Assembly (NCBI RefSeq): GCF_021869535.1 | Contig: NW_026262593.1 | Coordinates: 31,992,001-32,056,000 of the forward strand | From: Mytilus californianus | Taxonomy: Eukaryota | Reading direction: 5' to 3' | Length of the DNA: 64,000 bases | Part shown: positions 1 through 64,000 of the stretch, piece by piece | Numbering within the stretch: position 1 is the stretch's first letter | How the letters are laid out: each line of letters opens with the position of its first letter | The notes under the pieces: model-generated | The model's input: only the letters and a program-made list of their open reading frames with translations | Databases searched by the model: none | Told to the model about the DNA's origin: nothing | Position numbers and translations under genes: made by a program

Positions 1-209
1 ATTCCATTGAGGCATATCGTATGGCAAATTTTACGTAATTGAACGATATTTTGGATTTTTTCAGAAATTTTGTATGAATTTAGTATTCGTTGAAATGCAT
101 CTGAATACTGATATACTATTTCTAAGTATTTATTCTTCCAGACATACATATCAAATTGGTGTCTAAATCATCTTAAGTTATGTATGAAAAAAGAGAAAAC
201 TACAATTTT

Positions 210-800
210 GCAGGAAATGTGGTTATCTATGATTGTAAATGAGACAACTACTATCAACTGTACCACGACTTCAAACAATTAGAAAAAAACCATACCGTAC
301 AGTCAGTCACAAGGCCCGACATGACAAAATATGAAACAGTTCAAAAAAGAAATTCTACTTCCTGTTTTATAACAAAACAGGAAGTAGAATTAAGCGTCTA
401 ACGAAAATAAAACATCATAGACAGCAACCAACGACAACCTCTGAATTACTAGACTGGTACCCGACCGTTATTGACAAGCTCTGAATTACTAGACTGGTAC
501 CCGACTGTTATTGACAAGCTTAATATTTGTATATATTACGAAGGCATACTGAATATTTTACGGAGAGGACCAACCTACTGAATTACAGGCTCCTGACCTG
601 GGACAGGCAAATAAAGAATATGGCGGTGTTAAATATGTTTGTGATCCTCCCCTAACCAGGGACAATGGTGTAACAGCACAACATAAGATCAAACTGTTAA
701 TATCAATTTTAAATGGATTAACTCAAAAGATTGGTATTGAGCACACAAAAAAAGCTACAATAAAAGCAAAAGTCGCCAAGTACCGGCCAAGAGCTTCTCG
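210..800. mobile_element. Unclassified interspersed repeat, 'family B' (atgtggtatgattgccaatgagacaac... type)
   Basis: Homologous blocks recur near 880-1080 (reverse), 16508-16980, 21203-21305, 38930-39320, 42765-43270, 59800-60160 and 61430-61600; contains the tcctgacctgggacaggc core. Confidence 0.75.
439..518 (+). repeat. 40-bp tandem duplication (2 copies, 1 mismatch)
   Basis: ctctgaattactagactggtacccgac(c/t)gttattgacaag at 439-478 and 479-518. Confidence 0.95.
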
Positions 801-879
801 CAGTTACTAACAGCTCTTGGATGAATGGGAGTTTAAGTGCATGAGAGAAAAAATCGTAGCATTAAGTGTCTATTATTTG

Positions 880-1080
880 TTTTTCGTTCATTGTTTTGTC
901 ATTAATCAGGTCTTGGTTTTTTTCTCGTTTGAATTGATATCCATTTTGTCGTGTCGAGGTCTTTTATAGCCAACTATAAAGTATTGTTGACGGGGTACGG
1001 TGATCTATAGTTACTTAAATCCGCTTCGTGTTGGATAGTTGTCTCATATATAGGCAATCATAACTCATCTTCTTATTTTA
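880..1080. mobile_element. Family B repeat fragment, reverse orientation
   Basis: Reverse complement reads ataagatgagttatgattgcctatatgagacaactatcc..., matching the family B head. Confidence 0.6.
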
Positions 1081-2569
1081 TATTCTATAATAAATTTGTG
1101 TATCTTTTTTCAAATTTGTAATTGATTGTATCTATAAAAGTAAAAATGCTACACATGTCATTATTTCTAAATGCATACAAAATATCATACACAAATCGAA
1201 AGATCAACAATTACGTAAATACCTCCTTAACCGTATGATATTTAGTATTTTTCTACACTTGAGACACGAAACGTGAAAACAATATGCAATTCCAAAGTAG
1301 AGTGAAAAACGATACAACTATTATAATAGGTTAAATTATTGACTAATTGTTTGAAACAAATTCAGTCTTTATTCAAACAAGCAGATTTAAAAAATGTAAT
1401 AAAAACAAAAAAGTAACACACAAAAATGTTTGATTTCCATCTCTCTATATTCTTTTAAAAAACAGAGAAAGGATTTCCCCCTTGCTTTTTAATTTGTCAC
1501 CATTAAACATACTATTTTCGTGATAAAATGGAATGGCAAAACTTGTGGCCTCACCTGTGGCGCCTTGTTTGACTAATAACCACTTTTAATCGATATCTCA
1601 CCTACACTCAAAAAGTCACACAACGTCAACGAAAACAAAGCCCTAAGGAACAATTGATTATTAGCATAACTTGAATGAAAGGCTAATAAGGATGTCCTTA
1701 GTATTGAAAGTATATGGTCATCATTTGATTTGTAAACATAAATTAAAGTTGAAATATGAAAGGTGCGAATGTTGATTATGAAGAAATTTACACAACGTCT
1801 AAATAGCTATAACCAAACAGGAAAAACACTATTCGCTGATATAATTATGTTCGAATTCCAAGTTATGTCACGGTCCAACTCTGAGTTAACCAGTTATTTC
1901 CAAAGCACAACTGAAGAACTTTCATGCACTTCTGCGGTGAGACTGACTTGCCTGTCCCAAGTAGGGAGTCTTTAATTCAGTGGTTGTGTTTTGTTGCTGT
2001 CTACCTTATTATTAAATTTAATAAAATTATAATTGTTTTATTTTTGTTTTCTATATTGTTTAAGCATTTTAAAAGCAGTTTGATTTTCTTGCCAGTTTTT
2101 CAAGGGTTTTACACTTTATCATGCAGGGTCAATTTTATAGCCGACTATACGGTAAAGGTTCTGCTCTTTGTTGTAGGCCTCATACAGTGACCTTTATTTG
2201 TTTAAATCCTATTCCTTTTGTCTCTGTTGTCTTGTTGTCTATTGACATTCATACCATATCTCCTTATTTGCATTCAGATCGCTGTTGCTTATGCTTAAGT
2301 TTTCTATTGTTGTGTTTTGTAGACTGTGAATGTTGGTCGCTTTTCGTTTTTTTTTTTGCTATTGCCTTGTCAGTTTTTCTTCGACTAATGAGTTTGAATT
2401 CATGGGCGCAGATCCAGCCATTTTGAAAAGGGGGATTTCCAATCCCCGGAACACCATGAAACGAAAAAATAGAAAAAAGGGGGATTCCAACCCCCTCTTC
2501 CGCCTTACTTTTAAATTTGTTTGACATCATGCAGTACACCAAAGCCAAAGCTATTTTGTTCTTATTTTT

Positions 2570-2685
2570 GAAATGACGGTGGTTCTCCCCGGGCACTCCG
2601 GCTTCCTCCACCAATAAAAACTGACCGCCACGAAATAGCACAATAGTGCTGAAAGTGGCGTTAAACCCCAATCAATCAACCAATA
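2570..2685 (+). mobile_element. 3' portion of tRNA-derived SINE (same family as 51228-51696 and 62802-63042)
   Basis: Reverse complement of the body seen at 51240-51340; ends in ggcgttaaaccccaatcaatcaa tail. Confidence 0.8.
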
Positions 2686-3357
2686 TTTTGAATTGAGATG
2701 GCATATATTCTTACATGGTGATTGTTTACTATATCATAAATGTAACTATCATGTGATCCTGTAGCTGAATGACCACGTTGGAGTTTCCCAATTCTAAGCG
2801 TATGTATAAGTTCTGGAACTTCAGTCATCGTGGCTATCGACATTAATTTTCTTCAAGTAATTATTTGAAGCAGTTGTCCTTTTTAATACGTCTTGGTCTA
2901 GACAGGATCCTGTGCTAAAGGAGAGTAAAGAAAAGAAAAGAAAACATTAAACCGACCAACCAAAAGGTAATCAACAGACCTTCATTATCTAGATATTGCT
3001 TCATACTTAAACAACTCAAATAATTTTACAATTACTTTCGGTCAACAACTCCACTTGATTACGCAAGAGATATAAAACTGTTTTAATAGTTCTGTTTATG
3101 TATAAAAAATTGAGACGAAGTGCATTTGGCTAAGATATCAAAGTTATATTATTAAAAACTAAGTGCATTGTCATCAAACCCACTCTTAAAATATAACTTT
3201 AATAGTTCCTCCTGAAGTTTTTAGCTTGAACATTTTGTATGACTACCTTAAAGTCTATTTTATACTTTGAGCAAACATAAATTAGCTCTGGAAAACTTTG
3301 CATTCAATTTGGGATTGGGTTGAAAATCCTTCTTTTTTGAATTGCTGATGTTGATTA

Positions 3358-3605
3358 AAGAGGATCTGGATGGGGGTCCCTCATTTAATTATTCTTTATT
3401 TTTTTAAGACAATATTCTTGATTTATTTTGCCCATTATTCTCTATATATTCTTTATATTTTAACACCCCATTATTCTCTATTCTTAATTTCAATTACCTA
3501 TTCTTCTCCATTCTTTTTTTTCAAATGAATATTATATGTTTTGCCCTTTATTCTGCACTTTTTGGTCATTATTTTCTATTCTGTAAACCCCATCCAGATC
3601 CTCAT
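3358..3605. mobile_element. MITE with terminal inverted repeats
   Basis: gaggatctggatgggg (from 3360) and ccccatccagatcctc (to 3603) are perfect inverted repeats; flanks fit a TA or an ATTAAA duplication; internal attattct(c/t)ta repeats. Confidence 0.8.
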
Positions 3606-4425
3606 TAAAGAGGACGTTAGAAACCCCGTGCATCTTATAAGTAAAAGTATAACTGGTTTCAGTGTGATGTCACGTGTTTCTATAGTAACTTTCATCAGGT
3701 ACACTGTAGACCTAATTACTGGGACATCAAATCAATCAACATGCTAAAAATTGTTTAGTTTGACCCAAATTCAGTCCATTCCCTTAATCGACCTCTCCTA
3801 CTTGAGAGGTTATGTAGCCATCGTAGACGACTGAATTATTCGGGTTAGGTGTGATACATGCATATTTTTGTTCATTAAGCGTATATAAAGACTCAAGATG
3901 AAAATCCATCAAAATTTAAACTGAATATTTACAGCGCACTGTATAGAAGATCATAGAAATATATAAAAATAACTTGTGGTGTTATTAGGCTAATTTTATG
4001 CGTGGTTTTCTCTTTTTGTTAAAAATTTTTTGCTTCACTGAACATATTTTAAAAAAAACTAACCAGTTAACAAAAAGGTTTTTCAAAGATTTGCATGTGA
4101 AAATATTTTTAAATAGGTTAGTTTTAGAATTACGACTAGCACTTTATTTAATTTTATTCTTTTTTATCGAGGTATCAAATTTTCCCAACTTATCACGGAT
4201 CTTGTATTTTTTTTTGCGCTTAATCCTTCAATGTCGTAAACATGTTCGAACGTAGTCGCGAATATGTCTGGGTTGATCTTGGCCTGTTTCAACCTGCTGA
4301 TGTTCCTCTTAACACAGTGATTTTGAAATGTTTTTATACGGAGTTTGTGAATATGATGATTTTTCAGACCAATGCTAAATGTCTTAACCTGAATCAGGTG
4401 TATCTTTTATTTTATGTTTTTTATT

Positions 4426-4580
4426 TAAGAAATAACTGTAATATTTTTTCTGTCTATGAAGAAATAACATCAAAAATGTGATGCACACTGAATAACCCGC
4501 GTAGCGGGTTATTTTAAAGTGTGCATCACATTTTTTATGTTATTTCGAATAGACAGATAAAATATTACAGTTATTTCTTA
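4426..4580. repeat. Imperfect inverted repeat (about 75-bp arms, GTA loop at 4501-4503)
   Basis: taagaaataactgtaatatttt...aataacccgc GTA gcgggttatt...aaaatattacagttatttctta. Confidence 0.9.
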
Positions 4581-5804
4581 TAATTTAATTCTAAATTCCA
4601 TTTTAAACCGGAGTAAACAATGAAAAAACGTTGATGAAGTCACGGTCACATGACTAAATTATGTCTATGAGCTGATAAACAAAACAACGTCAGCCAATCA
4701 GCAGACGCGTTACATCCAAAATTAAATTATTACTTTTTAAAGCGAGGTTCATATCCTGATTGTGAATGCTCAATTACAAAGACACAATACAGAATCTATG
4801 CTTAGTAAGTTGTTGATGTCGTATATTGTGCTATACATATATATTTATATTTCATGTTTGAGTTGTAATTCTTGTGTATTGTCTATATTGCAATTGTTTA
4901 ATATAAAAATAAAATCACTGTACTGATTATGCCCATACTGGGTCCTCTATTGGAAAAAAAAAATATCTATCTATCTATATAAGTACTATATACGGACATT
5001 ATTACAAAGTCGCATATTTTTCATGTAGCAACCCACGAATAATAAAAATTAGACACCCCCCCTCTTTCCCCCAAACTACTTATTTCATCATCTTCGACTC
5101 AAAGAAACAGTTTAATACACTGATGTAAATAACGAATGTACCCTTGGTGATCAGTCATAATTTTATATACCTTTCGTAAGGGTTGATCATTACAAAATTT
5201 GTGTTCAAAGCCGTACTATGAAAAACAGTGTGTTTGTTGACAAAAAAGATAAGGAAAAGAAAAACTCTTATACTGATGGACCGGTGCATCGGAAATGTAA
5301 TAACGTATGAAAGAATACCAAATTAATGACGATGCTGGATATCATGGATATAGCATGATCAAGTTATACAAAAGATCGTATTGGTTGATCGGTCGTTGTT
5401 TGCTTAACGTCCTGATTGAAAGGAGATACGGGATGACACAGCAATACAACACAAAACACATCTAGAGATTGAATACAGTTTAAAAACAAAACTAAAAAAA
5501 AAAGGTTTTGTTCAGACACATTGTGAAAAAATTGAAAACGAATGTCAAAGATTTGCCATTAACACAGATTTTTTTTAAAAGAAAAACATGTGTATAAATA
5601 AGACACATAGGATCGGAGTATAATAGAGGTACATAGAGGACTTCAAATTTGTCATGAATTTACGCGCTATTTAAATTTGTTTTCTCAATTTAGCGACACT
5701 CAAATGCATTTCAAGTGCATCTCAGAAACCGACCTTCGATTACTAACTGACACAAGTAATATAGATCGCAAAATGCAGTGCATATTTACATTTGTTTTAT
5801 TCCT

Positions 5805-7186
5805 GAATCTGTACTGTAGATGTTATGGTCAATGATCTGGACAGGTAGCTATCACTGGGCCACTGAAGTTGATTTGTGCAGGAAGATGCCACCTGTTCCA
5901 CTATTGCTGATCTGTAAAGATAGTTGCCACTAGACCACTGAGGTTGACGTGTAGATAGATACCACTAGACCACTGAGGTTGATCTGTCTAGACCACTGAG
6001 GTTGATCTGTCTTGACCACTTAGTTTGATCGGTACAGATACAATGTAGATACCACTAGACCACGGAGGTTGATTTGTCTAGACCATTAAGGTTGATCGGT
6101 ACAGATAGATACCACTAGACCACTGAGGTTGACGTGTAGATATATACCACTGGATCACTGAGGTTGACGTGTAGATATATACCACTGGATCACTAAGGTT
6201 AACGTGTAGATATATACCACTGGATCACTGAGGTTGATCTGTCTAGACCATTGATGTTGATCGGTACAGATAGATAACACTAGATCACAGAGGTTGACGT
6301 GTAGATATATACCACTGGGCCACTGAGGTTGATCTGTCTAGACCATTTAGGTTGATCTGTCTAGACAACTGAGGTTGACGTGTAGATATATACCACTGGA
6401 TCACTGAGGTTGACGTGTAGATATATATCATTGGATCACTGAGGTTGACGTGTAGATATATATAACTGGATCACTGAGGTTGATCTGTCTAGACCATTGA
6501 GGTCAATCGGTATAGATAGATACCACTAGATTACTGAGGTTGGCGTGTAGATATATACCACTGGGCCACTGAGGTTGACATGTAGATATATACCACTGAG
6601 CCACTGAGGTTGGTCTTTCTAGACCATTGAGGTTGATCGGTACAGATAAGATACAACTAGATCACTGAGGTCGATCTGCACAGGTAAAAGCCACTTGGCT
6701 ACTGAGGTCGACCTGTACATATAGATGCCACTGGACCACTGAGGTTGATCTGTACAGATATATGCCAAAACACCACTGAGGTTGATCTTTACTGATAGAC
6801 GCCAGTAGACAACTAAAGTCGACCTGTACAGATATATGCCAGTAGACCACTGACTTCGACCTATACAGAAACATGACCCCTGTGCCTCTGAGGTTGATCT
6901 GTACAGATTGATACCACGGGACCACTCAGCTTGATCTGTACAGATAGATGCCACTGGACCACTGAGGTTGATCTCTACAGATTGATGTCACTCGGACACT
7001 GAAGTTGATCTGTACAGGTAAATGCCACAAGACTACTGAGGTTGATCTGTACAGTTAGATGCCAAGAGACCAATAATTAAGCTTGTTCTTTTCAGATAAA
7101 TACCACCAGACCACTCAGCTCTATCTGTACAGGTAAATGCCACTGGAACACTGAGGTTGACCTGTACAGATATATACCACTAGAAC
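5805..7186 (+). repeat. Minisatellite, 37-bp unit (gatagatgccactagaccactgaggttgatctgtaca) with 23-bp sub-units
   Basis: Dozens of tandem copies visible; many units carry the 12-bp palindrome atctgtacagat across the unit junction. Confidence 0.95.
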
Positions 7187-7860
7187 AATATTTTCTAATG
7201 TGTATTCCAGCCTAACCTAATTGATTTGAGTTGTTTTCTAAAGATACATTCAATAATTCTAAAACATAATCGTATGTAAAGTTAGTTAAGCACCGGTATA
7301 TATGAAGGTTGAATAGAACCTTTTGTAATTGAAGTTAAGGGTACATTGTGGTTACATGTTTGCGATGTTATAGCCATTGTTGATTATGGTTTACGCAGTT
7401 GGGTAGTGTTTAAGCAGGTTTGTTTAGAGAAAACTAATAGTCTATATTTTTAAAATCCAACCCCTTCTTCTGATGATTAACATAAATGATGTTAAATAAT
7501 GAAAATGGTGCAGGTTTTTGTATGGTGTTAAATTACACCTTTATCACATAATTTTAAAAGAATAAGAGAGAATTGTCTTCAGAAAATAGCACATAAATGA
7601 TTAAAATTGATATGTTTTGCCCTAAAGGATTTACAGTATTTTTGTGGTACATTTAGATTGATATTTGTAACAAATGAGAGACATATTTGAACTTCAAGTA
7701 TAATTAAAAAAAATCTAAGTAAAGTGGATAATTGATATAAAAGGAACACTAGCATTAAAGTAAAATTGAAATACTTGTCATAAACACTTATGAGGATTAT
7801 CAACAGAAATTAAAATAAGAAGAAGAAAAATAATTAATTTCGGAGTTAAGAAAAGTCGGT

Positions 7861-8007
7861 CTTAACAATGTGTATTGTTTATAAATGAGCAAAACAAAAA
7901 CTTGTGAATTCTTTTTTTATATGTTAGATAAGTTCTTAACAATGTGTATTGTTTATAAATGAGCATAACAAAAACTTTGAATTTTTTTTTTAGATGTTAG
8001 ATAAGTT
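7861..8007 (+). repeat. About 74-bp tandem duplication (2 copies)
   Basis: cttaacaatgtgtattgtttataaatgagc...atgttagataagtt at 7861-7934 and 7935-8007. Confidence 0.9.
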
Positions 8008-8274
8008 CTAAACGAACTAGAATAAATAAAATTTCAACATATACATATTGAAATGTATAACTAGAAAGGAAATAGGTTGCTTAAATTTTAAGGCGAATAA
8101 AAAAAAGGAATATTTTGATAAGGAAGACAATATACCATTGATAGAAATAATTTAAAAGATTTAAGGGGAAATATTTTTTTCTGATGAGAAATACGATTTA
8201 CTATTAATAGAAATGATTTAAAAGATAAACGGGAAAGATTGTTTTTTCTCACCGTAAACGTTGTTGCCGATAGT

Positions 8275-9100
8275 GAAAGAGGGACGAAAGATACCAGAGG
8301 GACAGTCAAACTCATAGATCGAAAACAAACTGACAACGCCATGGCCAAAAATAAAAAGACAAACAGACAAATAATAGTACAGATGACACAACATAGAAAA
8401 CTAAAAACTAAGCAACACGAACCCCACAAAAAACTGGGGGTGATCTCAGGTGCTCCGGAAGGGTAAGCAGATTCTGCTCCACATGTGGCACCCGTCGTGT
8501 TGCTTATGTTATTACAAATCCGGTAAATAGTCTAATTCGGTAAGTTACATTCGTGAAAAGGGAAGGGTATTGTAGTTACGACATAAGGAACATATCCGAT
8601 ATCATCTGTGAAACGGTTATTCCATAACGGTCAACCAACTCGTGATGGCGTCCGTAAAATTTACGAAGGGATGATTTCAACTTCACCATTTGGAACTCTT
8701 GGTTTAATAGCTTCCTTGTGAGCAGCAACCCTCTATCAAGGAAATCATGATAGGAAACACAAGCCCGGGAATATCGTATCAATTGGGAGATATATACTCC
8801 GTATGCAGGCGCTGCTGGAATGTTGCTACATAGAAATGGAAAGTTCACAATTGGGAAGCTGAAATCATCTCTTTTGTCGTAAAGTTTTGTTTTCAACCGA
8901 CCCTCATTGTCAATTTCTAGATGTAAGTCAAGATATGAGGCAGACTTAACTGTATCTGTAGTATCCTTTATCTCTAGTTCGATGGGATAGATTCGTTCAA
9001 CATAGTCACCAAATTTTGTATTATCTAGTGAGAGAACATCATCTATATAGCGGAACGTAGAGTTAAAGGATATTGCTAACTTCTTATCTTTCTTGAAATA
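8275..9100 (-). mobile_element. 5'-truncated Penelope-like retroelement: RT C-terminal half plus 3' non-coding end ('family A')
   Basis: ORF 8576-9124 has FRYIDDVLSL (RT catalytic motif), YPIELEIKDTT, SYLDL and SNIPAAPAYGVYISQLIRYSRAC; it ends without a C-terminal endonuclease; the 3' end recurs at 29466, 34193, 52470 and 54676. Confidence 0.85.
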
Positions 9101-10136
9101 TAGAGTTATGAACAAATTGCGCAAGATGTAGTTAATATTTTATCTCTGGAACTGAAGTTTTTTTTCCAAGATTGATGAAAATAGATATGTCTATTAATAG
9201 TGTTATAATAAGATTAGGTAAAAAAAAAACAATAAAGAAGTAAACATACTACTATGGGTAACGAAAATTAGTGACACATAACTTTTAGTAAAAATTTTAA
9301 TATTTATTGTGTAGGTGTAGGGTTAGATAAAATGTTTGAATTATTTTTTCTTATTGTAAATATATATATGTTTGTATATCTTAAGTCTTGTATAAATACA
9401 CATATCTAGTTTTTATTTTGTAGGATTTTCAAAATTGTAGAAGTTGTATAGGACATTTTTTTTGTTCTAACCAGATAATTTGATATTTAAGAGAACGTAT
9501 TGATTCATACATAGAAATTGTTTTACTAAATTTTGCTAGGCTTGAATAACCCAGTGAACTAAAGGCGATTAAACAAACTATCGATACTCTAATTGACAAA
9601 TTAAAAAAAAAAGAAAAGAAATTGAAAACGTTTTAGTTTTTCCAAATTGGAGTAGGTTTATCAGTGGGTTTAGGTGCGATCTTCTTTGAAGTAGCCATAT
9701 TTTTGTACTGTTATTATATTAGAAATAGATCTTGGTTAGCCAAAAAGAGGAGTGTGAGTTCTGGTTTAAATGCCACGGACGATAGGTACAAAATGGTGTC
9801 AACTCAGCTGGTTGGGACGGATGCTACTGCTTCCATGAGATGTCTCCCTTTGCGCCATTGATCAAGGATGAAACTAAACCAAAGACCGATGCTAATAGTC
9901 TCTCGAGAAAAATGTACCCAGATCTAGATACGTCAACTACTTCGTAATGGGAATAGATTGTAAACCTTACAACGTTGATGACCGGATTCACTAGTAGATG
10001 ATGAACCGTGTAACTAATTTAGAGAAATAATATGAACTGTGCAAATAGAATGGACCGACACTTGTACAAAGAATTGTGCACTTTCCGGAAGTTGATGAAG
10101 AATATGCTATGATGGTGACGGAAAATATTATGATCC

Positions 10137-10158
10137 ATATATATATATATATATATAT
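10137..10158. repeat. (AT)n microsatellite
   Basis: 11 AT units. Confidence 0.95.
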
Positions 10159-10390
10159 CCAGATGTTGAACTTTCCGAATTATATGAACTCTATATATCG
10201 AGATATTGAACTATATGTGTGGTGATGGTTACCGAAAACTTAACAAGGAACTACAGAAATTATAATCGCATAAAAGAAGGATGATTAACTTATTTTTACC
10301 GAACTTTCGTTCTTATTGCGATGGAAGGCATTTTCTAAGGTGTATTCCAGCCTAACCTAATTGATACAAGTACATGTACCTTGCAGACAT

Positions 10391-10725
10391 TTATCGTACA
10401 TGTATTCTGCAGATAGATGCCACCAGACCACTAAGCTCTATCTGTACAGGTAAACTCAAATAGAACACTGAGGTTGATCTGTACAGATAGACGCCACTAG
10501 ACCACTGAGATTGATCTGCACAGATAGATGCCACTAGACCACTGAGATTGATATGTACAGGTAAATGCCACAAGTCTACTGAGGTTGATCTATACAGGTA
10601 AATGCCACTGGGCCATTGCGCTTGATTTGTACAGATAGATACCACTATAACACTGAGGTTGATCTGTACAGGTAACTGTCATTAGACACTGAGGTTGATC
10701 TGTACAGATAGATGCTACTGTGTTT
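10391..10725 (+). repeat. Second block of the 37-bp minisatellite, same orientation
   Basis: About 9 units of gatagatgccactagaccactgag(g/a)ttgatctgtaca. Confidence 0.95.
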
Positions 10726-11269
10726 TCTTATTAGGTTCAAATTACCATGCATAATACTTATTCTCAAGTTGGTAGGTCGTGTGCAACTATTGAGACACGG
10801 ATAAGATACTTTCAAAGCATATAGTGTGGATTAAATCTGCTCAGTTCAATAAGCCTAACAATTTTTAAATAACAAGAGTAAAAACCTGAAGATTAAGCAA
10901 CATGAATCCCATCAAAATCCAGGGATGAACTAAGATGCTCCGAAAGGGTAAGCAGTTCGGATTGTTCTTGCTCTACCCGTTGTGCTACTCCTGACAAAAT
11001 ATGCGGATGCAACTTATTCATTAATTTGGCATCACGCAATAGCGGGTTTGTAAATGACTCTTAACTAAGTACTAGTACTTTTACATTATTAAATTCATAA
11101 ACCGTCGTTAATGTGCATTTTTTAACCCAAAAATTTTATCGACTGAGAAAGTATGAAACTAAAGCGCAGTTTTCCAAGACAAGACTGTTGACGATGGAAC
11201 GATGGAAACGACATAGACATTGTAAATTCAAAAAGCATTACATATTACACTGAAAATTAAAGCAGCAAC

Positions 11270-12790
11270 CCTCTATAAAAGAAATCATGATAGGAAAAAA
11301 GCCTCGAAATATCGTATCAACTGGGGGATACATACTCATTATGCAGGCGCTGCTTGAATGTGGCTACACAGAAATGGAAAGTTCAAAACGGGAAAACTGA
11401 AATCTTCTCTTTTGTTGTCAAAATAATTTCTCAGTCGGCCTTCATCGTCAATTTCTTGTTTGCAAAATAATTTCTCAGTTGACTTTCATCGTCAATTTTT
11501 TATATGTAAATCACGATATGAAGGGGGTGTTACTGAATCAGTGATATCCTTTATTTCAAGTTCAATTGATAAGATGCTATTTTATGTTAAAAAACACGTC
11601 CTCCAAACGTAACAACTATTTTGTCAATAAATAGTAAAATCAGATGATCTTGATGATTTCAGTTTCAGAGAGCTGTTTTGTAAGAATCAGAGAAGTTCTT
11701 TACAAACTTTGATTTGTTCTTCCTCAAACAAGATATTTAATCGGCATTAACCATTCTTCCTCATGAAACAAAGTTGGACAAATTCTTTCAATCTATCTTT
11801 AAGTTTAGAATGACAAATACTTGTGTTAAGTGTAGTAAAAATGTTTTATACTGTTGCACGTGTAGAGGGGTTTGATAGCATGTTTTCTAACAGGTCTTTG
11901 GACTATTTAAATGTCCAATCCTCATTAATTCCGTCCTTTGAGTAAGTAGTTTCATTGTAAATCTGGTAAGTGATGAACATTTCAGTATAACTTACGATTA
12001 ATTTTGATCGTAATATTTCTTCATCCTTGTTTGAAATTGCAAAAGGAACACAAAATAGACCTTTGACTGAATTTAAAATGTCTAGATCCATTATCATCAA
12101 AATAAACTGGGTATATAATGTAATTTAAAGAAACAAATACGATTAGTTATGGGCTTTGTCTGCGGGGACAACAATATATTTGTCATAAAGGTCGGATAAG
12201 TGCTTCCAAACATATGGAGCGTTTTAGATAGATGTAGCACGAGTGCTCATATATCCATTAAGTTTTCGATTCTGATTTATATCAACGACCTTACAGTCTT
12301 GCCCCTTTCGGTAATAGTATCTACGTCTTCCTTTTATCTGGTATTATCATCTGTATTCATTAGCATTTTAAAGCTGTGTTTTTTTTAAGGTTTATCTATT
12401 TAGGATCACGGTATTTTGGCCAATTGACTTACACATTTTCTTAAAAAGTGTTGTTGGCAAAGTTAAGGTCACCAGTTATAAAGTAGCCAGCTGGATTACA
12501 TATGCATGCAAGCTTGAAAAAGTACAAGTAGGTCATTAAGACTTTTTTCAATATTGATATTCTGGAACATGTATTTGTGGTTTTAAAAACGTTTGACCCC
12601 AATAGGTGTAACATAAGTATAAGAGGCGATTGGAGCATACTGATCTTTGAGGCAAGGAGGTATTTTAGATTCGGCAACTTTATGATAAATAATTTTGTCT
12701 TAATTGATAACATCGAGGCCCTTAAAGCGGAAAAGATAGTTTTTCCGTTTCATCTTTTGTTATTGCAGCTGGCATGAAAAGGCAGTGATA
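11270..12790 (-). pseudogene. Degenerate, internally deleted Penelope-like RT element
   Basis: 11270-11570 matches 8720-8990; 11590-11700 is the reverse complement of the RT segment at 27200-27300; 12441-12713 reads NPAGYFITGDLN, as in the remnant at 25830-25880. Confidence 0.7.
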
Positions 12791-13729
12791 GTCATGTCCA
12801 ATATCCGAGATGATAGCTGTTTGTTACCAAGGTTGGCCTCAAGTTTTCTCTGTAATTGTGATATCTAATGAGCTCATGAGTTAATGTCGTCTGTTCGTTT
12901 TGTGTTTGTTTATCTGCAGTGGTATGCATTTTCCCCGGACATTCTATTAACAATTTAAATAATTCTTTTCCTCTGAACAATGGTTCCATAAGTCCAGAGG
13001 ATTGACACTGAGAGCTGACCGTGGTACCACAGTAACAAGTAAAACATGACAAGATGATGATTACCGATTTGAAAATAGTTTTCAGACAGTAAACTCAAAA
13101 TATTTTATTAACTACTGGCTTGTATACTTATAAAACGTTAAAAATGCATCTTTTTTACAACATAAAACCCAAATTAAATCAGGATATCCCTTGACATGTT
13201 ATTAACGACATGTATGTGGTTTAATATGAATTGCTGTGTCAGCGAATTTTAATTTTCGATGCAATCTTTCCGCCAACAAAAATTATTACAATATATATTT
13301 ATATATATCAAATTGAAAATAAAATTGTAAGAGGGAGATCAACCGCCACATCACAACTTTATATACGGTATTTTCTGGTTTTGCCAGTCCTAGAGTAAAG
13401 TAATAGCATTTGTTATTTTTTTCAATTCGTGGTTAGATTTCACTAGAAACTATTCAGGTTAATGTAATTCTATAGATATATTTTTAAATACATTTCAAGT
13501 TAATCTGCAGACAATCTTTTTCATCTTGTATATGATGTAAGATTTAAATCTAAATTTCCAACTGAACAAACTTGTCTAACATTAGGTAAAATTCAACATG
13601 TATCTTTATTATATCTTCAAGTAAATTTAAATGTCTATTTCAATATCTTTGCAAATTAAAAAAAGCACATAAGCTTGCTTCTGTACAGTTTTTTTTAGCC
13701 ATGTATACTGTTTTGTGAAATGATATGTA

Positions 13730-13917
13730 CGATATACACCGGTAATAGCACTTCACTAACTCCGGAACTGATACTCCTGTAAAAAGTATTGTTAAATTAT
13801 TAATTATTATGGATGTGTATTCACTTAGTGGAACTGTGCGTGGTGTTTTCTTCCCTTTAATATTTCATTTTCGTAGAAAACACATTCATTTGTTCAGAAC
13901 ACGTGAAAACAGTACGT
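13730..13917 (+). promoter_or_regulatory. Candidate promoter and non-coding first exon of acyltransferase copy 1 (paralogous block about 24890-25076)
   Basis: Conserved between duplicates (identical taactccggaactgatactcctgtaaa); Inr-like TCATTT; GTACGT donor-like site at 13912 and 25071. Confidence 0.35.
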
Positions 13918-15115
13918 ATATTCTTTGTAATTTTTTGTCTTGCTTTTAAGGTTCTTATTAATTGTTTTTTTTTTTCAAATGTGATTAAACTATTCAGTAA
14001 TATAGTACAACGTTTAACATTTTGTTTTAAACCCAACATTTATTTTCATTCGAATTATAAGTTTTGCAACAGAAAATAAATGTTCTGAAAATATTTCGTA
14101 AACAGATCATACGAACTAACAAGCGTTTTTTTTAAAACATTCAATTTGTTCTATTCTGCAGTTAACTTTACAAATACAAGTATTCGTATACGAATATCGT
14201 GTTTTGGTGTCCTTATCGCGGTCCGTGTCAAAGTTGATTTAATAGCAGTAACAACGACGACAAATTGAGACCTAAGCATTTGAGTGGTAATAATTACTTG
14301 CAGTCTAAAACTGTACTGACACCGTTGAAAAAAATATTTTTAAATTTTAAGTCAGTTGTGTTGTATGTCTGTGAAGTATGTTTCCACAGTTTTGACAGCT
14401 GGATCCTGATTCTGGTCACGTTATCCTATTGTCTTTTTGGGTTGCTCGCCCAATTTTGTCAATATAGCGGAATCAATAACTGTCATACAAGTGGGAGGTT
14501 TAGCTAGCTAAAAAAAACACCATTTTCTTAGGAAAATACCTGTATACCAAGTCAAGAACATGCCAGTTGTTTTTCAATCGTTCCACTGGTTGATATAGTC
14601 GAGCGTTTGATTTTGTCAAGTGTTATGGACTTCCCCCTTTTAGAATTTAACTTGTTCTTTAATTCTTTTGTTATAGCTAAGAGCAGTTGAATGGTTCGGC
14701 GAACCTCGCTTTTCTTCAGTAGGTCGCACAAATAAATTTCAATTTTTTTCCGATAATCAAAGAGCAGTAGTTTTGATAAAATATGATAATTGTTGATCAT
14801 TAATTTAGATCACCCTTCTACGCATGAAAGGTGTAATTGATCTAATAAAAGGCATACGAAAATAACCGAGTTCATTTCATGAACGGAAAAATATTTATTA
14901 TATAGGAAATGAAATGTACCACACTTTCACAGAGAATATCTAAATTCCTTAGTGAGACTAAATAACAGTCCTTTACATATGATGAACGTATTCTTTCATT
15001 TTTTAAATCTGTAAAGTTAAGAGCATTAAATTATAATCTTACTTGATCTATTGAAGTAAATTTACATTTTTGTGTTCATTGTACCATGTTAAAGCCTTCA
15101 GGTTCTTCCGTCTGA

Positions 15116-15197
15116 ACGTAGTAGATCTACATTTAATTATCTAAACGATGTTAATCCATTTCCTACGAGATATTCAATTAGAATAGCAAGATAAAAT
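15116..15197. promoter_or_regulatory. Conserved non-coding block (paralog at 25404-25485)
   Basis: 52 bp identical, then 2 mismatches, then 28 bp identical; contains the palindrome GTAGATCTAC and TAATTA/TAATCC homeodomain-type motifs. Confidence 0.5.
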
Positions 15198-15582
15198 GTA
15201 TTTTCATAAGAGTTCGCCAAAATTAAGGTCAAATTGCTAAAATTGCGGAATAGTTTAGTAATTAAGTGATGACTTAATCTTTAAAGATGATCGCCTAACA
15301 TTTTTTTTTAACGTTTTATCATATTTTATTTAAAACCATTCAAGCCTTAGGCTCGTGAAACAACATTGTTTTTAACCAGTGGTTTAAAAGACTACCTGGA
15401 CAATACCTTGCTTATTCTTGAGCAAACTGTGACGAGAAACTTTGTGTAATACACTATATCGGTAGACACTATCGTAATAAATAACACATGTTATTGATAG
15501 AACTACAAAAAGATTTTTACTTTTGAGTAATTCATCAACTGCAAATTCCGATATTTAATCGCTTACTTTGTGTATTGCAGAC

Positions 15583-15615
15583 ATGGAGGATCAAAAGACT
15601 GTTGTAAACAAACAG
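15583..15615 (+). CDS. Acyltransferase copy 1, leader coding exon (MEDQKTVVNKQ)
   Basis: Acceptor ttgcag at 15575-15580, ATG at 15583, phase-0 donor gttagt at 15616; joins in frame to 19686; exon conserved at 28256-28289. Confidence 0.75.
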
Positions 15616-15953
15616 GTTAGTCTTGTATTTATTTAAACAACTACTTTTAAAATACACAACTTATTATCAATATGGGACTGTTAGTTATTTGGTTGCCTTT
15701 TAAAGTTAAAAAGATTCAATTTATTAATATTGAACAAGTTGAATCTGAACGTGATTACGTAAATACAACAAGGTCAATTTCATTAATTTTTTGGAGGTTT
15801 TAACACATAACGCTTATTCGTTATTTTAAAGGGTTTTGATACAAAATAATAATTATTCATTTTTAAAGGGTTTTAATACAAAATAATGCTTATTCATTTT
15901 TTTATAGGGTTAACACAAAATGTTTCCTTATAAATACACTAAAATGTACAATA

Positions 15954-16134
15954 CAGTGGCGAATTCAGGATTTTTGAAAGGGGGCGTATTTCGCGAAAAT
16001 GAGAGATATATGGACGATGTTAATATGCCAAAAAAGTAAATCTTTCCCGATTTTAAAGTGTGTGTGTGTGTGGGGGGAGGGGGGGGGGGAGTAAGGTTCG
16101 CCCTCTACTCACACTCACCCTGAATCAGCCACTG
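15954..16134. mobile_element. Small MITE (CAGTGG...CCACTG termini)
   Basis: cagtggcgaattcagg / cctgaatcagccactg inverted repeats, each flanked by caata; internal (GT)n and G-run. Confidence 0.7.
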
Positions 16135-16507
16135 CAATATGTGCATTTCGACAATTAACGTCTTTTCAGTGATGCTCAAAGCCAAAACATGTGAAAATCC
16201 AAAACCTTATCCACCGGTCGAAGAGCTGATGCATTCGAAAATAGTAGGATCGAATTAGAAGATAATTTTTAGACAATGCAATGAAAGACAAATCACCGTT
16301 TTAACAATGTTAGTCTGACCTATGGAGTGACGTTATTTTCAATTTTGGGGTACGAACAATGCAATAACCCACAGTTCTTTAGATTCTGAAAAGGCAAATT
16401 AACTAAATGAATATATATGTGGTATATTTTACCTATTTTAACATTCACTTTGAATTAAAAGACGAATTCATTGTTTTGGTGATGTAACTTGAGAGTTGAT
16501 TTAAAAA

Positions 16508-16980
16508 TAAGAAGACGTGGTATGATTGCCAATGAGACAACTCTCCACCAGAGACCAAATGACAAAGAAGTTTACAGCTATAGGTCACCGTACGGCCTTC
16601 AACAATGAGCAAAACCCATATTGCATAGTCAGCTATAAAAGGCCCCGAAATGACAAATGTAAAACAATTCAAACAAGAAAACTAACGGCCTGATTTATGT
16701 ACAAAACAAATAACGAAAAACAAATATGATATACAGCAACAAACGACAACCACGGAAATACAGGCTCCTGACTTTGGACAGGCACATACAGAATGTGGCT
16801 GGGTTAAACTAGATTGAAGGCGCCAACCCTCCCCCTAACCTGGGACAGTGGAGTAACGATACAACATAAGATCAAACTGTGCAAAACAAAATAAACGAAA
16901 AATAAATATGAGAAACAGCAGAAAACGACACCCACTCAATTACAGGCTCCTGGCTTCGGACATGAACATATAGAATGTGT
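16508..16980. mobile_element. Family B repeat, specific to duplicate unit 1
   Basis: Absent at the paralogous site near 31890. Confidence 0.8.
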
Positions 16981-17344
16981 CTATTTGTCTACCAATCTAC
17001 CGATCTAAATAAAATATAGATCTCCTATTTCGTTATCCTGATATGAGAATATATACGAGCACGCGAGTTGTGATAGATCCGAATTTAACTTTAAGTTAAG
17101 AAAAACCAAGATTCCTCGGCCTGTGTATCGGATATAATTTCTCTTTTCCGACCAGACGTTCATTATGATAAAATGCGTTATTGTAGCAAATGTAACGTTG
17201 TAACCGCCATGTCAACTACGGGAGTAAAAAATGATTGAGCAATTACTTTATATAATCATACTTTTATAATTAATTCAAATTAGATTTTTACTGTTCGTAT
17301 TACCATGTAACTGTATTTGTTTATTCAAAAGGGGAAAAAGGGGG

Positions 17345-17650
17345 GGGGGGGGGTGGGGGGTTGAGATATCACACACAAAACATGCCCCATTTTTGCGCCT
17401 GTCCCGAGTCAGGAATCTATAGCCTTTGTAGTCTTGTGTGTTTTTTTTAAATTTTGGTTCATTTGCATGTTTCGGAGTTAAGTGTGGCGTCCATTTCGCT
17501 GAACTAGGATACATTATTGTTTAGGGACCAGCTGAAGACCGTCTCTGGGTGCAGGATTTTCTCGCTGCGTTGATGACCCATTGGTGGACTTTGTTTTTTT
17601 TTTGCTCTTTGTAGGGTTGCTGTCTCTTTGACACATTCCCCGATTCCATT
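17345..17650. mobile_element. Unclassified repeat 'family E'
   Basis: Inverted homolog at 24305-24590; related copy near 39740-39900. Confidence 0.7.
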
Positions 17651-18509
17651 CTGTATTCTATTGTCTTGAAATCTGAATTCGATTATTGATAAATTGATAA
17701 TTATCCGACGCCATTGTTGCAACGCCAAGCATTTTTTAATGGATATTCGAAATATAATTCTGTTTATGACCTCGTCGTTTAAACCTGGTCTCTTTTAAGC
17801 CTTGTCTTGTTTTAAAGCCAAAACCATCTAAGCTAGTGTGTTTATATATAAGGCAGCATAGGGAGTATTTCAAAGATATTGCTCTCAATTACTGCTTTTC
17901 ACCAATATATGTTTTAATTTGGATTTACTTCAATTTTTGCGAACAATAAGTTTGACAAGGTAGTAATTCAATTTTAGTCACGAATCAATTGATCATCTAT
18001 AAAGACAATACATGTCCAATATCTCGAAAAATATAATATACATATTTTGTATACGAGGCAGAAAAAACAGATATATTATGCGTTGCTTGCCAAGCTTTAC
18101 TACTTATTTTATACCGAGTGCTTAGCCTAACTATTATAGATATTCAAGACATCTTTCTCGTCGTGAATATGCTTGAACTATTTGCCACTGGACGATAGGT
18201 AAACAACAATCAACCATGACAATGTTACATATATATTTAATCACACAGTCTGAAAATAAATACAAATAATTAGGAAAAATTGGTATTTGGTGATTTGAAA
18301 CGTCGACTTCTGCAGCTGATCGAAGAAAAAATGTAGATTACTGGTGCATCCTCGTTACCTTAATTAATTCTTCACACTTTGTTTGTATTCTTTATCTGTT
18401 GCGATAAGTTCACTCGACATTCTTTTAGAAACGAAAAATTTTCAGGTCATAATATACTCGATACTTATGCAGTATAACCAATTGTAAAGCATTAAAAAGA
18501 AAACATTTA

Positions 18510-18803
18510 GGAAGCAACCATTTAACTTCAAGTAGGGGGGGGGGGTTATGGTTTTTTGTCTGAGACAGATTTTTTTTTTGCGCAAATCTCGAACATTTTT
18601 TTTTAGTTTTTCGACGCTATCAATCAAATTATTTTATTCAAAATTTAACACTATAAGGTATGGGGAAAATCTGGATTCATAATATTTTATTTTGTCATCT
18701 GCTTGACCTCAATATTTTTTTCATCAAATTGGGGATCAGAATACATTTTTAAGAAAAAACCATAACCCCCCCCCCCCCTCTTTGCAGTTAAATGGTCGTT
18801 CCC
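18510..18803. mobile_element. Non-autonomous TIR element, Kolobok-like termini, specific to unit 1
   Basis: ggaagcaaccatttaact / agttaaatggtcgttccc plus gggggttatggtttttt / aaaaaaccataaccccc; flanks TTTA and TTAA; absent at paralogous site near 33455. Confidence 0.75.
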
Positions 18804-19685
18804 TTAAAGTTTACCTCCTGTGTTCTGAAGTGTCAAATTTAGAATTCTTGATAATGAAATTTTGTGTACAGTACTCCACGTTTACCAGAAATATCCATAC
18901 AATTTTGTGAACTTCTGTGTTGTATGAATTTCGCTGTGACCGACAATTTTGGAATTCAAATCGGCAACAAAAGTATGAAGTTGGAAAAGCTCTCCCCTCC
19001 CCACCCCTCCCCCCCAAAAGAAACAAAAAAAAAATAAAAATAAAGAATGTGTATCTAGCTATTCAATTGGCTCAGTGGTTTTTTGTAAGAACATATTCGA
19101 AGTTTCAGTCCATCAAAACCCATAATTTGCGCTTGTGATCTAAATTTCTAATGCCAAAAAAACCCACTCTAAAATTATGTTCACCAACTTAGTAATATAT
19201 ATGCCATGTTGTAAGCCCATTTAACTTTAATCTCTAAAACAATTTCTAAGGAGAGACAGTGTGGCGGTCATTTTGGATTTTGGATCGGTAATAAAATGCC
19301 ATGTCGAGAAAAAACACATGTCAATCGGAATCCATAGTTGGTCCAGGCAGTCATGTTGAATTTCCTTTCGAAATATTACACGTTAAAAAAAAAACAAACA
19401 AAAAACTGAAAGAACATTCCGTCCTGTTCAATTTGGCTGAGTAGTTTCTCAGAAGCTGAACGTTTTCGTATTGTGTATATACATATTTTGAAATAAATCA
19501 TTTGATACCGTTCTCGTTAAGGAAATAATTTAAGCCAACTTCCTCAATATAAATAATTCTAAACACGATAACTTAAATATTTTACAAAAAAAATTTACAA
19601 TGATTGATATCAAGTCCTGTAACCTATAAACATCGTTTACGTCTAAGAGTGTAGTTACATGTATTAATGTTTCGTTTGATTTCAG

Positions 19686-21101
19686 GTAGTGGCATGTCAG
19701 ACTATGTCAGAGGAGAACCTACTTCCGTACACACAAACAAACTCTCAAAGGTCAAGGACACTGGGATTATTAGAAACAATGTACCACACGTATACCTGCC
19801 GAGAAATTGATGTCTGTCCAGTATACTTTAAAATGTCGACAAAACATCCTGTAACGCGTCATCACGTTAAGGAGGCATTGTTTACACTTGTGGACGAATT
19901 TGCAGCTTTGCGGTTAACAATTGTCCAAACTGGCCGTCATTCATACAAATTTGTTGAAAGGAAACGCATGCCCGTTTCCATCCATGAAAAATACACAAAC
20001 ACTAACGAAACAATACTGAATCAAGAACGATTACATAAATTCGATTTTAGTCGGGGTCCTCTTTGGAAATTTACATGGTTGAAGAATCCAACTAAGCATG
20101 GTGAAAATGCATTGCAATATCCATTCCATTTCTTCTTCATTTTTCATCATGCAATATCAGATTTCCATCAAATTCATACAATCGTTCAGAGCTTGACCAG
20201 AAACATTCTTCACTCACAGAGAGTACTGCCTACAGCTCCAATATACAAGCGCCATCTATGTCCATCGATTGAACATGTTATACCATTAGATTTTGTAAGG
20301 AAAGTATCTCAGACAAACGATAGTACAAAATGGCCAACATGTGCAATAGACACATACAATGCAGCATTTAATTCCGAAATCGCCGAACTACAGAAAAGAA
20401 ATCTCTCAACAGCAATATGCCCCGTACAACTAAACGAGACGGACTCGAGATCATTTTTTCGACAATGTAAACACCATAACGTTAAAATAACGTCTGCAAT
20501 AGTTGCAGCCATGACTGTTTCGTTTACACAGCTTATTCAAACAGCACTCCCACCAAGTTCCAGCAGATTTGTTGTCCCCGTAGAAATAATGGTTGACTTA
20601 ACAAGATACATTGTAGATGACAGAATTAAACAGTCGTTTGGAAGCGTCGGGGCAATACACCTACCATTTCTAGTTGAGATGAATCTTTTAGACCTAAAAT
20701 CCAAGGGAAACTTTTGGTCCATAGCTCAACAATGCCAGACACGACTTGACCAGAGTCTAGCTACCGGGGAACCAATGAAAGTGTTACTGCGAGACGTTCC
20801 ATCAGAAATACACAATGAACCGGAAATTGGAAAGTCGCCATTTGTGTTGTCTATTTCAAACATGGGCAGTCTTGATGATATTATTCCGGAAACGTGCAAA
20901 CATGAAATTCAGCTAGAGGACTTCATTCCATGGACAAATGTCACAGTGGATGACATGCCAGTGTTTTGTACAGGGTTTCTTACGTTTAATGGCTCATTAA
21001 AAATGGTGGCAGGCTATTGTAATAGTTACACTTCTAAGCAGACGACAGATTTATTCACAAGTTCATTAAGGCAGCTTTTAATAAATTGCAGTAAGCTTTA
21101 A
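19686..21101 (+). CDS. HHxxxD CoA-dependent acyltransferase (condensation-domain / alcohol acetyltransferase-like), copy 1, main exon; 482 aa with leader exon
   Basis: 1416-nt open exon after tttcag acceptor; motifs RTLGLLE, RGPLWK, HHAISD (20145-20162) and LSISNMG. Confidence 0.85.
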   Translation, partial: VVACQTMSEENLLPYTQTNSQRSRTLGLLETMYHTYTCREIDVCPVYFKMSTKHPVTRHHVKEALFTLVDEFAALRLTIVQTGRHSYKFVERKRMPVSIHEKYTNTNETILNQERLHKFDFSRGPLWKFTWLKNPTKHGENALQYPFHFFFIFHHAISDFHQIHTIVQSLTRNILHSQRVLPTAPIYKRHLCPSIEHVIPLDFVRKVSQTNDSTKWPTCAIDTYNAAFNSEIAELQKRNLSTAICPVQLNETDSRSFFRQCKHHNVKITSAIVAAMTVSFTQLIQTALPPSSSRFVVPVEIMVDLTRYIVDDRIKQSFGSVGAIHLPFLVEMNLLDLKSKGNFWSIAQQCQTRLDQSLATGEPMKVLLRDVPSEIHNEPEIGKSPFVLSISNMGSLDDIIPETCKHEIQLEDFIPWTNVTVDDMPVFCTGFLTFNGSLKMVAGYCNSYTSKQTTDLFTSSLRQLLINCSKL

Positions 21102-22188
21102 CGGTGTTTTTGTATACTGAGAATCATTTATGTTCAAAATTTTTTAACAAATGAATAAATTATCTTATTAGGAAATCAGAAGAAGTAGAATATTATATAG
21201 AAAGATAAGAAGATGTGGTATGATTCCTAAAGAGACAACTCTTCACATGAGACCAAATGACACAGAAATTAACAAATATAGGTCACCGCACGGCCTTCAA
21301 CAGTGATGCCCATCTTTGTGAACATGAGGAGCATTCATACAGTTCACATTGCCACCGGACGCCTTGCAATCCGGCCGCGAGCAGATCAAGAAATTGTTAA
21401 GTCAAGATCTTGTTACTTTTCCGCACTCTTTTAAATGTACACATGGCACAAGGTTTAAATGCAATATAAAATGCCAATAAGTTTGAATAGCTGTAAAACA
21501 ATACAAAATTAGTTATGTTTCAAAGTATTAAAAACAAAATTAAAGTTAGTACCGATGAGACAAATACTACAGTGTTAGATTGATAATTTGTATTTTCATG
21601 CGCAAATCAAGTGCTTCAGGAATAACATTCATGATGTACGCTTAATTAGAAAACATGTGTTATACTTGGTTTCAGTATATTAAACGAGAGCTATAGATGA
21701 TTTCCACATGAAATATTTCATTTACACCAAGGAGTTTTTCGTTTATAACTGTAAAGTCATAAATTACATTGAAACAGCAGACACTGACACAAAAACTAAA
21801 AAGATATATAATGAATGATTTTGTTTTAAAGTACTCTGTGTTTCAGTAATTCGCCGTAGCAGTTTCAAAATAACTTTCCTGGAATGTTGAAATACCAAAA
21901 AAGCAAATTACTTGCAGTTACAACGTGAATTCCTGCAAACTGTTACGCCATGATCTTGCACTTTAAATAATTGACTTACTCTGTTTCGGTATAGTACAAA
22001 ATAGGGTATAGTACAAAATATGGTATATTCATATCACATGTACAGTTATTGTCCCGAATTTGCACGCAATATCTACATCTAAACGGCAATTAACAATCAA
22101 TGTAGGACGAGGACATGGTCAACATTATTTTTTTTTGTTCTACATGTTACTTGATGGGATGAAAGGCGCAGCATGTATACTCTACTCA

Positions 22189-22827
22189 ATAATCTTAGAA
22201 ATATTGCAGATGAATTATTCACTTGCGAGTTCAATTTAACCCCTTGGCTTGTGATGGGTTTCGCATGTCTTTAACTATGAAAAGGAAAAGAATGTCAACA
22301 TTAAAAGCGAAACAGGGATGAATCATTTGGTTGACTGACTCGACAAAAACTCATTCTTATACAGGTAAAACGATAAACATACCTTTTTAACCTACAATAT
22401 TGAAATCCAACAGACCAATTCCACGTGGTCGCCATCTATTTATATTTATTTTTATGTCGGTTTATATGACCGTCGGCAGTCTTCGGAGGTCATCTCGATG
22501 GTTAATTATATGACGTCTAAACAACAATACACACAAAATGTTGATATATAATATCGAGTCCATGCATCCGTGTCAGACCACCAATTCAAAATCCCTATCT
22601 ATTCAACAAAATTTTCATTTTCACAAAAAAGGAATATTCCTGACTTGGTACAGGCATTTTCTTATGTAGAAAATGGTGGATTGAACCTGCTTTTATAGCG
22701 CTAAACCTCTCACTTGTATGGCAGTCGCATCACAATCCATTATATTGACAACGATGCGCGAATAAAACAAACAGACATAAAAGGTAAAATGTCAAAATAG
22801 GGGTACAGCAGTCAACACTTGCAGCTG
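22189..22827. mobile_element. Composite insertion with 7-bp target-site duplication CTACTCA, specific to unit 1
   Basis: CTACTCA at 22182-22188 and 22828-22834; single CTACTCA at the paralogous empty site near 37017-37023. Confidence 0.8.
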
Positions 22828-23279
22828 CTACTCAGACTTTGTAAAACGTCACCAGTGCCTGAGCAGACAGTTGATGAACCAGGGGTATGTCAAAGAACGT
22901 CTAGTCCTTTTTCTAAAAAAAGTTCATCGGAAGATACCAAGACCTTGTTGATAAATATTCCGTATCAACTTCATAAATAATACATGATGGTCTTGAAAAA
23001 TAGATTCAAGGTACTGACGTTGTTTATCATCTTAATAACGTGTTATAGTATTTTTTTATTTGTCTTTTTAAATTATTACTTTTACTGTTTAGTCTATATT
23101 TGGTAATATCTATTTGACGTGGCTTGGTACTTATACATCCCGTCTTTGTGTTATTGTGCTATGGTTAATTTTTTTATTCTTCTCTTTCGTTTTTGCTAAT
23201 GTGCTTTGTCTATATGCCTTTTTGTTTTTCTTTGTTAACATATTTGTTTGTTTTTATAGTGATTAAGATTATAACACAA

Positions 23280-23580
23280 TGTTGACTGTTGTACCCCTAT
23301 TTTTGACATTTTTACCTATTATGTCTGTTTGTTTTGTTCACACATCGTTGTCAATAAAATGGAATTTTATGCGACTGTCATACAAGTGAGAGGTTTAGCT
23401 AGCTATAAAACCAGGTTTAATCCACCATTTTTTATATAAAAAATGCCTGTACCAAGTCAGGAATATGACAGTTGTAATCCATTTGTTTGATCTGTTTGAG
23501 CTTTTGATTTTGCCATTTGCTTAAGGACTTTCCGTTTAGAAATTTTCTCAGAGTTCGTTTTTTTTATTTTACTTTTTTTC
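23280..23580. mobile_element. Unclassified repeat 'family C' (gcgactgtcatacaagtgagaggtttagctagc...), shared with unit 2 at 37450-37780
   Basis: Further copies at 14480-14650, 22630-22820 (reverse), 23995-24200, 28308-28510 and 38270-38380 (reverse). Confidence 0.8.
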
Positions 23581-25744
23581 TATATGATGGAGCCACCTGA
23601 ATGCACAGAAATGGAAAGTTCAAAATAGTAAAATTGAAATCGTCTCTTCTAAATGCCAGTGTAGTTCTCAGCCGACCTGCATCAGCAATTTCTAGATTAA
23701 GTCAATATATGGAGTAGATATTACTGAATCTGTGGTATCCTTTATTTCAAGTTCAACTGATAAGATATAAAACTTTGAAAATGTATCTTTTTTACAACAT
23801 AAGACTCAAATAAAATGAGGATATCCCTTGACATGTTATCAACGACAAGTATGTGGTCAATTTAAACTGCTGTTTCAGCGAATTTAAATTTTCGATGCAT
23901 TCTTTCCGCAAATTATTTTTTACAATAAATATTTTCATTATGAAATTGAAAAAGAAAATAAAGAGGAAAATCAGCAGAAGAGTTTCCTTTTAAAATGGAA
24001 TTTTATGGGACTGTCATACAAGTGAGAGGTTTAGCTAGCTATAAAACAAAGTTTAATCCATCATTTTCTACATAAGAAAATGTCTGTACCAAGTCAGGAA
24101 TATGACAGTTATTATCCATTCGTTTGATGTGTTTGAGCTTTTAATTTTGCCATTTTATTAGGAACTTTCCGTTAGAAATTTTCCCCGGAGTTTGGTATGT
24201 TTGTTATCAAAATTTTATATAGAATTTTCTGATTTCGAATTTTGAAATTCCGTGGTAAAGTAATATCATTTTTTTTATTTAAACAATTCGTGATAAGATT
24301 TCACAAGAATAGAGAATGGAAACAGGAAATATGTCAAAGAGACAAAAACCCGACCAAAGAGCAGAAAACGGCCCAAAGCCACCTATGGGTCTTTAACGCA
24401 GAGAGAAAATCTTGCGCCCTGAGGCGGGCTTCTACAGGACCATAAACAATAATATATACAAGTACAGCGAAATGAATACCACACTTAATTAAGAAACATA
24501 CAAATGAATCTAAATAAAAAAAATCATACAAGACCAACAAAGGATAGAAGTTTCTGACCCGGGATAGGCGCAAAAATGCGGCGGGGTGAAGAAACTATTG
24601 AGATTAATAGTTTGATAGATACATGAATATATTTCAAGTTAATCTGCAAACCATATTCTTCATCTTGTATATGATGTAAGATTTAAATCTTTATTTCAAC
24701 TTGAGTAAATTTGAATAATGTAAGGTAAAAGTCAACATGCTATCTTTATTAAATCTTCAAGTAAATTTTAATGTCCATTTAAAATATCTTTATGAATTGA
24801 AAAGGCACATAAGGTTGCTTGTGCTGCTCAGGTGATTTAGTCATGCATACTATATAAACAGGGTAAAACAGGTTGTTAAATAATATTACCATATACACCG
24901 GTAAGAACACTCCATTAACTCCGGAACTGATACTCCTGTAAACTGTATTGTTAAATTATCAGCTATTATGGATATTTATTCACTTAAAAGTACTGTGAGG
25001 TGTGTTTTCTTCCCTTTAATATTTCATTTTCGAAGAAAACACACCCACTTGTTCAAGACACATGGAAACAGTACGTATATTTTTGTTATTGTTTTCTTGC
25101 TTGTAAAATCCAAATGCCTTGAAGCAAATTTCATTGTCCGGATTGATTCTTCAAAAGAAAAACCTATCGTTTTGAAAGAAAATAACTCCATATAGGTATA
25201 TTATGTCGTATAACACACCTCGGGGTTTCAGAATTGTCAACAAATGAGACCTCTCTACGGTCGGTCTTTCATTTGATCAATTCTGTCACCCCTCGGTGTG
25301 TTATACGGCAAGAAACACCTTAAAATATGCATTATCTAAAACGTACACATACATTTTTGTGTTCATTGTACAGTGGTAAAGCCTTTTCTTGTTCTTCGTC
25401 TGGACGTAGTAGATCTACATTTAATTATCTAAACGATGTTAATCCATTTCCTACGTTATATTCAATTAGAATAGCAAGATAAAATATATTTCGACAAAAT
25501 TTCACATGAAAAATTGTGGAATAGTTTAGTAATTTAGTGATGACTTCATCTTTAAATATATGACATCTTGATATTTTTTTTAATGTTTTACCATATTTTA
25601 TTTAAAATCATTCATACCTTACGCTCGAGAAACAACATTGTTTTTAACCCGTGTTTTAAGGGACTGCCTGGACAATACCTTACTTTTTTCATGAAACACT
25701 TTGTAACGAAAAACTTTGTGTAGCAACTAAAATTTTCAATTACA

Positions 25745-26945
25745 AACTTGTGTTGTAGGATCTCAATAATGACGACTTTGACTCTAAAGCACCCTGATTG
25801 CACCTGTGCTAGTTCCCCATTCATAGTTCCTATATAATCCGACTGGCCACGTTATTACTGGTGACCTAAACATTGTCAATAATACTTCTCTGCGAAATGT
25901 TTTATTTAAAGGGCCGAAATATCGTGAGCCTAAATCCATGAATTGGAAACACAACATCAAATACTAACGGATTCAGTCGAGGATTATCGTATCAAACATA
26001 AGCTAAAAGAACTCGCCAAGGAATTTGTTTTTGGCCCGGCTGATAAGGCTGCTAATAATATCATTATTGTTTAACATAAATTTTACATTGAGATTCTTCA
26101 ATAGGAAATCACGAATTCACCTACATTCAAACTGATTCCATTTTTGGAAAATGACATCTGTAACTAACATAAACTTTTAGCTATACTTTACAAGCAGAAC
26201 CAAATACAATGAAAGTTCCAACTATGTACTGGCTTCCGAAGCTGCACAAAACCCCTTACAAATATAGATTTATTTCGTTTTCAAGCCATTGTTACACTAC
26301 TAAACTGTCTATTCTACTTACTAGTACACTTGGAACAATCAAAAACCTGGTAATACATTGTTCAAATAAAGCCTTTGAAAATAGTGAAATTAATTACTTT
26401 TGGAGTGTCAAAAATTCGTTGGAAATACTTGATGAATTGCATGCTTATATTGGTGATTTCAAATCTATTCAAAGTTTTGATTTTCCTACTCTATATACTA
26501 CTTTGCCTCATAATCTCATTAAGAAAAAATTCACACACCTAATTAAATGGGCATTTAAAAAGTCAGAATGCGAACATATATGTTCAAACACTTTTAGGTC
26601 ATTTTTTTAGTAACAACAAACAAAAGAACTATGTCAATTGGACCTGCATTGATACGATAACTGTACTTGAATTTTTACTAGATAACATTTTTGTTCGGTA
26701 TGGAGATTCCGTATATCGTCAAGTAATCAGAATTCCAATGGGGACTAACTGTGCACCACTTATTGCGGACCTGTTTCTGTATTGTTATGAGTTACAATTT
26801 ATGACTCAAATCAACAAAGACCCATCGAAACAACATCTGATACAAAAATTTAATAACACTCTTAGATATTTGGATGATATTTTGGCTCCAAATAATGACG
26901 ACTTCAGTATGTACACTAAAGAGATTTATCCTGCTGAACTGGTGA
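25745..26945 (+). pseudogene. Penelope-like RT fragment 1 (frameshifted, 3'-truncated)
   Basis: YWLPKLHKTPYKYRFI, SFDFPTLYTTLPH, MGTNCAPLIADLFLYCYE and RYLDDILA; stops at YPAEL. Confidence 0.85.
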
Positions 26946-28165
26946 CTTGAGGCGTGAATAATCAGATGTGGATACTAAAAAAATCCAAAGATCTTTTAGA
27001 GTTCATACAATCTAAAACTCTTTCATCTTGCAATAGTATTAACACATTTGACTTTTTCTACACTAAACACAAGTATTCCCCATTCCAAACTAAAAGGCAA
27101 ATTGAAAAAGTTGGTCCTGCTTTGTTTTATAAAAAAGAATGGCCAACGGAGATACATGTATCTTGTTCTAGGGAGGGATAAATCGTACTTTGTAAAAAAA
27201 TCACTCTGATTCGAACAAAAAAAATTCTCTGAAACTGACATTATCAAGATGCTTGATTTCTTGATTGACAACATATTTGTTACGTTTGGAGGACGTGTTT
27301 TTCAACAAACAATTCGCCTTTCCATTGGAACCAATTGTGCTCCTCTTCTTTCCGACTTGTTCCGTTATTCATATGAGGCTGACTTCATACAGGAACTTTT
27401 TAGGAAGAGAAAAAAGGTTCGCAGTATCCTTTAACTTCACTTTCTACGATATGGATGATGTTTTCTCACTAAATAATTCAAAATTTGGTGACTATGTTGA
27501 AGACATCTATCCCATCGATCTTGAGATAAAGGATACAAGAGATACAGTTAAGTCTGCCTCATATCTTGACTTACATCTAGAAATTGACAATGAGGGTCGG
27601 TTGAAACAAAACTTTACGGCAAAAGTGATGATTTCAGCTTCCCAATTCTGATTTTTTCCATTTCTGCATGCAGCAACATTCCAGCAGCACCTGCATACGA
27701 CGGATATGATGAACAATGAAGCTATTAAACAAAGAGTTCCAAGTGATGAAGTTGAAATCATCACTTCGGAAAATTACAGATGCCATTACGACTTGGTTGA
27801 CCGTTATGGAATATATCCGTTTCATAGATGACAACGGATATATTCAAATTGTCGTAACTACAATCCCGTCCCCTTTTCCCCGAATGTGACCTATCGAATA
27901 AGACTTATCACCGGGTTTGTACCAACATGAGCAAAAAGACGGGTGCCACATGTGGAGCAGGATCTGCTTACCCTTCCGGAGCACTTGACATCACCCCCAA
28001 TTTTTTGGTGAGGTTCGTATTGCTCAGTCTTTAGTTGTCTATTTTGTTATTAGTGTACTGTTGTTTGTCTGTTTGTCTTTTTTCGTTTAGCCATGGCGTT
28101 GTAAGTTTATTGTTAACTTTCGCCTCTCTTTTATCGGTAAACACTATCGTAATATATCATATATG
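26945..28165 (+). pseudogene. Penelope-like RT fragment 2 (family A subfamily, 5'-truncated, with 3' end)
   Basis: QMWILKKSKDLL, GTNCAPLLSDLF, YDMDDVFSL and SYLDLHLEID; the 3' region is the reverse complement of 8275-8575. Confidence 0.85.
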
Positions 28166-28255
28166 TTTTTAATAGAACAACAAAAACATGTTTATATTTG
28201 AGTAATTCATCAACTGCAAATTTAGATATTAAATCGCTTACTTTGATTATTGCAG

Positions 28256-28289
28256 ACATGGTGGTCAAAAAGACTGGTGTAAACAAACA
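28256..28289 (+). other. Leader exon of acyltransferase copy 2 with a 1-nt deletion; its ATG opens a 7-codon uORF (MVVKRLV*)
   Basis: 32 nt from ATG 28258 to the donor versus 33 nt in copy 1; both splice signals intact. Confidence 0.7.
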
Positions 28290-28582
28290 GGTTAGTCTTG
28301 TATCATTTTTGGAATTTGATGCGACTGTCATACAAGTGAGAGGTTTAGCTAGCTATAAAACCAGGTTCAATCCACCATTTTCTACATAAGAAAATGCCTG
28401 TACCAAGTCAGGAATATGACAGTTGTTATCCATTCGTTTGATGTATTTGAGCTTTTGATTTTGCCATTTGATTAGGGACTTTCCTTTTTGAATTTTCCTC
28501 TTTTACTTTTTACTATTTTAACTGCCTAATACAAAACTTATAATCAATATTAGACTTTGTAAGTTATGTGATTGATTTTTAA

Positions 28583-28970
28583 GGATGTACTTAGGTGAGG
28601 TTTAGGAATTTGTGTCAGATGTTCGGACTCCTTGTTTTTTTGCCTTCAGTATAGGGTAAAATATTTTGCCCCATAGCACCCATTTTCATTTTCATATAAG
28701 TCTTCACTAGCTCATAAAAGGTCATTTACCAAACTTTAAGCAGATTCTAGTTTTCTATTCTTTCGATTTGAGACCCAAATAATACCAATTCAAATATAAC
28801 GTAAAAGTCCGAGTCAGCCTTTTCCTGCCGTTTTTAAAAATCAATTATCTCAAAAAGGAACTCCATAACCTATCAATGTTTTAGCTTATTGTGTTCCTTA
28901 ACTAATGCTCTGCCGACTTATAGTATCAATTTCAAATTCTAGATTTTCTTAATTTCACCTAAGTACATCC
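28583..28970. mobile_element. Non-autonomous TIR element, Kolobok-like, specific to unit 2
   Basis: 17-bp perfect inverted repeat aggatgtacttaggtga / tcacctaagtacatcct; flanks TTAA and TAAA; empty site near 15690. Confidence 0.8.
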
Positions 28971-29103
28971 TAAAAGTTAAAGTGATAAAAAAATGAACAG
29001 GTTGACTGTGACCTGAAACTCATTTCGTAAAATACAACAAGGTTAATTTAATTTTTTTTTAGGTTTCAACACATAATGCATATTTATTATTTTTGGGAGT
29101 TTT

Positions 29104-29418
29104 AATACAAATCAATGCTTATTCAATATTTTTTTTTTAAGTTTTAACACACAATGATTCCTTATACATACACGTTGTTATTTAAATTTTCGTGCACTAT
29201 TTCATAAATGAACTTATGATGCAGTTTTGTCATAATTTACGAAGAAAGGTTAGAATTAAACTTTAATTCTAACCTTTCTTCGTAAATTATGACAAAACTG
29301 CATCATAAGTTCATTTATGAAATAGTGCACGAAAATTTAAATAACAACGTGTATGTATAAGGAATCATTATGTGTTAAAACTTAAAAAAAATATATTGAA
29401 TAAGCATTGATTTGTATT
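29104..29418. repeat. 315-bp near-perfect palindrome (157-bp arms, 1-nt centre at 29261, 2 mismatches)
   Basis: Base-by-base pairing outward from 29261; mismatches only at 29152/29370 and 29130/29392. Confidence 0.95.
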
Positions 29419-29465
29419 TTTTAGTTTTTTTTAGCCATAACATATAGAACAGGCCGAGAAACTCT

Positions 29466-29807
29466 AAAAGAGGGACGAAAGATACCAGAGGGACAGTCAA
29501 ACTCATAGATCGAAAACAAACAACTGACAACGCCATGGCCAAAAAAAATAAAATAAAAAGACAAACAGACAAATAATAGTACAGATGACACAACATAGAA
29601 AACCAAAGACTAAGCAACACGAACCCCACCAAAAACTGAGGGTGATCTCAGGTGCTCCGGAAGGGTGAGCAGATCCTGCTCCACATGTGGCACCCGTCGT
29701 GTTGCTTATGTTATTAAAATTCGGTAAATAGTCTAATTCGGTAAGTCACATTCGTGAAAAGGGATGATATTGTAGTTACGACATAAGGAACATATCCGAT
29801 ATCATCT
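29466..29807 (-). mobile_element. Family A Penelope-like 3' end, specific to unit 2
   Basis: Highly similar to 8275-8610; truncated just inside the RT stop region. Confidence 0.85.
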
Positions 29808-30111
29808 AAAACATTAGAACAGTATTTTTTTTTATATTGGCCTGAAGTTAAACATGTTAAGATTGAGATGGGCAGAATAAGAGCAGAGTTTCTTAACTTT
29901 AGTGTATAAGACTTAAATACGAGTTAAAATCACAGCGCTGCTTAACGTATTTAGATCGTCACCTTACTTAATTCACAGTATGGAAGGAGACATTTTGTTC
30001 AATGAAACAACAATAACCTTATCGGTACCAATTTTAAGTGTATCATAAAGGAGCGGATCCAGGGTATTTTGAAAGGTGGGTATAATTCTCGAACACGATA
30101 GATATATGGAT

Positions 30112-31470
30112 GATTTGAATTATATTCATTTCGTACCCTAACCATTTCGTACCCCCCATTTCGTACCCTGGCAAAAACCATTTCGTGCCCTGACCATTTC
30201 GTACCTTGACCATTTCGTACCTCATAGAATATTTACATGTTTACCATTTCGTACCTCATGGAATATTTATATGTATACCATTTCGTACCTCATGGAAGAT
30301 TTGTATGTATACCATTTTGTACCTCATGGAAGATTTATTAGTGTTTCATTTCTTGGTAAAAACTGTCTCATTGATGTGCGCCATTTCGTACCTTATGGAA
30401 TATTTATATGTATAGCATTTCGTATCTCATGGAAGATTTATATGTATACCATTTCGTACCTCATGGAAGGTTTGTATGTTTGCCATTTCGTACATCGTGG
30501 AGGATTTATATGTGTTTTATTTCTTGGTTAAAACAGTCTCATTGACCTTTTACTGTGAGGCGGTAGAGGTCACGAGAAATGTCTAAAATTTAAAATGAAA
30601 GCACCTATGAGATATTATACAAATAGGAATAAAGTCAATAAACGAAATTTTTTGAAATCTGTAAAACTTTGTATTTAAGATATTTATTTCAAATATTAGT
30701 TGAACCTAAATGTATATATCATATGCATGGATTTTTTTAAAAATAATACTTTTAGAAAATATGCAATACACATGAAAAAAAGATATTTACCAAACGTTTT
30801 TAAAATTTAGAAGGTTAGATATAAGGATACAAAATAAATGAACTTGTAATTTCTCAAATTGAAAAAAACCATAGCAAGTTCTTTGATTGGTCACAAAAGG
30901 TGTAAATTCTTATGCAAACATTTTTATTCATGGCTTCCTTCTTGGGTGAATATCAGTTTGTGTACCTTTTCACTGCATTTCCTGACTAAACCAACTGTAA
31001 ATAACTATAAAAACAGTTGCAGATAATTATACCTTTGTTGGTTAATTAACCTCATATTTTTAGAGTTGAAAAATTAATTAAAAATTAATTAAGCATAAAT
31101 TCTGCAAACAAACAAAGTGTAATTAAAACTGTTAAAGTTTCCAAGTGCTGCTTAATCAAACCAATCATCGGTCTTTATAACATTTCTACGGCTGGATGCA
31201 TTTTATTTATGTTATTTAAAAATAAAAAAAAATCATCTCAAAATGTTTTATATCTTAAAAAAATGATGACTTTTACAAATATATAATACGAAATAGTAAA
31301 CATGTATCTAGTCCATGAGGTACGAAATGGTAGATGCATTTGGCCCATAGGGTACGAATTCGAAATGGTTTCTACCGTGGGTACGAAATGGTAAATGTTG
31401 GGTACAAAATGGTAATTTTGGGTACGAAATGGCAGAGGTATGAAATGGTCAAGGTACGAATTCACTTGCT
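30112..31470. mobile_element. Foldback-like non-autonomous element with inverted arrays of CCATTTCGTACC
   Basis: About 13 copies at 30127-30494 and about 7 inverted copies (GGTACGAAATGG) at 31319-31462; inserted within the homolog of the 15954-16134 MITE. Confidence 0.75.
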
Positions 31471-32354
31471 ACCGATGATTCCATGCCTTAAAAATGATTT
31501 TTTTTTTATTCAAAAGGGGGTACGCCCTCTTAGTCACACCCTTATTCTGCCACTGCCATATGTAGATTTAGACAATTAATATATCAAAGCCAAAATATTA
31601 GAAAATATTAAACCTAAGCACGCGTTGAATAGCTGATGCAATCGAAAAGAGTAGGATCGAATTGGAGGATACTTTTAGACAATGCAATGAAAGACAAATC
31701 ACCGTTTTAACTATGTTAGTCTGACCTATGGAGTGACGATATTTTCAATTTTGGTTTACGAACAATGCAATAACCCACAGTTCTTTAGATTCTTAAAAGA
31801 CAAATTAACTAAATGAATATGTAGGTGGTATATTTTATCTATTTTAAATTTACAGACGAATAGTTTGTTTTGGTGATGTAACTTGAGAGATGTTTTATCT
31901 TTTTGTCGGCCAATCTAATCAAAAAATAGATTGAGATATGAGATATGAGAATAAATACGAACAGGCGAATTATGACAGATCTGAATTTTAATCGATAAAA
32001 AGCCAAACAATATAGGTTTATCCTTTTTCTAACTCAAAAAATGTTCCATTCAAGATATGTCAATAAAAAATAATGTGCTAATATGAAATTTCATTGAACA
32101 CATGGATTCAAATCAAGGACATTCGCTCTCATCAGTTATATCTAACATGTTTGTAGCAAAATGATAAGGTTCAGTTCGTCATGGCCATGGCAGCATTTTT
32201 GTAAATGCCAACCCCCTATTGCACACCTGCACATGGTGGTTAACATTATTGTATAGTCCCACCAATTTGGGTCGATTCTGAGATCGAGAGCGGACAAAAT
32301 TGTTTGGAAAAATAAAAATAAAAAAGAAACGTTGAATAACAAACAGTCACAACT

Positions 32355-32714
32355 GCCTCGGTGGTCTCTTGGTAGCGTGTTCGCCTCGAGTGCTAGAAGT
32401 CGTTGGCTCGAACCCCGGTCAGGTCACACCAAATAGTTTAAGATTGGCATTTGCTGGTTCTCCGCTTAGCACGTGACATCAAGGAGTAAGAGCAAAGAAT
32501 GGTCGACTCGGAGGAAGAACAATGAATTAGGTAAGGTGATATGTCTTCCTGTGGATTGTTACCTTAGAACTAGCACGTTAAAATTCCGACTCAGCGTGTC
32601 GGTCTAGTTCAAAGCAGGGTTAATATTCATAATTACACTGAAATGTTCTCACCATGAACATGCATATTGATTTGTCGCTGTACGTTTAGCAGCTATCCAT
32701 CATCATCATCATCA
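32355..32714 (+). mobile_element. tRNA-derived SINE, MetaSINE-like central domain, (CAT)n tail
   Basis: A-box-like ggtggtctcttgg and B-box-like ggctcgaacc; ttggcatttgctggttctccgcttagcacg...aaggagtaagagcaaag resembles the bivalve MetaSINE body as I recall it (not aligned). Confidence 0.7.
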
Positions 32715-34192
32715 AACCGTCACCCCAATAGAAGATTTGCAGTTGCGACTTATAGCGGATGGCACCCTTGCTGCCAATAGCCACTATTCACTTTGAATCT
32801 TTAAACAGTGAATGCACATATATACATCACAACACATCTGTCTGTAAATTTTCATGAAGTTGAAAGCACTTCTCAATTTTTCACATTTTTACTGTTTCCA
32901 TGGTAACAGCGGCCATTTTGGAAATTCCAAAATCAAAAGCCACATCTGCACATACCAGTTAACATTTCTTTAAAGTTTCGTAACGTTTGGAGCATTTAAA
33001 TTTTTTTGCATGTTTCCTGGTGGCTATTTGGATAACTCCAACAACAACTGCCACATTGACTCATGCCATGTTACATATCCACAAGGTTTCATTGGGTTTG
33101 ATCCAATATTCGTTTAGAAAATGCAGTTTTAATGTGTTTTCCAATAGGGTTAATGTTAACGTTCCCCTTGTTGCCATGACAATTTTGAAATTTCTAAATA
33201 CTGTCTGCACATCTAGGCATAGTTCCCATTACATGACGTCTCAAGGTTAATTTCTCCCCCGCATATTAGTCATCAATTTGAACAGCTGATCGAAGAAAAG
33301 ATGTAGACTACTGGTGCACCAACGTTACCTTGATTACTTATACTTCGTTTGTGTTATTTTTCTAATACGATAAGTTCACTTGACATTCTTTTAGATACGA
33401 ACTATTCCAGGTCATGATACTCTGATACTTGTGCAGTAACATTTTTTAAAGCAATAAAGCATTTGCCGTTTGAATTGTTCCGAAGTGTCAAATGTAGAAC
33501 CTAATAATGAAATTTTGTGTAACCCAACGCTTACCAGAACGATGTAAACATTTTTCTTTTCTTCAGTGTTGTATGAATTCCGTTGCGACGACCATCTTGG
33601 ATTTCAAATCGGCAACAAAATTACGAAGTTGGAAATTCCCCTGCCTCCTCCTTCCCCCTTCCCCCCCCCAAAAAAAAAGAAAAAAAGAAAAAAAGAAAGA
33701 ATATATATCTAAATATTAAATTGGCAGGGTGATTTCTGGTAAAAAAAATTATGTGAAGTTTCAGTCAATAAAAACCTATAATTTGTGCTTTAAATTTCTA
33801 TTGCAAAAAAATACCTCATTGATTTAGGGGGAACATCTCAGTAATATTTCTGCCATGTTGTTAGCCCTTTTTTTCTGAAGAAAAACTATAAAGATGCGTT
33901 TTAATGGGATGATTATATGTTCTTCACAATTGGTGATCTTCGAATTCAAATCAAAATACCCTTTTTGTAAGACATAAATCGTCACTCATGCACAATGCTG
34001 AACGAGTTTCTCTCAAACCATATCTGAGGAGATGCCGTCTAGATGGTTATCTATGTTAAATAAGTATTACTTGGAGGGCATTTTATTTTTTGTTTTGGAT
34101 CGTGTTTTGGATCAGTAATAGAATGCCGTGGCGAGTAAACCCCATATCCATTCCAAAATATAACACGTTATCAAAAGAACCACTGAAGGTAC

Positions 34193-34411
34193 AAAAGAGG
34201 GACAAAAGATACCAGAGGGACAGTCAAAATCATAGATCGAAAACAAACTGACAACGCCATGGCCAGAAATAAAAAGACAAACAGACAAATAATAGTACAG
34301 ATAACACAACATAGAAAACTAAAGACTAAGCAACACGAACCCCACCAAAAACTGGGGGTGATCTCAGGTGCTCCGGAAGGGTACGCAGATCCTGCTCCAC
34401 ATGTAGCACCC
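34193..34411 (-). mobile_element. Family A Penelope-like 3' end fragment, specific to unit 2
   Basis: Near-identical to 8275-8492; absent at the paralogous site near 19390. Confidence 0.85.
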
Positions 34412-34722
34412 TGTTTACAATCCACCCTGTTTAAATTTTCTAAATAGGTTCTTAGAAGCTGGACGCTTCCGTAATGCGTGTATACGTGTATGTACATTTT
34501 ATGAATATTATTATAAATAATTGATACCATTAGCGTTAAAGGAAATATTTAAAGCTAATTTTCTCCATAAGATAATTTTAAAAGCGATAACTAGTATATT
34601 AAAAAAAATATTGTTTAATGATTGATATCAAGTATTGTAACCGATACAAATAGTTTTAGTTTAAATGTATAGTTATATGTTTTAATGATTTTGTTTGATT
34701 TCAGGTAGTGATACGTCAGACT

Positions 34723-36114
34723 ATGTCAGAGAAGAACCTACGTCCGTACTCACAAACAAACCCCAAAATGTCAAGGACATTGGGATTATTAGAAACAATC
34801 TACCACAAGTATACCTGCCGAGAAATTGATGTCATTCCTGTATACTTTAAAATGTCGACAAAACATCCTGTAACGCGTCATCACGTTCAGGAAGCATTGT
34901 TTACACTTGTAGATGAATATGCAGCTTTGCGATTAACAATTGTCCAAACTGGCCGCCATTCCTACAAATTTGTTGAAAGGAAACACATGCCCGTTTCCAT
35001 CCATGAACAGTACACAAACACTGACGAAACAATACTGATTGAAGAACGACTACATAAATTCGATTTTAGTCGAGGTCCTCTTTGGAAATTTACATGGTTA
35101 AAACATCCAACTAGGCATGGTGAAAATTCATTGCAATATCCATTCCATTTCTTCTTCATTTTTCATCATGCAATATCAGATTTTAATCAAATTCATATAA
35201 TCGTTCAGAGCTTGACCAGAAACATTCTTAACTCACAGAGAGTACTGTCAACAGCTCCGATATACAAGCGCAATCTATGTCCATCGATCGAACATGTTAT
35301 ACCATTGGATGTTGTAAAGAAAGTATCTCAGCCAAACCATAGCACAAAATGGCCAACATGTGCAATAGACACATACAATGCAGCATTTCATTACGAAATC
35401 GCAGAACTGCAGAAAAAAAATATTTCAACAGAAATGTGCACCCTACAACTAAAGGAGACGGAGTCGAGATCATTTTTCCGACAATGTAAACACCATAACG
35501 TTAAAATAACGTCTGCAATAGTTACAGCCATGACTATTTCGTTTACACAGCTTATTCAAACAGCACTTCCATCGAGTTCCAGCAGATTTGTTGTCCCCGT
35601 AGAAATAATGGTTGACTTAACAAGATACATTATAGATGACAGAATTAAACAGTCGTTTGGAAGCGTCGGGGCAATTCACCTACCATTTCTAGTTGAGATG
35701 AATCTCTTAGACCTAAAATCCAAGGGAAACTTTTGGTCCATAGCTCAACAATGCCAGACACGACTTGACCAAAGTCTAGCTACCGGGGAACCAATGAAAG
35801 TGTTACTGCGAGACGTTCCATCAGAAATAAACAATCAACCGAGAATGGGGAAGTCACCATTTGTCTTGTCTATTTCAAACATGGGCAGTCTTGATGATAT
35901 TATTCCGGAAACGTGCAAACATGAAATTCAGTTAGATGATTTCACTCTATGCACAAATGTCACTGTAGATTCCATGCCAGTGTTTTGGACAGGGTTCCTC
36001 ACGTTGAACGAATCATTAAAAATCGTGGTAGGCTATTGCAATAGCTACACTTCTAAGCAGACGACATTTGTATTTATAAATTCGTTAAGGGAGCTTTTAA
36101 TAAATTCCAGTTAG
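34723..36114 (+). CDS. HHxxxD acyltransferase copy 2 (463 aa from ATG 34723; exon starts at 34705)
   Basis: Intact ORF collinear with copy 1; HHAISD at 35164-35181; same tttcag acceptor. Confidence 0.8.
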   Translation: MSEKNLRPYSQTNPKMSRTLGLLETIYHKYTCREIDVIPVYFKMSTKHPVTRHHVQEALFTLVDEYAALRLTIVQTGRHSYKFVERKHMPVSIHEQYTNTDETILIEERLHKFDFSRGPLWKFTWLKHPTRHGENSLQYPFHFFFIFHHAISDFNQIHIIVQSLTRNILNSQRVLSTAPIYKRNLCPSIEHVIPLDVVKKVSQPNHSTKWPTCAIDTYNAAFHYEIAELQKKNISTEMCTLQLKETESRSFFRQCKHHNVKITSAIVTAMTISFTQLIQTALPSSSSRFVVPVEIMVDLTRYIIDDRIKQSFGSVGAIHLPFLVEMNLLDLKSKGNFWSIAQQCQTRLDQSLATGEPMKVLLRDVPSEINNQPRMGKSPFVLSISNMGSLDDIIPETCKHEIQLDDFTLCTNVTVDSMPVFWTGFLTLNESLKIVVGYCNSYTSKQTTFVFINSLRELLINSS

Positions 36115-39100
36115 CTTTAACGTTTTTATTTATGTACTGAGAATCAATTATATTCAAACTTGTTAACAAATGAATAAATTAAGATCAAGAAATTATAAAA
36201 GTTCTTTTCAACATCTTGTTACTAATTTTATGCACTTTTTTAATTGTACTCATGAAACAAGTTTTAAATGCAATATAATATTCCAATCGGTTTGAATAGC
36301 TGTATAGCAATTAAACAAAATTAGTTATGTTTTGATCTTTTAATAAGAATATCATAATTAGTACCGATTAGACAAATACTACAGTGTGAAATTGGTAATT
36401 TATATTTTCATGCGCAAATCAATTGCTTCAGGAATAATGTTCATGATGTACTCTCAATCAGAAAATATGTTTATACTTGGTTTCAGTATATAAAACGAGA
36501 GGTAGTCTATGATTTCCGCAAGTGTAATGTTTTACTCATGCCAATGTGTTTTTTCTTCTGTAAATGTAAGTTTTACAAATGCTAAATTACATACGAACAT
36601 ATCGAGAAGTCATACCAATATAACGAGAAGTGGGATATACCACGATGAGACAACATCCAACGACACAAATCAAAAAGGTATACAACAAATGATTATGTTT
36701 TAAAATACTTTCAACTTAACTTACCTGGAATGTCGAAATACTAATTAAACAAATTACGTGAATTCCTGCAAACTGTTACGCCATGATCATGAACTTGCTT
36801 AAAAATTTGACCTATTCTGTTTCGGTATAGTATAAAGTAGAGTAAAGTAAAAAATATGGTATATTCATATAACAGTTATTGTCCAGAATTTGCACGCAAT
36901 ATTTACTTCTTAACTATAAATAACGATCGATGTAGGACGAGGACATGGTCAACACTGAACTTATTTTTTTGGTTCTACATGTTATTTGATTGAATGAAAG
37001 GCGCGACATGTATACTCTACTCAGACTTTATAAAACGTCACCAGTGTCTGAGCAAATTGTTGATGAACAAGGGTTATGTCAAAGAACGTCTAGTCCTTTT
37101 TCTTTAAAAGTTCATCGGAATATACCAAGACCTTGTTTATAAATATTTCGTATCAACTTCTCTAATAATTAATACATGATGGTCTTGAAATATAGATTCA
37201 AGGTACTGACGTTGTTTGTCATCTTAATTAGGGTATATAGTGTTCTTTTATATGTCTTTGTTAATTGATTATCTTTACTGTTTATTCTATTATTGGTAAT
37301 ATCCCTTTGGTGTGGCTCGGTACCTATACATCCCGTCATTGTGTTATTGTGCTATGGTAAACAAAATTGTATTCTTGTCGTTCATTTTTGCTAATGTTCT
37401 TTGTCTATATGCCTTTTTATTTTCCTTTGTTGACATGATTGTTTGTTTGTATAGTGATTAAGATTATAACACAATGTTGACTGCTGTATCCCTATTTTTG
37501 ACATTTTTACATATAATGTCCGTTTGTTTTGTTTACACATAGCTGTCATTATAATAGGATTTTATGCGACTGTCATACAAGTGAGAGGTTTAGCTAGCTT
37601 TAAAACCAGGTTTAATCCAGCATTTTCTACATTAGAAAATGCCTGTTCCAAGTCAGGAATATGACAATAGTTTTCTATTCGTTTGATTTGTTTGAGCTTT
37701 TGATTTTGCCCTTTGATAAGGGACTTTCCATTTTGAATTTTCCTCGGAGTTCGGTATTTTTGTTATTTTCCTTTCTACTTCAACAAGGAGAACCAAATTT
37801 GTTAAATTTAAAAAGAAAAAAAAAAAACGTTTAATATCATTAAATGACCGAAAATAGAAAACCAGAAAATTTGTCAAATATCATTATATTTTAACACAAC
37901 AAACACGATTGTATACGAAAACTGAAAAAATTTAGAACCAGAATTACTGTTTTGATTCAAATACTACAATTTTAATCATGTGTATTGATTCTTCGACATT
38001 GAAAGTAGGAAACATAAACAATTGTCAAATGTTATGCAAATTAAGAGTTTTTGGTATTTTTTTTTCAGAATATATAATAAATAAAGGCAGCAGTAGTATA
38101 CTGTTGTTCAAAAGTCATAAATAAATTAAGAGAAAACAAATCCGGCTTACAAACTAAAACCGAGTGAAACACATCAACTATAAGAGGAAAACAACGGAAC
38201 AACAGAAACACTGAACTGCAACAAAGACAAACGCCAACATACATAGAAACCGAATATTTGATAACAACTGCCATATTCATGATTTGGTACAGGACATTTT
38301 AAGAAAAAATAGTGGGTTGAACCTGGTTTTATGGCTAGCAAAACATCCCGCTTATATGACAATGTTAAAAAATATATCGCTAAAATGACAACACTACGTG
38401 ATAGGAATACAGTACAAACAAACGCAAGAACACTCAGCACAGAGAAATACTTAAATAAATAATATAATAGTTAATTACAACATGTAAACCACAGAATAAC
38501 AACGGACATCTCCCATTAACGACAGAACAGGACACCACAAACAGTGACGTATTTTTGTGACGTATATATAATATTGAAATTCATACAATTCATATAAGTT
38601 GAAATAATAAAAATCTCTCATAACAAACAAAATTTATGATCTTGAAAAAACTCATTCTAACTTGAAAAGTAGTTTAAATGTATATTATGATTCTGTCAAC
38701 ACTTCTGCTAACAAGACTTTTTAAAGGTTTGAATAGAACGTAAATTTCGTATAGCTTTGTACAAATTGTTCCAGTGCCTGAGAATTAACGGGAAGAAAGG
38801 ATTGTTGATACACATTGATTCGAGTAATTTGAACGGTATTACGTAGCTATTGATGGTAGATTCAGATACCATGGATGGCATAACCCAGCCACTGTCTGAT
38901 TATTAATGTGTATGTTACAAAAATAAGGAAACGTGAAATGAATGCAAATGAGACAAGTTGAACTATCTCCAGTGTCTTAAATGACGTGGCTGTAAGCAAA
39001 AATAGATTGCCTTACCGAGCCTTCAACAATGAGTAAAACCCATATTTCTTACATTAGTAAGCTATAAAAGGCCCATATGTGTCAAAATGTGATACAATTC

Positions 39101-40249
39101 AAACATAATGAAAAACTGTCTGATTTATGACAAACCAATAAACGAAAAACAAATATGACAGACAGTAACCAACTATAACCATTAAATTAAATTATTAAGG
39201 CTTCTGACTTTTTTGACATGCACACAAATAGTGTGGTGGGACTTAAAAAATGTTTATAAGAGCGAGCTGAACACTCCCTTAATCTTGGACAACAGTGCAA
39301 CAGCACAACATAAAAATCAATCTACATTTGATTTTATAATTATGTGGTACTTTCATAACCGTTTATTCCAATTAAATGAGATAGATAACAAAAGTATTTC
39401 ACATTGATTATCCTTCAATTACTGAAAACCCTTGTAACGCCTCTATCATTATATATCATTTATATAATATAAAATAATTCCTTATGTCATGATACTTAAG
39501 CCCTAACGGAAGGGATTGTGGTAGATTTTCATATAATGGAGACACAATCTTTCAGTCAGTTTAATTGAAGTCTGGAGCTGGCTTGTTAGTAGCTGCAAGT
39601 AGTCCTTTGTTAATCTATGTTATTGTCATTTCGCTTATTTTGTTCTGTTACCTATTCTAACATCGGACTCGGACTTCTTTTGAACTGATTTTTACTGTGC
39701 GATTTGATGTGTGTTTGTTTTTTCCACATTGGCTAGAGGTTTAGAGGGAGGGTGGAGATATCACAAGCATGTTTAACATGTTTTACACCGCCTGTTCCAA
39801 GTCAGAAAACTCTAGCCTTTGTTAATCTTGTGTGGTTTTTATGATTTTGGTTCATTTGTATTTTTCGGAGATAAGTGTGTCGTCCATTTCGAAAAATTAT
39901 TGTAATATTGATAATAAACCACCAAGAGTTTAACTATCATCCAGTTGTCGTTGTCTTACACTATATTTTTGTGTTTTCTGTTGTATATTAATTTAAATGT
40001 CCGCTACTGGATATTATATCTAACGTAGATTGCTGTCCCTTTGACAGTCAAGTCGCATTTCCTTATTTTATTTATGTTGATTCAGATGGACGCACAAATT
40101 ATTTGTCTGTTTGTCTTTTTATTTTTGGCCATGACGTTGTCAGTTTGTTTTCGATCTATGAGTTTGACTGTCCCTCTAGTATCTTTCGTCCCTCTTTTAT
40201 CAATAGCTAGATGAATCGTTGCTATTTTTTTTCATATACATGTATAAAA

Positions 40250-40320
40250 CGCCTACAAAAGACTCATCAGTGACGCCCGAATCAAAAAAGTGAAAAGACC
40301 AAATAAAGTACGCAGTTGTA
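40250..40320 (-). ncRNA. Truncated hammerhead ribozyme remnant (non-functional as written)
   Basis: Minus strand reads gggcgtca CTGATGAG tcttttgtaggc g, then lacks AAAC and stem III; homologous to 46543-46620. Confidence 0.65.
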
Positions 40321-41819
40321 GAAAATTTCTTAGGTATTTTCGTACGCTTCTATAAAAACAGTATTTGTCATATTTGAATTGAAATAATTCCTTCATTTCA
40401 TGCTCTATGCTCATTTTAATATGAGTAGGCATTATATTTGACCATATTTTCAGCTTGCTAACGCTCGGTGTAAAATATTGACAAATATAATGTCTACCCA
40501 TATTAAAATAAGCGTAGAGCATGACATGAAGGAATTCTTTCTTAATCCAAAATATAATACAAACATTGAAAAGTACAGTAAAAATTCGATAAACAGGACT
40601 TAGATGAATTGAAAAATATCCCACGGTAAAGCATGATCACATGAAGATAAAAATCAAATTTCAGGAAGCTCTGATACGCATTTCCTGAAAACAAATGAAA
40701 CAAGCATTTTCTTTATGGTCATCATTTAGATTTTGTGTAAGATAGAAGTAAATTTTCGTTAAACAGGACTTTGATGAGTAACTTATTTGAAAATAAATCA
40801 CATGGTAAAACATAATCACATTGAGATTGATACCAAATCTCAGGAAGCTCTGATTAGCAGTTAATGGGAAAAGTGCAACAAGTACAAAATATAATAGATC
40901 TCAAAGACATTGTGAAAATTTTGTATTTATCATGACATTTTTAAATTATCCTCAACTGCAGAAAAGGGTATTAAAGGACTATTTTGATTGTAAAAAAAAT
41001 GTAAGGACTCATTTTGATTATGGGGTATCATATCCCTCCATTTTGTGAAAGACTGCCCATGTTCGACAATTTGTTTAATAGAATTTTAAGATTCCTCATA
41101 GTTATGGACAGCCTCAAATATATGAAAAATAACATGATGTGGTATGATTGCAAAGGAATCAACAAATGTTTTATTATTCTATCCTTATTATAGTCACTCT
41201 AGACCGATTGGTTGTAATAAAACCAAACAGGATTTTAACTAAGGAAATACATAGATTAAGATGTTTTATTCAGACTACTGAAGTAAAACGGCGGATTTTC
41301 CTCATCTTAAGTGTATACTGAGGAAAACATATAGTAAATGTATAACATATATATAATATTGACAAAGATCAACAATGTGTATAAGTGTGTAAGTGTGTAC
41401 ATGTTGCATTGCATTTCTGTCAATATACATAAAGGACATAAGCCATGATATAACTGTATCAAAATGTATGTAAGCAAAATTTTAAAATTAAGTAGACTAT
41501 TATTGTCACATGATTCACAAGAGTAAGTGTGCATATCAATTCATTAAAATATATAATATGTATAAACAAAAAGAGCGTTGTTTTTTTGTGCCTGACAGTA
41601 CTCCCCATGTAAAACTGAAGTGACCAGACTCTTTTTTAATATATCTATCGTGAATTAATAACAAATCAATCTTCACTGGTTCAAGTTCTAAAGAACTATT
41701 TCCGTGCAAGAACTTGGAGACCGATATAAAATAAGGAGATTTGGTTTGATTGCCAATGAGGCAACTATCTAACAGAGTCCAAATGTCGTGAATTGTAGCA
41801 ACAATAGGTCACTGATTTA

Positions 41820-42000
41820 TGGACACCTTGCAGACTTTATTAACAGGTTGGGGTGTGCTCCTTACACAAAAACTGAGTCAACAGGTGTATGAGGATGAAC
41901 GACTGAAACCGACACTACCTACGTTTTACGGTCCATATCACAAAGGTTAACTTTAACGATGTGTCGGTTTCTTATCTCAATAGCGACATGTTTTCGCGGT
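41820..42000 (+). pseudogene. Degenerate Penelope-like RT C-terminal remnant
   Basis: Resembles the LLTRKL...LKSSLRKFYG...SDMF segment of the 8576-9124 ORF, with frameshifts. Confidence 0.55.
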
Positions 42001-43874
42001 CTTGGGTCTTTATAGCCAATCAAGTTTTCTATTCTGGACTTTAACAGAGTGTTTCCGATTTCCGATTGTGACATTTTTACTGAGTGTAAATTCCTTGACG
42101 CTTGATGTATACATAGCAGGAAACGCTTATCTTGTCTGACTACATTTGGAGTTCCATCAGTTTCTGTTGGTTACTTCTATTTGTCCCGTTCTTATCGATT
42201 TATGTCATTTGAACATCGGTAAACTATTGTTGCCATACTTTATGATAAAACAATAAACGAAGATCAAAAACAACACACAGCAACCGACGGAAACCACTGA
42301 ATTACAGGCTTCTGGGTTAGGACAGGTACATATAAAATGTGAGCGCTCAATCAACCGAACCTGATACAGTGGTGTCTGTTGTAGTGTATTCTATAAGCAT
42401 GCGATATATAATTACGTAATCTAGTCATTGACCAGAAATGAATTCATAAAACACTATTACACAAAGTAATCCTTTTGTATTCGCGTATACCTTTAATAGT
42501 TTCCCATAAGATTATTTATATTAACATACACAGGACGACTCGATCAGCCTGAATTTGAATACTTAACAGTCCCCGAGATATCGCCATCCCTCAATTATGC
42601 CAGACGTTGTAAGCATATTCTAGAAATGGGTTTGTAAATTCAAGTATTGTATCAGTTATCAGCATGGATCTTTAGTTAGTTTTTGATTGAACAGATGTTC
42701 AACTCCATGGAAGCATAAAACTGGATAATAAAGTTTATTTTCGGTTACTATGAAATAAAAAGATGTGGTATAATTGCCAACGCGACTATCGGACTTACAT
42801 GGTTATCAACTATAGATCAATGCACGGCTTTCAACAATGATTAAAACCCATACCGCACAGCAAGCTATGAAAGGCTCTAAAATGATAAAAGTAATACTAT
42901 TCATACAAGAAAATTACGGCCTGCGTTATGTATAAAACAATTAACAAAAACAATAAAATATACAACAACAAACGACATCCACTGAACAGTCCCTCATGAT
43001 TTTGGACAGGCACATACAGAAGTGGAGGGGTTAAACATATTTGCAGGCGAGCCAACCCTTCCCCTACCCTGCAAGAGTGGTGTAACAACACAACATAAGA
43101 ACAAACTATACACATATGTTGAAAAGGGCTTAACTAATCAGATCAACGAGGTACAAAAAACAACTAAAAAACATAAGAGACAAAAGTACAGATCTGAGAG
43201 TACTACGGGTTACTGAAAAAACTATTTCAAAGCCAATAACAACTATAAGAAAATAATGTATCTAAGACTGAAAAATTCATCAGTTTACATTCGAATTCCT
43301 ATTAGTTTAGTGTAGAGACGTCATTGACAGTCCGAGAAAAACACGACCTCGTGCAATGCCAAAATATGGGTATCGATATATTGTAGTGCCATGAATGTAC
43401 ATATGTGTATAGCAATCATATTTAGTTAGGTTAAATTTATTGATAACGGAATCGTTTTATTCAAACACATCTATTCTGTTATAACGACTTATTAAAAAGG
43501 TATTTCACTTTACCCATATATTTAATTTTTTAGTACTCTAAATTTTTGATATTGCTATATTAAAATGTAGCCTAAATTAATACAGATAATGGGATCTAAA
43601 GCGAGATGATGTTTAAATATAAAACAGTCAACCCAAACACGCCTAAACGTTAAAAGGTGTAACGACTTCAAATTTTCGATAAGATTATTGTCATTTTTTA
43701 TTATTTTCCTCCCAAAAAAAACTATTGCCGGGGAAGAGATTCAAATTATTGCTTTCAAAAGATAAATATTTTATCTTTCTGTGGATTTTTTTGTCGTTGC
43801 AATATATGATCATACATATTAAAGATCTTATATCCAAATGTATTTGTACCTACCATAATGTACTGTTTTTGTGA

Positions 43875-44457
43875 AAAGGAGTAGGCCCGGTAAGACCCCT
43901 TTTTGGCCCAAAAATATAGCATTTTTACAAATTTGTTGAAATGTAAACTTTTAGCTATTTATTGGAAAGTAGAATACTTATGTTCCATAAATATAGGCTG
44001 TTTTGACCATACAATGCACATGCATCAGGTACTTGCATCATAAATTCATGCAAAATTACTGAAATCTTCACAATTTTAGCATTTGCGCTAATTGTAAGAT
44101 GATTTTTTACTAAAATGGAAGTGGCCGCATTTGTGTTCAGTCTTTAAATTTAAATACATGTTGTATTTGATGATAAAACATAACATATATAAAGGTTGAG
44201 ACTGAACACGAATGCAGCCACTTACATTTTAAACAAAACCCATCTGAAAAGTGACGTTTTATGGCATATTTGATAGATTTTTCATATTAAAGCTTGAATT
44301 TGAGCGTCTTTAATGACCAAATCAATGAAAATCTTTTACATAGATTAATTGAATCCACTGAAATAGACACTTAAGCGTTTAAAAAATGTCAAAAATCTTT
44401 CATTAGATGTACTTCAAATGTTAGGCCAAAACTAACCCTTACCGGACTTTCTCCTTT
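43875..44457. mobile_element. MITE-like element with imperfect TIRs
   Basis: aaaggagtaggcccggtaag...ttttggcc / ggccaaaa...cttaccggactttctccttt. Confidence 0.7.
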
Positions 44458-46511
44458 GTATTTATTTTTAATATCTCGAAGCTCCATAATACTATTTGAT
44501 TATAAATACGTATATACGATACAAAAAGTCCTTAATCACGGGTGTTAAACTGTTCACCGTAACTGCAGTTACGGTGATCCCAACATGGCGGAGCCCAAAA
44601 CAGGTAAAATCGTCTTTTTGTAATTTCTCCGTGTACGCGCATTGTTTTAAAGAATTACTCAGCCGCTAGGTTGATATGTACGGTATTGTTGTGTGTGTGT
44701 GTTCTTAATATCATATGTGACCTTGTTACCGAAATAATAGCCATTGAAAATTTACGGAAGATCATCGTAACTCCAAAAGAAGATAGTCGTAACTTGTGGA
44801 CCAATAACTTGAAAGATAATCGTAACTGTATAAAATATGTCTATGATCATAGTAACTGATTTAGTCAGAAACCTTTGCTAACGGAATATATAATTAAAAA
44901 TGTTGTGTAAAGATAACAACAAACGCGTAAACAACATTCGTGATCGAAATATTTTTTCAACATAAGGTAAGTTTGCAATTTTTCATAATCATTTATACAA
45001 ATATTGGTATACTATTCGGGACAACCACATGTCATCGATATTAGGAATATAATGCATCCTAATGTTAAAACTATACTAAATTATAGTTTGAAATTCCATT
45101 ATATTGTAACAGGAGACGGTTCGACCTTAGTATATTTTCTATGTATCAGATATTCTTTTTTTTAATATCTGTGTATTTTATTTGTTTAAGTCCGTAATGT
45201 TAACTCAGTATCTAAAGCTACACGTATTTTCTACATTGTACTGATGAGCTCCTTTTTATCGTGTGTAAAAATATATAATCTACTCGAACAATACGTATAC
45301 TCTGATACTGATCACGGACCTTGACTTCAATATCTCTATAAGTTAACTGTAAATTGAATATCTTCAATCGGACAATTATATTAAATCAAGCGAAATCGAT
45401 TTTATGGCTCGGAAAAAAATAATTTTCGAAACACAAATCTACATGATATTTCCGACTTTTAATTGTGAACCGTCTGCTAACCTCGTATAAAGATTCGAAC
45501 CACTGGGCCCTGAGTCTCCATTGCTGAAGAGATCGAGATAAGTATTTTTTTTACAACACATGTAAATTGCAATAACAATATGAAGTACCAAAGTCAACAA
45601 AGTACACATTAAACAGAGCACTCAAATAAGTCTATCAAAATATTGCATTGTAAAATAATGTAAAAGTTCTTACCAAACATGTGATATGAATATTTACGGC
45701 TTCTTAACAAACGGAATTCTACCGTATACACCCTAAACTATTTAACTTTATCGTAATCTTATTAAATATTAAATTCAAAACCCCGAAATACAAAAACTCT
45801 CTAACTCAATTATTACTAGAGCACGCTGTGGAATTAGACTCTATATTTAGAGGGGGACTTTAGATAAAACAGGATAAAATAAAGTAACGAAGAATTACCC
45901 TGAGAAATAAAGCATATCGGTTTTACTCAAACCAAGTTGCAGTGTCTTATTCAGACATCGGGGTATAATAAACCCGTAAGCCCTTGAAATAAACAACGGC
46001 GGTTTTATTCAAACCAAAATGTTGATTATGGTATTTATTTGATATAAATCAGTCATGTAGTTACTTGGTAATATATTTTGAAAAATATTGATTTTAGTTG
46101 AAATGATAGGATATTTTTGGAGTGGGAACTAACTTTTGTCCACTGAATTACAGGTAAAGAAATAACAAGAGGCTCAAGAGCCTGAATCGCTCACCTGATT
46201 TTTATTTTTATCCCAATTCATTCATCAGTCATGATTTATATATTTGAGTTATAATGTATATCAGTGTTTGCTTAAAAATGCTTCTTAAATTTTTTTTTGT
46301 ATGTTATAATTTTAGCAACAAAGCCCCCCCCCCCCCCTCCCAGAAAGTTAAATGGTCCATGCCTAAGCAAATAAAAACTATGAAAATAAATTGGATAGAA
46401 ACAAGCCACCCTACACATAATTTTGAATATAAAAAAAAAAAGATTCCGCCACAATATCTTTATTTAGCACTCTTAGTAACTTCATTTTTTCGTAGGTTAT
46501 ATGCGCTCTAT

Positions 46512-46703
46512 AGTTATCAAAGGTACCTGGATCATAATATAATACGCCAGACGCGCGTTTCGTCTACATAAGACTCATCAGTGACGCTCAGATCAAAATA
46601 GTTATAAAGCCAAACAAGTACAAAGTTGAAGAGCATGGAGGACCCAAAATTCCAAAAAGTTGTGCCAAATACGGCTAAGGTAATCTATTCCTGGGATAAG
46701 AAA
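46512..46703 (-). mobile_element. Retrozyme-like (hammerhead-bearing) repeat fragment
   Basis: Contains the hammerhead below; partial homolog at 40250-40320; hammerhead retrozymes are known from Mytilus. Confidence 0.6.
46543..46590 (-). ncRNA. Type I minimal hammerhead ribozyme
   Basis: Minus strand: gcgtca CUGAUGA gucu uaugu agac GAAA cgcgc GUC uggcgu; stems I and II pair, very short stem III, GUC cleavage triplet. Confidence 0.85.
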
Positions 46704-48689
46704 ACTTATATGTGTCCTTTAATGTCTAGTACAGACGCAGTATTGACGCACACCTTAGCTACCCACACCAAAGGAACTAGTACAACATTCAGATTACGAA
46801 AAAAGTGTTTAAAAAGGGAACGAGATTCAAAGGAAAATAAGATACCGTGACCTAAAGCATATCTTTACTTGAAAACGAACGTAATTTAAACATTATAGTT
46901 TCCATTAATAATATGTGAACATGGAAAATGTTTGCCTCTCCTTGTTCATGATGAACATTTACCTTAAATTATGACTTGTAAAATATAAAGACTATATCTA
47001 CAAAGCAAAAGGTAAATTAGTAAATTATTCACTAGTTCTAGCCACACTATCAAACATTCAAACACGATTTATATATAGTCGCCCATCAGCATATAGAGAA
47101 AGTTACGATCATCACTGACAAGTTACTATGATCATTTACAAGTTACGACTATCTAATAGTCAAGTTACCACTATCATAACAAACAAAATTCTTGGAGTAA
47201 CGATGATCTTCCGTAAATTTTCAATGGCTATTATTTCGGTAACAAGGTCACATATGATATTAAGAACACACACATACAACAGTACCGTACATGTCAACCT
47301 AGCGGCTGAGTAATTCTTTAAAACAATGCGTGTACACGGAGAAATTACAAAAAGACGATTTTACCTGCTTTGGGCTCCGCCATGTTGGGATCACCGTAAC
47401 TGCAGTTACGGTGATCAGTTTAACACCAGTGAAATGATGCACATACATTAAACTTTAAGGCCATATAAAAAGATGTAAACAATTGAAATATATTAACTTG
47501 GCTATTTTTAGCTTCTCTAATCAAGAGTTTCATTTCCTTTGTTTAATTTCAACTGGATATCAGCCTGATTTGTGATCAAGATAGGGCGGTATAAAGGTTT
47601 GAATGATAGAGTTTTTGATTATGCTAGATAAGTTGATAAAATCATTACCTTTTATAATATATTTAATATTCAGAAAATGCAAAGTTTATCGATACGCGGG
47701 AACAGTCTATGGCTACAAAAAACTGTAATTTGCGTAAATTTTTGAATAGGGGGAAAAATGAGAATTGTGTCACACTTCTTGAAAATATCATGTAATTTCC
47801 TAATTAGTTTTAGATTAATTTTATATACTTTTTGATGCCTACCATTTTTTTTATGAATATATACATACGAGATCGTCAAGTGTATGGTTTATACGATGTT
47901 TCATTCGTTAATTTTGATTCATACGTTTGTCATAAGACCTACAATTACGTTGTCTTTTGTCTACAATATTCATGATATCAAAAGAGAAAGTTTTAAATAT
48001 GACCCCTTGTTCCATTATATTGTCATTTAGACCGAGGGGAGATCCTGGCTGCAGTCATTGATCCAAGACAGTTAGCAAATTTTACGGTAATCTTCAAATT
48101 GTTTATGTGATTTGCCTTGTTGTTTCTTGATCGCTTCTAGCGGTTTGAAATTTATAAATTTAATATTGTGATTTTGTGTCATAAATGTTGGTAATTGATA
48201 CATTTCAAATTCTTAGGTTTTTGGAAGTAGTATAGATGTTCCTGTGTTCGTCTAAACAATACCTGTCATGTTTGTCCTACATATTGTTTATCACACTTTG
48301 GCTTGGTTCAAATTACCAGATATATGAAACTTTGATTTTTTCAAGTATTTAAATGTAGCTTCATACATTAACTACAATTGCTTTTAATTACTTTTCAATT
48401 TTACATCAATGAATTCCGTTATTTCAACAAATATCGTCCCTTCGTACAAATATAGCCCTTCGTACTTTCTCCCTTTTTTCCCTATAAAAGCAAGGTCGAG
48501 AAATAAGCTTTTTACATGTCATTTCAAGTTTATGAATAACAGGTCTTGTTGATATGAAGCAAATAATTCAAAGGTATGTGTTTAAAAACATTTTCTAAGG
48601 AACATGGTAAAGGTTTGGTGTAAACACTGTCAAATAAAGGACACGTTGATGGATTTATTGATTTGGCTGTCCAAATTGGCATGTTTCTT

Positions 48690-49248
48690 TAGTTTCATTC
48701 TGAGATTGTATTAAGATTTTGTTCATGTCTCCCAGTTTCTTTCTGAGATTATATTTAGTTTTCGTACATGTCTCCTAGTTTCTTCCTGAGATTGTATTAA
48801 GTTTTCGTTCATGTCTCCTAGTTTCTTCGTGAATTGTATTTAGTTTCCGTTCAAGTCTCCCAATTTCTTCCTGAATTGTATTTAGTTTTCGTTCATGTCT
48901 CCAAGTTTCGTCCTGAATTGTATTTAGTTTCGTTCATGTCTCCCAGTTTTTTCGTGAATTGTATTTAGTTTCCGTTCATGTCTCCCAGTTTCTTCCTGAA
49001 TTGTATTTAGTTTTCGTTCATGTCTCCCAGTTTCGTCTTGAATTGTATTTAGTTTCGTTTATGTCTCCCAGTTTCTGTCTGAATAGTATTTAGTTAACGT
49101 TCATGTCTCCCAGTTTCTTCCTGAGATTGTATTTAGTTTTCTTTTATTTCTCCTAGTTTCTTCCTGAGATTGTAATTAGTTTTTGTTCATGTCTCCCAGT
49201 TTCTTCCTGAGATTGTATCATTAGTTTTCGTCCATGTCTCCCAGTTTC
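48690..49248 (+). repeat. Minisatellite, 41-44-bp unit (gaattgtatttagttttcgttcatgtctcccagtttcttcct), about 13 copies
   Basis: Tandem units counted by the gtctccc core. Confidence 0.95.
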
Positions 49249-49259
49249 AATTCTCAAAC

Positions 49260-49730
49260 TGTGTTTACTTGCCTTAATTCAGTTAAAGTTCTACTACTGA
49301 TACAATTCTTCATATTTATAATTTACTTTCCTAATTGAAAGTTAATTCGAATAAGAAATATTTGCTGAATTTTTGGTATCTTTCAAATAACTATAATGTC
49401 TTATATGTATCCATGTCTTAAGAAAATTCTTTTGGAGACATTTCTTCAAATAAAATTTAAATTTATTATTACTAAGTTTTTTACAGATAGATAGGTTGAT
49501 GTCCAGTTTTTTTTCACTATAAAAAAATATGTTCGTGTACCATGAGTTATTTGACTGACTTGTGCTAGATTTATACTCATTAAAGACTCTGCTCAACAGG
49601 TCAGATGGGTAATTCTCAAGTCTATACCAGTACAAAAATATTTGTTTTATCTAGTTGAATTATAATGGGTATCTCCCAACATGCCCAAGTTTCGAAAGAA
49701 CTGCAAAGTTTGTACAGAGTTTAGTAACGC
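49260..49730 (-). pseudogene. Non-LTR (CR1/L2-like) ORF2 C-terminal remnant
   Basis: Frameshifted ...NFAV..LG.YP...YWYRLEN... and SWY motifs typical of LINE ORF2 tails. Confidence 0.5.
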
Positions 49731-50608
49731 ATAAAAAGTGTTTACAGAATTTCAAGTTAAGCTTTTCCATTTCCAAATCTTTGAAGATATCAAAAAGAGG
49801 AAGAGGTTTTCTCTTTTGAGTAATGTTAATGACCCCCCCCCCCCGTTCTCTATGGAAGGGTTTACCATGTTTACGTTAAAGCGAAAATAAATACATGTAA
49901 CTGTTACAGACAGATAATGGTATACAATGACATAATATGGTACTTAATTATAAAAAAAAAAGTAAATAAACGTCGAGAAAAATAGAAACATATCTTAATC
50001 TTTGATCCACTTCATTACATGCTACTTGTTAATCAGCGTCTATCCAATTTATCACCCAACACCTGACATTTTTTTTGATAATACCTGTCCTATTTACATT
50101 TTCTGTTTTGATTTTCCGAAAATAGAAATAACGATTTTAAAAATGGCTGTAGAAACAGGAAGTATGATCTAACAATTGAAGGATATTGAAGAATTGAAAA
50201 TGAAAGTAAGTAAATTAATATTGATTGTACAAACAATGGATTTCCAGTTAATGAGTACAGTCACTCTATTTGAGCAACCATATTTCATTTATATGCTGCG
50301 GCAAAGATAAAACAAACTAAACATAATAAACGCCATTTTATTGTTAGTTAGACATTCTAGAACGATCAACGATTCTTTTCCAATATATTCATTCAGAATC
50401 TCATTAGCTGACTGAAGGACTATCGTCCTGGTTTTGGCATTATATAAATACTCTCTCGTTATTATAATATATCATTTTGATTACTCGTTGCTCATTTTAC
50501 CTAGCACACACGTATGCACTATTTTAGATAAAAATTTGGTCGTGCTTTGCTGGTTGTTGAATGTCGAATAAACGTATTTCTTTTTTGATGAACGTGTTTT
50601 ATTGTTTG

Positions 50609-50610
<2 letters not shown>

Positions 50611-50646
<36 letters not shown>
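50611..50646. repeat. (AT)n microsatellite
   Basis: 18 AT units. Confidence 0.95.
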
Positions 50647-50650
<4 letters not shown>

Positions 50651-51227
50651 CGAGAATATCTTCTCTACAAATTATATATTTAGAAATATGCTTGATATGA
50701 CTTATGACCTGCCGACATATTAATAAATGTATTATAAAGTATCGATTCTTTGTATGGTGAATTAATTCCATCAATGTAATTTACATGACTATTATGTCGG
50801 ATTCAGTAGTTTACTTGGCGACATTGAAATCTCGCGTTGGGTTTTTGTTAAGGAAACAGCTATTTTTTGTTGTTGTTGAAGGGCTTGAAAAAAATCTTTA
50901 TCTTGATCACTATTTTCATTGCATCTTTAAAAGAGATAACCATTTTCCAAATAATCTTACAAATTAAGGGGTTGTGCATGTTTTCTTTAATATCGACCAT
51001 TAAAATGTCTCTCTGCGTCTTTTCATCGCAAAGACTCGGACTTTAAAGGACTGTAAAATTCGATAATTTAACGGTATCTCCATTGGATAAATCCGATGGT
51101 CAACTGGTACCAAAGTAAGAATCTATATTTAACGAATCAAAGAATAAAATCCAAGAGAGATACAATTGTACGTAGAACATGAAACCCTTGTGGTTTCTGC
51201 ATCATCAAATTTAGATGGTAAATTATT

Positions 51228-51696
51228 AGTTGATTGATTAGTTAGTTATTTACGCCACTTTCAGCACTATTGTGATATTTCGTGGCGGTCAGTTTTTATA
51301 GATGGAGGAAGCGGAGATGCCCGGAGAGAACCACCGAACTTCGGTAGGAAAACTGACAATCCTAGTCAATTAAGATTGGAGTCGAGAGCACTTGCCACGT
51401 ACGGGATTCGAACACATTACCTCAGTGTTGATAGGCTAGTGATAAAAAAGTTAGACTTCTTATTATGTTTTATCATTAAATAAACTTCTATTACATATTT
51501 ACATATTTTACCATGGGGCATACCTCATAAGTAATGAGTTGTTTTTTTTGGAGATTGGTTAGTAGTTAACCTCCTATATTAGTAAAACAATAAAATCCAT
51601 CTAGATGATAAAAGACAATTGGAATTTTCCGTATAATTGTTATATATTTTTCATTTAACTATTCGACTACTTAGATCACTCGGCCACCTAGGCCCC
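51228..51696 (-). mobile_element. tRNA-derived SINE interrupted by an approximately 220-bp AT-rich insertion (51444-51665)
   Basis: Body matches 62802-63042; the A-box half is displaced to 51666-51696. Confidence 0.8.
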
Positions 51697-52704
51697 TAAA
51701 TGATAAATTAAGACGACAGTTCAAATCTCGTAAACCGACGTAGAAGAGACTAATTCAAGTAACAAACACTGAATGAATCACATGAACTACAAAAGTAGCT
51801 AGACCGGGTTGCATCGACAGGGTAAGCGTCTCCTGCTGGGTATGCATTAACTGCCATGCCATGCAAATCCACACTCCTTCAAAATATCACATTCAGGAGT
51901 AGGACACAATCGGTTCAATGACAGATCAGACAGACTATACTGATATTTAAAGATGGAAGACCGCAGACATGTCAAGTAAAGGGGATTTAATACTTTAAAT
52001 AAGCTTTCAGCAGTCTTTAGCATTCTTCCTTATTATGATAAGTTGTTACTCGTATCAACTATTATCAGAAACAGACCATTGGTCGTTCTTTGCTTATCTT
52101 ATTCATAATTTGTCAACCTTAGCTATATATAGAGGTAATTTAGAGCATGACACAATAACATAAACTTTACTATTGCTACTTATGGAATATAAAAAAGAAG
52201 AAGTCTATTTCTTAAAGATCTTTGATACTCATGGAAGTATGTTTATCTTTCAATGTCTGGTTAAAGTCTTCTTGACAAACTTTCCAATTCTGTTTTAATT
52301 TTTTACGATGTTAGCTTCTTTACCTAAATAGATACAATGATTAAACATCATTATGAACAGTGAAATAAAAATAAAATGATAATGATACTTTTGAATACAT
52401 AAATGTTAAATATTGATTCTCTCGTGACTTGCAAAAGGCAGTCGAAATATACCAAATGGATATTCAAACTAGTAATTCGAAGACAAACTGACAAAGACAA
52501 GGCAAAAAAATGAAAGAGGGCCAAAAGACGACTAACAGTCTACAAAACACAACATAGAAAACTACTGAGCAACATGCACCCAACAAAAATCGAGGTGATA
52601 TCAGGTGCTCCGGAAGGGGAGATCCTTTTCCACATGTTGCAACGCACATATTGGTCGAATATGGGTTCATTTCTCATTTTTTTTTTCATTATGTTCACAG
52701 AAAT

Positions 52705-52912
52705 ATGAGTGATGAAGAAGAAATAGTTGGAAGTGATTTTATAGGATCGGATGATGAAGAGAAATCAGTCGAAGCTCTTGAACTTAAGTTGCAAAAAATC
52801 CTGCAAGAAAAAGAAAAGTTAGAAAAACAGAAGAAAAAAGATGAATTACTGTCAAAAATCAAGCAAGCTGAAGCCGCTCTGTCGAACTTACAGACCTTAG
52901 CTGAACCTTCAA
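52705..52912 (+). CDS. SWIM / 4E-binding-motif gene, coding exon 1 (acidic, coiled-coil; MSDEEEIVG...AEPS)
   Basis: Acceptor ttcacag ending 52700, ATG 52705, donor gtaaga at 52913 (phase 1). Confidence 0.75.
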
Positions 52913-54117
52913 GTAAGATAACAAAAGAAAAAATATATAACAAAAAAAACAACAACCAAAGATCTTTGAGAAATAGACTAAAGTGGTTATTCTGTTTTAG
53001 TTGTTTGTTTTTGCTGCAGCAACCAATCAATACACTGATAACAATTATGAACCTTGATTAAAATAAGTCACTCTGTTTATATTTAAAACACATGTAAGAA
53101 GTTACAGTTAAAACTTCAGTCTGTTCTCTTCATCAGCCAGTACCTAAATATACAGAAAATAAGGTATATCTTTTAGTCGTAAACTAAATTCCAAGACAAT
53201 ATAACACAAACATTGCTTTTGTTAAAATGAACAAACATTACAAGAATATGATATTTTTTATCAAAATTTCCAAAAGGGCTTGGATATGACTATGAGATTT
53301 AAGTGTATTGGTTCACAATGCGAAATAATAATTATCCATTTTGTATGAGTAATGTAAGAACACAAATCATGCAGAATTTCAATTTATAGTTTTTAAAAAT
53401 GTAATAAAAGTCAAAGGTACATATTTTTTTTCTTCATCTAAGCACTTTTGGATTATCTCTTACCACTTCCAAAGTAAAATTTCGATATTCTACGTCCGTT
53501 TTAAATATTCAATATGACTTTGCTATTCAAATAACATTTCCATTTATGAGTAGCAAAAATTTGCATAATATTTGATATTAAAAGATAATTTTTTTCATTA
53601 TTTTATAACTTTTTTATACTTTTAGTATTTCAAGTGTCTTTTAAACTCACCATTTCGACGGTTCGAACTATGTAGCACACAATAATTGAGATTTAAAAAG
53701 TGTGGTTCTTAAGACTGTCTTATCTTAAAGTTATTGCCACTTCTAATGTTGAGATGTGATTTCAGTTCAATTTCCTTTCATGACTATGTCAGAAGATTTT
53801 CTTTTAGGTTGAACATTCTCAAAAGTTCTTATTCATAATACTTCTTTCAAGACAATGTCAAATAAGCTCCAAAGACACTACTGACCAATCCAAATGAGTT
53901 ATGAAAATGCTACATGTATATACTTACAGCATGCACTACATATTTGAAACATATACTGCATGTTATTGGTAATTTTTAACCAAAAGTTTTTTTCTCTTTA
54001 CCAAACATTATTTCATCTGTCTTTATGCACTTTTAGAAACAATAGAAATTTATCAAACAGACACTTCCGAAATCATCATAAAAATAAATGCTTAATCAAG
54101 AAAATGTACAATTGTAG

Positions 54118-54646
54118 AATCTGAAGTCGACTCATGGACAACAGATGAAATAAGGCAGTTCTTTCGAAGAAAAGGAATCATAGTCAAGAACAAACCATTG
54201 GAGCATCTAAGAAAATTGGCAAAGTCTGTAATTGACAGTAAAATCCCTGATCATAAGACAACCGCCCCTTCTGAAATAAGTAAACGAACTATAAATTATA
54301 ACGGAAAAGACCTCACATTTCCAGGTATAAAAGACAAATCGTTATCAAATTGGTCAGATGATATATCATCTTTGCCATCAGTTGATCATGTACAAGCACA
54401 TGCGTACATAATATCGTCTGCTGAGTTCGATCTTGAGCGATTCCGAAATATACAGAAGGAGGATAGCTACTTGTTATATAAAGGAAATGCCATAAAAAAA
54501 TGTAAAGTACATAAACTAGATGAAGGCTTTTGTTATGTTACATGTAATTGTATGTCTAGTAAAAACAGTCAAACGAATTTAGAGGTTGTGTGGACCTTAA
54601 TTCAAAATGATGGATGTATACAGACAGCCGGTTGTTCATGTGATGA
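54118..54646 (+). CDS. SWIM / 4E-binding-motif gene, exon 2 (pre-SWIM module ending in AGCSCD)
   Basis: Acceptor ttgtag (phase 1 match), open frame SEVDSWTTDEIR...WSDDISSLP...TAGCSCD, donor gtaagt at 54647 (phase 2). Confidence 0.85.
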
Positions 54647-56062
54647 GTAAGTTTTTGTTGAAATTGATATTAAAAAAGAGAGGCGGAAGAAACCAAAGGC
54701 ATAGAGTCAAACTCATAAGAGGAAAACGAACCAACAATGCCATTACATATAAAAAAAAAAAACGAAAAAAAAAACGAAAAGACAAACAACAATCTACAAA
54801 CACAACATATAAAAAACTAGAGATTGAGCAACACGAACCCCACTAAAATACGGGGGTGATCTAAAGTGCTCCGGAAGGGTATACACCAGATCCTGCTTCA
54901 CTGGTGTCATCCGTCGTGTTGCGTATGTAAATACAAACCCGATGACTAGTTTAATTTGATATATCACATTCGAGGAAAAGTATGGTGCTTGAATATCATG
55001 AGATGATTAATTATGTAGACGTTCCTACCTTCACTCTGTTTAAGTTTTAATACAATTCCAATACAGAGAGAGATGATACCGAGGCGGCAATCAAATATCA
55101 TAAGTCACAAAAACACAAACTTCACCATTGCAAAACAGAAAAACGTACAAACAAAAAACGACAGTCACCAAAACAATTCACAAAAAAACTAAAGACTGAA
55201 ACTATAAACATTAACCTCACCAAAAACCATATACTCATGTGCCCAAAAAGGGTTAGCAGTTCTTTTCCCAAAAAAGATACCCGTTAGTTTAAATACGTTA
55301 ATGAGTCATAATTGGTAATTAAGCATCATACAGTTGAGGATTAATGAACGTCTCTTCTCTTACCCTAAGCCATTGACAAATGTACAATAGAAGATAATAC
55401 ATACTAGAAATTGTGCAATTAAAACTCCAGGTGATGTTCATATAATGCTTATAAAAGCTGATTATTTGTTGTTTCACGATATACCACAAACGTTGCATTG
55501 TCGACTAGTCAATTCAAATTATTTGTGTAATATCTATATTGAGTAAATTCTGCATACATTATAGGCATATGTGTCTCTAGACATCTGAGTGACATTCGGT
55601 AAAAAAAAAATCTTACTTGAGATAAATTTTAGAAGTAGCAATGTTTTAGAAAATATATACTGGAGAGGCGAAAGATTCCAAAAGGACATTCAAACGCATT
55701 GGTGTGCTATGGTAAAAAATCTTACTGGAGATAAATTTTAGAAGTAGGAGAGGCGAAGGATACCAAACTCATAAGTCGAAAACAAACTGACAATACCATG
55801 GCAAAAAACGAAAATAAAGATAAACAACAGTACATGAAATAAATTACTAAAGAATATCTTATGAATGTAGGAAATTTATGATTTGTTTAAACTTGGATCA
55901 TTTTATTGCCGTATTAATATTATTTATGGGTTATTGTATTCTTTTTAAAAAAGACCAGTATATAATTTGATTAACCTAAATATGTAAAAGCTAAATATGT
56001 ACAGATAAAGTATTAGTTGTGTTAAAAATAATTACTATTTGTTATGTGAATTATTTTGACAG

Positions 56063-56147
56063 GGGTAGTGATTGCTGCATGCATACTATAGCTTTAATGT
56101 TGACCTTAGCATCGTTAAACAAGAGCAATAATTATGCGGCGGATAAG
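56063..56147 (+). CDS. SWIM / 4E-binding-motif gene, exon 3 (EGSDCCMHTIALMLTL...DK), completes CxC-x6-CxH
   Basis: Acceptor tttgacag (phase 2), donor gtaaac at 56148 (phase 0); too short for the ORF track. Confidence 0.8.
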
Positions 56148-57585
56148 GTAAACTTAATCCAAAATCTACGACTATAGTAAGAATATTAATGTTGGTCAAA
56201 ATCTCTAGTTTCTATTACACAAATAAATAACAACATACCGAATTTTGAATTTAACCTTGTATCATATCCTCATTTTGAAATGATGCACGACTTTACGGAG
56301 TATGCAACGTTTAAGTTACTCAAAATAAAAGAAAAGTGACACTTTAAGGGGCACTAGCTGTCAAATTAATGTTCACCGATTAGAAAAAAAATTCTCATAT
56401 TTGATTTATTACATACAAAAACGTATATCTAAATTACAAAAAGTCTAAAATAAACAATTAACAATACATGGACTCAATAATATGTATCAGCATTTCGTGT
56501 GTATTATATCTAATTAACCATATAGATGACATACGAAGACTGCCGATGGTCATATAACTCGATATAAACATAAATATGAATAGAGAGCCATGTGTAATTG
56601 GATATTCTAGGTCTGTTTGATTTCATATTGTAGGTTAAAAAGTATGTTTATCATCGTTTTAACCTGTATAAGAACGATTTTTTGTTGATCGAATCAGTCA
56701 ACCAAATGGTTTATCCTTGTTTCATTTTAAATGTTGAGATTCTTTTCCTTTTAATAGCTGAATACATGCGTAACTCATGTCCAGCGAAGGGGTTGAATTA
56801 AAGGTCACATGAAAACGGATTCAATGAGGTCGAATTATTCACTTGTAAGTGAATAATTCATCAGTGATGTTTCTTAGCTTATTTTGAAAAAAAAGCAAAT
56901 TGGCTGCTAAAAGCGAATCGTTATTTCACTATTTCACTTTCATTAATGATTGAACATTTGTGTCTCGCATCAAATTGTCTTCAACAGCAATGTAGAGTTT
57001 ATAGGATTGAAGTTAAATTGTTGTTAATTCTTAAAGTATATTTATTTAAAATTACTTTAATCAACTTTAACATTTGACTCAAACAAATACAAGAAAAGTT
57101 TTCCATTCCGTTTCTTTGGAAGAATCATCTTTGAATAGTATTTTTCCAACTGAAGATTTTTATTAGGAAGACGAATAGATATAAGAACGATTTTGCTCCT
57201 CAATCTTTTTAAGATAGCTGCAATTATATTGATATCTTAAATAAATATGTGTACATCATTTAAAAATTTGTCAAGCATCAATTTCAAAATTTATATATAT
57301 CTACCTAGAAAAAAGCACTCGTTACAGGGCTAGTAAAACCACCAGGATATATAGGTTGACTAATATATATATAACATCATACGAAATGAGGTTTTACATT
57401 GATTTTAATCTTAAATAGTAATATTGTTAATAACATTTTTTTAAAGCAGCTCAATATTGCAACATACTTAATGAATAGATCTGTATAGTGCAATCAAACA
57501 TGAGTTAGTAGATACAGAGCTATTTCAAGTAAAATGATATACGTAAATAAGTTGTTTAGTGTTCACGGATCTTTTTTGTCTCAAG

Positions 57586-58137
57586 GTACAGCGAGTTGAT
57601 ATAGGGACTAAACTATATGCAAATCGAAGTTTAACAAATCTACAGCATGGTAAAGACGGCTTCTCTAAGACAAATTATCTAGGAGAGGAAATGAAAGAAT
57701 CACGTCGTAATAAAGTCTATACATATCAATCAGAGGGGAGCGAAGAGGAAGAGGAGGCGGCACCAGAAGTATGGGTACCTCCAACAATGCTAGAAAATAA
57801 ATCAGCTATAGCCGATAGAATCAACGAATCACTCAGCAAGCAAAATGACAGATCAAATCCTTTAAGAAAGTCACACAACAATTATACTTTTCAGCGGTTT
57901 GAACCTAATACTTCTGAGAAAGGTAATTTGGATCCTAATTCTCCAAAGCTCCATATGTTGAATGAAAAAAGCACCGGAGATGCAACATCTATAAATCAAT
58001 TGCAGTCCAAGTTTGAAGCTAGACTGACAAAAAGTCCTATTGAAGTAAAAATTGAAGGTGCAGGGAAATCAAGTGAAATATCTGCACACAATCGAGAAAC
58101 GCAACTAAATTCCAGAATTCTTCACAATATCAAAGAG
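57586..58137 (+). CDS. SWIM / 4E-binding-motif gene, exon 4 (low-complexity, S/E/N/K-rich)
   Basis: Acceptor ttttttgtctcaag, 552 nt open, donor gtattt at 58138, phase 0/0. Confidence 0.8.
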
Positions 58138-58159
58138 GTATTTATAAGCATAAAAAATA

Positions 58160-58600
58160 CTCTGATTCAAACAAACTTTTTTTCTGAGACTGACATTATG
58201 TAGATGCTTTTTTTTTGTTTGTTTTTTTGACAACATATTTTTACGTTTGAAGGAGGTGTTTTTCTACAAATAATCGACATTTCAATGGAAGCCAACTTTG
58301 GTCCTCGTCTTGTTGACTTGTATCTATGTTATATGAGACAGACTTCACACAGGAGCATCATAGGTAGACTATAAAAAGAAAGTAACATTTATCTTTTATT
58401 CCACGTGCCCTATATAGATGAATTCCTCCTCTCACTTCACGTAATAATTCAAAGTTAGGTAACTGTTTTAAAAGCATTTATTCCATTGAACTTGAAATAA
58501 AGGATATCACAGATACAGCTAAATTTGACTCCTATGTAGACATATATCTAGAAATTGATTACTAAGTTGAGAACAAAAAACTTTACAAAAGGGGTGATTT
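58160..58600 (+). pseudogene. Degenerate Penelope-like RT remnant in intron 4
   Basis: Similar to 27200-27640. Confidence 0.7.
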
Positions 58601-58670
58601 CAGTATTCAGGTTGAATTGAATTGCATTTCTATAACTATTGTAGAAGTAATTTTCCATTTGAATTTTCAG

Positions 58671-59510
58671 ATTGAAAAACCACGCAAAGAGTCAACCGAA
58701 CCAAAACCCCTTATTCCATCCAGAGAAAATGTACTTAGTAATCTTAAAGAACAATCCATGAAAAGGGATAGGCAACAAACCGTTGGTAAGATTCCTACTT
58801 TGCAGGAAAATGCACTACATTCAAATACTATTAAAACTACTGGAAACGGTGGAATGATATTTAAAAACGTTCCTCTTAAAAGTGGCGAAATAAATATTTC
58901 ACATAAACCAATGACGAATAGCGAGAATCTACCTGTCAACACATGCATTACTATGCCTACTTCATCAAAGTCTTATCCACATGCAACAAGTATAGAACAA
59001 ACAACTGTCCACATACCAGTCACGCCTTCAGTAAGGTCTCAACTGGGATTTGCAAACAAGTACCCATTGCATGTAACGGATCCTCAACAGAAACCTATCT
59101 CTGGATTGGGTTACCCCATGCAAGTTAACTCAACTGCCGTACCAACAGATGTATCTACATATACGACTGGTCAATTACCTAAACCTTCATCATCATATCT
59201 ATACCCTCAGCAGACTATTGCGTCTACTGTTACCCGAGGGTATAATCCGGTTTACCAACCAACGGTACCTGTACCACTTGTTTACCCAGCAGCACCAGTG
59301 TTATTCCCAGCAGAACAACCACATGTGAATTTCATGTCAAATGTTGCTCCAGTTTCAAATCACAATAAACCTCAAGTGATAATGGATCCGCAACCCGGTT
59401 TGTTTGGTCCTCGTTATCCAACAGCATATCCGTATTCTAGTTCAAATGCTTCTTTTCCGACGCCACTGGTGTATCCTTCCGATGAAACAAGAAGTGTTAA
59501 AAACAAACAA
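58671..59510 (+). CDS. SWIM / 4E-binding-motif gene, exon 5 (P/T/S/Y-rich, likely disordered)
   Basis: Acceptor gaattttcag, 840 nt open, donor gtaagt at 59511, phase 0/0. Confidence 0.85.
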
Positions 59511-60332
59511 GTAAGTTCTTAGTGTATTCAAAATTCGTATTATAGAAATAAAACATTTTTAGAGTTCGTAATGCCTAGTAAATTATGCAGCCTGAACCTT
59601 TTTTTAATTTGTTTCTTAGAGACGATTGTTGTATTTTATCACCTTTAATTAACGCAACAAATTTACCAAATAAATTTATTTCAATGATGAATTAAAGGAA
59701 AATGGAAAGGTATCTCAGGTATTACTACTTCGTGCTCGTATTCTACTAAGGGTTCTCCCGTTATAATTGTATTACTTTCCAATATTTATAAAAACAGGAA
59801 ATGCAATTGGATTTCCAATGTAACAACTCGCCAACAAAGAGCAATGAACAAGATTGTAAACAACTTCCCCTCATTACACGGCTTTCAACTATGAGCAAAA
59901 CCTATACCATTAAGTAAACTAGTATATAAAAGTTTTAAGGATTACAAAACGATAAAACATTCAAAAGAGAAGATTCCTGTTAATACTGTAGGAAGAACAA
60001 CTATAACAGACGCCAATAAACAAGAACCGTTTGTCAACAGACTCCTTACCCAGAACAGAAACAAAAAGAACGTAGCTGGCTGAAAATATTGGTGAGCTAT
60101 CAACCGTCCCACATATGGGGACAACTATGATAGCTCTTGTTATACATTTAAATGATATCATTGTTATTGTACAATATGTTTGGTGTCAAATGTTAGACAT
60201 TTTAAAAGACAACTTTAATTATATAAATGTATATTATGTCCCAAAAAAACACATGACTGGAATAAAAAAATGTACAAAAGAAAATTAAGGTATTAAAAAA
60301 TATATGTTGAATTGATGTCGTTTAATTTTTAG

Positions 60333-60504
60333 TCTGTCCATACATTTGATATTGTTGAAACTAATTCTGACGTTCAAAAACCAAAAGTATGCAGAAAAGA
60401 TCGATTCATGACGCCAGCACCAACGTTAGATGAAAATAAAGAGTCCTCAAAACCTTCTCTCTCTGACAGATGTTCGTCAAACACTTCAGTAGCCGCGACG
60501 AAAG
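60333..60504 (+). CDS. SWIM / 4E-binding-motif gene, exon 6 (SVHTFDIVE...AATK)
   Basis: Acceptor tttaatttttag, donor gtacat at 60505 (phase 1). Confidence 0.75.
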
Positions 60505-61750
60505 GTACATTACATATCTTTGATTTTTGTTTTAATTTTCCGGCTCACTCTTTAGTTTTCTATGTTGTGTTTTGTAACTATTGTCTGTCTTTTTGGTCGT
60601 TGTTTGCTTTTTGCGACGGTATTGTCAGTTTGTTTTCGAGTTTTGATTTTGAATATCCCTTTGGTATGTTTCGCCTTTCTTGTGAATATTGAGACTCAAA
60701 AACTATTGGCAAATACATATGGATGTATCGACCCTTATTTGGGTGAATTGAACAACAAAAAAACCCCAAAAAACAACATCAAAAACTAAAATAACAAAAG
60801 AAAACAAAACAAACTCAGATGATTTATTAAATAATTAATAGCTTCTAATGGTGTCGCCTATTATTTGGTATTGTCATATTTGATAACATACCTTGTGATA
60901 AATTTGGTAAACGATTGCAGCTTGGCATTAGACCGGACCTAAACTTAGTAATAGGACATAACATCAAAATCTTATGCAATCCGTTAAAATGATAGGATGC
61001 ACTGTTTTTACATGCAAAATAAGTTATTGAACTCAAATTCGGTACCATCTGGAAATACGTTCTCATACACTTCACGCATTGTCATTGTAAGTGATATTAA
61101 ATCTACGACTGTTTAGCATATATATGAATATTTGCCATATGTCTTACTGGAGGAATCATATGCAGGCATGCTTGAGATATTGACCATTGTTTTTTTTTTT
61201 CTCTTATGAAATCAAGTAACTATAAACTCCGTAAATTGACAAAAGATTAAAGACATGTTTATTTACATGTTTGAATGCATTGCTTGAAATATGTTTTTTT
61301 CTAATGCATTGAACGTTCCATAAGAAGTTTATTTCCGAAAATCGGTACAAATGCAATTATGTAATATAAAAATGTTCATGTATGTGATCTATTGAAAGTC
61401 TCTATTCAACACTTCTTAGTATCAAAAGAGAAGTGGTATAATGCTTATGACAATAGGACGAAGATGTACGCAATTATAGGGCACTGTATGGCATTCGACA
61501 ATGGGCAAGACTAAGACCATATAGAAAACTACGAAAGGCCTTTGAATGACAAGTAGTGAAACAGTTCAAAAGAGAAAACCAACGACCTGATTTATATTCT
61601 TGTATTTCTAGAATGCTTGAATTATCATTTTTAATGTTCAGAATATAATATGGATATATTTCCTTTTTTTTTTTATGTTTCTGAAAGTATTAATTTCTTT
61701 GTGGAAACTAGCAGAAAAAGTGAATAAACATAAGATGATATATTTTTCAG

Positions 61751-61890
61751 TGCAAAGAATAACCTATGATAGAAAATATCTATTGAGACTCCGGAGGTCT
61801 GTGTTTTCACAACGTAGACCAGATAACATTGATCATATACCAGAAATACAAGTAGTTTCGGTAGTAGGTTTTTTATTGTTTAGAGCTTGA
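61751..61890 (+). CDS. SWIM / 4E-binding-motif gene, exon 7 with 4E-BP-like RITYDRKYLL...IPEI; stop TGA at 61888-61890
   Basis: Acceptor atttttcag (phase 1 match); YxxxxL-phi motif at 61765-61785; an internal donor after IPEIQ with further exons cannot be excluded. Confidence 0.75.
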
Positions 61891-62801
61891 TCTGGGCGTA
61901 GCAGTTATGTGAAGGGTTCATGCTTTAAAAGTTTCCTATTTAATTTATCTATTCAAAACACAATAGAGGGTCTTTCGTGTTGTTCGTTTATTAGGGTGCA
62001 GAGTTTATTCACTTTTAATAGAAAAGAAAGTCGATTACACAATTGAAAAAAAGTGATAACAAATTTTGCATAAAAAACATTAAAACGACAACTGCAACGC
62101 CCAGACATTGTTTTTATTTTGATTCGTCGGATATAGAGACGTTTTATTATTTAAAAAATATATTGAGATCAACAACGTTTTACAAATAAAATCTACGTTT
62201 GAGAATCGACATATATATGCTTTATAACCCTTATTATTTAATGAAATTACAAAATGCATAGTTTTAGATATATAAACAGTCCTATTAAATTCCGTTGATG
62301 ACGTTTGTAGACTATTAAAGCATGTGTCAACATATATTTTTTGCTCCTAATAAAAGTGCCCGGGGAAACTGTTTTATAAACAATGCTATAATATAATTTC
62401 CGTTTGGAAAAAATTAGTCTATGCCCTATATTCCGTAACTGTAATATTTTTGTCAGTGGAAATAATATTCTAAATATTTCTTCCATTTGGAACTAAAATT
62501 ATAAAGCACTTCTATTATATGGGATATAATTTTACATACAAAGATGAACGACGAGATTTAGTTTTAATTTGCGAAGTTAAATACATCACTGAACATTGAA
62601 CCTTTTACCAGAAGGAATGTTATTTTCTCCCTCGCTTCACTCCTCCGAAAATATTTTTTTTCTTAACTATGTATTGAAGAAAAAAACAAAACACAGTGTA
62701 GGAATGTACGTTCACTACAAGATCGCATTTAATATAGTTTCTTACATATCTACATGCAGACATTCATAAATGCATCAAAATTCAAAATACACATGTTAAT
62801 A

Positions 62802-63042
62802 TGATTTGATTTTTTGATTTTTTGTGATTTTAACGCCACTTTTAAGCACCGTTTTTGGGCTATTTCGTGGTGTTGGAAGCCGGATTGCCCGGAGAAAACC
62901 ACCGACCTTCGATAGGAAAACTGACAATCCTAGTCAATTAAGATTGGAGTCGAGTGCACCCGTGAGGTTCGAACTCACAACCTCAGTGTTGACTGGCTAG
63001 TGATTACAGAGGTAACTACTTAGACCACTCGGCCACCGAGGC
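62802..63042 (-). mobile_element. tRNA-derived SINE, near full length
   Basis: Minus strand gcctcggtggccgagtggtctaag (A box) ... gagttcgaacc (B box); unique body and (tcaa)-like tail. Confidence 0.85.
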
Positions 63043-64000
63043 ACCACACATGTCGATATGAACTGGGGAAGTAGTATTTATGAAGGTTATTAGTGTGGGT
63101 GGATGGGAAATAGTGTATAAAACTAACTTATATATCGTAACTTTTTTGTAACGAACGTCGCATTGGTCAACCGCGCCTTAAATTTTCCTTATATACTGAC
63201 CCCCGCAATCGTCCGTATAGAAAGGAATTTAAATACGGAAAACAGTTCTTGCAAATCAAGGACCGTAAAGCAAGAAATGTAGTAATAGGTGGAGGTTGTT
63301 CCCTTTAACATTATACAACTCACAATTTACTTTAAATAGATTTATTTTTAATTAACTCAATTATTGGACCCGAATTAGAGAAGAATAATCATTCAAAACT
63401 AGTAAAACACATTGGTTAATAAAGAAAACATTGCACTAGAAAATTAAAGAAACTTAAATGAATCACATAAGTCAAACAATCATGTCGCAAATTGTTTAAA
63501 TAATTATTAATATATTTTAGTATGATGGAACGCCTGTTACATATCGTCCATTTACTTTTACTCCTGGATATGTAAAACGTGCAACGGACATGGTATGTTT
63601 AAAAATGTAGAGGTTACTAATATATATTATACATAATTTCGCATAGAAGATTAATAGTGCTTCAACAAGAGACCCACCCTCTTCAGAATCAATTGAAAAT
63701 TAAAACCACAAGGACGTTTTTGACTTTATCAGTAACTGTTATTAAGTTCGAATAAACTGGAGCGTTTGAAAAACGAATAAAATACACCAACCGAGCGATT
63801 AAATCACCCTATAGAAGGATTCAGCCATGGACATGGGTCAAGTTTGAAATCATACAGTCTTGAAAAGTAACTCAGATTGTTACTGCCATCTTAATCCAAT
63901 TATCTAAAGGACATAACACATCACTTTATAACTAAGAGAAACACAGACAAGGTGCGAGACATGGGAAAGGCATATGAAAATGTGGCTTTATCTAAGTTTA

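What the first reader, a model, noticed from the sequence alone, without database searches (positions are those of the whole stretch)
52705..61890. Hidden 7-exon gene fusing a transposon-type SWIM zinc-finger module to a 4E-BP-like eIF4E-binding tail
Seen: ORF-track fragments plus a missed 85-nt exon splice through six GT-AG introns with matching phases (1,2,0,0,0,1) into one 2526-nt frame (841 aa). The order is acidic/coiled-coil N-terminus, SWIM module, about 520 aa of low-complexity sequence, then a 4E-BP-like segment. Known: 4E-BPs are small stand-alone proteins of about 120 aa. Inference: I know of no SWIM-finger protein with a 4E-BP tail. This could be a lineage-specific chimera that brings cap-dependent translational repression onto a nucleic-acid or protein-binding scaffold of transposon origin.
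Basis: partly seen in the sequence, partly recalled or inferred. Interest (0 to 1): 0.9.

Follow-up and report, generated by a model that had tools for sequence, protein, structure and literature searches.

The report
SWIM-headed eIF4G-like mussel gene
The seven exons are real, but they are only the first half of an annotated, unstudied mussel gene (Mytilus californianus LOC127719907) that joins a SAP-SWIM zinc-finger head to a shortened eIF4G-type translation scaffold, so the supposed "4E-BP tail" is an internal eIF4E docking site followed by a MIF4G domain.

Summary
The first 832 of its 841 residues match RefSeq XP_052082226.1, isoform X2 of the uncharacterized protein LOC127719907 of Mytilus californianus.

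The model ends too early. Its last 9 residues and stop are intron read-through. Exon 7 really ends at 61860 (alternative donor 61863) and splices to an eighth exon at 63521-63592. Seven more exons lie beyond the window, at window-equivalent 65191-71680.

The full product is 1097-1098 aa:
- an acidic coiled coil
- a SAP-like helix pair and a SWIM-type finger
- about 520 disordered residues
- a two-part eIF4E-binding motif
- an eIF4G-type MIF4G/HEAT-1 domain, after which the protein ends

The C-terminal 300 aa run parallel to human eIF4G1 611-986. Intronless mRNA contigs from two related mussels carry head and MIF4G in one ORF. dN/dS is low in the head (0.13-0.28), the motif (0.31) and MIF4G (0.18), and near neutral in the disordered middle (0.74).

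This is a mussel eIF4G paralogue with a new head, not a SWIM protein with a 4E-BP tail. No paper on it was found. The scan's note s1-320648 on adjacent DNA describes this gene's 3' half.

The parts
52705..52912 (+). Coding exon 1 (aa 1-69, phase 1 at its end): acidic stretch plus predicted long helix (coiled coil). An AG acceptor sits just upstream (exon starts about 52701), so at least one non-coding 5' exon precedes it.
   Evidence: It is 96% nt identical to mRNA contig L004 positions 99-306. dN/dS is 0.13. Helix 22-62 appears in the model. The related mussel's 5'UTR departs from the window 4 nt before the ATG.
54118..54646 (+). Coding exon 2 (aa 70-246): SAP/HeH-like helix pair (aa 74-106, 54129-54227), a beta-rich region, and the first half of the SWIM finger (C242 at 54633-54635, C244 at 54639-54641).
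   Evidence: Pfam Ish1 (HeH) scores E 7e-4 to 2e-3, below threshold. The cysteines are invariant in 5 sequences. RNA runs of the same species hold up to 100% of its sampled words.
56063..56147 (+). Coding exon 3 (85 nt, aa 246-274): second half of the SWIM finger (C250, C251 and H253 at 56073-56084) and its helix.
   Evidence: Both splice sites, the CxH pattern and the exon length are conserved in a related mussel's genomic contig L002, with 86% nt identity and no gaps, against 65-80% with many gaps in the flanking introns. It abuts E2 and E4 in mRNA L004.
57586..58137 (+). Coding exon 4 (aa 275-458): start of the disordered middle region. Isoform X5 uses an internal acceptor and skips its first part.
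   Evidence: The frame stays open, with only in-frame indels, in L001 and L002. dN/dS is 0.6-0.87.
58671..59510 (+). Coding exon 5 (aa 459-738): P/S/T/Q-rich disordered region.
   Evidence: RNA runs hold up to 88% of its sampled words. It is 67% identical to M. edulis XP_071146277 residues 457-728.
60333..60504 (+). Coding exon 6 (aa 739-796, phase 1 at its end): end of the disordered region.
   Evidence: It is identical to the RefSeq protein.
61751..61860 (+). Coding exon 7, corrected (alternative donor 3 nt later, at 61863). It carries the two-part eIF4E-binding segment: canonical YDRKYLL at 61765-61785 and the non-canonical hydrophobic part IDHIPEIQVV at 61828-61857.
   Evidence: Pfam eIF_4EBP scores E 4e-5. 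It aligns without gaps to both 4E-BP1 and eIF4G1 peptides of solved eIF4E complexes. RefSeq isoforms continue VVS|YDG or VVSV|YDG. dN/dS is 0.31. A short helix is modelled over the canonical motif.
63521..63592 (+). It is the last coding exon inside the window. Exons 9-15 lie at window-equivalent 65191-71680 and encode the MIF4G domain.
   Evidence: Found by tblastn and read directly. Exact mapping of the RefSeq protein on the genome locus L006.

Best explanation
The stretch is the 5' half of one protein-coding gene, Mytilus californianus LOC127719907. The gene has 15 coding exons and spans about 19 kb.

Its 1097-1098 aa product has these parts, from N to C terminus:
- a conserved acidic coiled coil
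- a SAP/HeH-like motif and a SWIM-type zinc finger
- a fast-evolving disordered region of about 520 aa
- a two-part eIF4E-binding segment (canonical YxxxxL-hydrophobic helix plus a non-canonical hydrophobic part)
- a spacer of about 70 aa
- an eIF4G1/3-type MIF4G (HEAT-1) domain, after which the protein ends

It is a divergent, C-terminally shortened paralogue of the translation scaffold eIF4G, with a SAP-SWIM head that known eIF4Gs do not have.

Inferred mechanism:
- The motif docks the protein on the dorsal and lateral surfaces of the cap-binding protein eIF4E, in competition with canonical eIF4G and 4E-BPs.
- The HEAT-1 domain offers the surface that in eIF4G binds the helicase eIF4A, eIF3 and RNA.
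- The SAP-SWIM head adds a nucleic-acid-binding or partner-binding specificity.

My odds, given that the gene is functional:
- about 45%: an alternative eIF4F-like scaffold that promotes translation of a subset of mRNAs
- about 30%: a competitor that sequesters eIF4E or eIF4A, since it lacks the post-HEAT-1 eIF3-binding region, HEAT-2 and HEAT-3
- about 25%: another mRNP role

The gene structure, the domain content and the selection pattern are shown. All binding and all effects on translation are inferred.
For: Gene model.
The protein continues through exon 8 into a MIF4G domain.
- The RefSeq protein maps exon by exon onto the same genome. The window equals L006 + 46704, and the CDS spans 52705-71680.

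One mRNA.
- Logan contigs L004 (3570 nt, ORF 99-3380, 1093 aa) and L005 (3798 nt, ORF 162-3650, 1162 aa) are intronless and carry both the SWIM head and MIF4G.
- Window exons E1 to E5 abut exactly in L004.
- RefSeq models of M. edulis (3 isoforms), and the M. coruscus annotation (P0013 and P0005, both on one 382,806-nt contig), also join the two parts.
- E2 and E5 are held by overlapping RNA runs of the same species: X4, X5, X8 and X9.

eIF4G nature.
- Pfam MIF4G scores 31.3-42.1 bits against a cut-off of 30.8.
- phmmer against solved structures gives eIF4GII 1hu3 at E 4e-18, eIF4G1 at 1.7e-14 and DAP5 at 8e-4.
- The MIF4G model has pLDDT 85-90.
- Foldseek top hits in the PDB are 1hu3 and eIF4G1.
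- In Swiss-Prot the top hits are eIF4G3 623-980 and eIF4G1 611-986, covering query residues 1-297, from the motif to the end of HEAT-1.

eIF4E motif.
- It aligns without gaps to the 4E-BP1 and eIF4G1 peptides of solved eIF4E complexes.
- L802, L805, E823 and I824 (full-protein numbering; L7, L10, E28 and I29 in A2) are invariant across the family. Y797 and D798 are conserved wherever the chosen ranges reach them.

Selection against L004.
- dN/dS is 0.13 in E1, 0.28 in SAP-SWIM, 0.31 in the motif and 0.18 in MIF4G.
- It is 0.74 in the disordered region and 0.72 in the linker.
- Against the distant L005, MIF4G gives 0.11 and SAP-SWIM 0.28.

Background. eIF4G HEAT-1 binds eIF4A, eIF3 and RNA, and part of eIF3 binding lies in the disordered region after HEAT-1 (review PMC9177959).
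Against: - Within M. californianus the joins therefore rest on the RefSeq models and on related mussels' mRNAs.
- One M. edulis annotation splits the locus into a 396-aa SWIM protein and a 685-aa MIF4G protein. The split falls inside exon 4, which is one uninterrupted exon here.
- MIF4G is only 20-24% identical to human eIF4G over the Foldseek alignments. The family's usual FIGELFKL helix reads FTGIIARL. Binding of eIF4A is therefore not assured.
- HEAT-2, HEAT-3 and the eIF3-binding stretch are absent.
- By sequence alone the motif is slightly nearer 4E-BP1 (17.2 bits) than human eIF4G1 (13.8 bits).
- The N-terminal model is poor (pLDDT 48), so the SWIM fold is not confirmed.
- Pfam SWIM stays below threshold.
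Confidence: 0.8

Rival explanations
1. An 841-aa protein ends in a 4E-BP-like tail, and this SWIM scaffold represses cap-dependent translation as a 4E-BP does.
For: The frame does run to a stop at 61890. Exon 7 hits Pfam eIF_4EBP at 23.9 bits and matches 4E-BP1 best among solved structures. An intron-7-retaining transcript would encode exactly this product, and I could not exclude one because no reads were laid.
Against: All five RefSeq isoforms, and both intronless mRNA contigs of related mussels, splice past this point into MIF4G. The residues after VVS are not conserved as protein, whereas exon 8 is. The MIF4G domain is under strong purifying selection (dN/dS 0.11-0.18). The segment has no proline-directed phosphosites, and the score is below the family cut-off.
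Confidence: 0.03
2. Two neighbouring genes, a small SWIM gene (exons 1-3 or 1-4) and an eIF4G-like gene, have been merged by gene predictors and by read-through or chimeric assemblies.
For: One M. edulis annotation gives separate proteins, CAG2231080 (396 aa, SWIM) and CAG2231081 (685 aa, MIF4G). M. galloprovincialis entries are partial and lack the head (P0016, P0017). Isoforms from an internal promoter cannot be excluded.
Against: The split in that annotation lies inside exon 4, a single 552-nt open exon here. The exon phases match across the supposed boundary. E3 abuts E4 exactly in mRNA contig L004. A second, far more distant species has the same single ORF (L005). No stop or separate start is conserved between the parts.
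Confidence: 0.05
3. The locus is a transcribed but functionless chimera, a decaying duplicate of eIF4G that captured a repeat-derived SAP-SWIM fragment.
For: The middle 520 aa evolve almost neutrally (dN/dS 0.6-0.87 and 0.74). The SAP-SWIM module resembles a multi-copy invertebrate family that usually carries a YqaJ nuclease, which is missing here. The family is paralogous and variable in length, from 1036 to 1577 aa.
Against: The open frame, the splice sites and all three modules are kept in at least five sequences, including one at only 50% overall identity. dN/dS is 0.11-0.31 in the head, the motif and MIF4G. Indels in the disordered part are in frame.
Confidence: 0.05

Closest known systems
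eIF4G1 / eIF4G3 (eIF4GI/II), the metazoan cap-complex scaffold
   Same: It has a two-part eIF4E-binding segment followed by a MIF4G/HEAT-1 domain. These are the best sequence and fold matches: 1hu3 at E 4e-18, and eIF4G3 623-980 and eIF4G1 611-986 covering the whole last 297 residues. A long disordered region precedes the motif.
   Different: The protein ends right after HEAT-1, so it has no eIF3-binding linker, MA3/HEAT-2 or W2/HEAT-3. Its N-terminus carries a coiled coil plus a SAP-SWIM module in place of the known PABP-binding N-terminus. It is only 20-24% identical to human HEAT-1 over the Foldseek alignments.
4E-BP1-3 / Drosophila Thor (Pfam PF05456)
   Same: The canonical motif and its surroundings are very alike: RI.YDRK.L...R.S, with M. 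edulis reading YDRKFLM as 4E-BP1 does. The spacing to the non-canonical hydrophobic part is the same.
   Different: 4E-BPs are stand-alone proteins of about 120 aa, regulated by proline-directed phosphorylation. Here the segment is internal in a 1097-aa protein, has no S/T-P sites in exon 7, scores below the Pfam cut-off (19.5-23.9 against 24), and is followed by MIF4G.
Yeast eIF4G (Tif4631/2)
   Same: A functional eIF4G that has a 4E-binding motif and a single HEAT-1 domain, without MA3 or W2. This is from my own knowledge. Fold matches to 2vso, 2vsx and P39935.
   Different: Yeast eIF4G has RNA-binding and PABP-binding regions and a C-terminal RNA-binding tail, and it has no SAP or SWIM. It is a weaker match than the animal eIF4G1/3.
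Drosophila/C. elegans Mextli
   Same: Another non-canonical protein that combines a MIF4G domain with a two- or three-part eIF4E-binding region. It is reported as an eIF4E-binding protein that promotes translation (PMC4573856; PMC9177959).
   Different: From my own knowledge, Mextli has the opposite domain order, with MIF4G at the N-terminus, then KH, and the eIF4E-binding region at the C-terminus. It has no SWIM, and no sequence match was seen here.
DAP5 / eIF4G2 and PAIP1
   Same: MIF4G fold (4iul, 3rk6).
   Different: By the review PMC9177959, DAP5 lacks an eIF4E-binding motif. Both are much weaker matches (DAP5 at E 8e-4; PAIP1 by fold only).
SAP-SWIM(-YqaJ/viral alkaline exonuclease) proteins of cnidarians, molluscs and arthropods
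   Same: Language-model look-alikes of residues 70-280 are clusters carrying SAP and SWIM, some with a YqaJ nuclease (score 0.94, 196 shared features). This fits the weak Pfam HeH and SWIM signals.
   Different: There is no nuclease domain here. The relation is a lead from an alignment-free tool and was not confirmed by any alignment. A word-based search for short relatives of exon 2 found nothing.

Membership tests
eIF4G family | eIF4E-binding motif Y-x4-L-hydrophobic lying N-terminal to HEAT-1 | tested here: met
   YDRKYLL lies at aa 797-803 (window 61765-61785). It is conserved in the family and aligns without gaps to the eIF4G1 peptide of 5t46 and to 4E-BP1.
eIF4G family | MIF4G/HEAT-1 domain of the eIF4G type | tested here: met
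   Pfam PF02854 scores 31.3 bits against a cut-off of 30.8 for this gene's product, and up to 42.1 in relatives. The best solved relatives are eIF4GII at 4e-18 and eIF4G1 at 1.7e-14. Fold search agrees.
eIF4G family | Same order and spacing of motif, spacer and HEAT-1 as in eIF4G | tested here: met
   Foldseek aligns query residues 1-297 (motif to C-terminus) to human eIF4G1 611-986 and eIF4G3 623-980.
eIF4G family | MA3/HEAT-2 and W2/HEAT-3 domains (metazoan eIF4G) | tested here: not met
   No Pfam hit beyond MIF4G. The protein ends within a few residues of the last HEAT-1 helix.
eIF4G family | Binding of eIF4A, eIF3 and PABP | not testable with these tools
   No complex prediction or assay was available. 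The usual FIGELFKL helix reads FTGIIARL.
4E-BP family (PF05456) | Score at or above Pfam's gathering cut-off | tested here: not met
   Exon 7 alone scores 23.9 bits, the full protein 19.5, and relatives 17.8-22.9, against a cut-off of 24. Only profile positions 46-85 of 117 are matched.
4E-BP family (PF05456) | Small stand-alone protein of about 120 aa | tested here: not met
   The segment is internal (aa 796-833) in a protein of 1097-1098 aa.
4E-BP family (PF05456) | Two-part eIF4E-binding segment (canonical helix plus non-canonical hydrophobic part at fixed spacing) | tested here: met
   Gap-free alignment over 31 residues to 4E-BP1 of 4ued and 5bxv.
4E-BP family (PF05456) | Proline-directed Ser/Thr phosphosites flanking the motif (knowledge of mammalian 4E-BP1) | tested here: not met
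   No S-P or T-P occurs in exon 7 (sequence). The nearest T-P is about 39 residues upstream, in exon 6.
SWIM zinc finger (PF04434) | CxCxnCxH signature | tested here: met
   C242-S-C244 ... C251-x-H253 is invariant in five sequences, down to 53% identity. It is kept in genomic contig L002. Four strands and then a helix are predicted, at low confidence.
SWIM zinc finger (PF04434) | Score at or above Pfam's gathering cut-off | tested here: not met
   No hit for this protein. Relatives score 13-17.3 bits against a cut-off of 19.6. UniProt's automatic name for relatives is 'SWIM-type domain-containing protein'.
Transposase-associated SWIM (MULE/FAR1-type) | Transposase or nuclease domain in the same protein | tested here: not met
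   Pfam on the full-length product shows none.
SAP/HeH motif | Helix-extended-helix motif recognised by a profile | tested here: inconclusive
   Pfam Ish1 (HeH) scores E 7e-4 to 2e-3, or 18.9-20.2 bits, against a cut-off of 26.6. Two helices, 78-87 and 97-109, have pLDDT 65-82. Look-alike clusters carry SAP.

The most novel reading that the evidence does not exclude
Mussels have built a lineage-specific second kind of cap-binding scaffold. A SAP-SWIM nucleic-acid-binding head, borrowed from a multi-copy, probably mobile-element- or virus-related exonuclease family, was fused to a minimal eIF4G core (eIF4E motif plus HEAT-1). This would give an eIF4F-like complex whose recruitment is governed by what the SWIM head recognises, for example particular RNAs, DNA-RNA hybrids or a partner protein. 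Such a complex could act in the germ line, in stress responses, or in the control of viruses and transposons.
Probability: 0.3. Interest if true: 0.6.

Novelty: new variant of a known kind. Interest (0 to 1): 0.4.

Why it matters
eIF4G paralogues are a recurring way for animals to set up specialised translation programmes. They normally vary by losing parts, as DAP5 lost eIF4E binding, rather than by gaining a foreign folded domain at the N-terminus.

Here a SAP-SWIM head, an eIF4E docking site and a HEAT-1 domain are all kept under purifying selection in several mussels. The protein lacks everything after HEAT-1. That makes it a natural minimal eIF4G with a new targeting module. It is a testable case of domain capture into the core translation machinery, in a group known for gene presence/absence variation and heavy repeat load.

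The finding also has a practical side. Two separate first-stage findings (this one and s1-320648) are halves of one gene, and a public annotation of M. edulis splits that gene in two.

It is not a new class of system. The proteins are already in databases as uncharacterized entries.

Tried and rejected
A second try beside them met the cap, so no junction reads of this species were seen.
   - After I sent no query containing those places to any search tool.
   - Local scripts read the whole window file.
   - The fetched locus L006 spans the same DNA.
2. My first guess for the exon 7 donor (CAA|GT at 61851) was wrong. The RefSeq isoforms use 61860 and 61863.
3. A word-based search with exon 2 (96-306 aa candidates) found nothing. 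With exon 4 it found only genomic exon ORFs of relatives.
4. Pfam on a 68-aa SWIM core gave no hit.
5. The AlphaFold model of the N-terminal 290 aa was too poor (pLDDT 48) to use in fold searches, so none was run on it.
6. Giant-virus origin of the MIF4G part. It was suggested by language-model look-alikes (score 0.95). I rejected it because viral MIF4G proteins match at only 14-16% identity and E about 2e-6, against 21% and E 1.7e-9 for animal eIF4G3.
7. Exact look-ups of isoforms P0003 and P0014 found no contig, because only the longest isoform is indexed. P0021 worked.
8. Literature searches for SWIM+MIF4G, eIF4G+Mytilus and SWIM+YqaJ+SAP found nothing on this protein.
9. I did not try to decide whether eIF4A-contact residues are kept. 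I had no reliable residue list or complex predictor.

Full report
**1. The observation.**
- The ATG is at 52705. The exons are 52705-52912, 54118-54646, 56063-56147 (85 nt), 57586-58137, 58671-59510, 60333-60504 and 61751-61890.
- They are joined by six GT-AG introns with phases 1,2,0,0,0,1. They give 2526 nt and 841 codons.
- All donors and acceptors have good consensus context.

The chain is therefore in the sequence as described.

**2. What the exons belong to.**
- A full phmmer scan with exon 5 found a 1053-aa protein in which exon 5 sits at residues 457-728, and a 1577-aa relative.
- These are M. edulis XP_071146277 and M. coruscus CAC5426667.
- Searching with the M. edulis isoform X1 returned nine relatives. 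One is P0014, XP_052082226.1, [quoted passage not shown].
It then continues YDGTPVTYRPFTFTPGYVKRATDM and about 240 residues more.
The real donor is TCG|GTAGTA at 61860. Isoforms X1 and X5 use GTA|GTAGGT, 3 nt later.
- The next exon lies inside the window at 63521-63592, with acceptor TTTTAG and donor GTATGT.
- Fetching the genome locus of the longest isoform (L006; GCA_021869535.1, JAKFGE010000011.1) showed that the window equals L006 + 46704. The CDS has 15 coding exons spanning window-equivalent 52705-71680.
- Exons 9-15 begin at 65191. The two first-stage findings are halves of one gene.
- The gene is not hidden. RefSeq lists five protein isoforms.

**3. Is the SWIM part really joined to the rest?**
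I worked beside those places and sent none of their letters to any search tool afterwards.

Indirect evidence for the join is strong:
- Two Logan contigs are intronless mRNAs with one ORF from the MSDEEE start to the MIF4G end. They are L004 (3570 nt, ORF 99-3380) and L005 (3798 nt, ORF 162-3650).
- In L004 the window's E1, E2, E3, E4 and E5 align at 99-306, 307-835, 836-920, 921-1469 and 1470-2285. They abut exactly at the predicted junctions.
- RefSeq models in two species and the M. coruscus annotation join the parts.
- The one annotation that splits them (M. edulis CAG2231080 and CAG2231081) breaks inside exon 4, which is a single open 552-nt exon here.
- In a related mussel's genomic contig, exon 3 keeps its length, both splice sites and the CxH pattern. 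It is 86% identical with no gaps, while the flanking introns are 65-80% identical with many gaps.
- RNA runs of the same species hold exon 2 (share up to 1.00) and exon 5 (up to 0.88). Runs X4, X5, X8 and X9 hold both.

**4. Domain content.**
N-terminus:
- The first 69 residues are acidic, followed by a long helix.
- Residues 74-106 give a weak HeH/SAP-type signal. Pfam Ish1 scores E 7e-4 to 2e-3, below threshold.
- The SWIM signature C242-x-C244 ... C251-x-H253 is split by intron 2. It is invariant in five sequences, down to 53% identity.
- Pfam SWIM gives nothing for this protein and 13-17.3 bits (cut-off 19.6) in relatives.
- The AlphaFold model of this part is poor (pLDDT 48). It does show four strands followed by a helix over the finger.
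- Alignment-free look-alikes are SAP/SWIM clusters, and SAP/SWIM/YqaJ-exonuclease proteins of cnidarians, molluscs and arthropods. No alignment backs it.

Middle:
- About 520 P/S/T/N-rich residues have no family hit.

C-terminus:
- Exon 7 carries RITYDRKYLLRLRRSVFSQRRPDNIDHIPEIQVV.
- It hits Pfam eIF_4EBP at 23.9 bits against a cut-off of 24.
- It aligns without gaps to both 4E-BP1 (17.2 bits) and the eIF4G1 peptide of the solved eIF4E complex 5t46 (13.8 bits). The motif alone cannot tell the two families apart.
- The context can. About 70 residues later a MIF4G domain begins. Pfam gives 31.3 bits against 30.8 for this gene's product, and up to 42.1 in relatives.
- Its best solved relatives are human eIF4GII (E 4e-18) and eIF4G1 (1.7e-14), far ahead of DAP5 (8e-4).
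- The model of this part is confident (pLDDT 85-90, eleven helices) and puts a short helix on the canonical motif.
- Foldseek ranks eIF4GII and eIF4G1 first in the PDB.
- In Swiss-Prot it aligns the whole 297 residues to eIF4G3 623-980 and eIF4G1 611-986, from the eIF4E motif to the end of HEAT-1.
- The protein then ends. There is no MA3, no W2, and none of the post-HEAT-1 region that contributes to eIF3 binding (review PMC9177959).

**5. Selection.**
Against the mRNA contig L004, dN/dS by region is as follows:

| Region | dN/dS |
|---|---|
| Exon 1 | 0.13 |
| SAP-SWIM | 0.28 |
| Disordered region | 0.74 |
| eIF4E-binding segment | 0.31 |
| Linker | 0.72 |
| MIF4G | 0.18 |

- Against the distant L005, MIF4G gives 0.11 and SAP-SWIM 0.28.
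- Exon 4 against two genomic relatives gives 0.6-0.87, with only in-frame indels.
- Head, docking motif and HEAT-1 are each maintained. The middle behaves as a spacer.

**6. Mechanism.**
- Shown: one gene, one mRNA in related mussels, the domain order, and purifying selection on three modules.
- Inferred from family knowledge: the segment binds eIF4E's dorsal and lateral surfaces as eIF4G and 4E-BPs do. HEAT-1 offers the eIF4A/eIF3/RNA surface (PMC9177959). The SAP-SWIM head adds a ligand specificity.
- The protein has no proline-directed sites in exon 7 (sequence). mTOR-type control as in 4E-BPs is therefore unlikely.
- Because it lacks everything after HEAT-1, it may act in one of two ways. 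It may form a minimal eIF4F-like complex, as yeast eIF4G does with one HEAT domain (my own knowledge). Or it may titrate eIF4E and eIF4A away from canonical eIF4G.
- My odds are about 45% for the first, 30% for the second, and 25% for another mRNP role.

**7. Comparison and novelty.**
- The nearest family is eIF4G1/3. Three defining features are met: the motif, HEAT-1 and their spacing. One is not: HEAT-2 and HEAT-3 are absent.
- Membership in the 4E-BP family fails on size, on threshold and on phosphosites.
- Mextli is a functional analogue (MIF4G plus an eIF4E-binding region; PMC4573856) with a different domain order.
- A giant-virus lead from the language-model search was rejected on identity and E-value.
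- I found no paper on a SWIM-eIF4G protein.
- The family was seen only in Mytilus species and in two unlabelled transcriptomes. There are at least two paralogues on one M. coruscus contig. My searches were word-limited, so a wider range is not excluded.
- Verdict: a new variant of a known kind, already in databases as uncharacterized entries.

**8. Score.**
What remains is a moderately interesting lineage-specific eIF4G paralogue with a captured folded head. Interest 0.4.

Noticed in passing
window-equivalent 65191-71680 (beyond the window; locus L006 18487-24976): The scan's earlier finding s1-320648 ('hidden eIF4G-like gene that stops right after MIF4G') is exons 9-15 of this same gene, LOC127719907.
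   Followed up: yes
window 19689-21101 (+) and 34708-36114 (+): Two tandem single-exon paralogues of 470 and 468 aa carry an HHxxxD-type motif. Pfam gives alcohol acetyltransferase (AATase, 25.7-28.1 bits against a cut-off of 22) and a weak Condensation domain.
   Followed up: partly
window 52699-52704 and 50184-50216: An AG acceptor lies 4 nt before the start codon. A related mussel's mRNA 5'UTR departs from the window exactly there, so a non-coding 5' exon should exist. The only candidate match is 33 nt at 50184-50216 (88% identity, E 3e-5).
   Followed up: partly
window 61860/61863 and inside 57586-58137: The RefSeq isoforms show alternative splicing. Two donors 3 nt apart end exon 7 (VVS| or VVSV|). 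Isoform X5 uses an internal acceptor that skips about the first 100 codons of exon 4. M. edulis isoforms skip the exon 8 equivalent or part of exon 6.
   Followed up: partly
window 8088-8429 (-), 34171-34530 (-), 52464-52670 (-), 60505-60692 (+): A dispersed repeat reads as similar Cys/Phe/Leu-rich pseudo-ORFs (for example ...CCLVFSFLCCVICTIICLFVF...). One copy abuts the 5' side of coding exon 1 and one lies in intron 6. I did not examine them.
   Followed up: no
window 8576-9124 (-), 26209-26610 (+), 27265-27651 (+): These are ORF fragments that share near-identical peptide stretches (…YIDDVLSL…, …GDYVE.IYP.ELEIKDT.DT…), which look like remnants of a retroelement. Pfam found nothing for the first.
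   Followed up: partly
loci L004 and L006; proteins P0005, P0013, P0016: Divergence is uneven along the gene. Exons 1-4 are 94-97% nt identical to contig L004, but exon 5 is only 85% identical and exon 6 is barely alignable. Paralogues differ by large tandem expansions of a roughly 20-aa S/P-rich unit in the disordered region (P0005 has 1577 aa; also P0016). Two paralogues share one M. coruscus contig. Gene conversion or exon-level turnover among paralogues is possible.
   Followed up: no
protein P0014 residues 796-1097: The nearest language-model clusters are giant-virus (Nucleocytoviricota) MIF4G proteins of about 290 aa (score 0.95). By fold and identity they are more distant (14-16%) than animal eIF4G3 (21%). 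The likeness probably reflects a shared minimal eIF4G format rather than descent.
   Followed up: yes

What the first reader, a model, noticed from the sequence alone, without database searches (positions are those of the whole stretch)
61751..61890. Bipartite eIF4E-binding segment with exact 4E-BP spacing but without the proline-directed phosphosites
Seen: RITYDRKYLLRLRRSVFSQRRPDNIDHIPEI. Known: human 4E-BP1 reads [31 protein letters not shown], with canonical YxxxxL-phi and a non-canonical IPGV 17 residues later. The same 17-residue spacing occurs here, and the R63 and P72 equivalents are kept. The S65-P site becomes S-V and the T70-P site becomes R-R. Inference: a genuine two-site eIF4E ligand that may escape mTORC1-type release. 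An FDIVE in exon 6 is only a weak TOS-like match.
Basis: partly seen in the sequence, partly recalled or inferred. Interest (0 to 1): 0.8.

Follow-up and report, generated by a model that had tools for sequence, protein, structure and literature searches.

The report
eIF4E-binding exon of eIF4G-like gene
The 4E-BP-like peptide is real and conserved, but it is an internal exon of a mussel-specific paralogue of translation factor eIF4G (an eIF4E-binding motif followed by a MIF4G domain), so the missing 4E-BP phosphosites are the normal eIF4G state; the unusual part is the gene's chimeric build.

Summary
The peptide (V)QRITYDRKYLLRLRRSVFSQRRPDNIDHIPEIQVVS(V) is encoded as described and aligns without gaps to human 4E-BP1. 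It aligns equally well to human eIF4G1 and to this mussel's own eIF4G. The window is Mytilus californianus. The exon is exon 7 of about 15 in RefSeq gene LOC127719907 ("uncharacterized protein", 995-1097 aa), which runs from 52705 to about 7.7 kb past the window's end. Exon 7 is internal, with donors at 61861 and 61864; the supposed C-terminal tail is intron. Downstream lie an FTFTPGYVK block and a MIF4G domain closest to human eIF4GII (E 2e-18). These three blocks, and seven intron positions and phases, match the canonical eIF4G gene on the same chromosome. The motif is therefore eIF4G-derived, not a 4E-BP that lost its phosphosites. It is a conservation island in a fast-evolving disordered region, and Tyr, Leu and the hydrophobic residue are invariant in 14 of 14 family sequences. 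eIF4E binding is likely but inferred. The gene is a chimera: a conserved acidic coiled coil and a transposon-type SAP+SWIM head without its nuclease, about 500 disordered residues, the eIF4G core, and an end right after HEAT-1 (no MA3/W2). I found no paper on it. It is a new variant of a known kind, of moderate interest. The scan's two neighbouring notes (SWIM gene; eIF4G-like gene) describe this same gene.

The parts
61751..61863 (+). Exon 7 of LOC127719907: the eIF4E-binding exon, (V)QRITYDRKYLLRLRRSVFSQRRPDNIDHIPEIQVVS(V). It starts in phase 1 and ends in phase 0.
   Evidence: Searches give the sequence and frame. RefSeq isoforms X5 and X2 match at 100% and splice it to exon 8; 7 synonymous-only and 6 conservative codon changes inside the exon; 6 of 6 codons change non-conservatively from 61870 on.
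61765..61794 (+). Canonical eIF4E-binding motif YDRKYLLRLR (Y-x-R-x-x-L-phi-x-x-R).
   Evidence: gapless alignment to 4E-BP1 and eIF4G1 peptides solved in complex with eIF4E. (extended consensus). (Y, L and phi invariant in the family). (the only predicted helix in the disordered region, RKYLLRLR).
61795..61827 (+). Linker RSVFSQRRPDN. The S65-P equivalent is S-V, the T70-P equivalent is R-R, and the P72 equivalent is kept.
   Evidence: S, S, R and P are invariant in alignment A3. No nucleotide change in three species.
61828..61848 (+). Non-canonical motif region IDHIPEI, aligned with 4E-BP1 LPTIPGV, human eIF4G1 LPHISDV and mussel eIF4G LPDLPDI.
61861..61869 (+). Tandem alternative splice donors GTA|GTA|GGT. 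The donor at 61861 is used in isoform X2 and the donor at 61864 in isoform X5. Only the second (GTAGGT) is conserved in related species.
   Evidence: VVS|YDG versus VVSV|YDG.. (M. galloprovincialis proteins read VVST|L and VVSA|F).
61864..61890 (+). Start of intron 7; this is not a coding tail.
   Evidence: 6 of 6 codons changed non-conservatively from 61870. (absent from the RefSeq proteins).
63521..63592 (+). Exon 8, YDGTPVTYRPFTFTPGYVKRATDM. It carries the FxFTPGYVK block shared with canonical eIF4G (FDFTPGYVK) and is a cassette exon, skipped in M. edulis isoform X2.
60333..60504 (+). Exon 6 (SVHTFDIVETNSD...SVAATK). It is disordered and poorly conserved, and it ends in phase 1, joining exon 7 in frame.
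58671..59510 (+). Exon 5, a 280-aa Pro/Tyr/Ser-rich disordered region.
57586..58137 (+). Exon 4, disordered region. Isoform X5 includes only part of it.
54117..54647 (+). Exon 2: SAP-like helix pair and the first part of the SWIM zinc finger.
   Evidence: (weak Ish1/HeH-like match). (SAP+SWIM clusters).
56058..56147 (+). Exon 3: the rest of the SWIM finger (CC.H helix).
   Evidence: (SWIM 13-17 bits in relatives, below the cutoff of 19.6).
52705..52911 (+). Exon 1: start codon and an acidic/coiled-coil N-terminus (MSDEEEIVGSDF...). This is the most conserved part of the protein.
   Evidence: identity 0.91.

Best explanation
The segment is the eIF4E-binding region of a lineage-specific paralogue of eIF4G, gene LOC127719907 of Mytilus californianus. 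Shown: exon 7 is internal. It is followed by an FTFTPGYVK exon and six exons encoding a complete eIF4G-type MIF4G (HEAT-1) domain, after which the protein stops. This core descends from eIF4G by DNA-level duplication, since the block order and the intron positions and phases are the same. It is fused to an unrelated N-terminus: an acidic coiled coil, a SAP+SWIM head of the kind found on SAP-SWIM-YqaJ nuclease proteins, and about 500 disordered residues. [quoted passage not shown] The linker turns at the conserved S..S.R.P residues, and IDHIPEI packs on eIF4E's lateral surface, as in solved eIF4G and 4E-BP complexes. This tethers cap-bound eIF4E to the MIF4G domain, the usual eIF4A/RNA-binding platform, and gives an alternative minimal eIF4F-like scaffold. 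Binding would be regulated by competition with the mussel's phospho-regulated 4E-BP, not by phosphorylation of the motif itself. Lacking MA3/W2 and the post-HEAT-1 linker, the complex may be specialised rather than a general initiation factor. Odds: eIF4G-derived identity about 0.9; eIF4E binding about 0.75; activator rather than repressor is open.
For: The peptide and its frame are confirmed.. Spliced mRNA contigs of two relatives carry the whole ORF and end right after MIF4G. MIF4G scores 31.3-42.1 bits against a cutoff of 30.8. The nearest PDB sequences are human eIF4GII (E 2.2e-18) and eIF4G1 (8.9e-15), with DAP5 at only 5e-4. The AF2 model has a confident helical-repeat domain whose top Foldseek hits are eIF4GII and eIF4G1 HEAT-1. 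Canonical eIF4G at C13:20.22 Mb has the same three collinear blocks. Seven intron positions and phases are identical or within one codon: the motif exon's 3' end, the FTPGYVK exon's 3' end, and five in the MIF4G region. Tyr, Leu and phi are invariant in 14 of 14 sequences, and Q, I, T, Y, D, L, L, S, S, R, P, E and I are invariant in 8 of 8. The motif's identity is 0.74-0.79 against 0.49 for the disordered region and 0.30-0.46 for its flanks. The codon pattern indicates purifying selection. The motif fits the extended consensus that eIF4G and 4E-BPs share. The locus is single-copy in this genome.
Against: No binding data exist, and I could not run a complex prediction because every eIF4E gene here is split into short exons. 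Transcription here rests on RefSeq models, on relatives' mRNA contigs, and on RNA-like runs holding about the exonic share of words. The motif sequence alone is equally similar to the mussel's 4E-BP and to its eIF4G (BLOSUM62 50 versus 50). The exon's 5' boundary (phase 1, five codons before Tyr) coincides with 4E-BP exon 2, not with eIF4G's (same phase, 13 codons before Tyr). The MIF4G is only marginally above Pfam's cutoff in Mytilus, and I did not examine its eIF4A-binding residues.
Confidence: 0.8

Rival explanations
1. The identity is the same (an eIF4G-derived motif), but the protein works as a large 4E-BP-type competitor or repressor. It would hold eIF4E, and perhaps eIF4A, on particular mRNAs or sites chosen by the SAP+SWIM head. 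It could not recruit the 43S complex, because everything after HEAT-1 is missing.
For: The protein stops at the last MIF4G helix. Canonical eIF4G continues with MA3 exons scoring 37.5 and 24.9 bits. The N-terminus has no similarity to the canonical eIF4G locus and instead carries a SAP+SWIM module. Large eIF4E-binding proteins with extra domains, such as Mextli, are known (PMC4573856, listed).
Against: From general knowledge, yeast and trypanosomatid eIF4Gs support initiation with a MIF4G as their only HEAT domain. The MIF4G is the best conserved folded part (0.84), which argues that it has a partner of its own. Nothing computed here speaks to the direction of the effect.
Confidence: 0.3
2. 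One reading: a 4E-BP-derived C-terminal tail, a 4E-BP exon 2 captured by a SWIM gene, that acts as a non-phosphorylatable 4E-BP.
For: The Pfam eIF_4EBP profile is the best Pfam match to the exon (23.9 bits). The best PDB hit is 4E-BP1. The 5' intron position and phase are identical to exon 2 of the mussel's own 4E-BP gene.
Against: The exon is internal, not terminal. In the whole protein the profile match drops to 19.5 bits, below the cutoff of 24. The exon is followed by eIF4G-specific blocks that share introns with canonical eIF4G, including the exon's own 3' boundary, which differs from 4E-BP exon 2. The family's motifs score equal or higher against mussel eIF4G than against mussel 4E-BP in 6 of 7 members.
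Confidence: 0.04
3. The motif is an inherited relic that no longer binds eIF4E. On this view the protein uses only its MIF4G and SAP/SWIM parts.
For: There are no binding data. The Φ+1..+3 residues and the linker differ from both 4E-BP and eIF4G. One relative has Val at the variable position 4 and Gln at position 9.
Against: The motif is a sharp conservation island in a fast-evolving disordered region. All contact-defining residues are invariant even in the 52%-identical relative, which reads YDKKFLL...HIPEI. The substitution pattern is synonymous or conservative.
Confidence: 0.08

Closest known systems
Canonical metazoan eIF4G (human eIF4G1/eIF4G3; the mussel's own gene at G000 C13:20.22 Mb)
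   Same: Both have a bipartite eIF4E-binding region with identical spacing, an FxFTPGYVK block and a MIF4G/HEAT-1 domain, in the same order. Seven intron positions and phases are shared. The MIF4G is closest to eIF4GII and eIF4G1 by sequence and by fold.
   Different: This gene has no MA3 or W2 domain and no post-HEAT-1 linker, because the protein ends at the last MIF4G helix. Its N-terminal 800 residues are unrelated to the canonical locus and carry an acidic coiled coil and a SAP+SWIM module. The region between MIF4G helices is shorter. MIF4G identity to human eIF4G is only about 20-24%.
4E-BP1/2/3 and Thor (Pfam PF05456)
   Same: The canonical YxRxxLΦxxR helix, the linker length and the IPxΦ non-canonical motif are shared. 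The R63, S65 and P72 equivalents are kept. The 5' exon boundary has the same position and phase as the mussel's 4E-BP exon 2.
   Different: This is a protein of about 1000 aa, not about 115. It has no RAIP motif, no TPGG sites, no S-P or T-P sites and no C-terminal TOS. The profile match covers only positions 46-82 and is below the cutoff in the full protein. The motif is followed by a MIF4G domain.
MIF4G-only eIF4Gs (yeast eIF4G, trypanosomatid EIF4G1-5)
   Same: The domain logic is the same: an eIF4E-binding motif upstream of a single HEAT/MIF4G domain, with no MA3/W2. The yeast eIF4G-eIF4A complex and T. cruzi EIF4G5 MIF4G appear among the fold hits.
   Different: They are not close relatives. 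This gene is a secondary truncation of a metazoan-type eIF4G, as its shared introns with the canonical mussel gene show, and it has a SAP+SWIM head.
Mextli (Drosophila and C. elegans)
   Same: It is a large eIF4E-binding protein that combines a MIF4G-like domain, a nucleic-acid-binding domain and a bipartite eIF4E-binding region (PMC4573856, seen).
   Different: In Mextli the order is MIF4G-KH-4E-BM, from my own knowledge. Here the 4E-BM precedes the MIF4G as in eIF4G, and I found no sequence relationship to Mextli.
SAP-SWIM-YqaJ/alkaline-exonuclease proteins of molluscs, cnidarians and arthropods
   Same: Residues 60-285 resemble their SAP+SWIM front end (feature score 0.95; structural TM 0.75 by the query).
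   Different: The nuclease domain is absent here and is replaced by a disordered region plus the eIF4G core. This relationship is only a lead: Pfam SWIM and SAP matches are below their cutoffs, and my own model of the module was poor (pLDDT 51).

Membership tests
4E-BP (Pfam PF05456, eIF_4EBP) | A whole-protein match to the family profile above the gathering score (24 bits), covering most of the 117 positions. | tested here: not met
   The exon alone scores 23.9 bits over profile positions 48-80. The full proteins score 19.5, 19.6, 17.8, 18.8 and 22.6 bits, over positions 46-85 only. The genome's real 4E-BP scores 59.4 + 55.7 bits.
4E-BP (Pfam PF05456, eIF_4EBP) | A small protein of about 100-120 aa, intrinsically disordered, with the motif at its centre. 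| tested here: not met
   The protein is 995-1097 aa and has a folded MIF4G domain.
4E-BP (Pfam PF05456, eIF_4EBP) | Proline-directed mTORC1 phosphosites (T37/T46 TPGG, S65-P, T70-P). | tested here: not met
   The equivalents are S-V and R-R. There is no profile match upstream of position 46. Only the distant relative P0017 has S-P at the S65 equivalent.
4E-BP (Pfam PF05456, eIF_4EBP) | An N-terminal RAIP motif and a C-terminal TOS (FEMDI-type) motif. | tested here: not met
   FDIVE lies upstream of the motif, its Phe is Met in a related species, and the segment is missing from M. edulis isoform X3. The protein's C-terminus is a MIF4G helix.
4E-BP (Pfam PF05456, eIF_4EBP) | A canonical YxxxxLΦ motif plus a non-canonical motif at 4E-BP spacing. 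| tested here: met
   The alignment to 4E-BP1 residues 51-81 is gapless. The feature is shared with eIF4G, so it is not diagnostic.
eIF4G family | An eIF4E-binding region (canonical + non-canonical) N-terminal to the MIF4G domain. | tested here: met
   The motif lies about 95 residues before the MIF4G. It aligns without gaps to human eIF4G1 (5T46) and to mussel eIF4G.
eIF4G family | A MIF4G/HEAT-1 domain of the eIF4G type. | tested here: met
   PF02854 scores 31.3-42.1 bits against a cutoff of 30.8. 1HU3 eIF4GII scores E 2.2e-18 and eIF4G1 8.9e-15. The top Foldseek hits are eIF4GII and eIF4G1 HEAT-1.
eIF4G family | Common descent with the canonical eIF4G gene, shown by collinear blocks and shared intron positions. 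| tested here: met
   There are three collinear blocks. Seven intron positions and phases are identical or within one codon.
eIF4G family | MA3 (HEAT-2) and W2 (HEAT-3) domains, as in metazoan eIF4G. | tested here: not met
   The protein and the relatives' mRNAs end right after the MIF4G. The canonical gene has MA3 exons. This feature is absent from fungal, plant and trypanosomatid eIF4Gs, so its absence makes the protein an atypical member rather than a non-member.
eIF4G family | An N-terminal PABP-binding region. | tested here: inconclusive
   Residues 1-796 have no similarity to the 40 kb of the canonical locus that I held. I did not map the canonical N-terminal exons completely.
eIF4G family | Physical binding of eIF4E and eIF4A. 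| not testable with these tools
   The eIF4E genes are split into short exons, so no admissible contiguous sequence existed for complex prediction. I did not map the eIF4A-contact residues.

The most novel reading that the evidence does not exclude
Mussels have built and kept, in several paralogues, a chimeric cap-complex scaffold. In it a transposon-type SAP+SWIM nucleic-acid/protein-binding head and a long disordered region replace eIF4G's PABP-binding N-terminus, and everything after HEAT-1 is deleted. This would make a minimal eIF4E-eIF4A adaptor that brings the cap-binding machinery to targets chosen by the SWIM/SAP head. Those targets could include transposon or viral nucleic acids, and the adaptor could serve selective translation or selective silencing.
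Probability: 0.4. Interest if true: 0.6.

Novelty: new variant of a known kind. Interest (0 to 1): 0.4.

Why it matters
For the finding as posed, it matters little: an eIF4G paralogue carrying an eIF4E-binding motif without 4E-BP phosphosites is expected, and the gene is already modelled in RefSeq, though unnamed. The gene itself is more interesting. It is an expressed, conserved, multi-copy Mytilus family that joins a mobile-element-type SAP+SWIM head to the eIF4E- and eIF4A-binding core of eIF4G and drops the ribosome-recruiting C-terminus. It would be a natural 'minimal eIF4G' for testing which eIF4G functions need only the 4E-BM plus HEAT-1. It is also an example of translation-factor diversification by domain capture in a group of animals known for gene presence/absence variation. 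The result also merges two first-stage notes (the SWIM/4E-BP-like gene and the hidden eIF4G-like gene) into a single gene.

Tried and rejected
2. Pfam on the single downstream exons and a genome-wide MIF4G scan did not detect the MIF4G. It appears only in the spliced proteins.
3. The word-based protein search with exon 5 found only one genomic fragment. The exhaustive search was needed to find full-length relatives.
4. The idea that the exon was captured from a 4E-BP gene, because its 5' intron position and phase match 4E-BP exon 2, was rejected on the downstream eIF4G blocks and shared introns. The 5' coincidence remains unexplained.
5. TOS reading of FDIVE: rejected.
6. The donor CAA|GTAGTT at 61852 was rejected. 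The VVS codons show synonymous changes, and the RefSeq proteins include them.
7. The structure model of the SAP+SWIM module had a mean pLDDT of 51, too poor for a fold search.
8. Complex prediction was not run, because no admissible contiguous eIF4E sequence was available.
9. Paper searches found no description of a SWIM-eIF4G chimera or of this family. The library is partial, so this is not proof of absence.

Full report
**Observation.** The + strand from 61753 translates to QRITYDRKYLLRLRRSVFSQRRPDNIDHIPEIQVVSVVGFLLFRA*, directly after a ttttcag acceptor, so the exon starts at 61751 in phase 1. phmmer against PDB chains aligns it without gaps to human 4E-BP1 residues 51-81 (17.8 bits, E 0.027). 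Pfam eIF_4EBP matches profile positions 48-80 at 23.9 bits against a cutoff of 24. The same PDB search also aligns human eIF4G1 (5T46) without gaps (13.9 bits). This genome's canonical eIF4G reads KKLYDREFLLQLQFSQESTAKPKDLPDLPDIILD with the same spacing. Anchored on the Tyr, the exon scores BLOSUM62 50 against the mussel's 4E-BP and 50 against the mussel's eIF4G, and 0 of 20000 shuffles reach either score. The literature states this, together with the extended consensus YX(R/K)X2LΦX2(R/K), which YDRKYLLRLR fits (PMC6061780).

**Which gene it belongs to.** The window is G000 C13:31992001-32056000. Exons 4 (57586-58137), 5 (58671-59510), 6 (60333-60504) and 7 join in frame through canonical splice sites. 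An earlier scan note placed an 'eIF4G-like' gene just past the window's end, so I fetched the downstream DNA. An exhaustive protein search with exon 5 returned Mytilus edulis XP_071146277 (1053 aa) and a M. coruscus protein of 1577 aa. Both contain the N-terminus of window exon 1, a SWIM-like region, a long disordered stretch, the motif AQRITYDRKFLMRLRKSVFSQRRPD.IDH.PEIQ, and about 95 residues later a MIF4G domain above Pfam's cutoff (31.6 and 34.3 bits against 30.8). A further search found M. californianus LOC127719907 isoforms X5 (995 aa) and X2 (1097 aa) on a contig of 74,791,930 bases, the length of C13. They match the window's exons at about 100%, so they are this gene's RefSeq models. 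tblastn lays out about 15 exons from 52705 to about 71680 in window numbering. The first-stage notes on a 'SWIM/4E-BP-tail gene' and on a 'hidden eIF4G-like gene' therefore describe one gene.

**Exon 7 is internal.** Isoform X5 reads ...IPEIQVVSV|YDGTPVTY..., using the donor at 61864. Isoform X2 reads ...IQVVS|YDGTPVTY..., using the donor at 61861. These are tandem donors GTA|GTA|GGT. Orthologous exons from two related mussels (Logan contigs L012 and L013) were aligned to the window. Within 61753-61863, 7 codons carry only synonymous changes and 6 carry conservative replacements. GTAGGT at 61864-61869 is invariant. From 61870 on, 6 of 6 codons change non-conservatively. Two intron-free contigs of 3570 and 3798 nt carry complete ORFs of relatives with UTRs and end right after the MIF4G. 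Because the gene spans about 19 kb, these are spliced mRNAs.

**The exon is eIF4G-derived, not 4E-BP-derived.** The MIF4G part hits human eIF4GII (1HU3) at E 2.2e-18 and eIF4G1 at 8.9e-15, but DAP5 only at 5e-4. An AlphaFold model built on the family alignment gives a confident helical-repeat domain (pLDDT 75-92). Its best Foldseek matches are eIF4GII and eIF4G1 HEAT-1 and the yeast eIF4G-eIF4A complex. The canonical eIF4G gene on the same chromosome has the same three blocks in the same order: the 4E-binding motif, FDFTPGYVK (FTFTPGYVK here), then MIF4G. The intron positions and phases coincide at seven places:
- the motif exon ends at Tyr+31, phase 0 (LDN| versus VVS|);
- the FTPGYVK exon ends five residues after YVK, phase 0;
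- |ELYKKA versus |EIMRKA;
- VFEK| versus VVDT|;
- |IKVPS versus |AKVQS;
- a phase-2 split of the Arg before FIGELF versus FTGIIA;
- KAK|PRVDQY versus TSA|NYLDQY.

The absence of S65/T70-type sites is therefore the ancestral eIF4G state. One loose end remains. The exon's 5' boundary (phase 1, five codons before Tyr) is identical to that of exon 2 of the mussel's own 4E-BP gene. In canonical eIF4G the same-phase intron lies 13 codons before Tyr.

**Evidence that the motif is functional.** In 14 family sequences the Tyr, Leu and Φ positions are invariant. Across eight full C-terminal regions, including a relative only 52-56% identical, Q, I, T, Y, D, L, L, S, S, R, P, E and I of the motif region are invariant. 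Along the protein, identity is 0.74-0.79 in the motif. It is 0.30-0.46 in the flanking segments and 0.49 over the whole disordered region. In the model the only helix in the 100 disordered residues before the MIF4G is RKYLLRLR, as expected for a motif that folds on eIF4E. Binding itself is inferred. All three eIF4E loci are split into short exons, so no admissible sequence existed for a complex prediction.

**What is unusual.** Canonical mussel eIF4G continues with MA3 exons (37.5 and 24.9 bits). This paralogue stops at the last MIF4G helix. Its first 796 residues have no similarity to the canonical locus. Residues 60-285 instead resemble the SAP+SWIM front end of SAP-SWIM-YqaJ/alkaline-exonuclease proteins, which are common in molluscs, cnidarians and arthropods, but without the nuclease (feature score 0.95, structural TM 0.75). 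Pfam SWIM and SAP matches are below their cutoffs, and my own model of the module was poor, so this is a lead only. The family has several members in Mytilus: three M. edulis isoforms, two M. coruscus genes on one contig, and two M. galloprovincialis proteins, one named 'translation initiation factor 4G, partial'. It also has a more distant transcript-derived relative. I found no paper describing it.

**Mechanism and verdict.** The most likely reading is a bipartite eIF4G-type eIF4E-binding region that links cap-bound eIF4E to a HEAT-1/MIF4G platform in a truncated, chimeric eIF4G paralogue. Access to eIF4E would be controlled by competition with the mussel's bona fide 4E-BP, which keeps its S-P sites (CRNSPLTRSPPP). 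Whether the complex activates or represses translation is open. I rate it a new variant of a known kind, of moderate interest.

Noticed in passing
window 61861-61869: There are tandem alternative 5' splice sites three bases apart (GTA|GTA|GGT). They add or remove one Val between the eIF4E-binding region and exon 8. Only the second donor exists in the two related species examined.
   Followed up: partly
window 61891-61925: An intronic block of about 35 nt just after exon 7 (TCTGGGCGTAGCAGTTATGTGAAGGGTTCATG) is about 90% conserved in three species, while the neighbouring intron is not. It may be a splicing regulatory element. The in-frame stop at 61888 is also kept in position in all three.
   Followed up: no
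window 61797-61852: Across 56 nt of exon 7 (18 codons, SVFSQRRPDNIDHIPEIQ) there is a single synonymous difference among three species, whereas the first 45 nt of the exon carry more than 10 differences. This suggests an extra constraint, at the RNA level or very strong protein constraint, on the linker and non-canonical part.
   Followed up: no
window 63521-63592 (exon 8): The exon carrying the FTFTPGYVK block is a cassette: M. edulis isoform X2 (P0006) skips it (EIQINSAMAPVTDKP). The block is shared with canonical eIF4G (FDFTPGYVK at C13:20221408). From memory it resembles the DFTPSF stretch of human eIF4G1. I do not know its function.
   Followed up: partly
P0017 residues 859-896 (locus L024): The most distant family member reads RRSPFSKRKPD-LAHIPEI. 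It has an S-P at the 4E-BP S65 equivalent and a linker one residue shorter, so a proline-directed site exists in at least one lineage of this family.
   Followed up: no
window 52705-52911 (exon 1): The acidic/coiled-coil N-terminus (MSDEEEIVGSDFIGSDDEEK...KQKKKDELLSKIKQAEAA) is the most conserved part of the whole protein (identity 0.91-0.95), more conserved than the MIF4G. No family match was found for it.
   Followed up: no
P0005 (M. coruscus, 1577 aa), residues ~800-1200: One M. coruscus paralogue has expanded its disordered region with many tandem Ser/Pro-rich repeats of about 30 aa (...SSLHSGTYPTAMFLPPDSSSNAS...). Two paralogues lie on the same 382,806-base contig.
   Followed up: no
window ~62321-62395: A repeat of about 74 nt in intron 7 has dozens of copies across the genome at 80-88% identity, including a tandem array at C13:64983773-64984972 with a period of about 160 nt.
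   Followed up: no
I did not examine them further or send them to any search.
   Followed up: no
G000 C143:106174307-106176710 (L006, L007): This is the mussel's bona fide 4E-BP gene. Exon 2 reads (G)TKIFYERNFLMQCRNSPLTRSPPPNMAKIPGVTCPGE, with both S-P sites retained. It is the likely physiological competitor of the motif studied here.
   Followed up: partly
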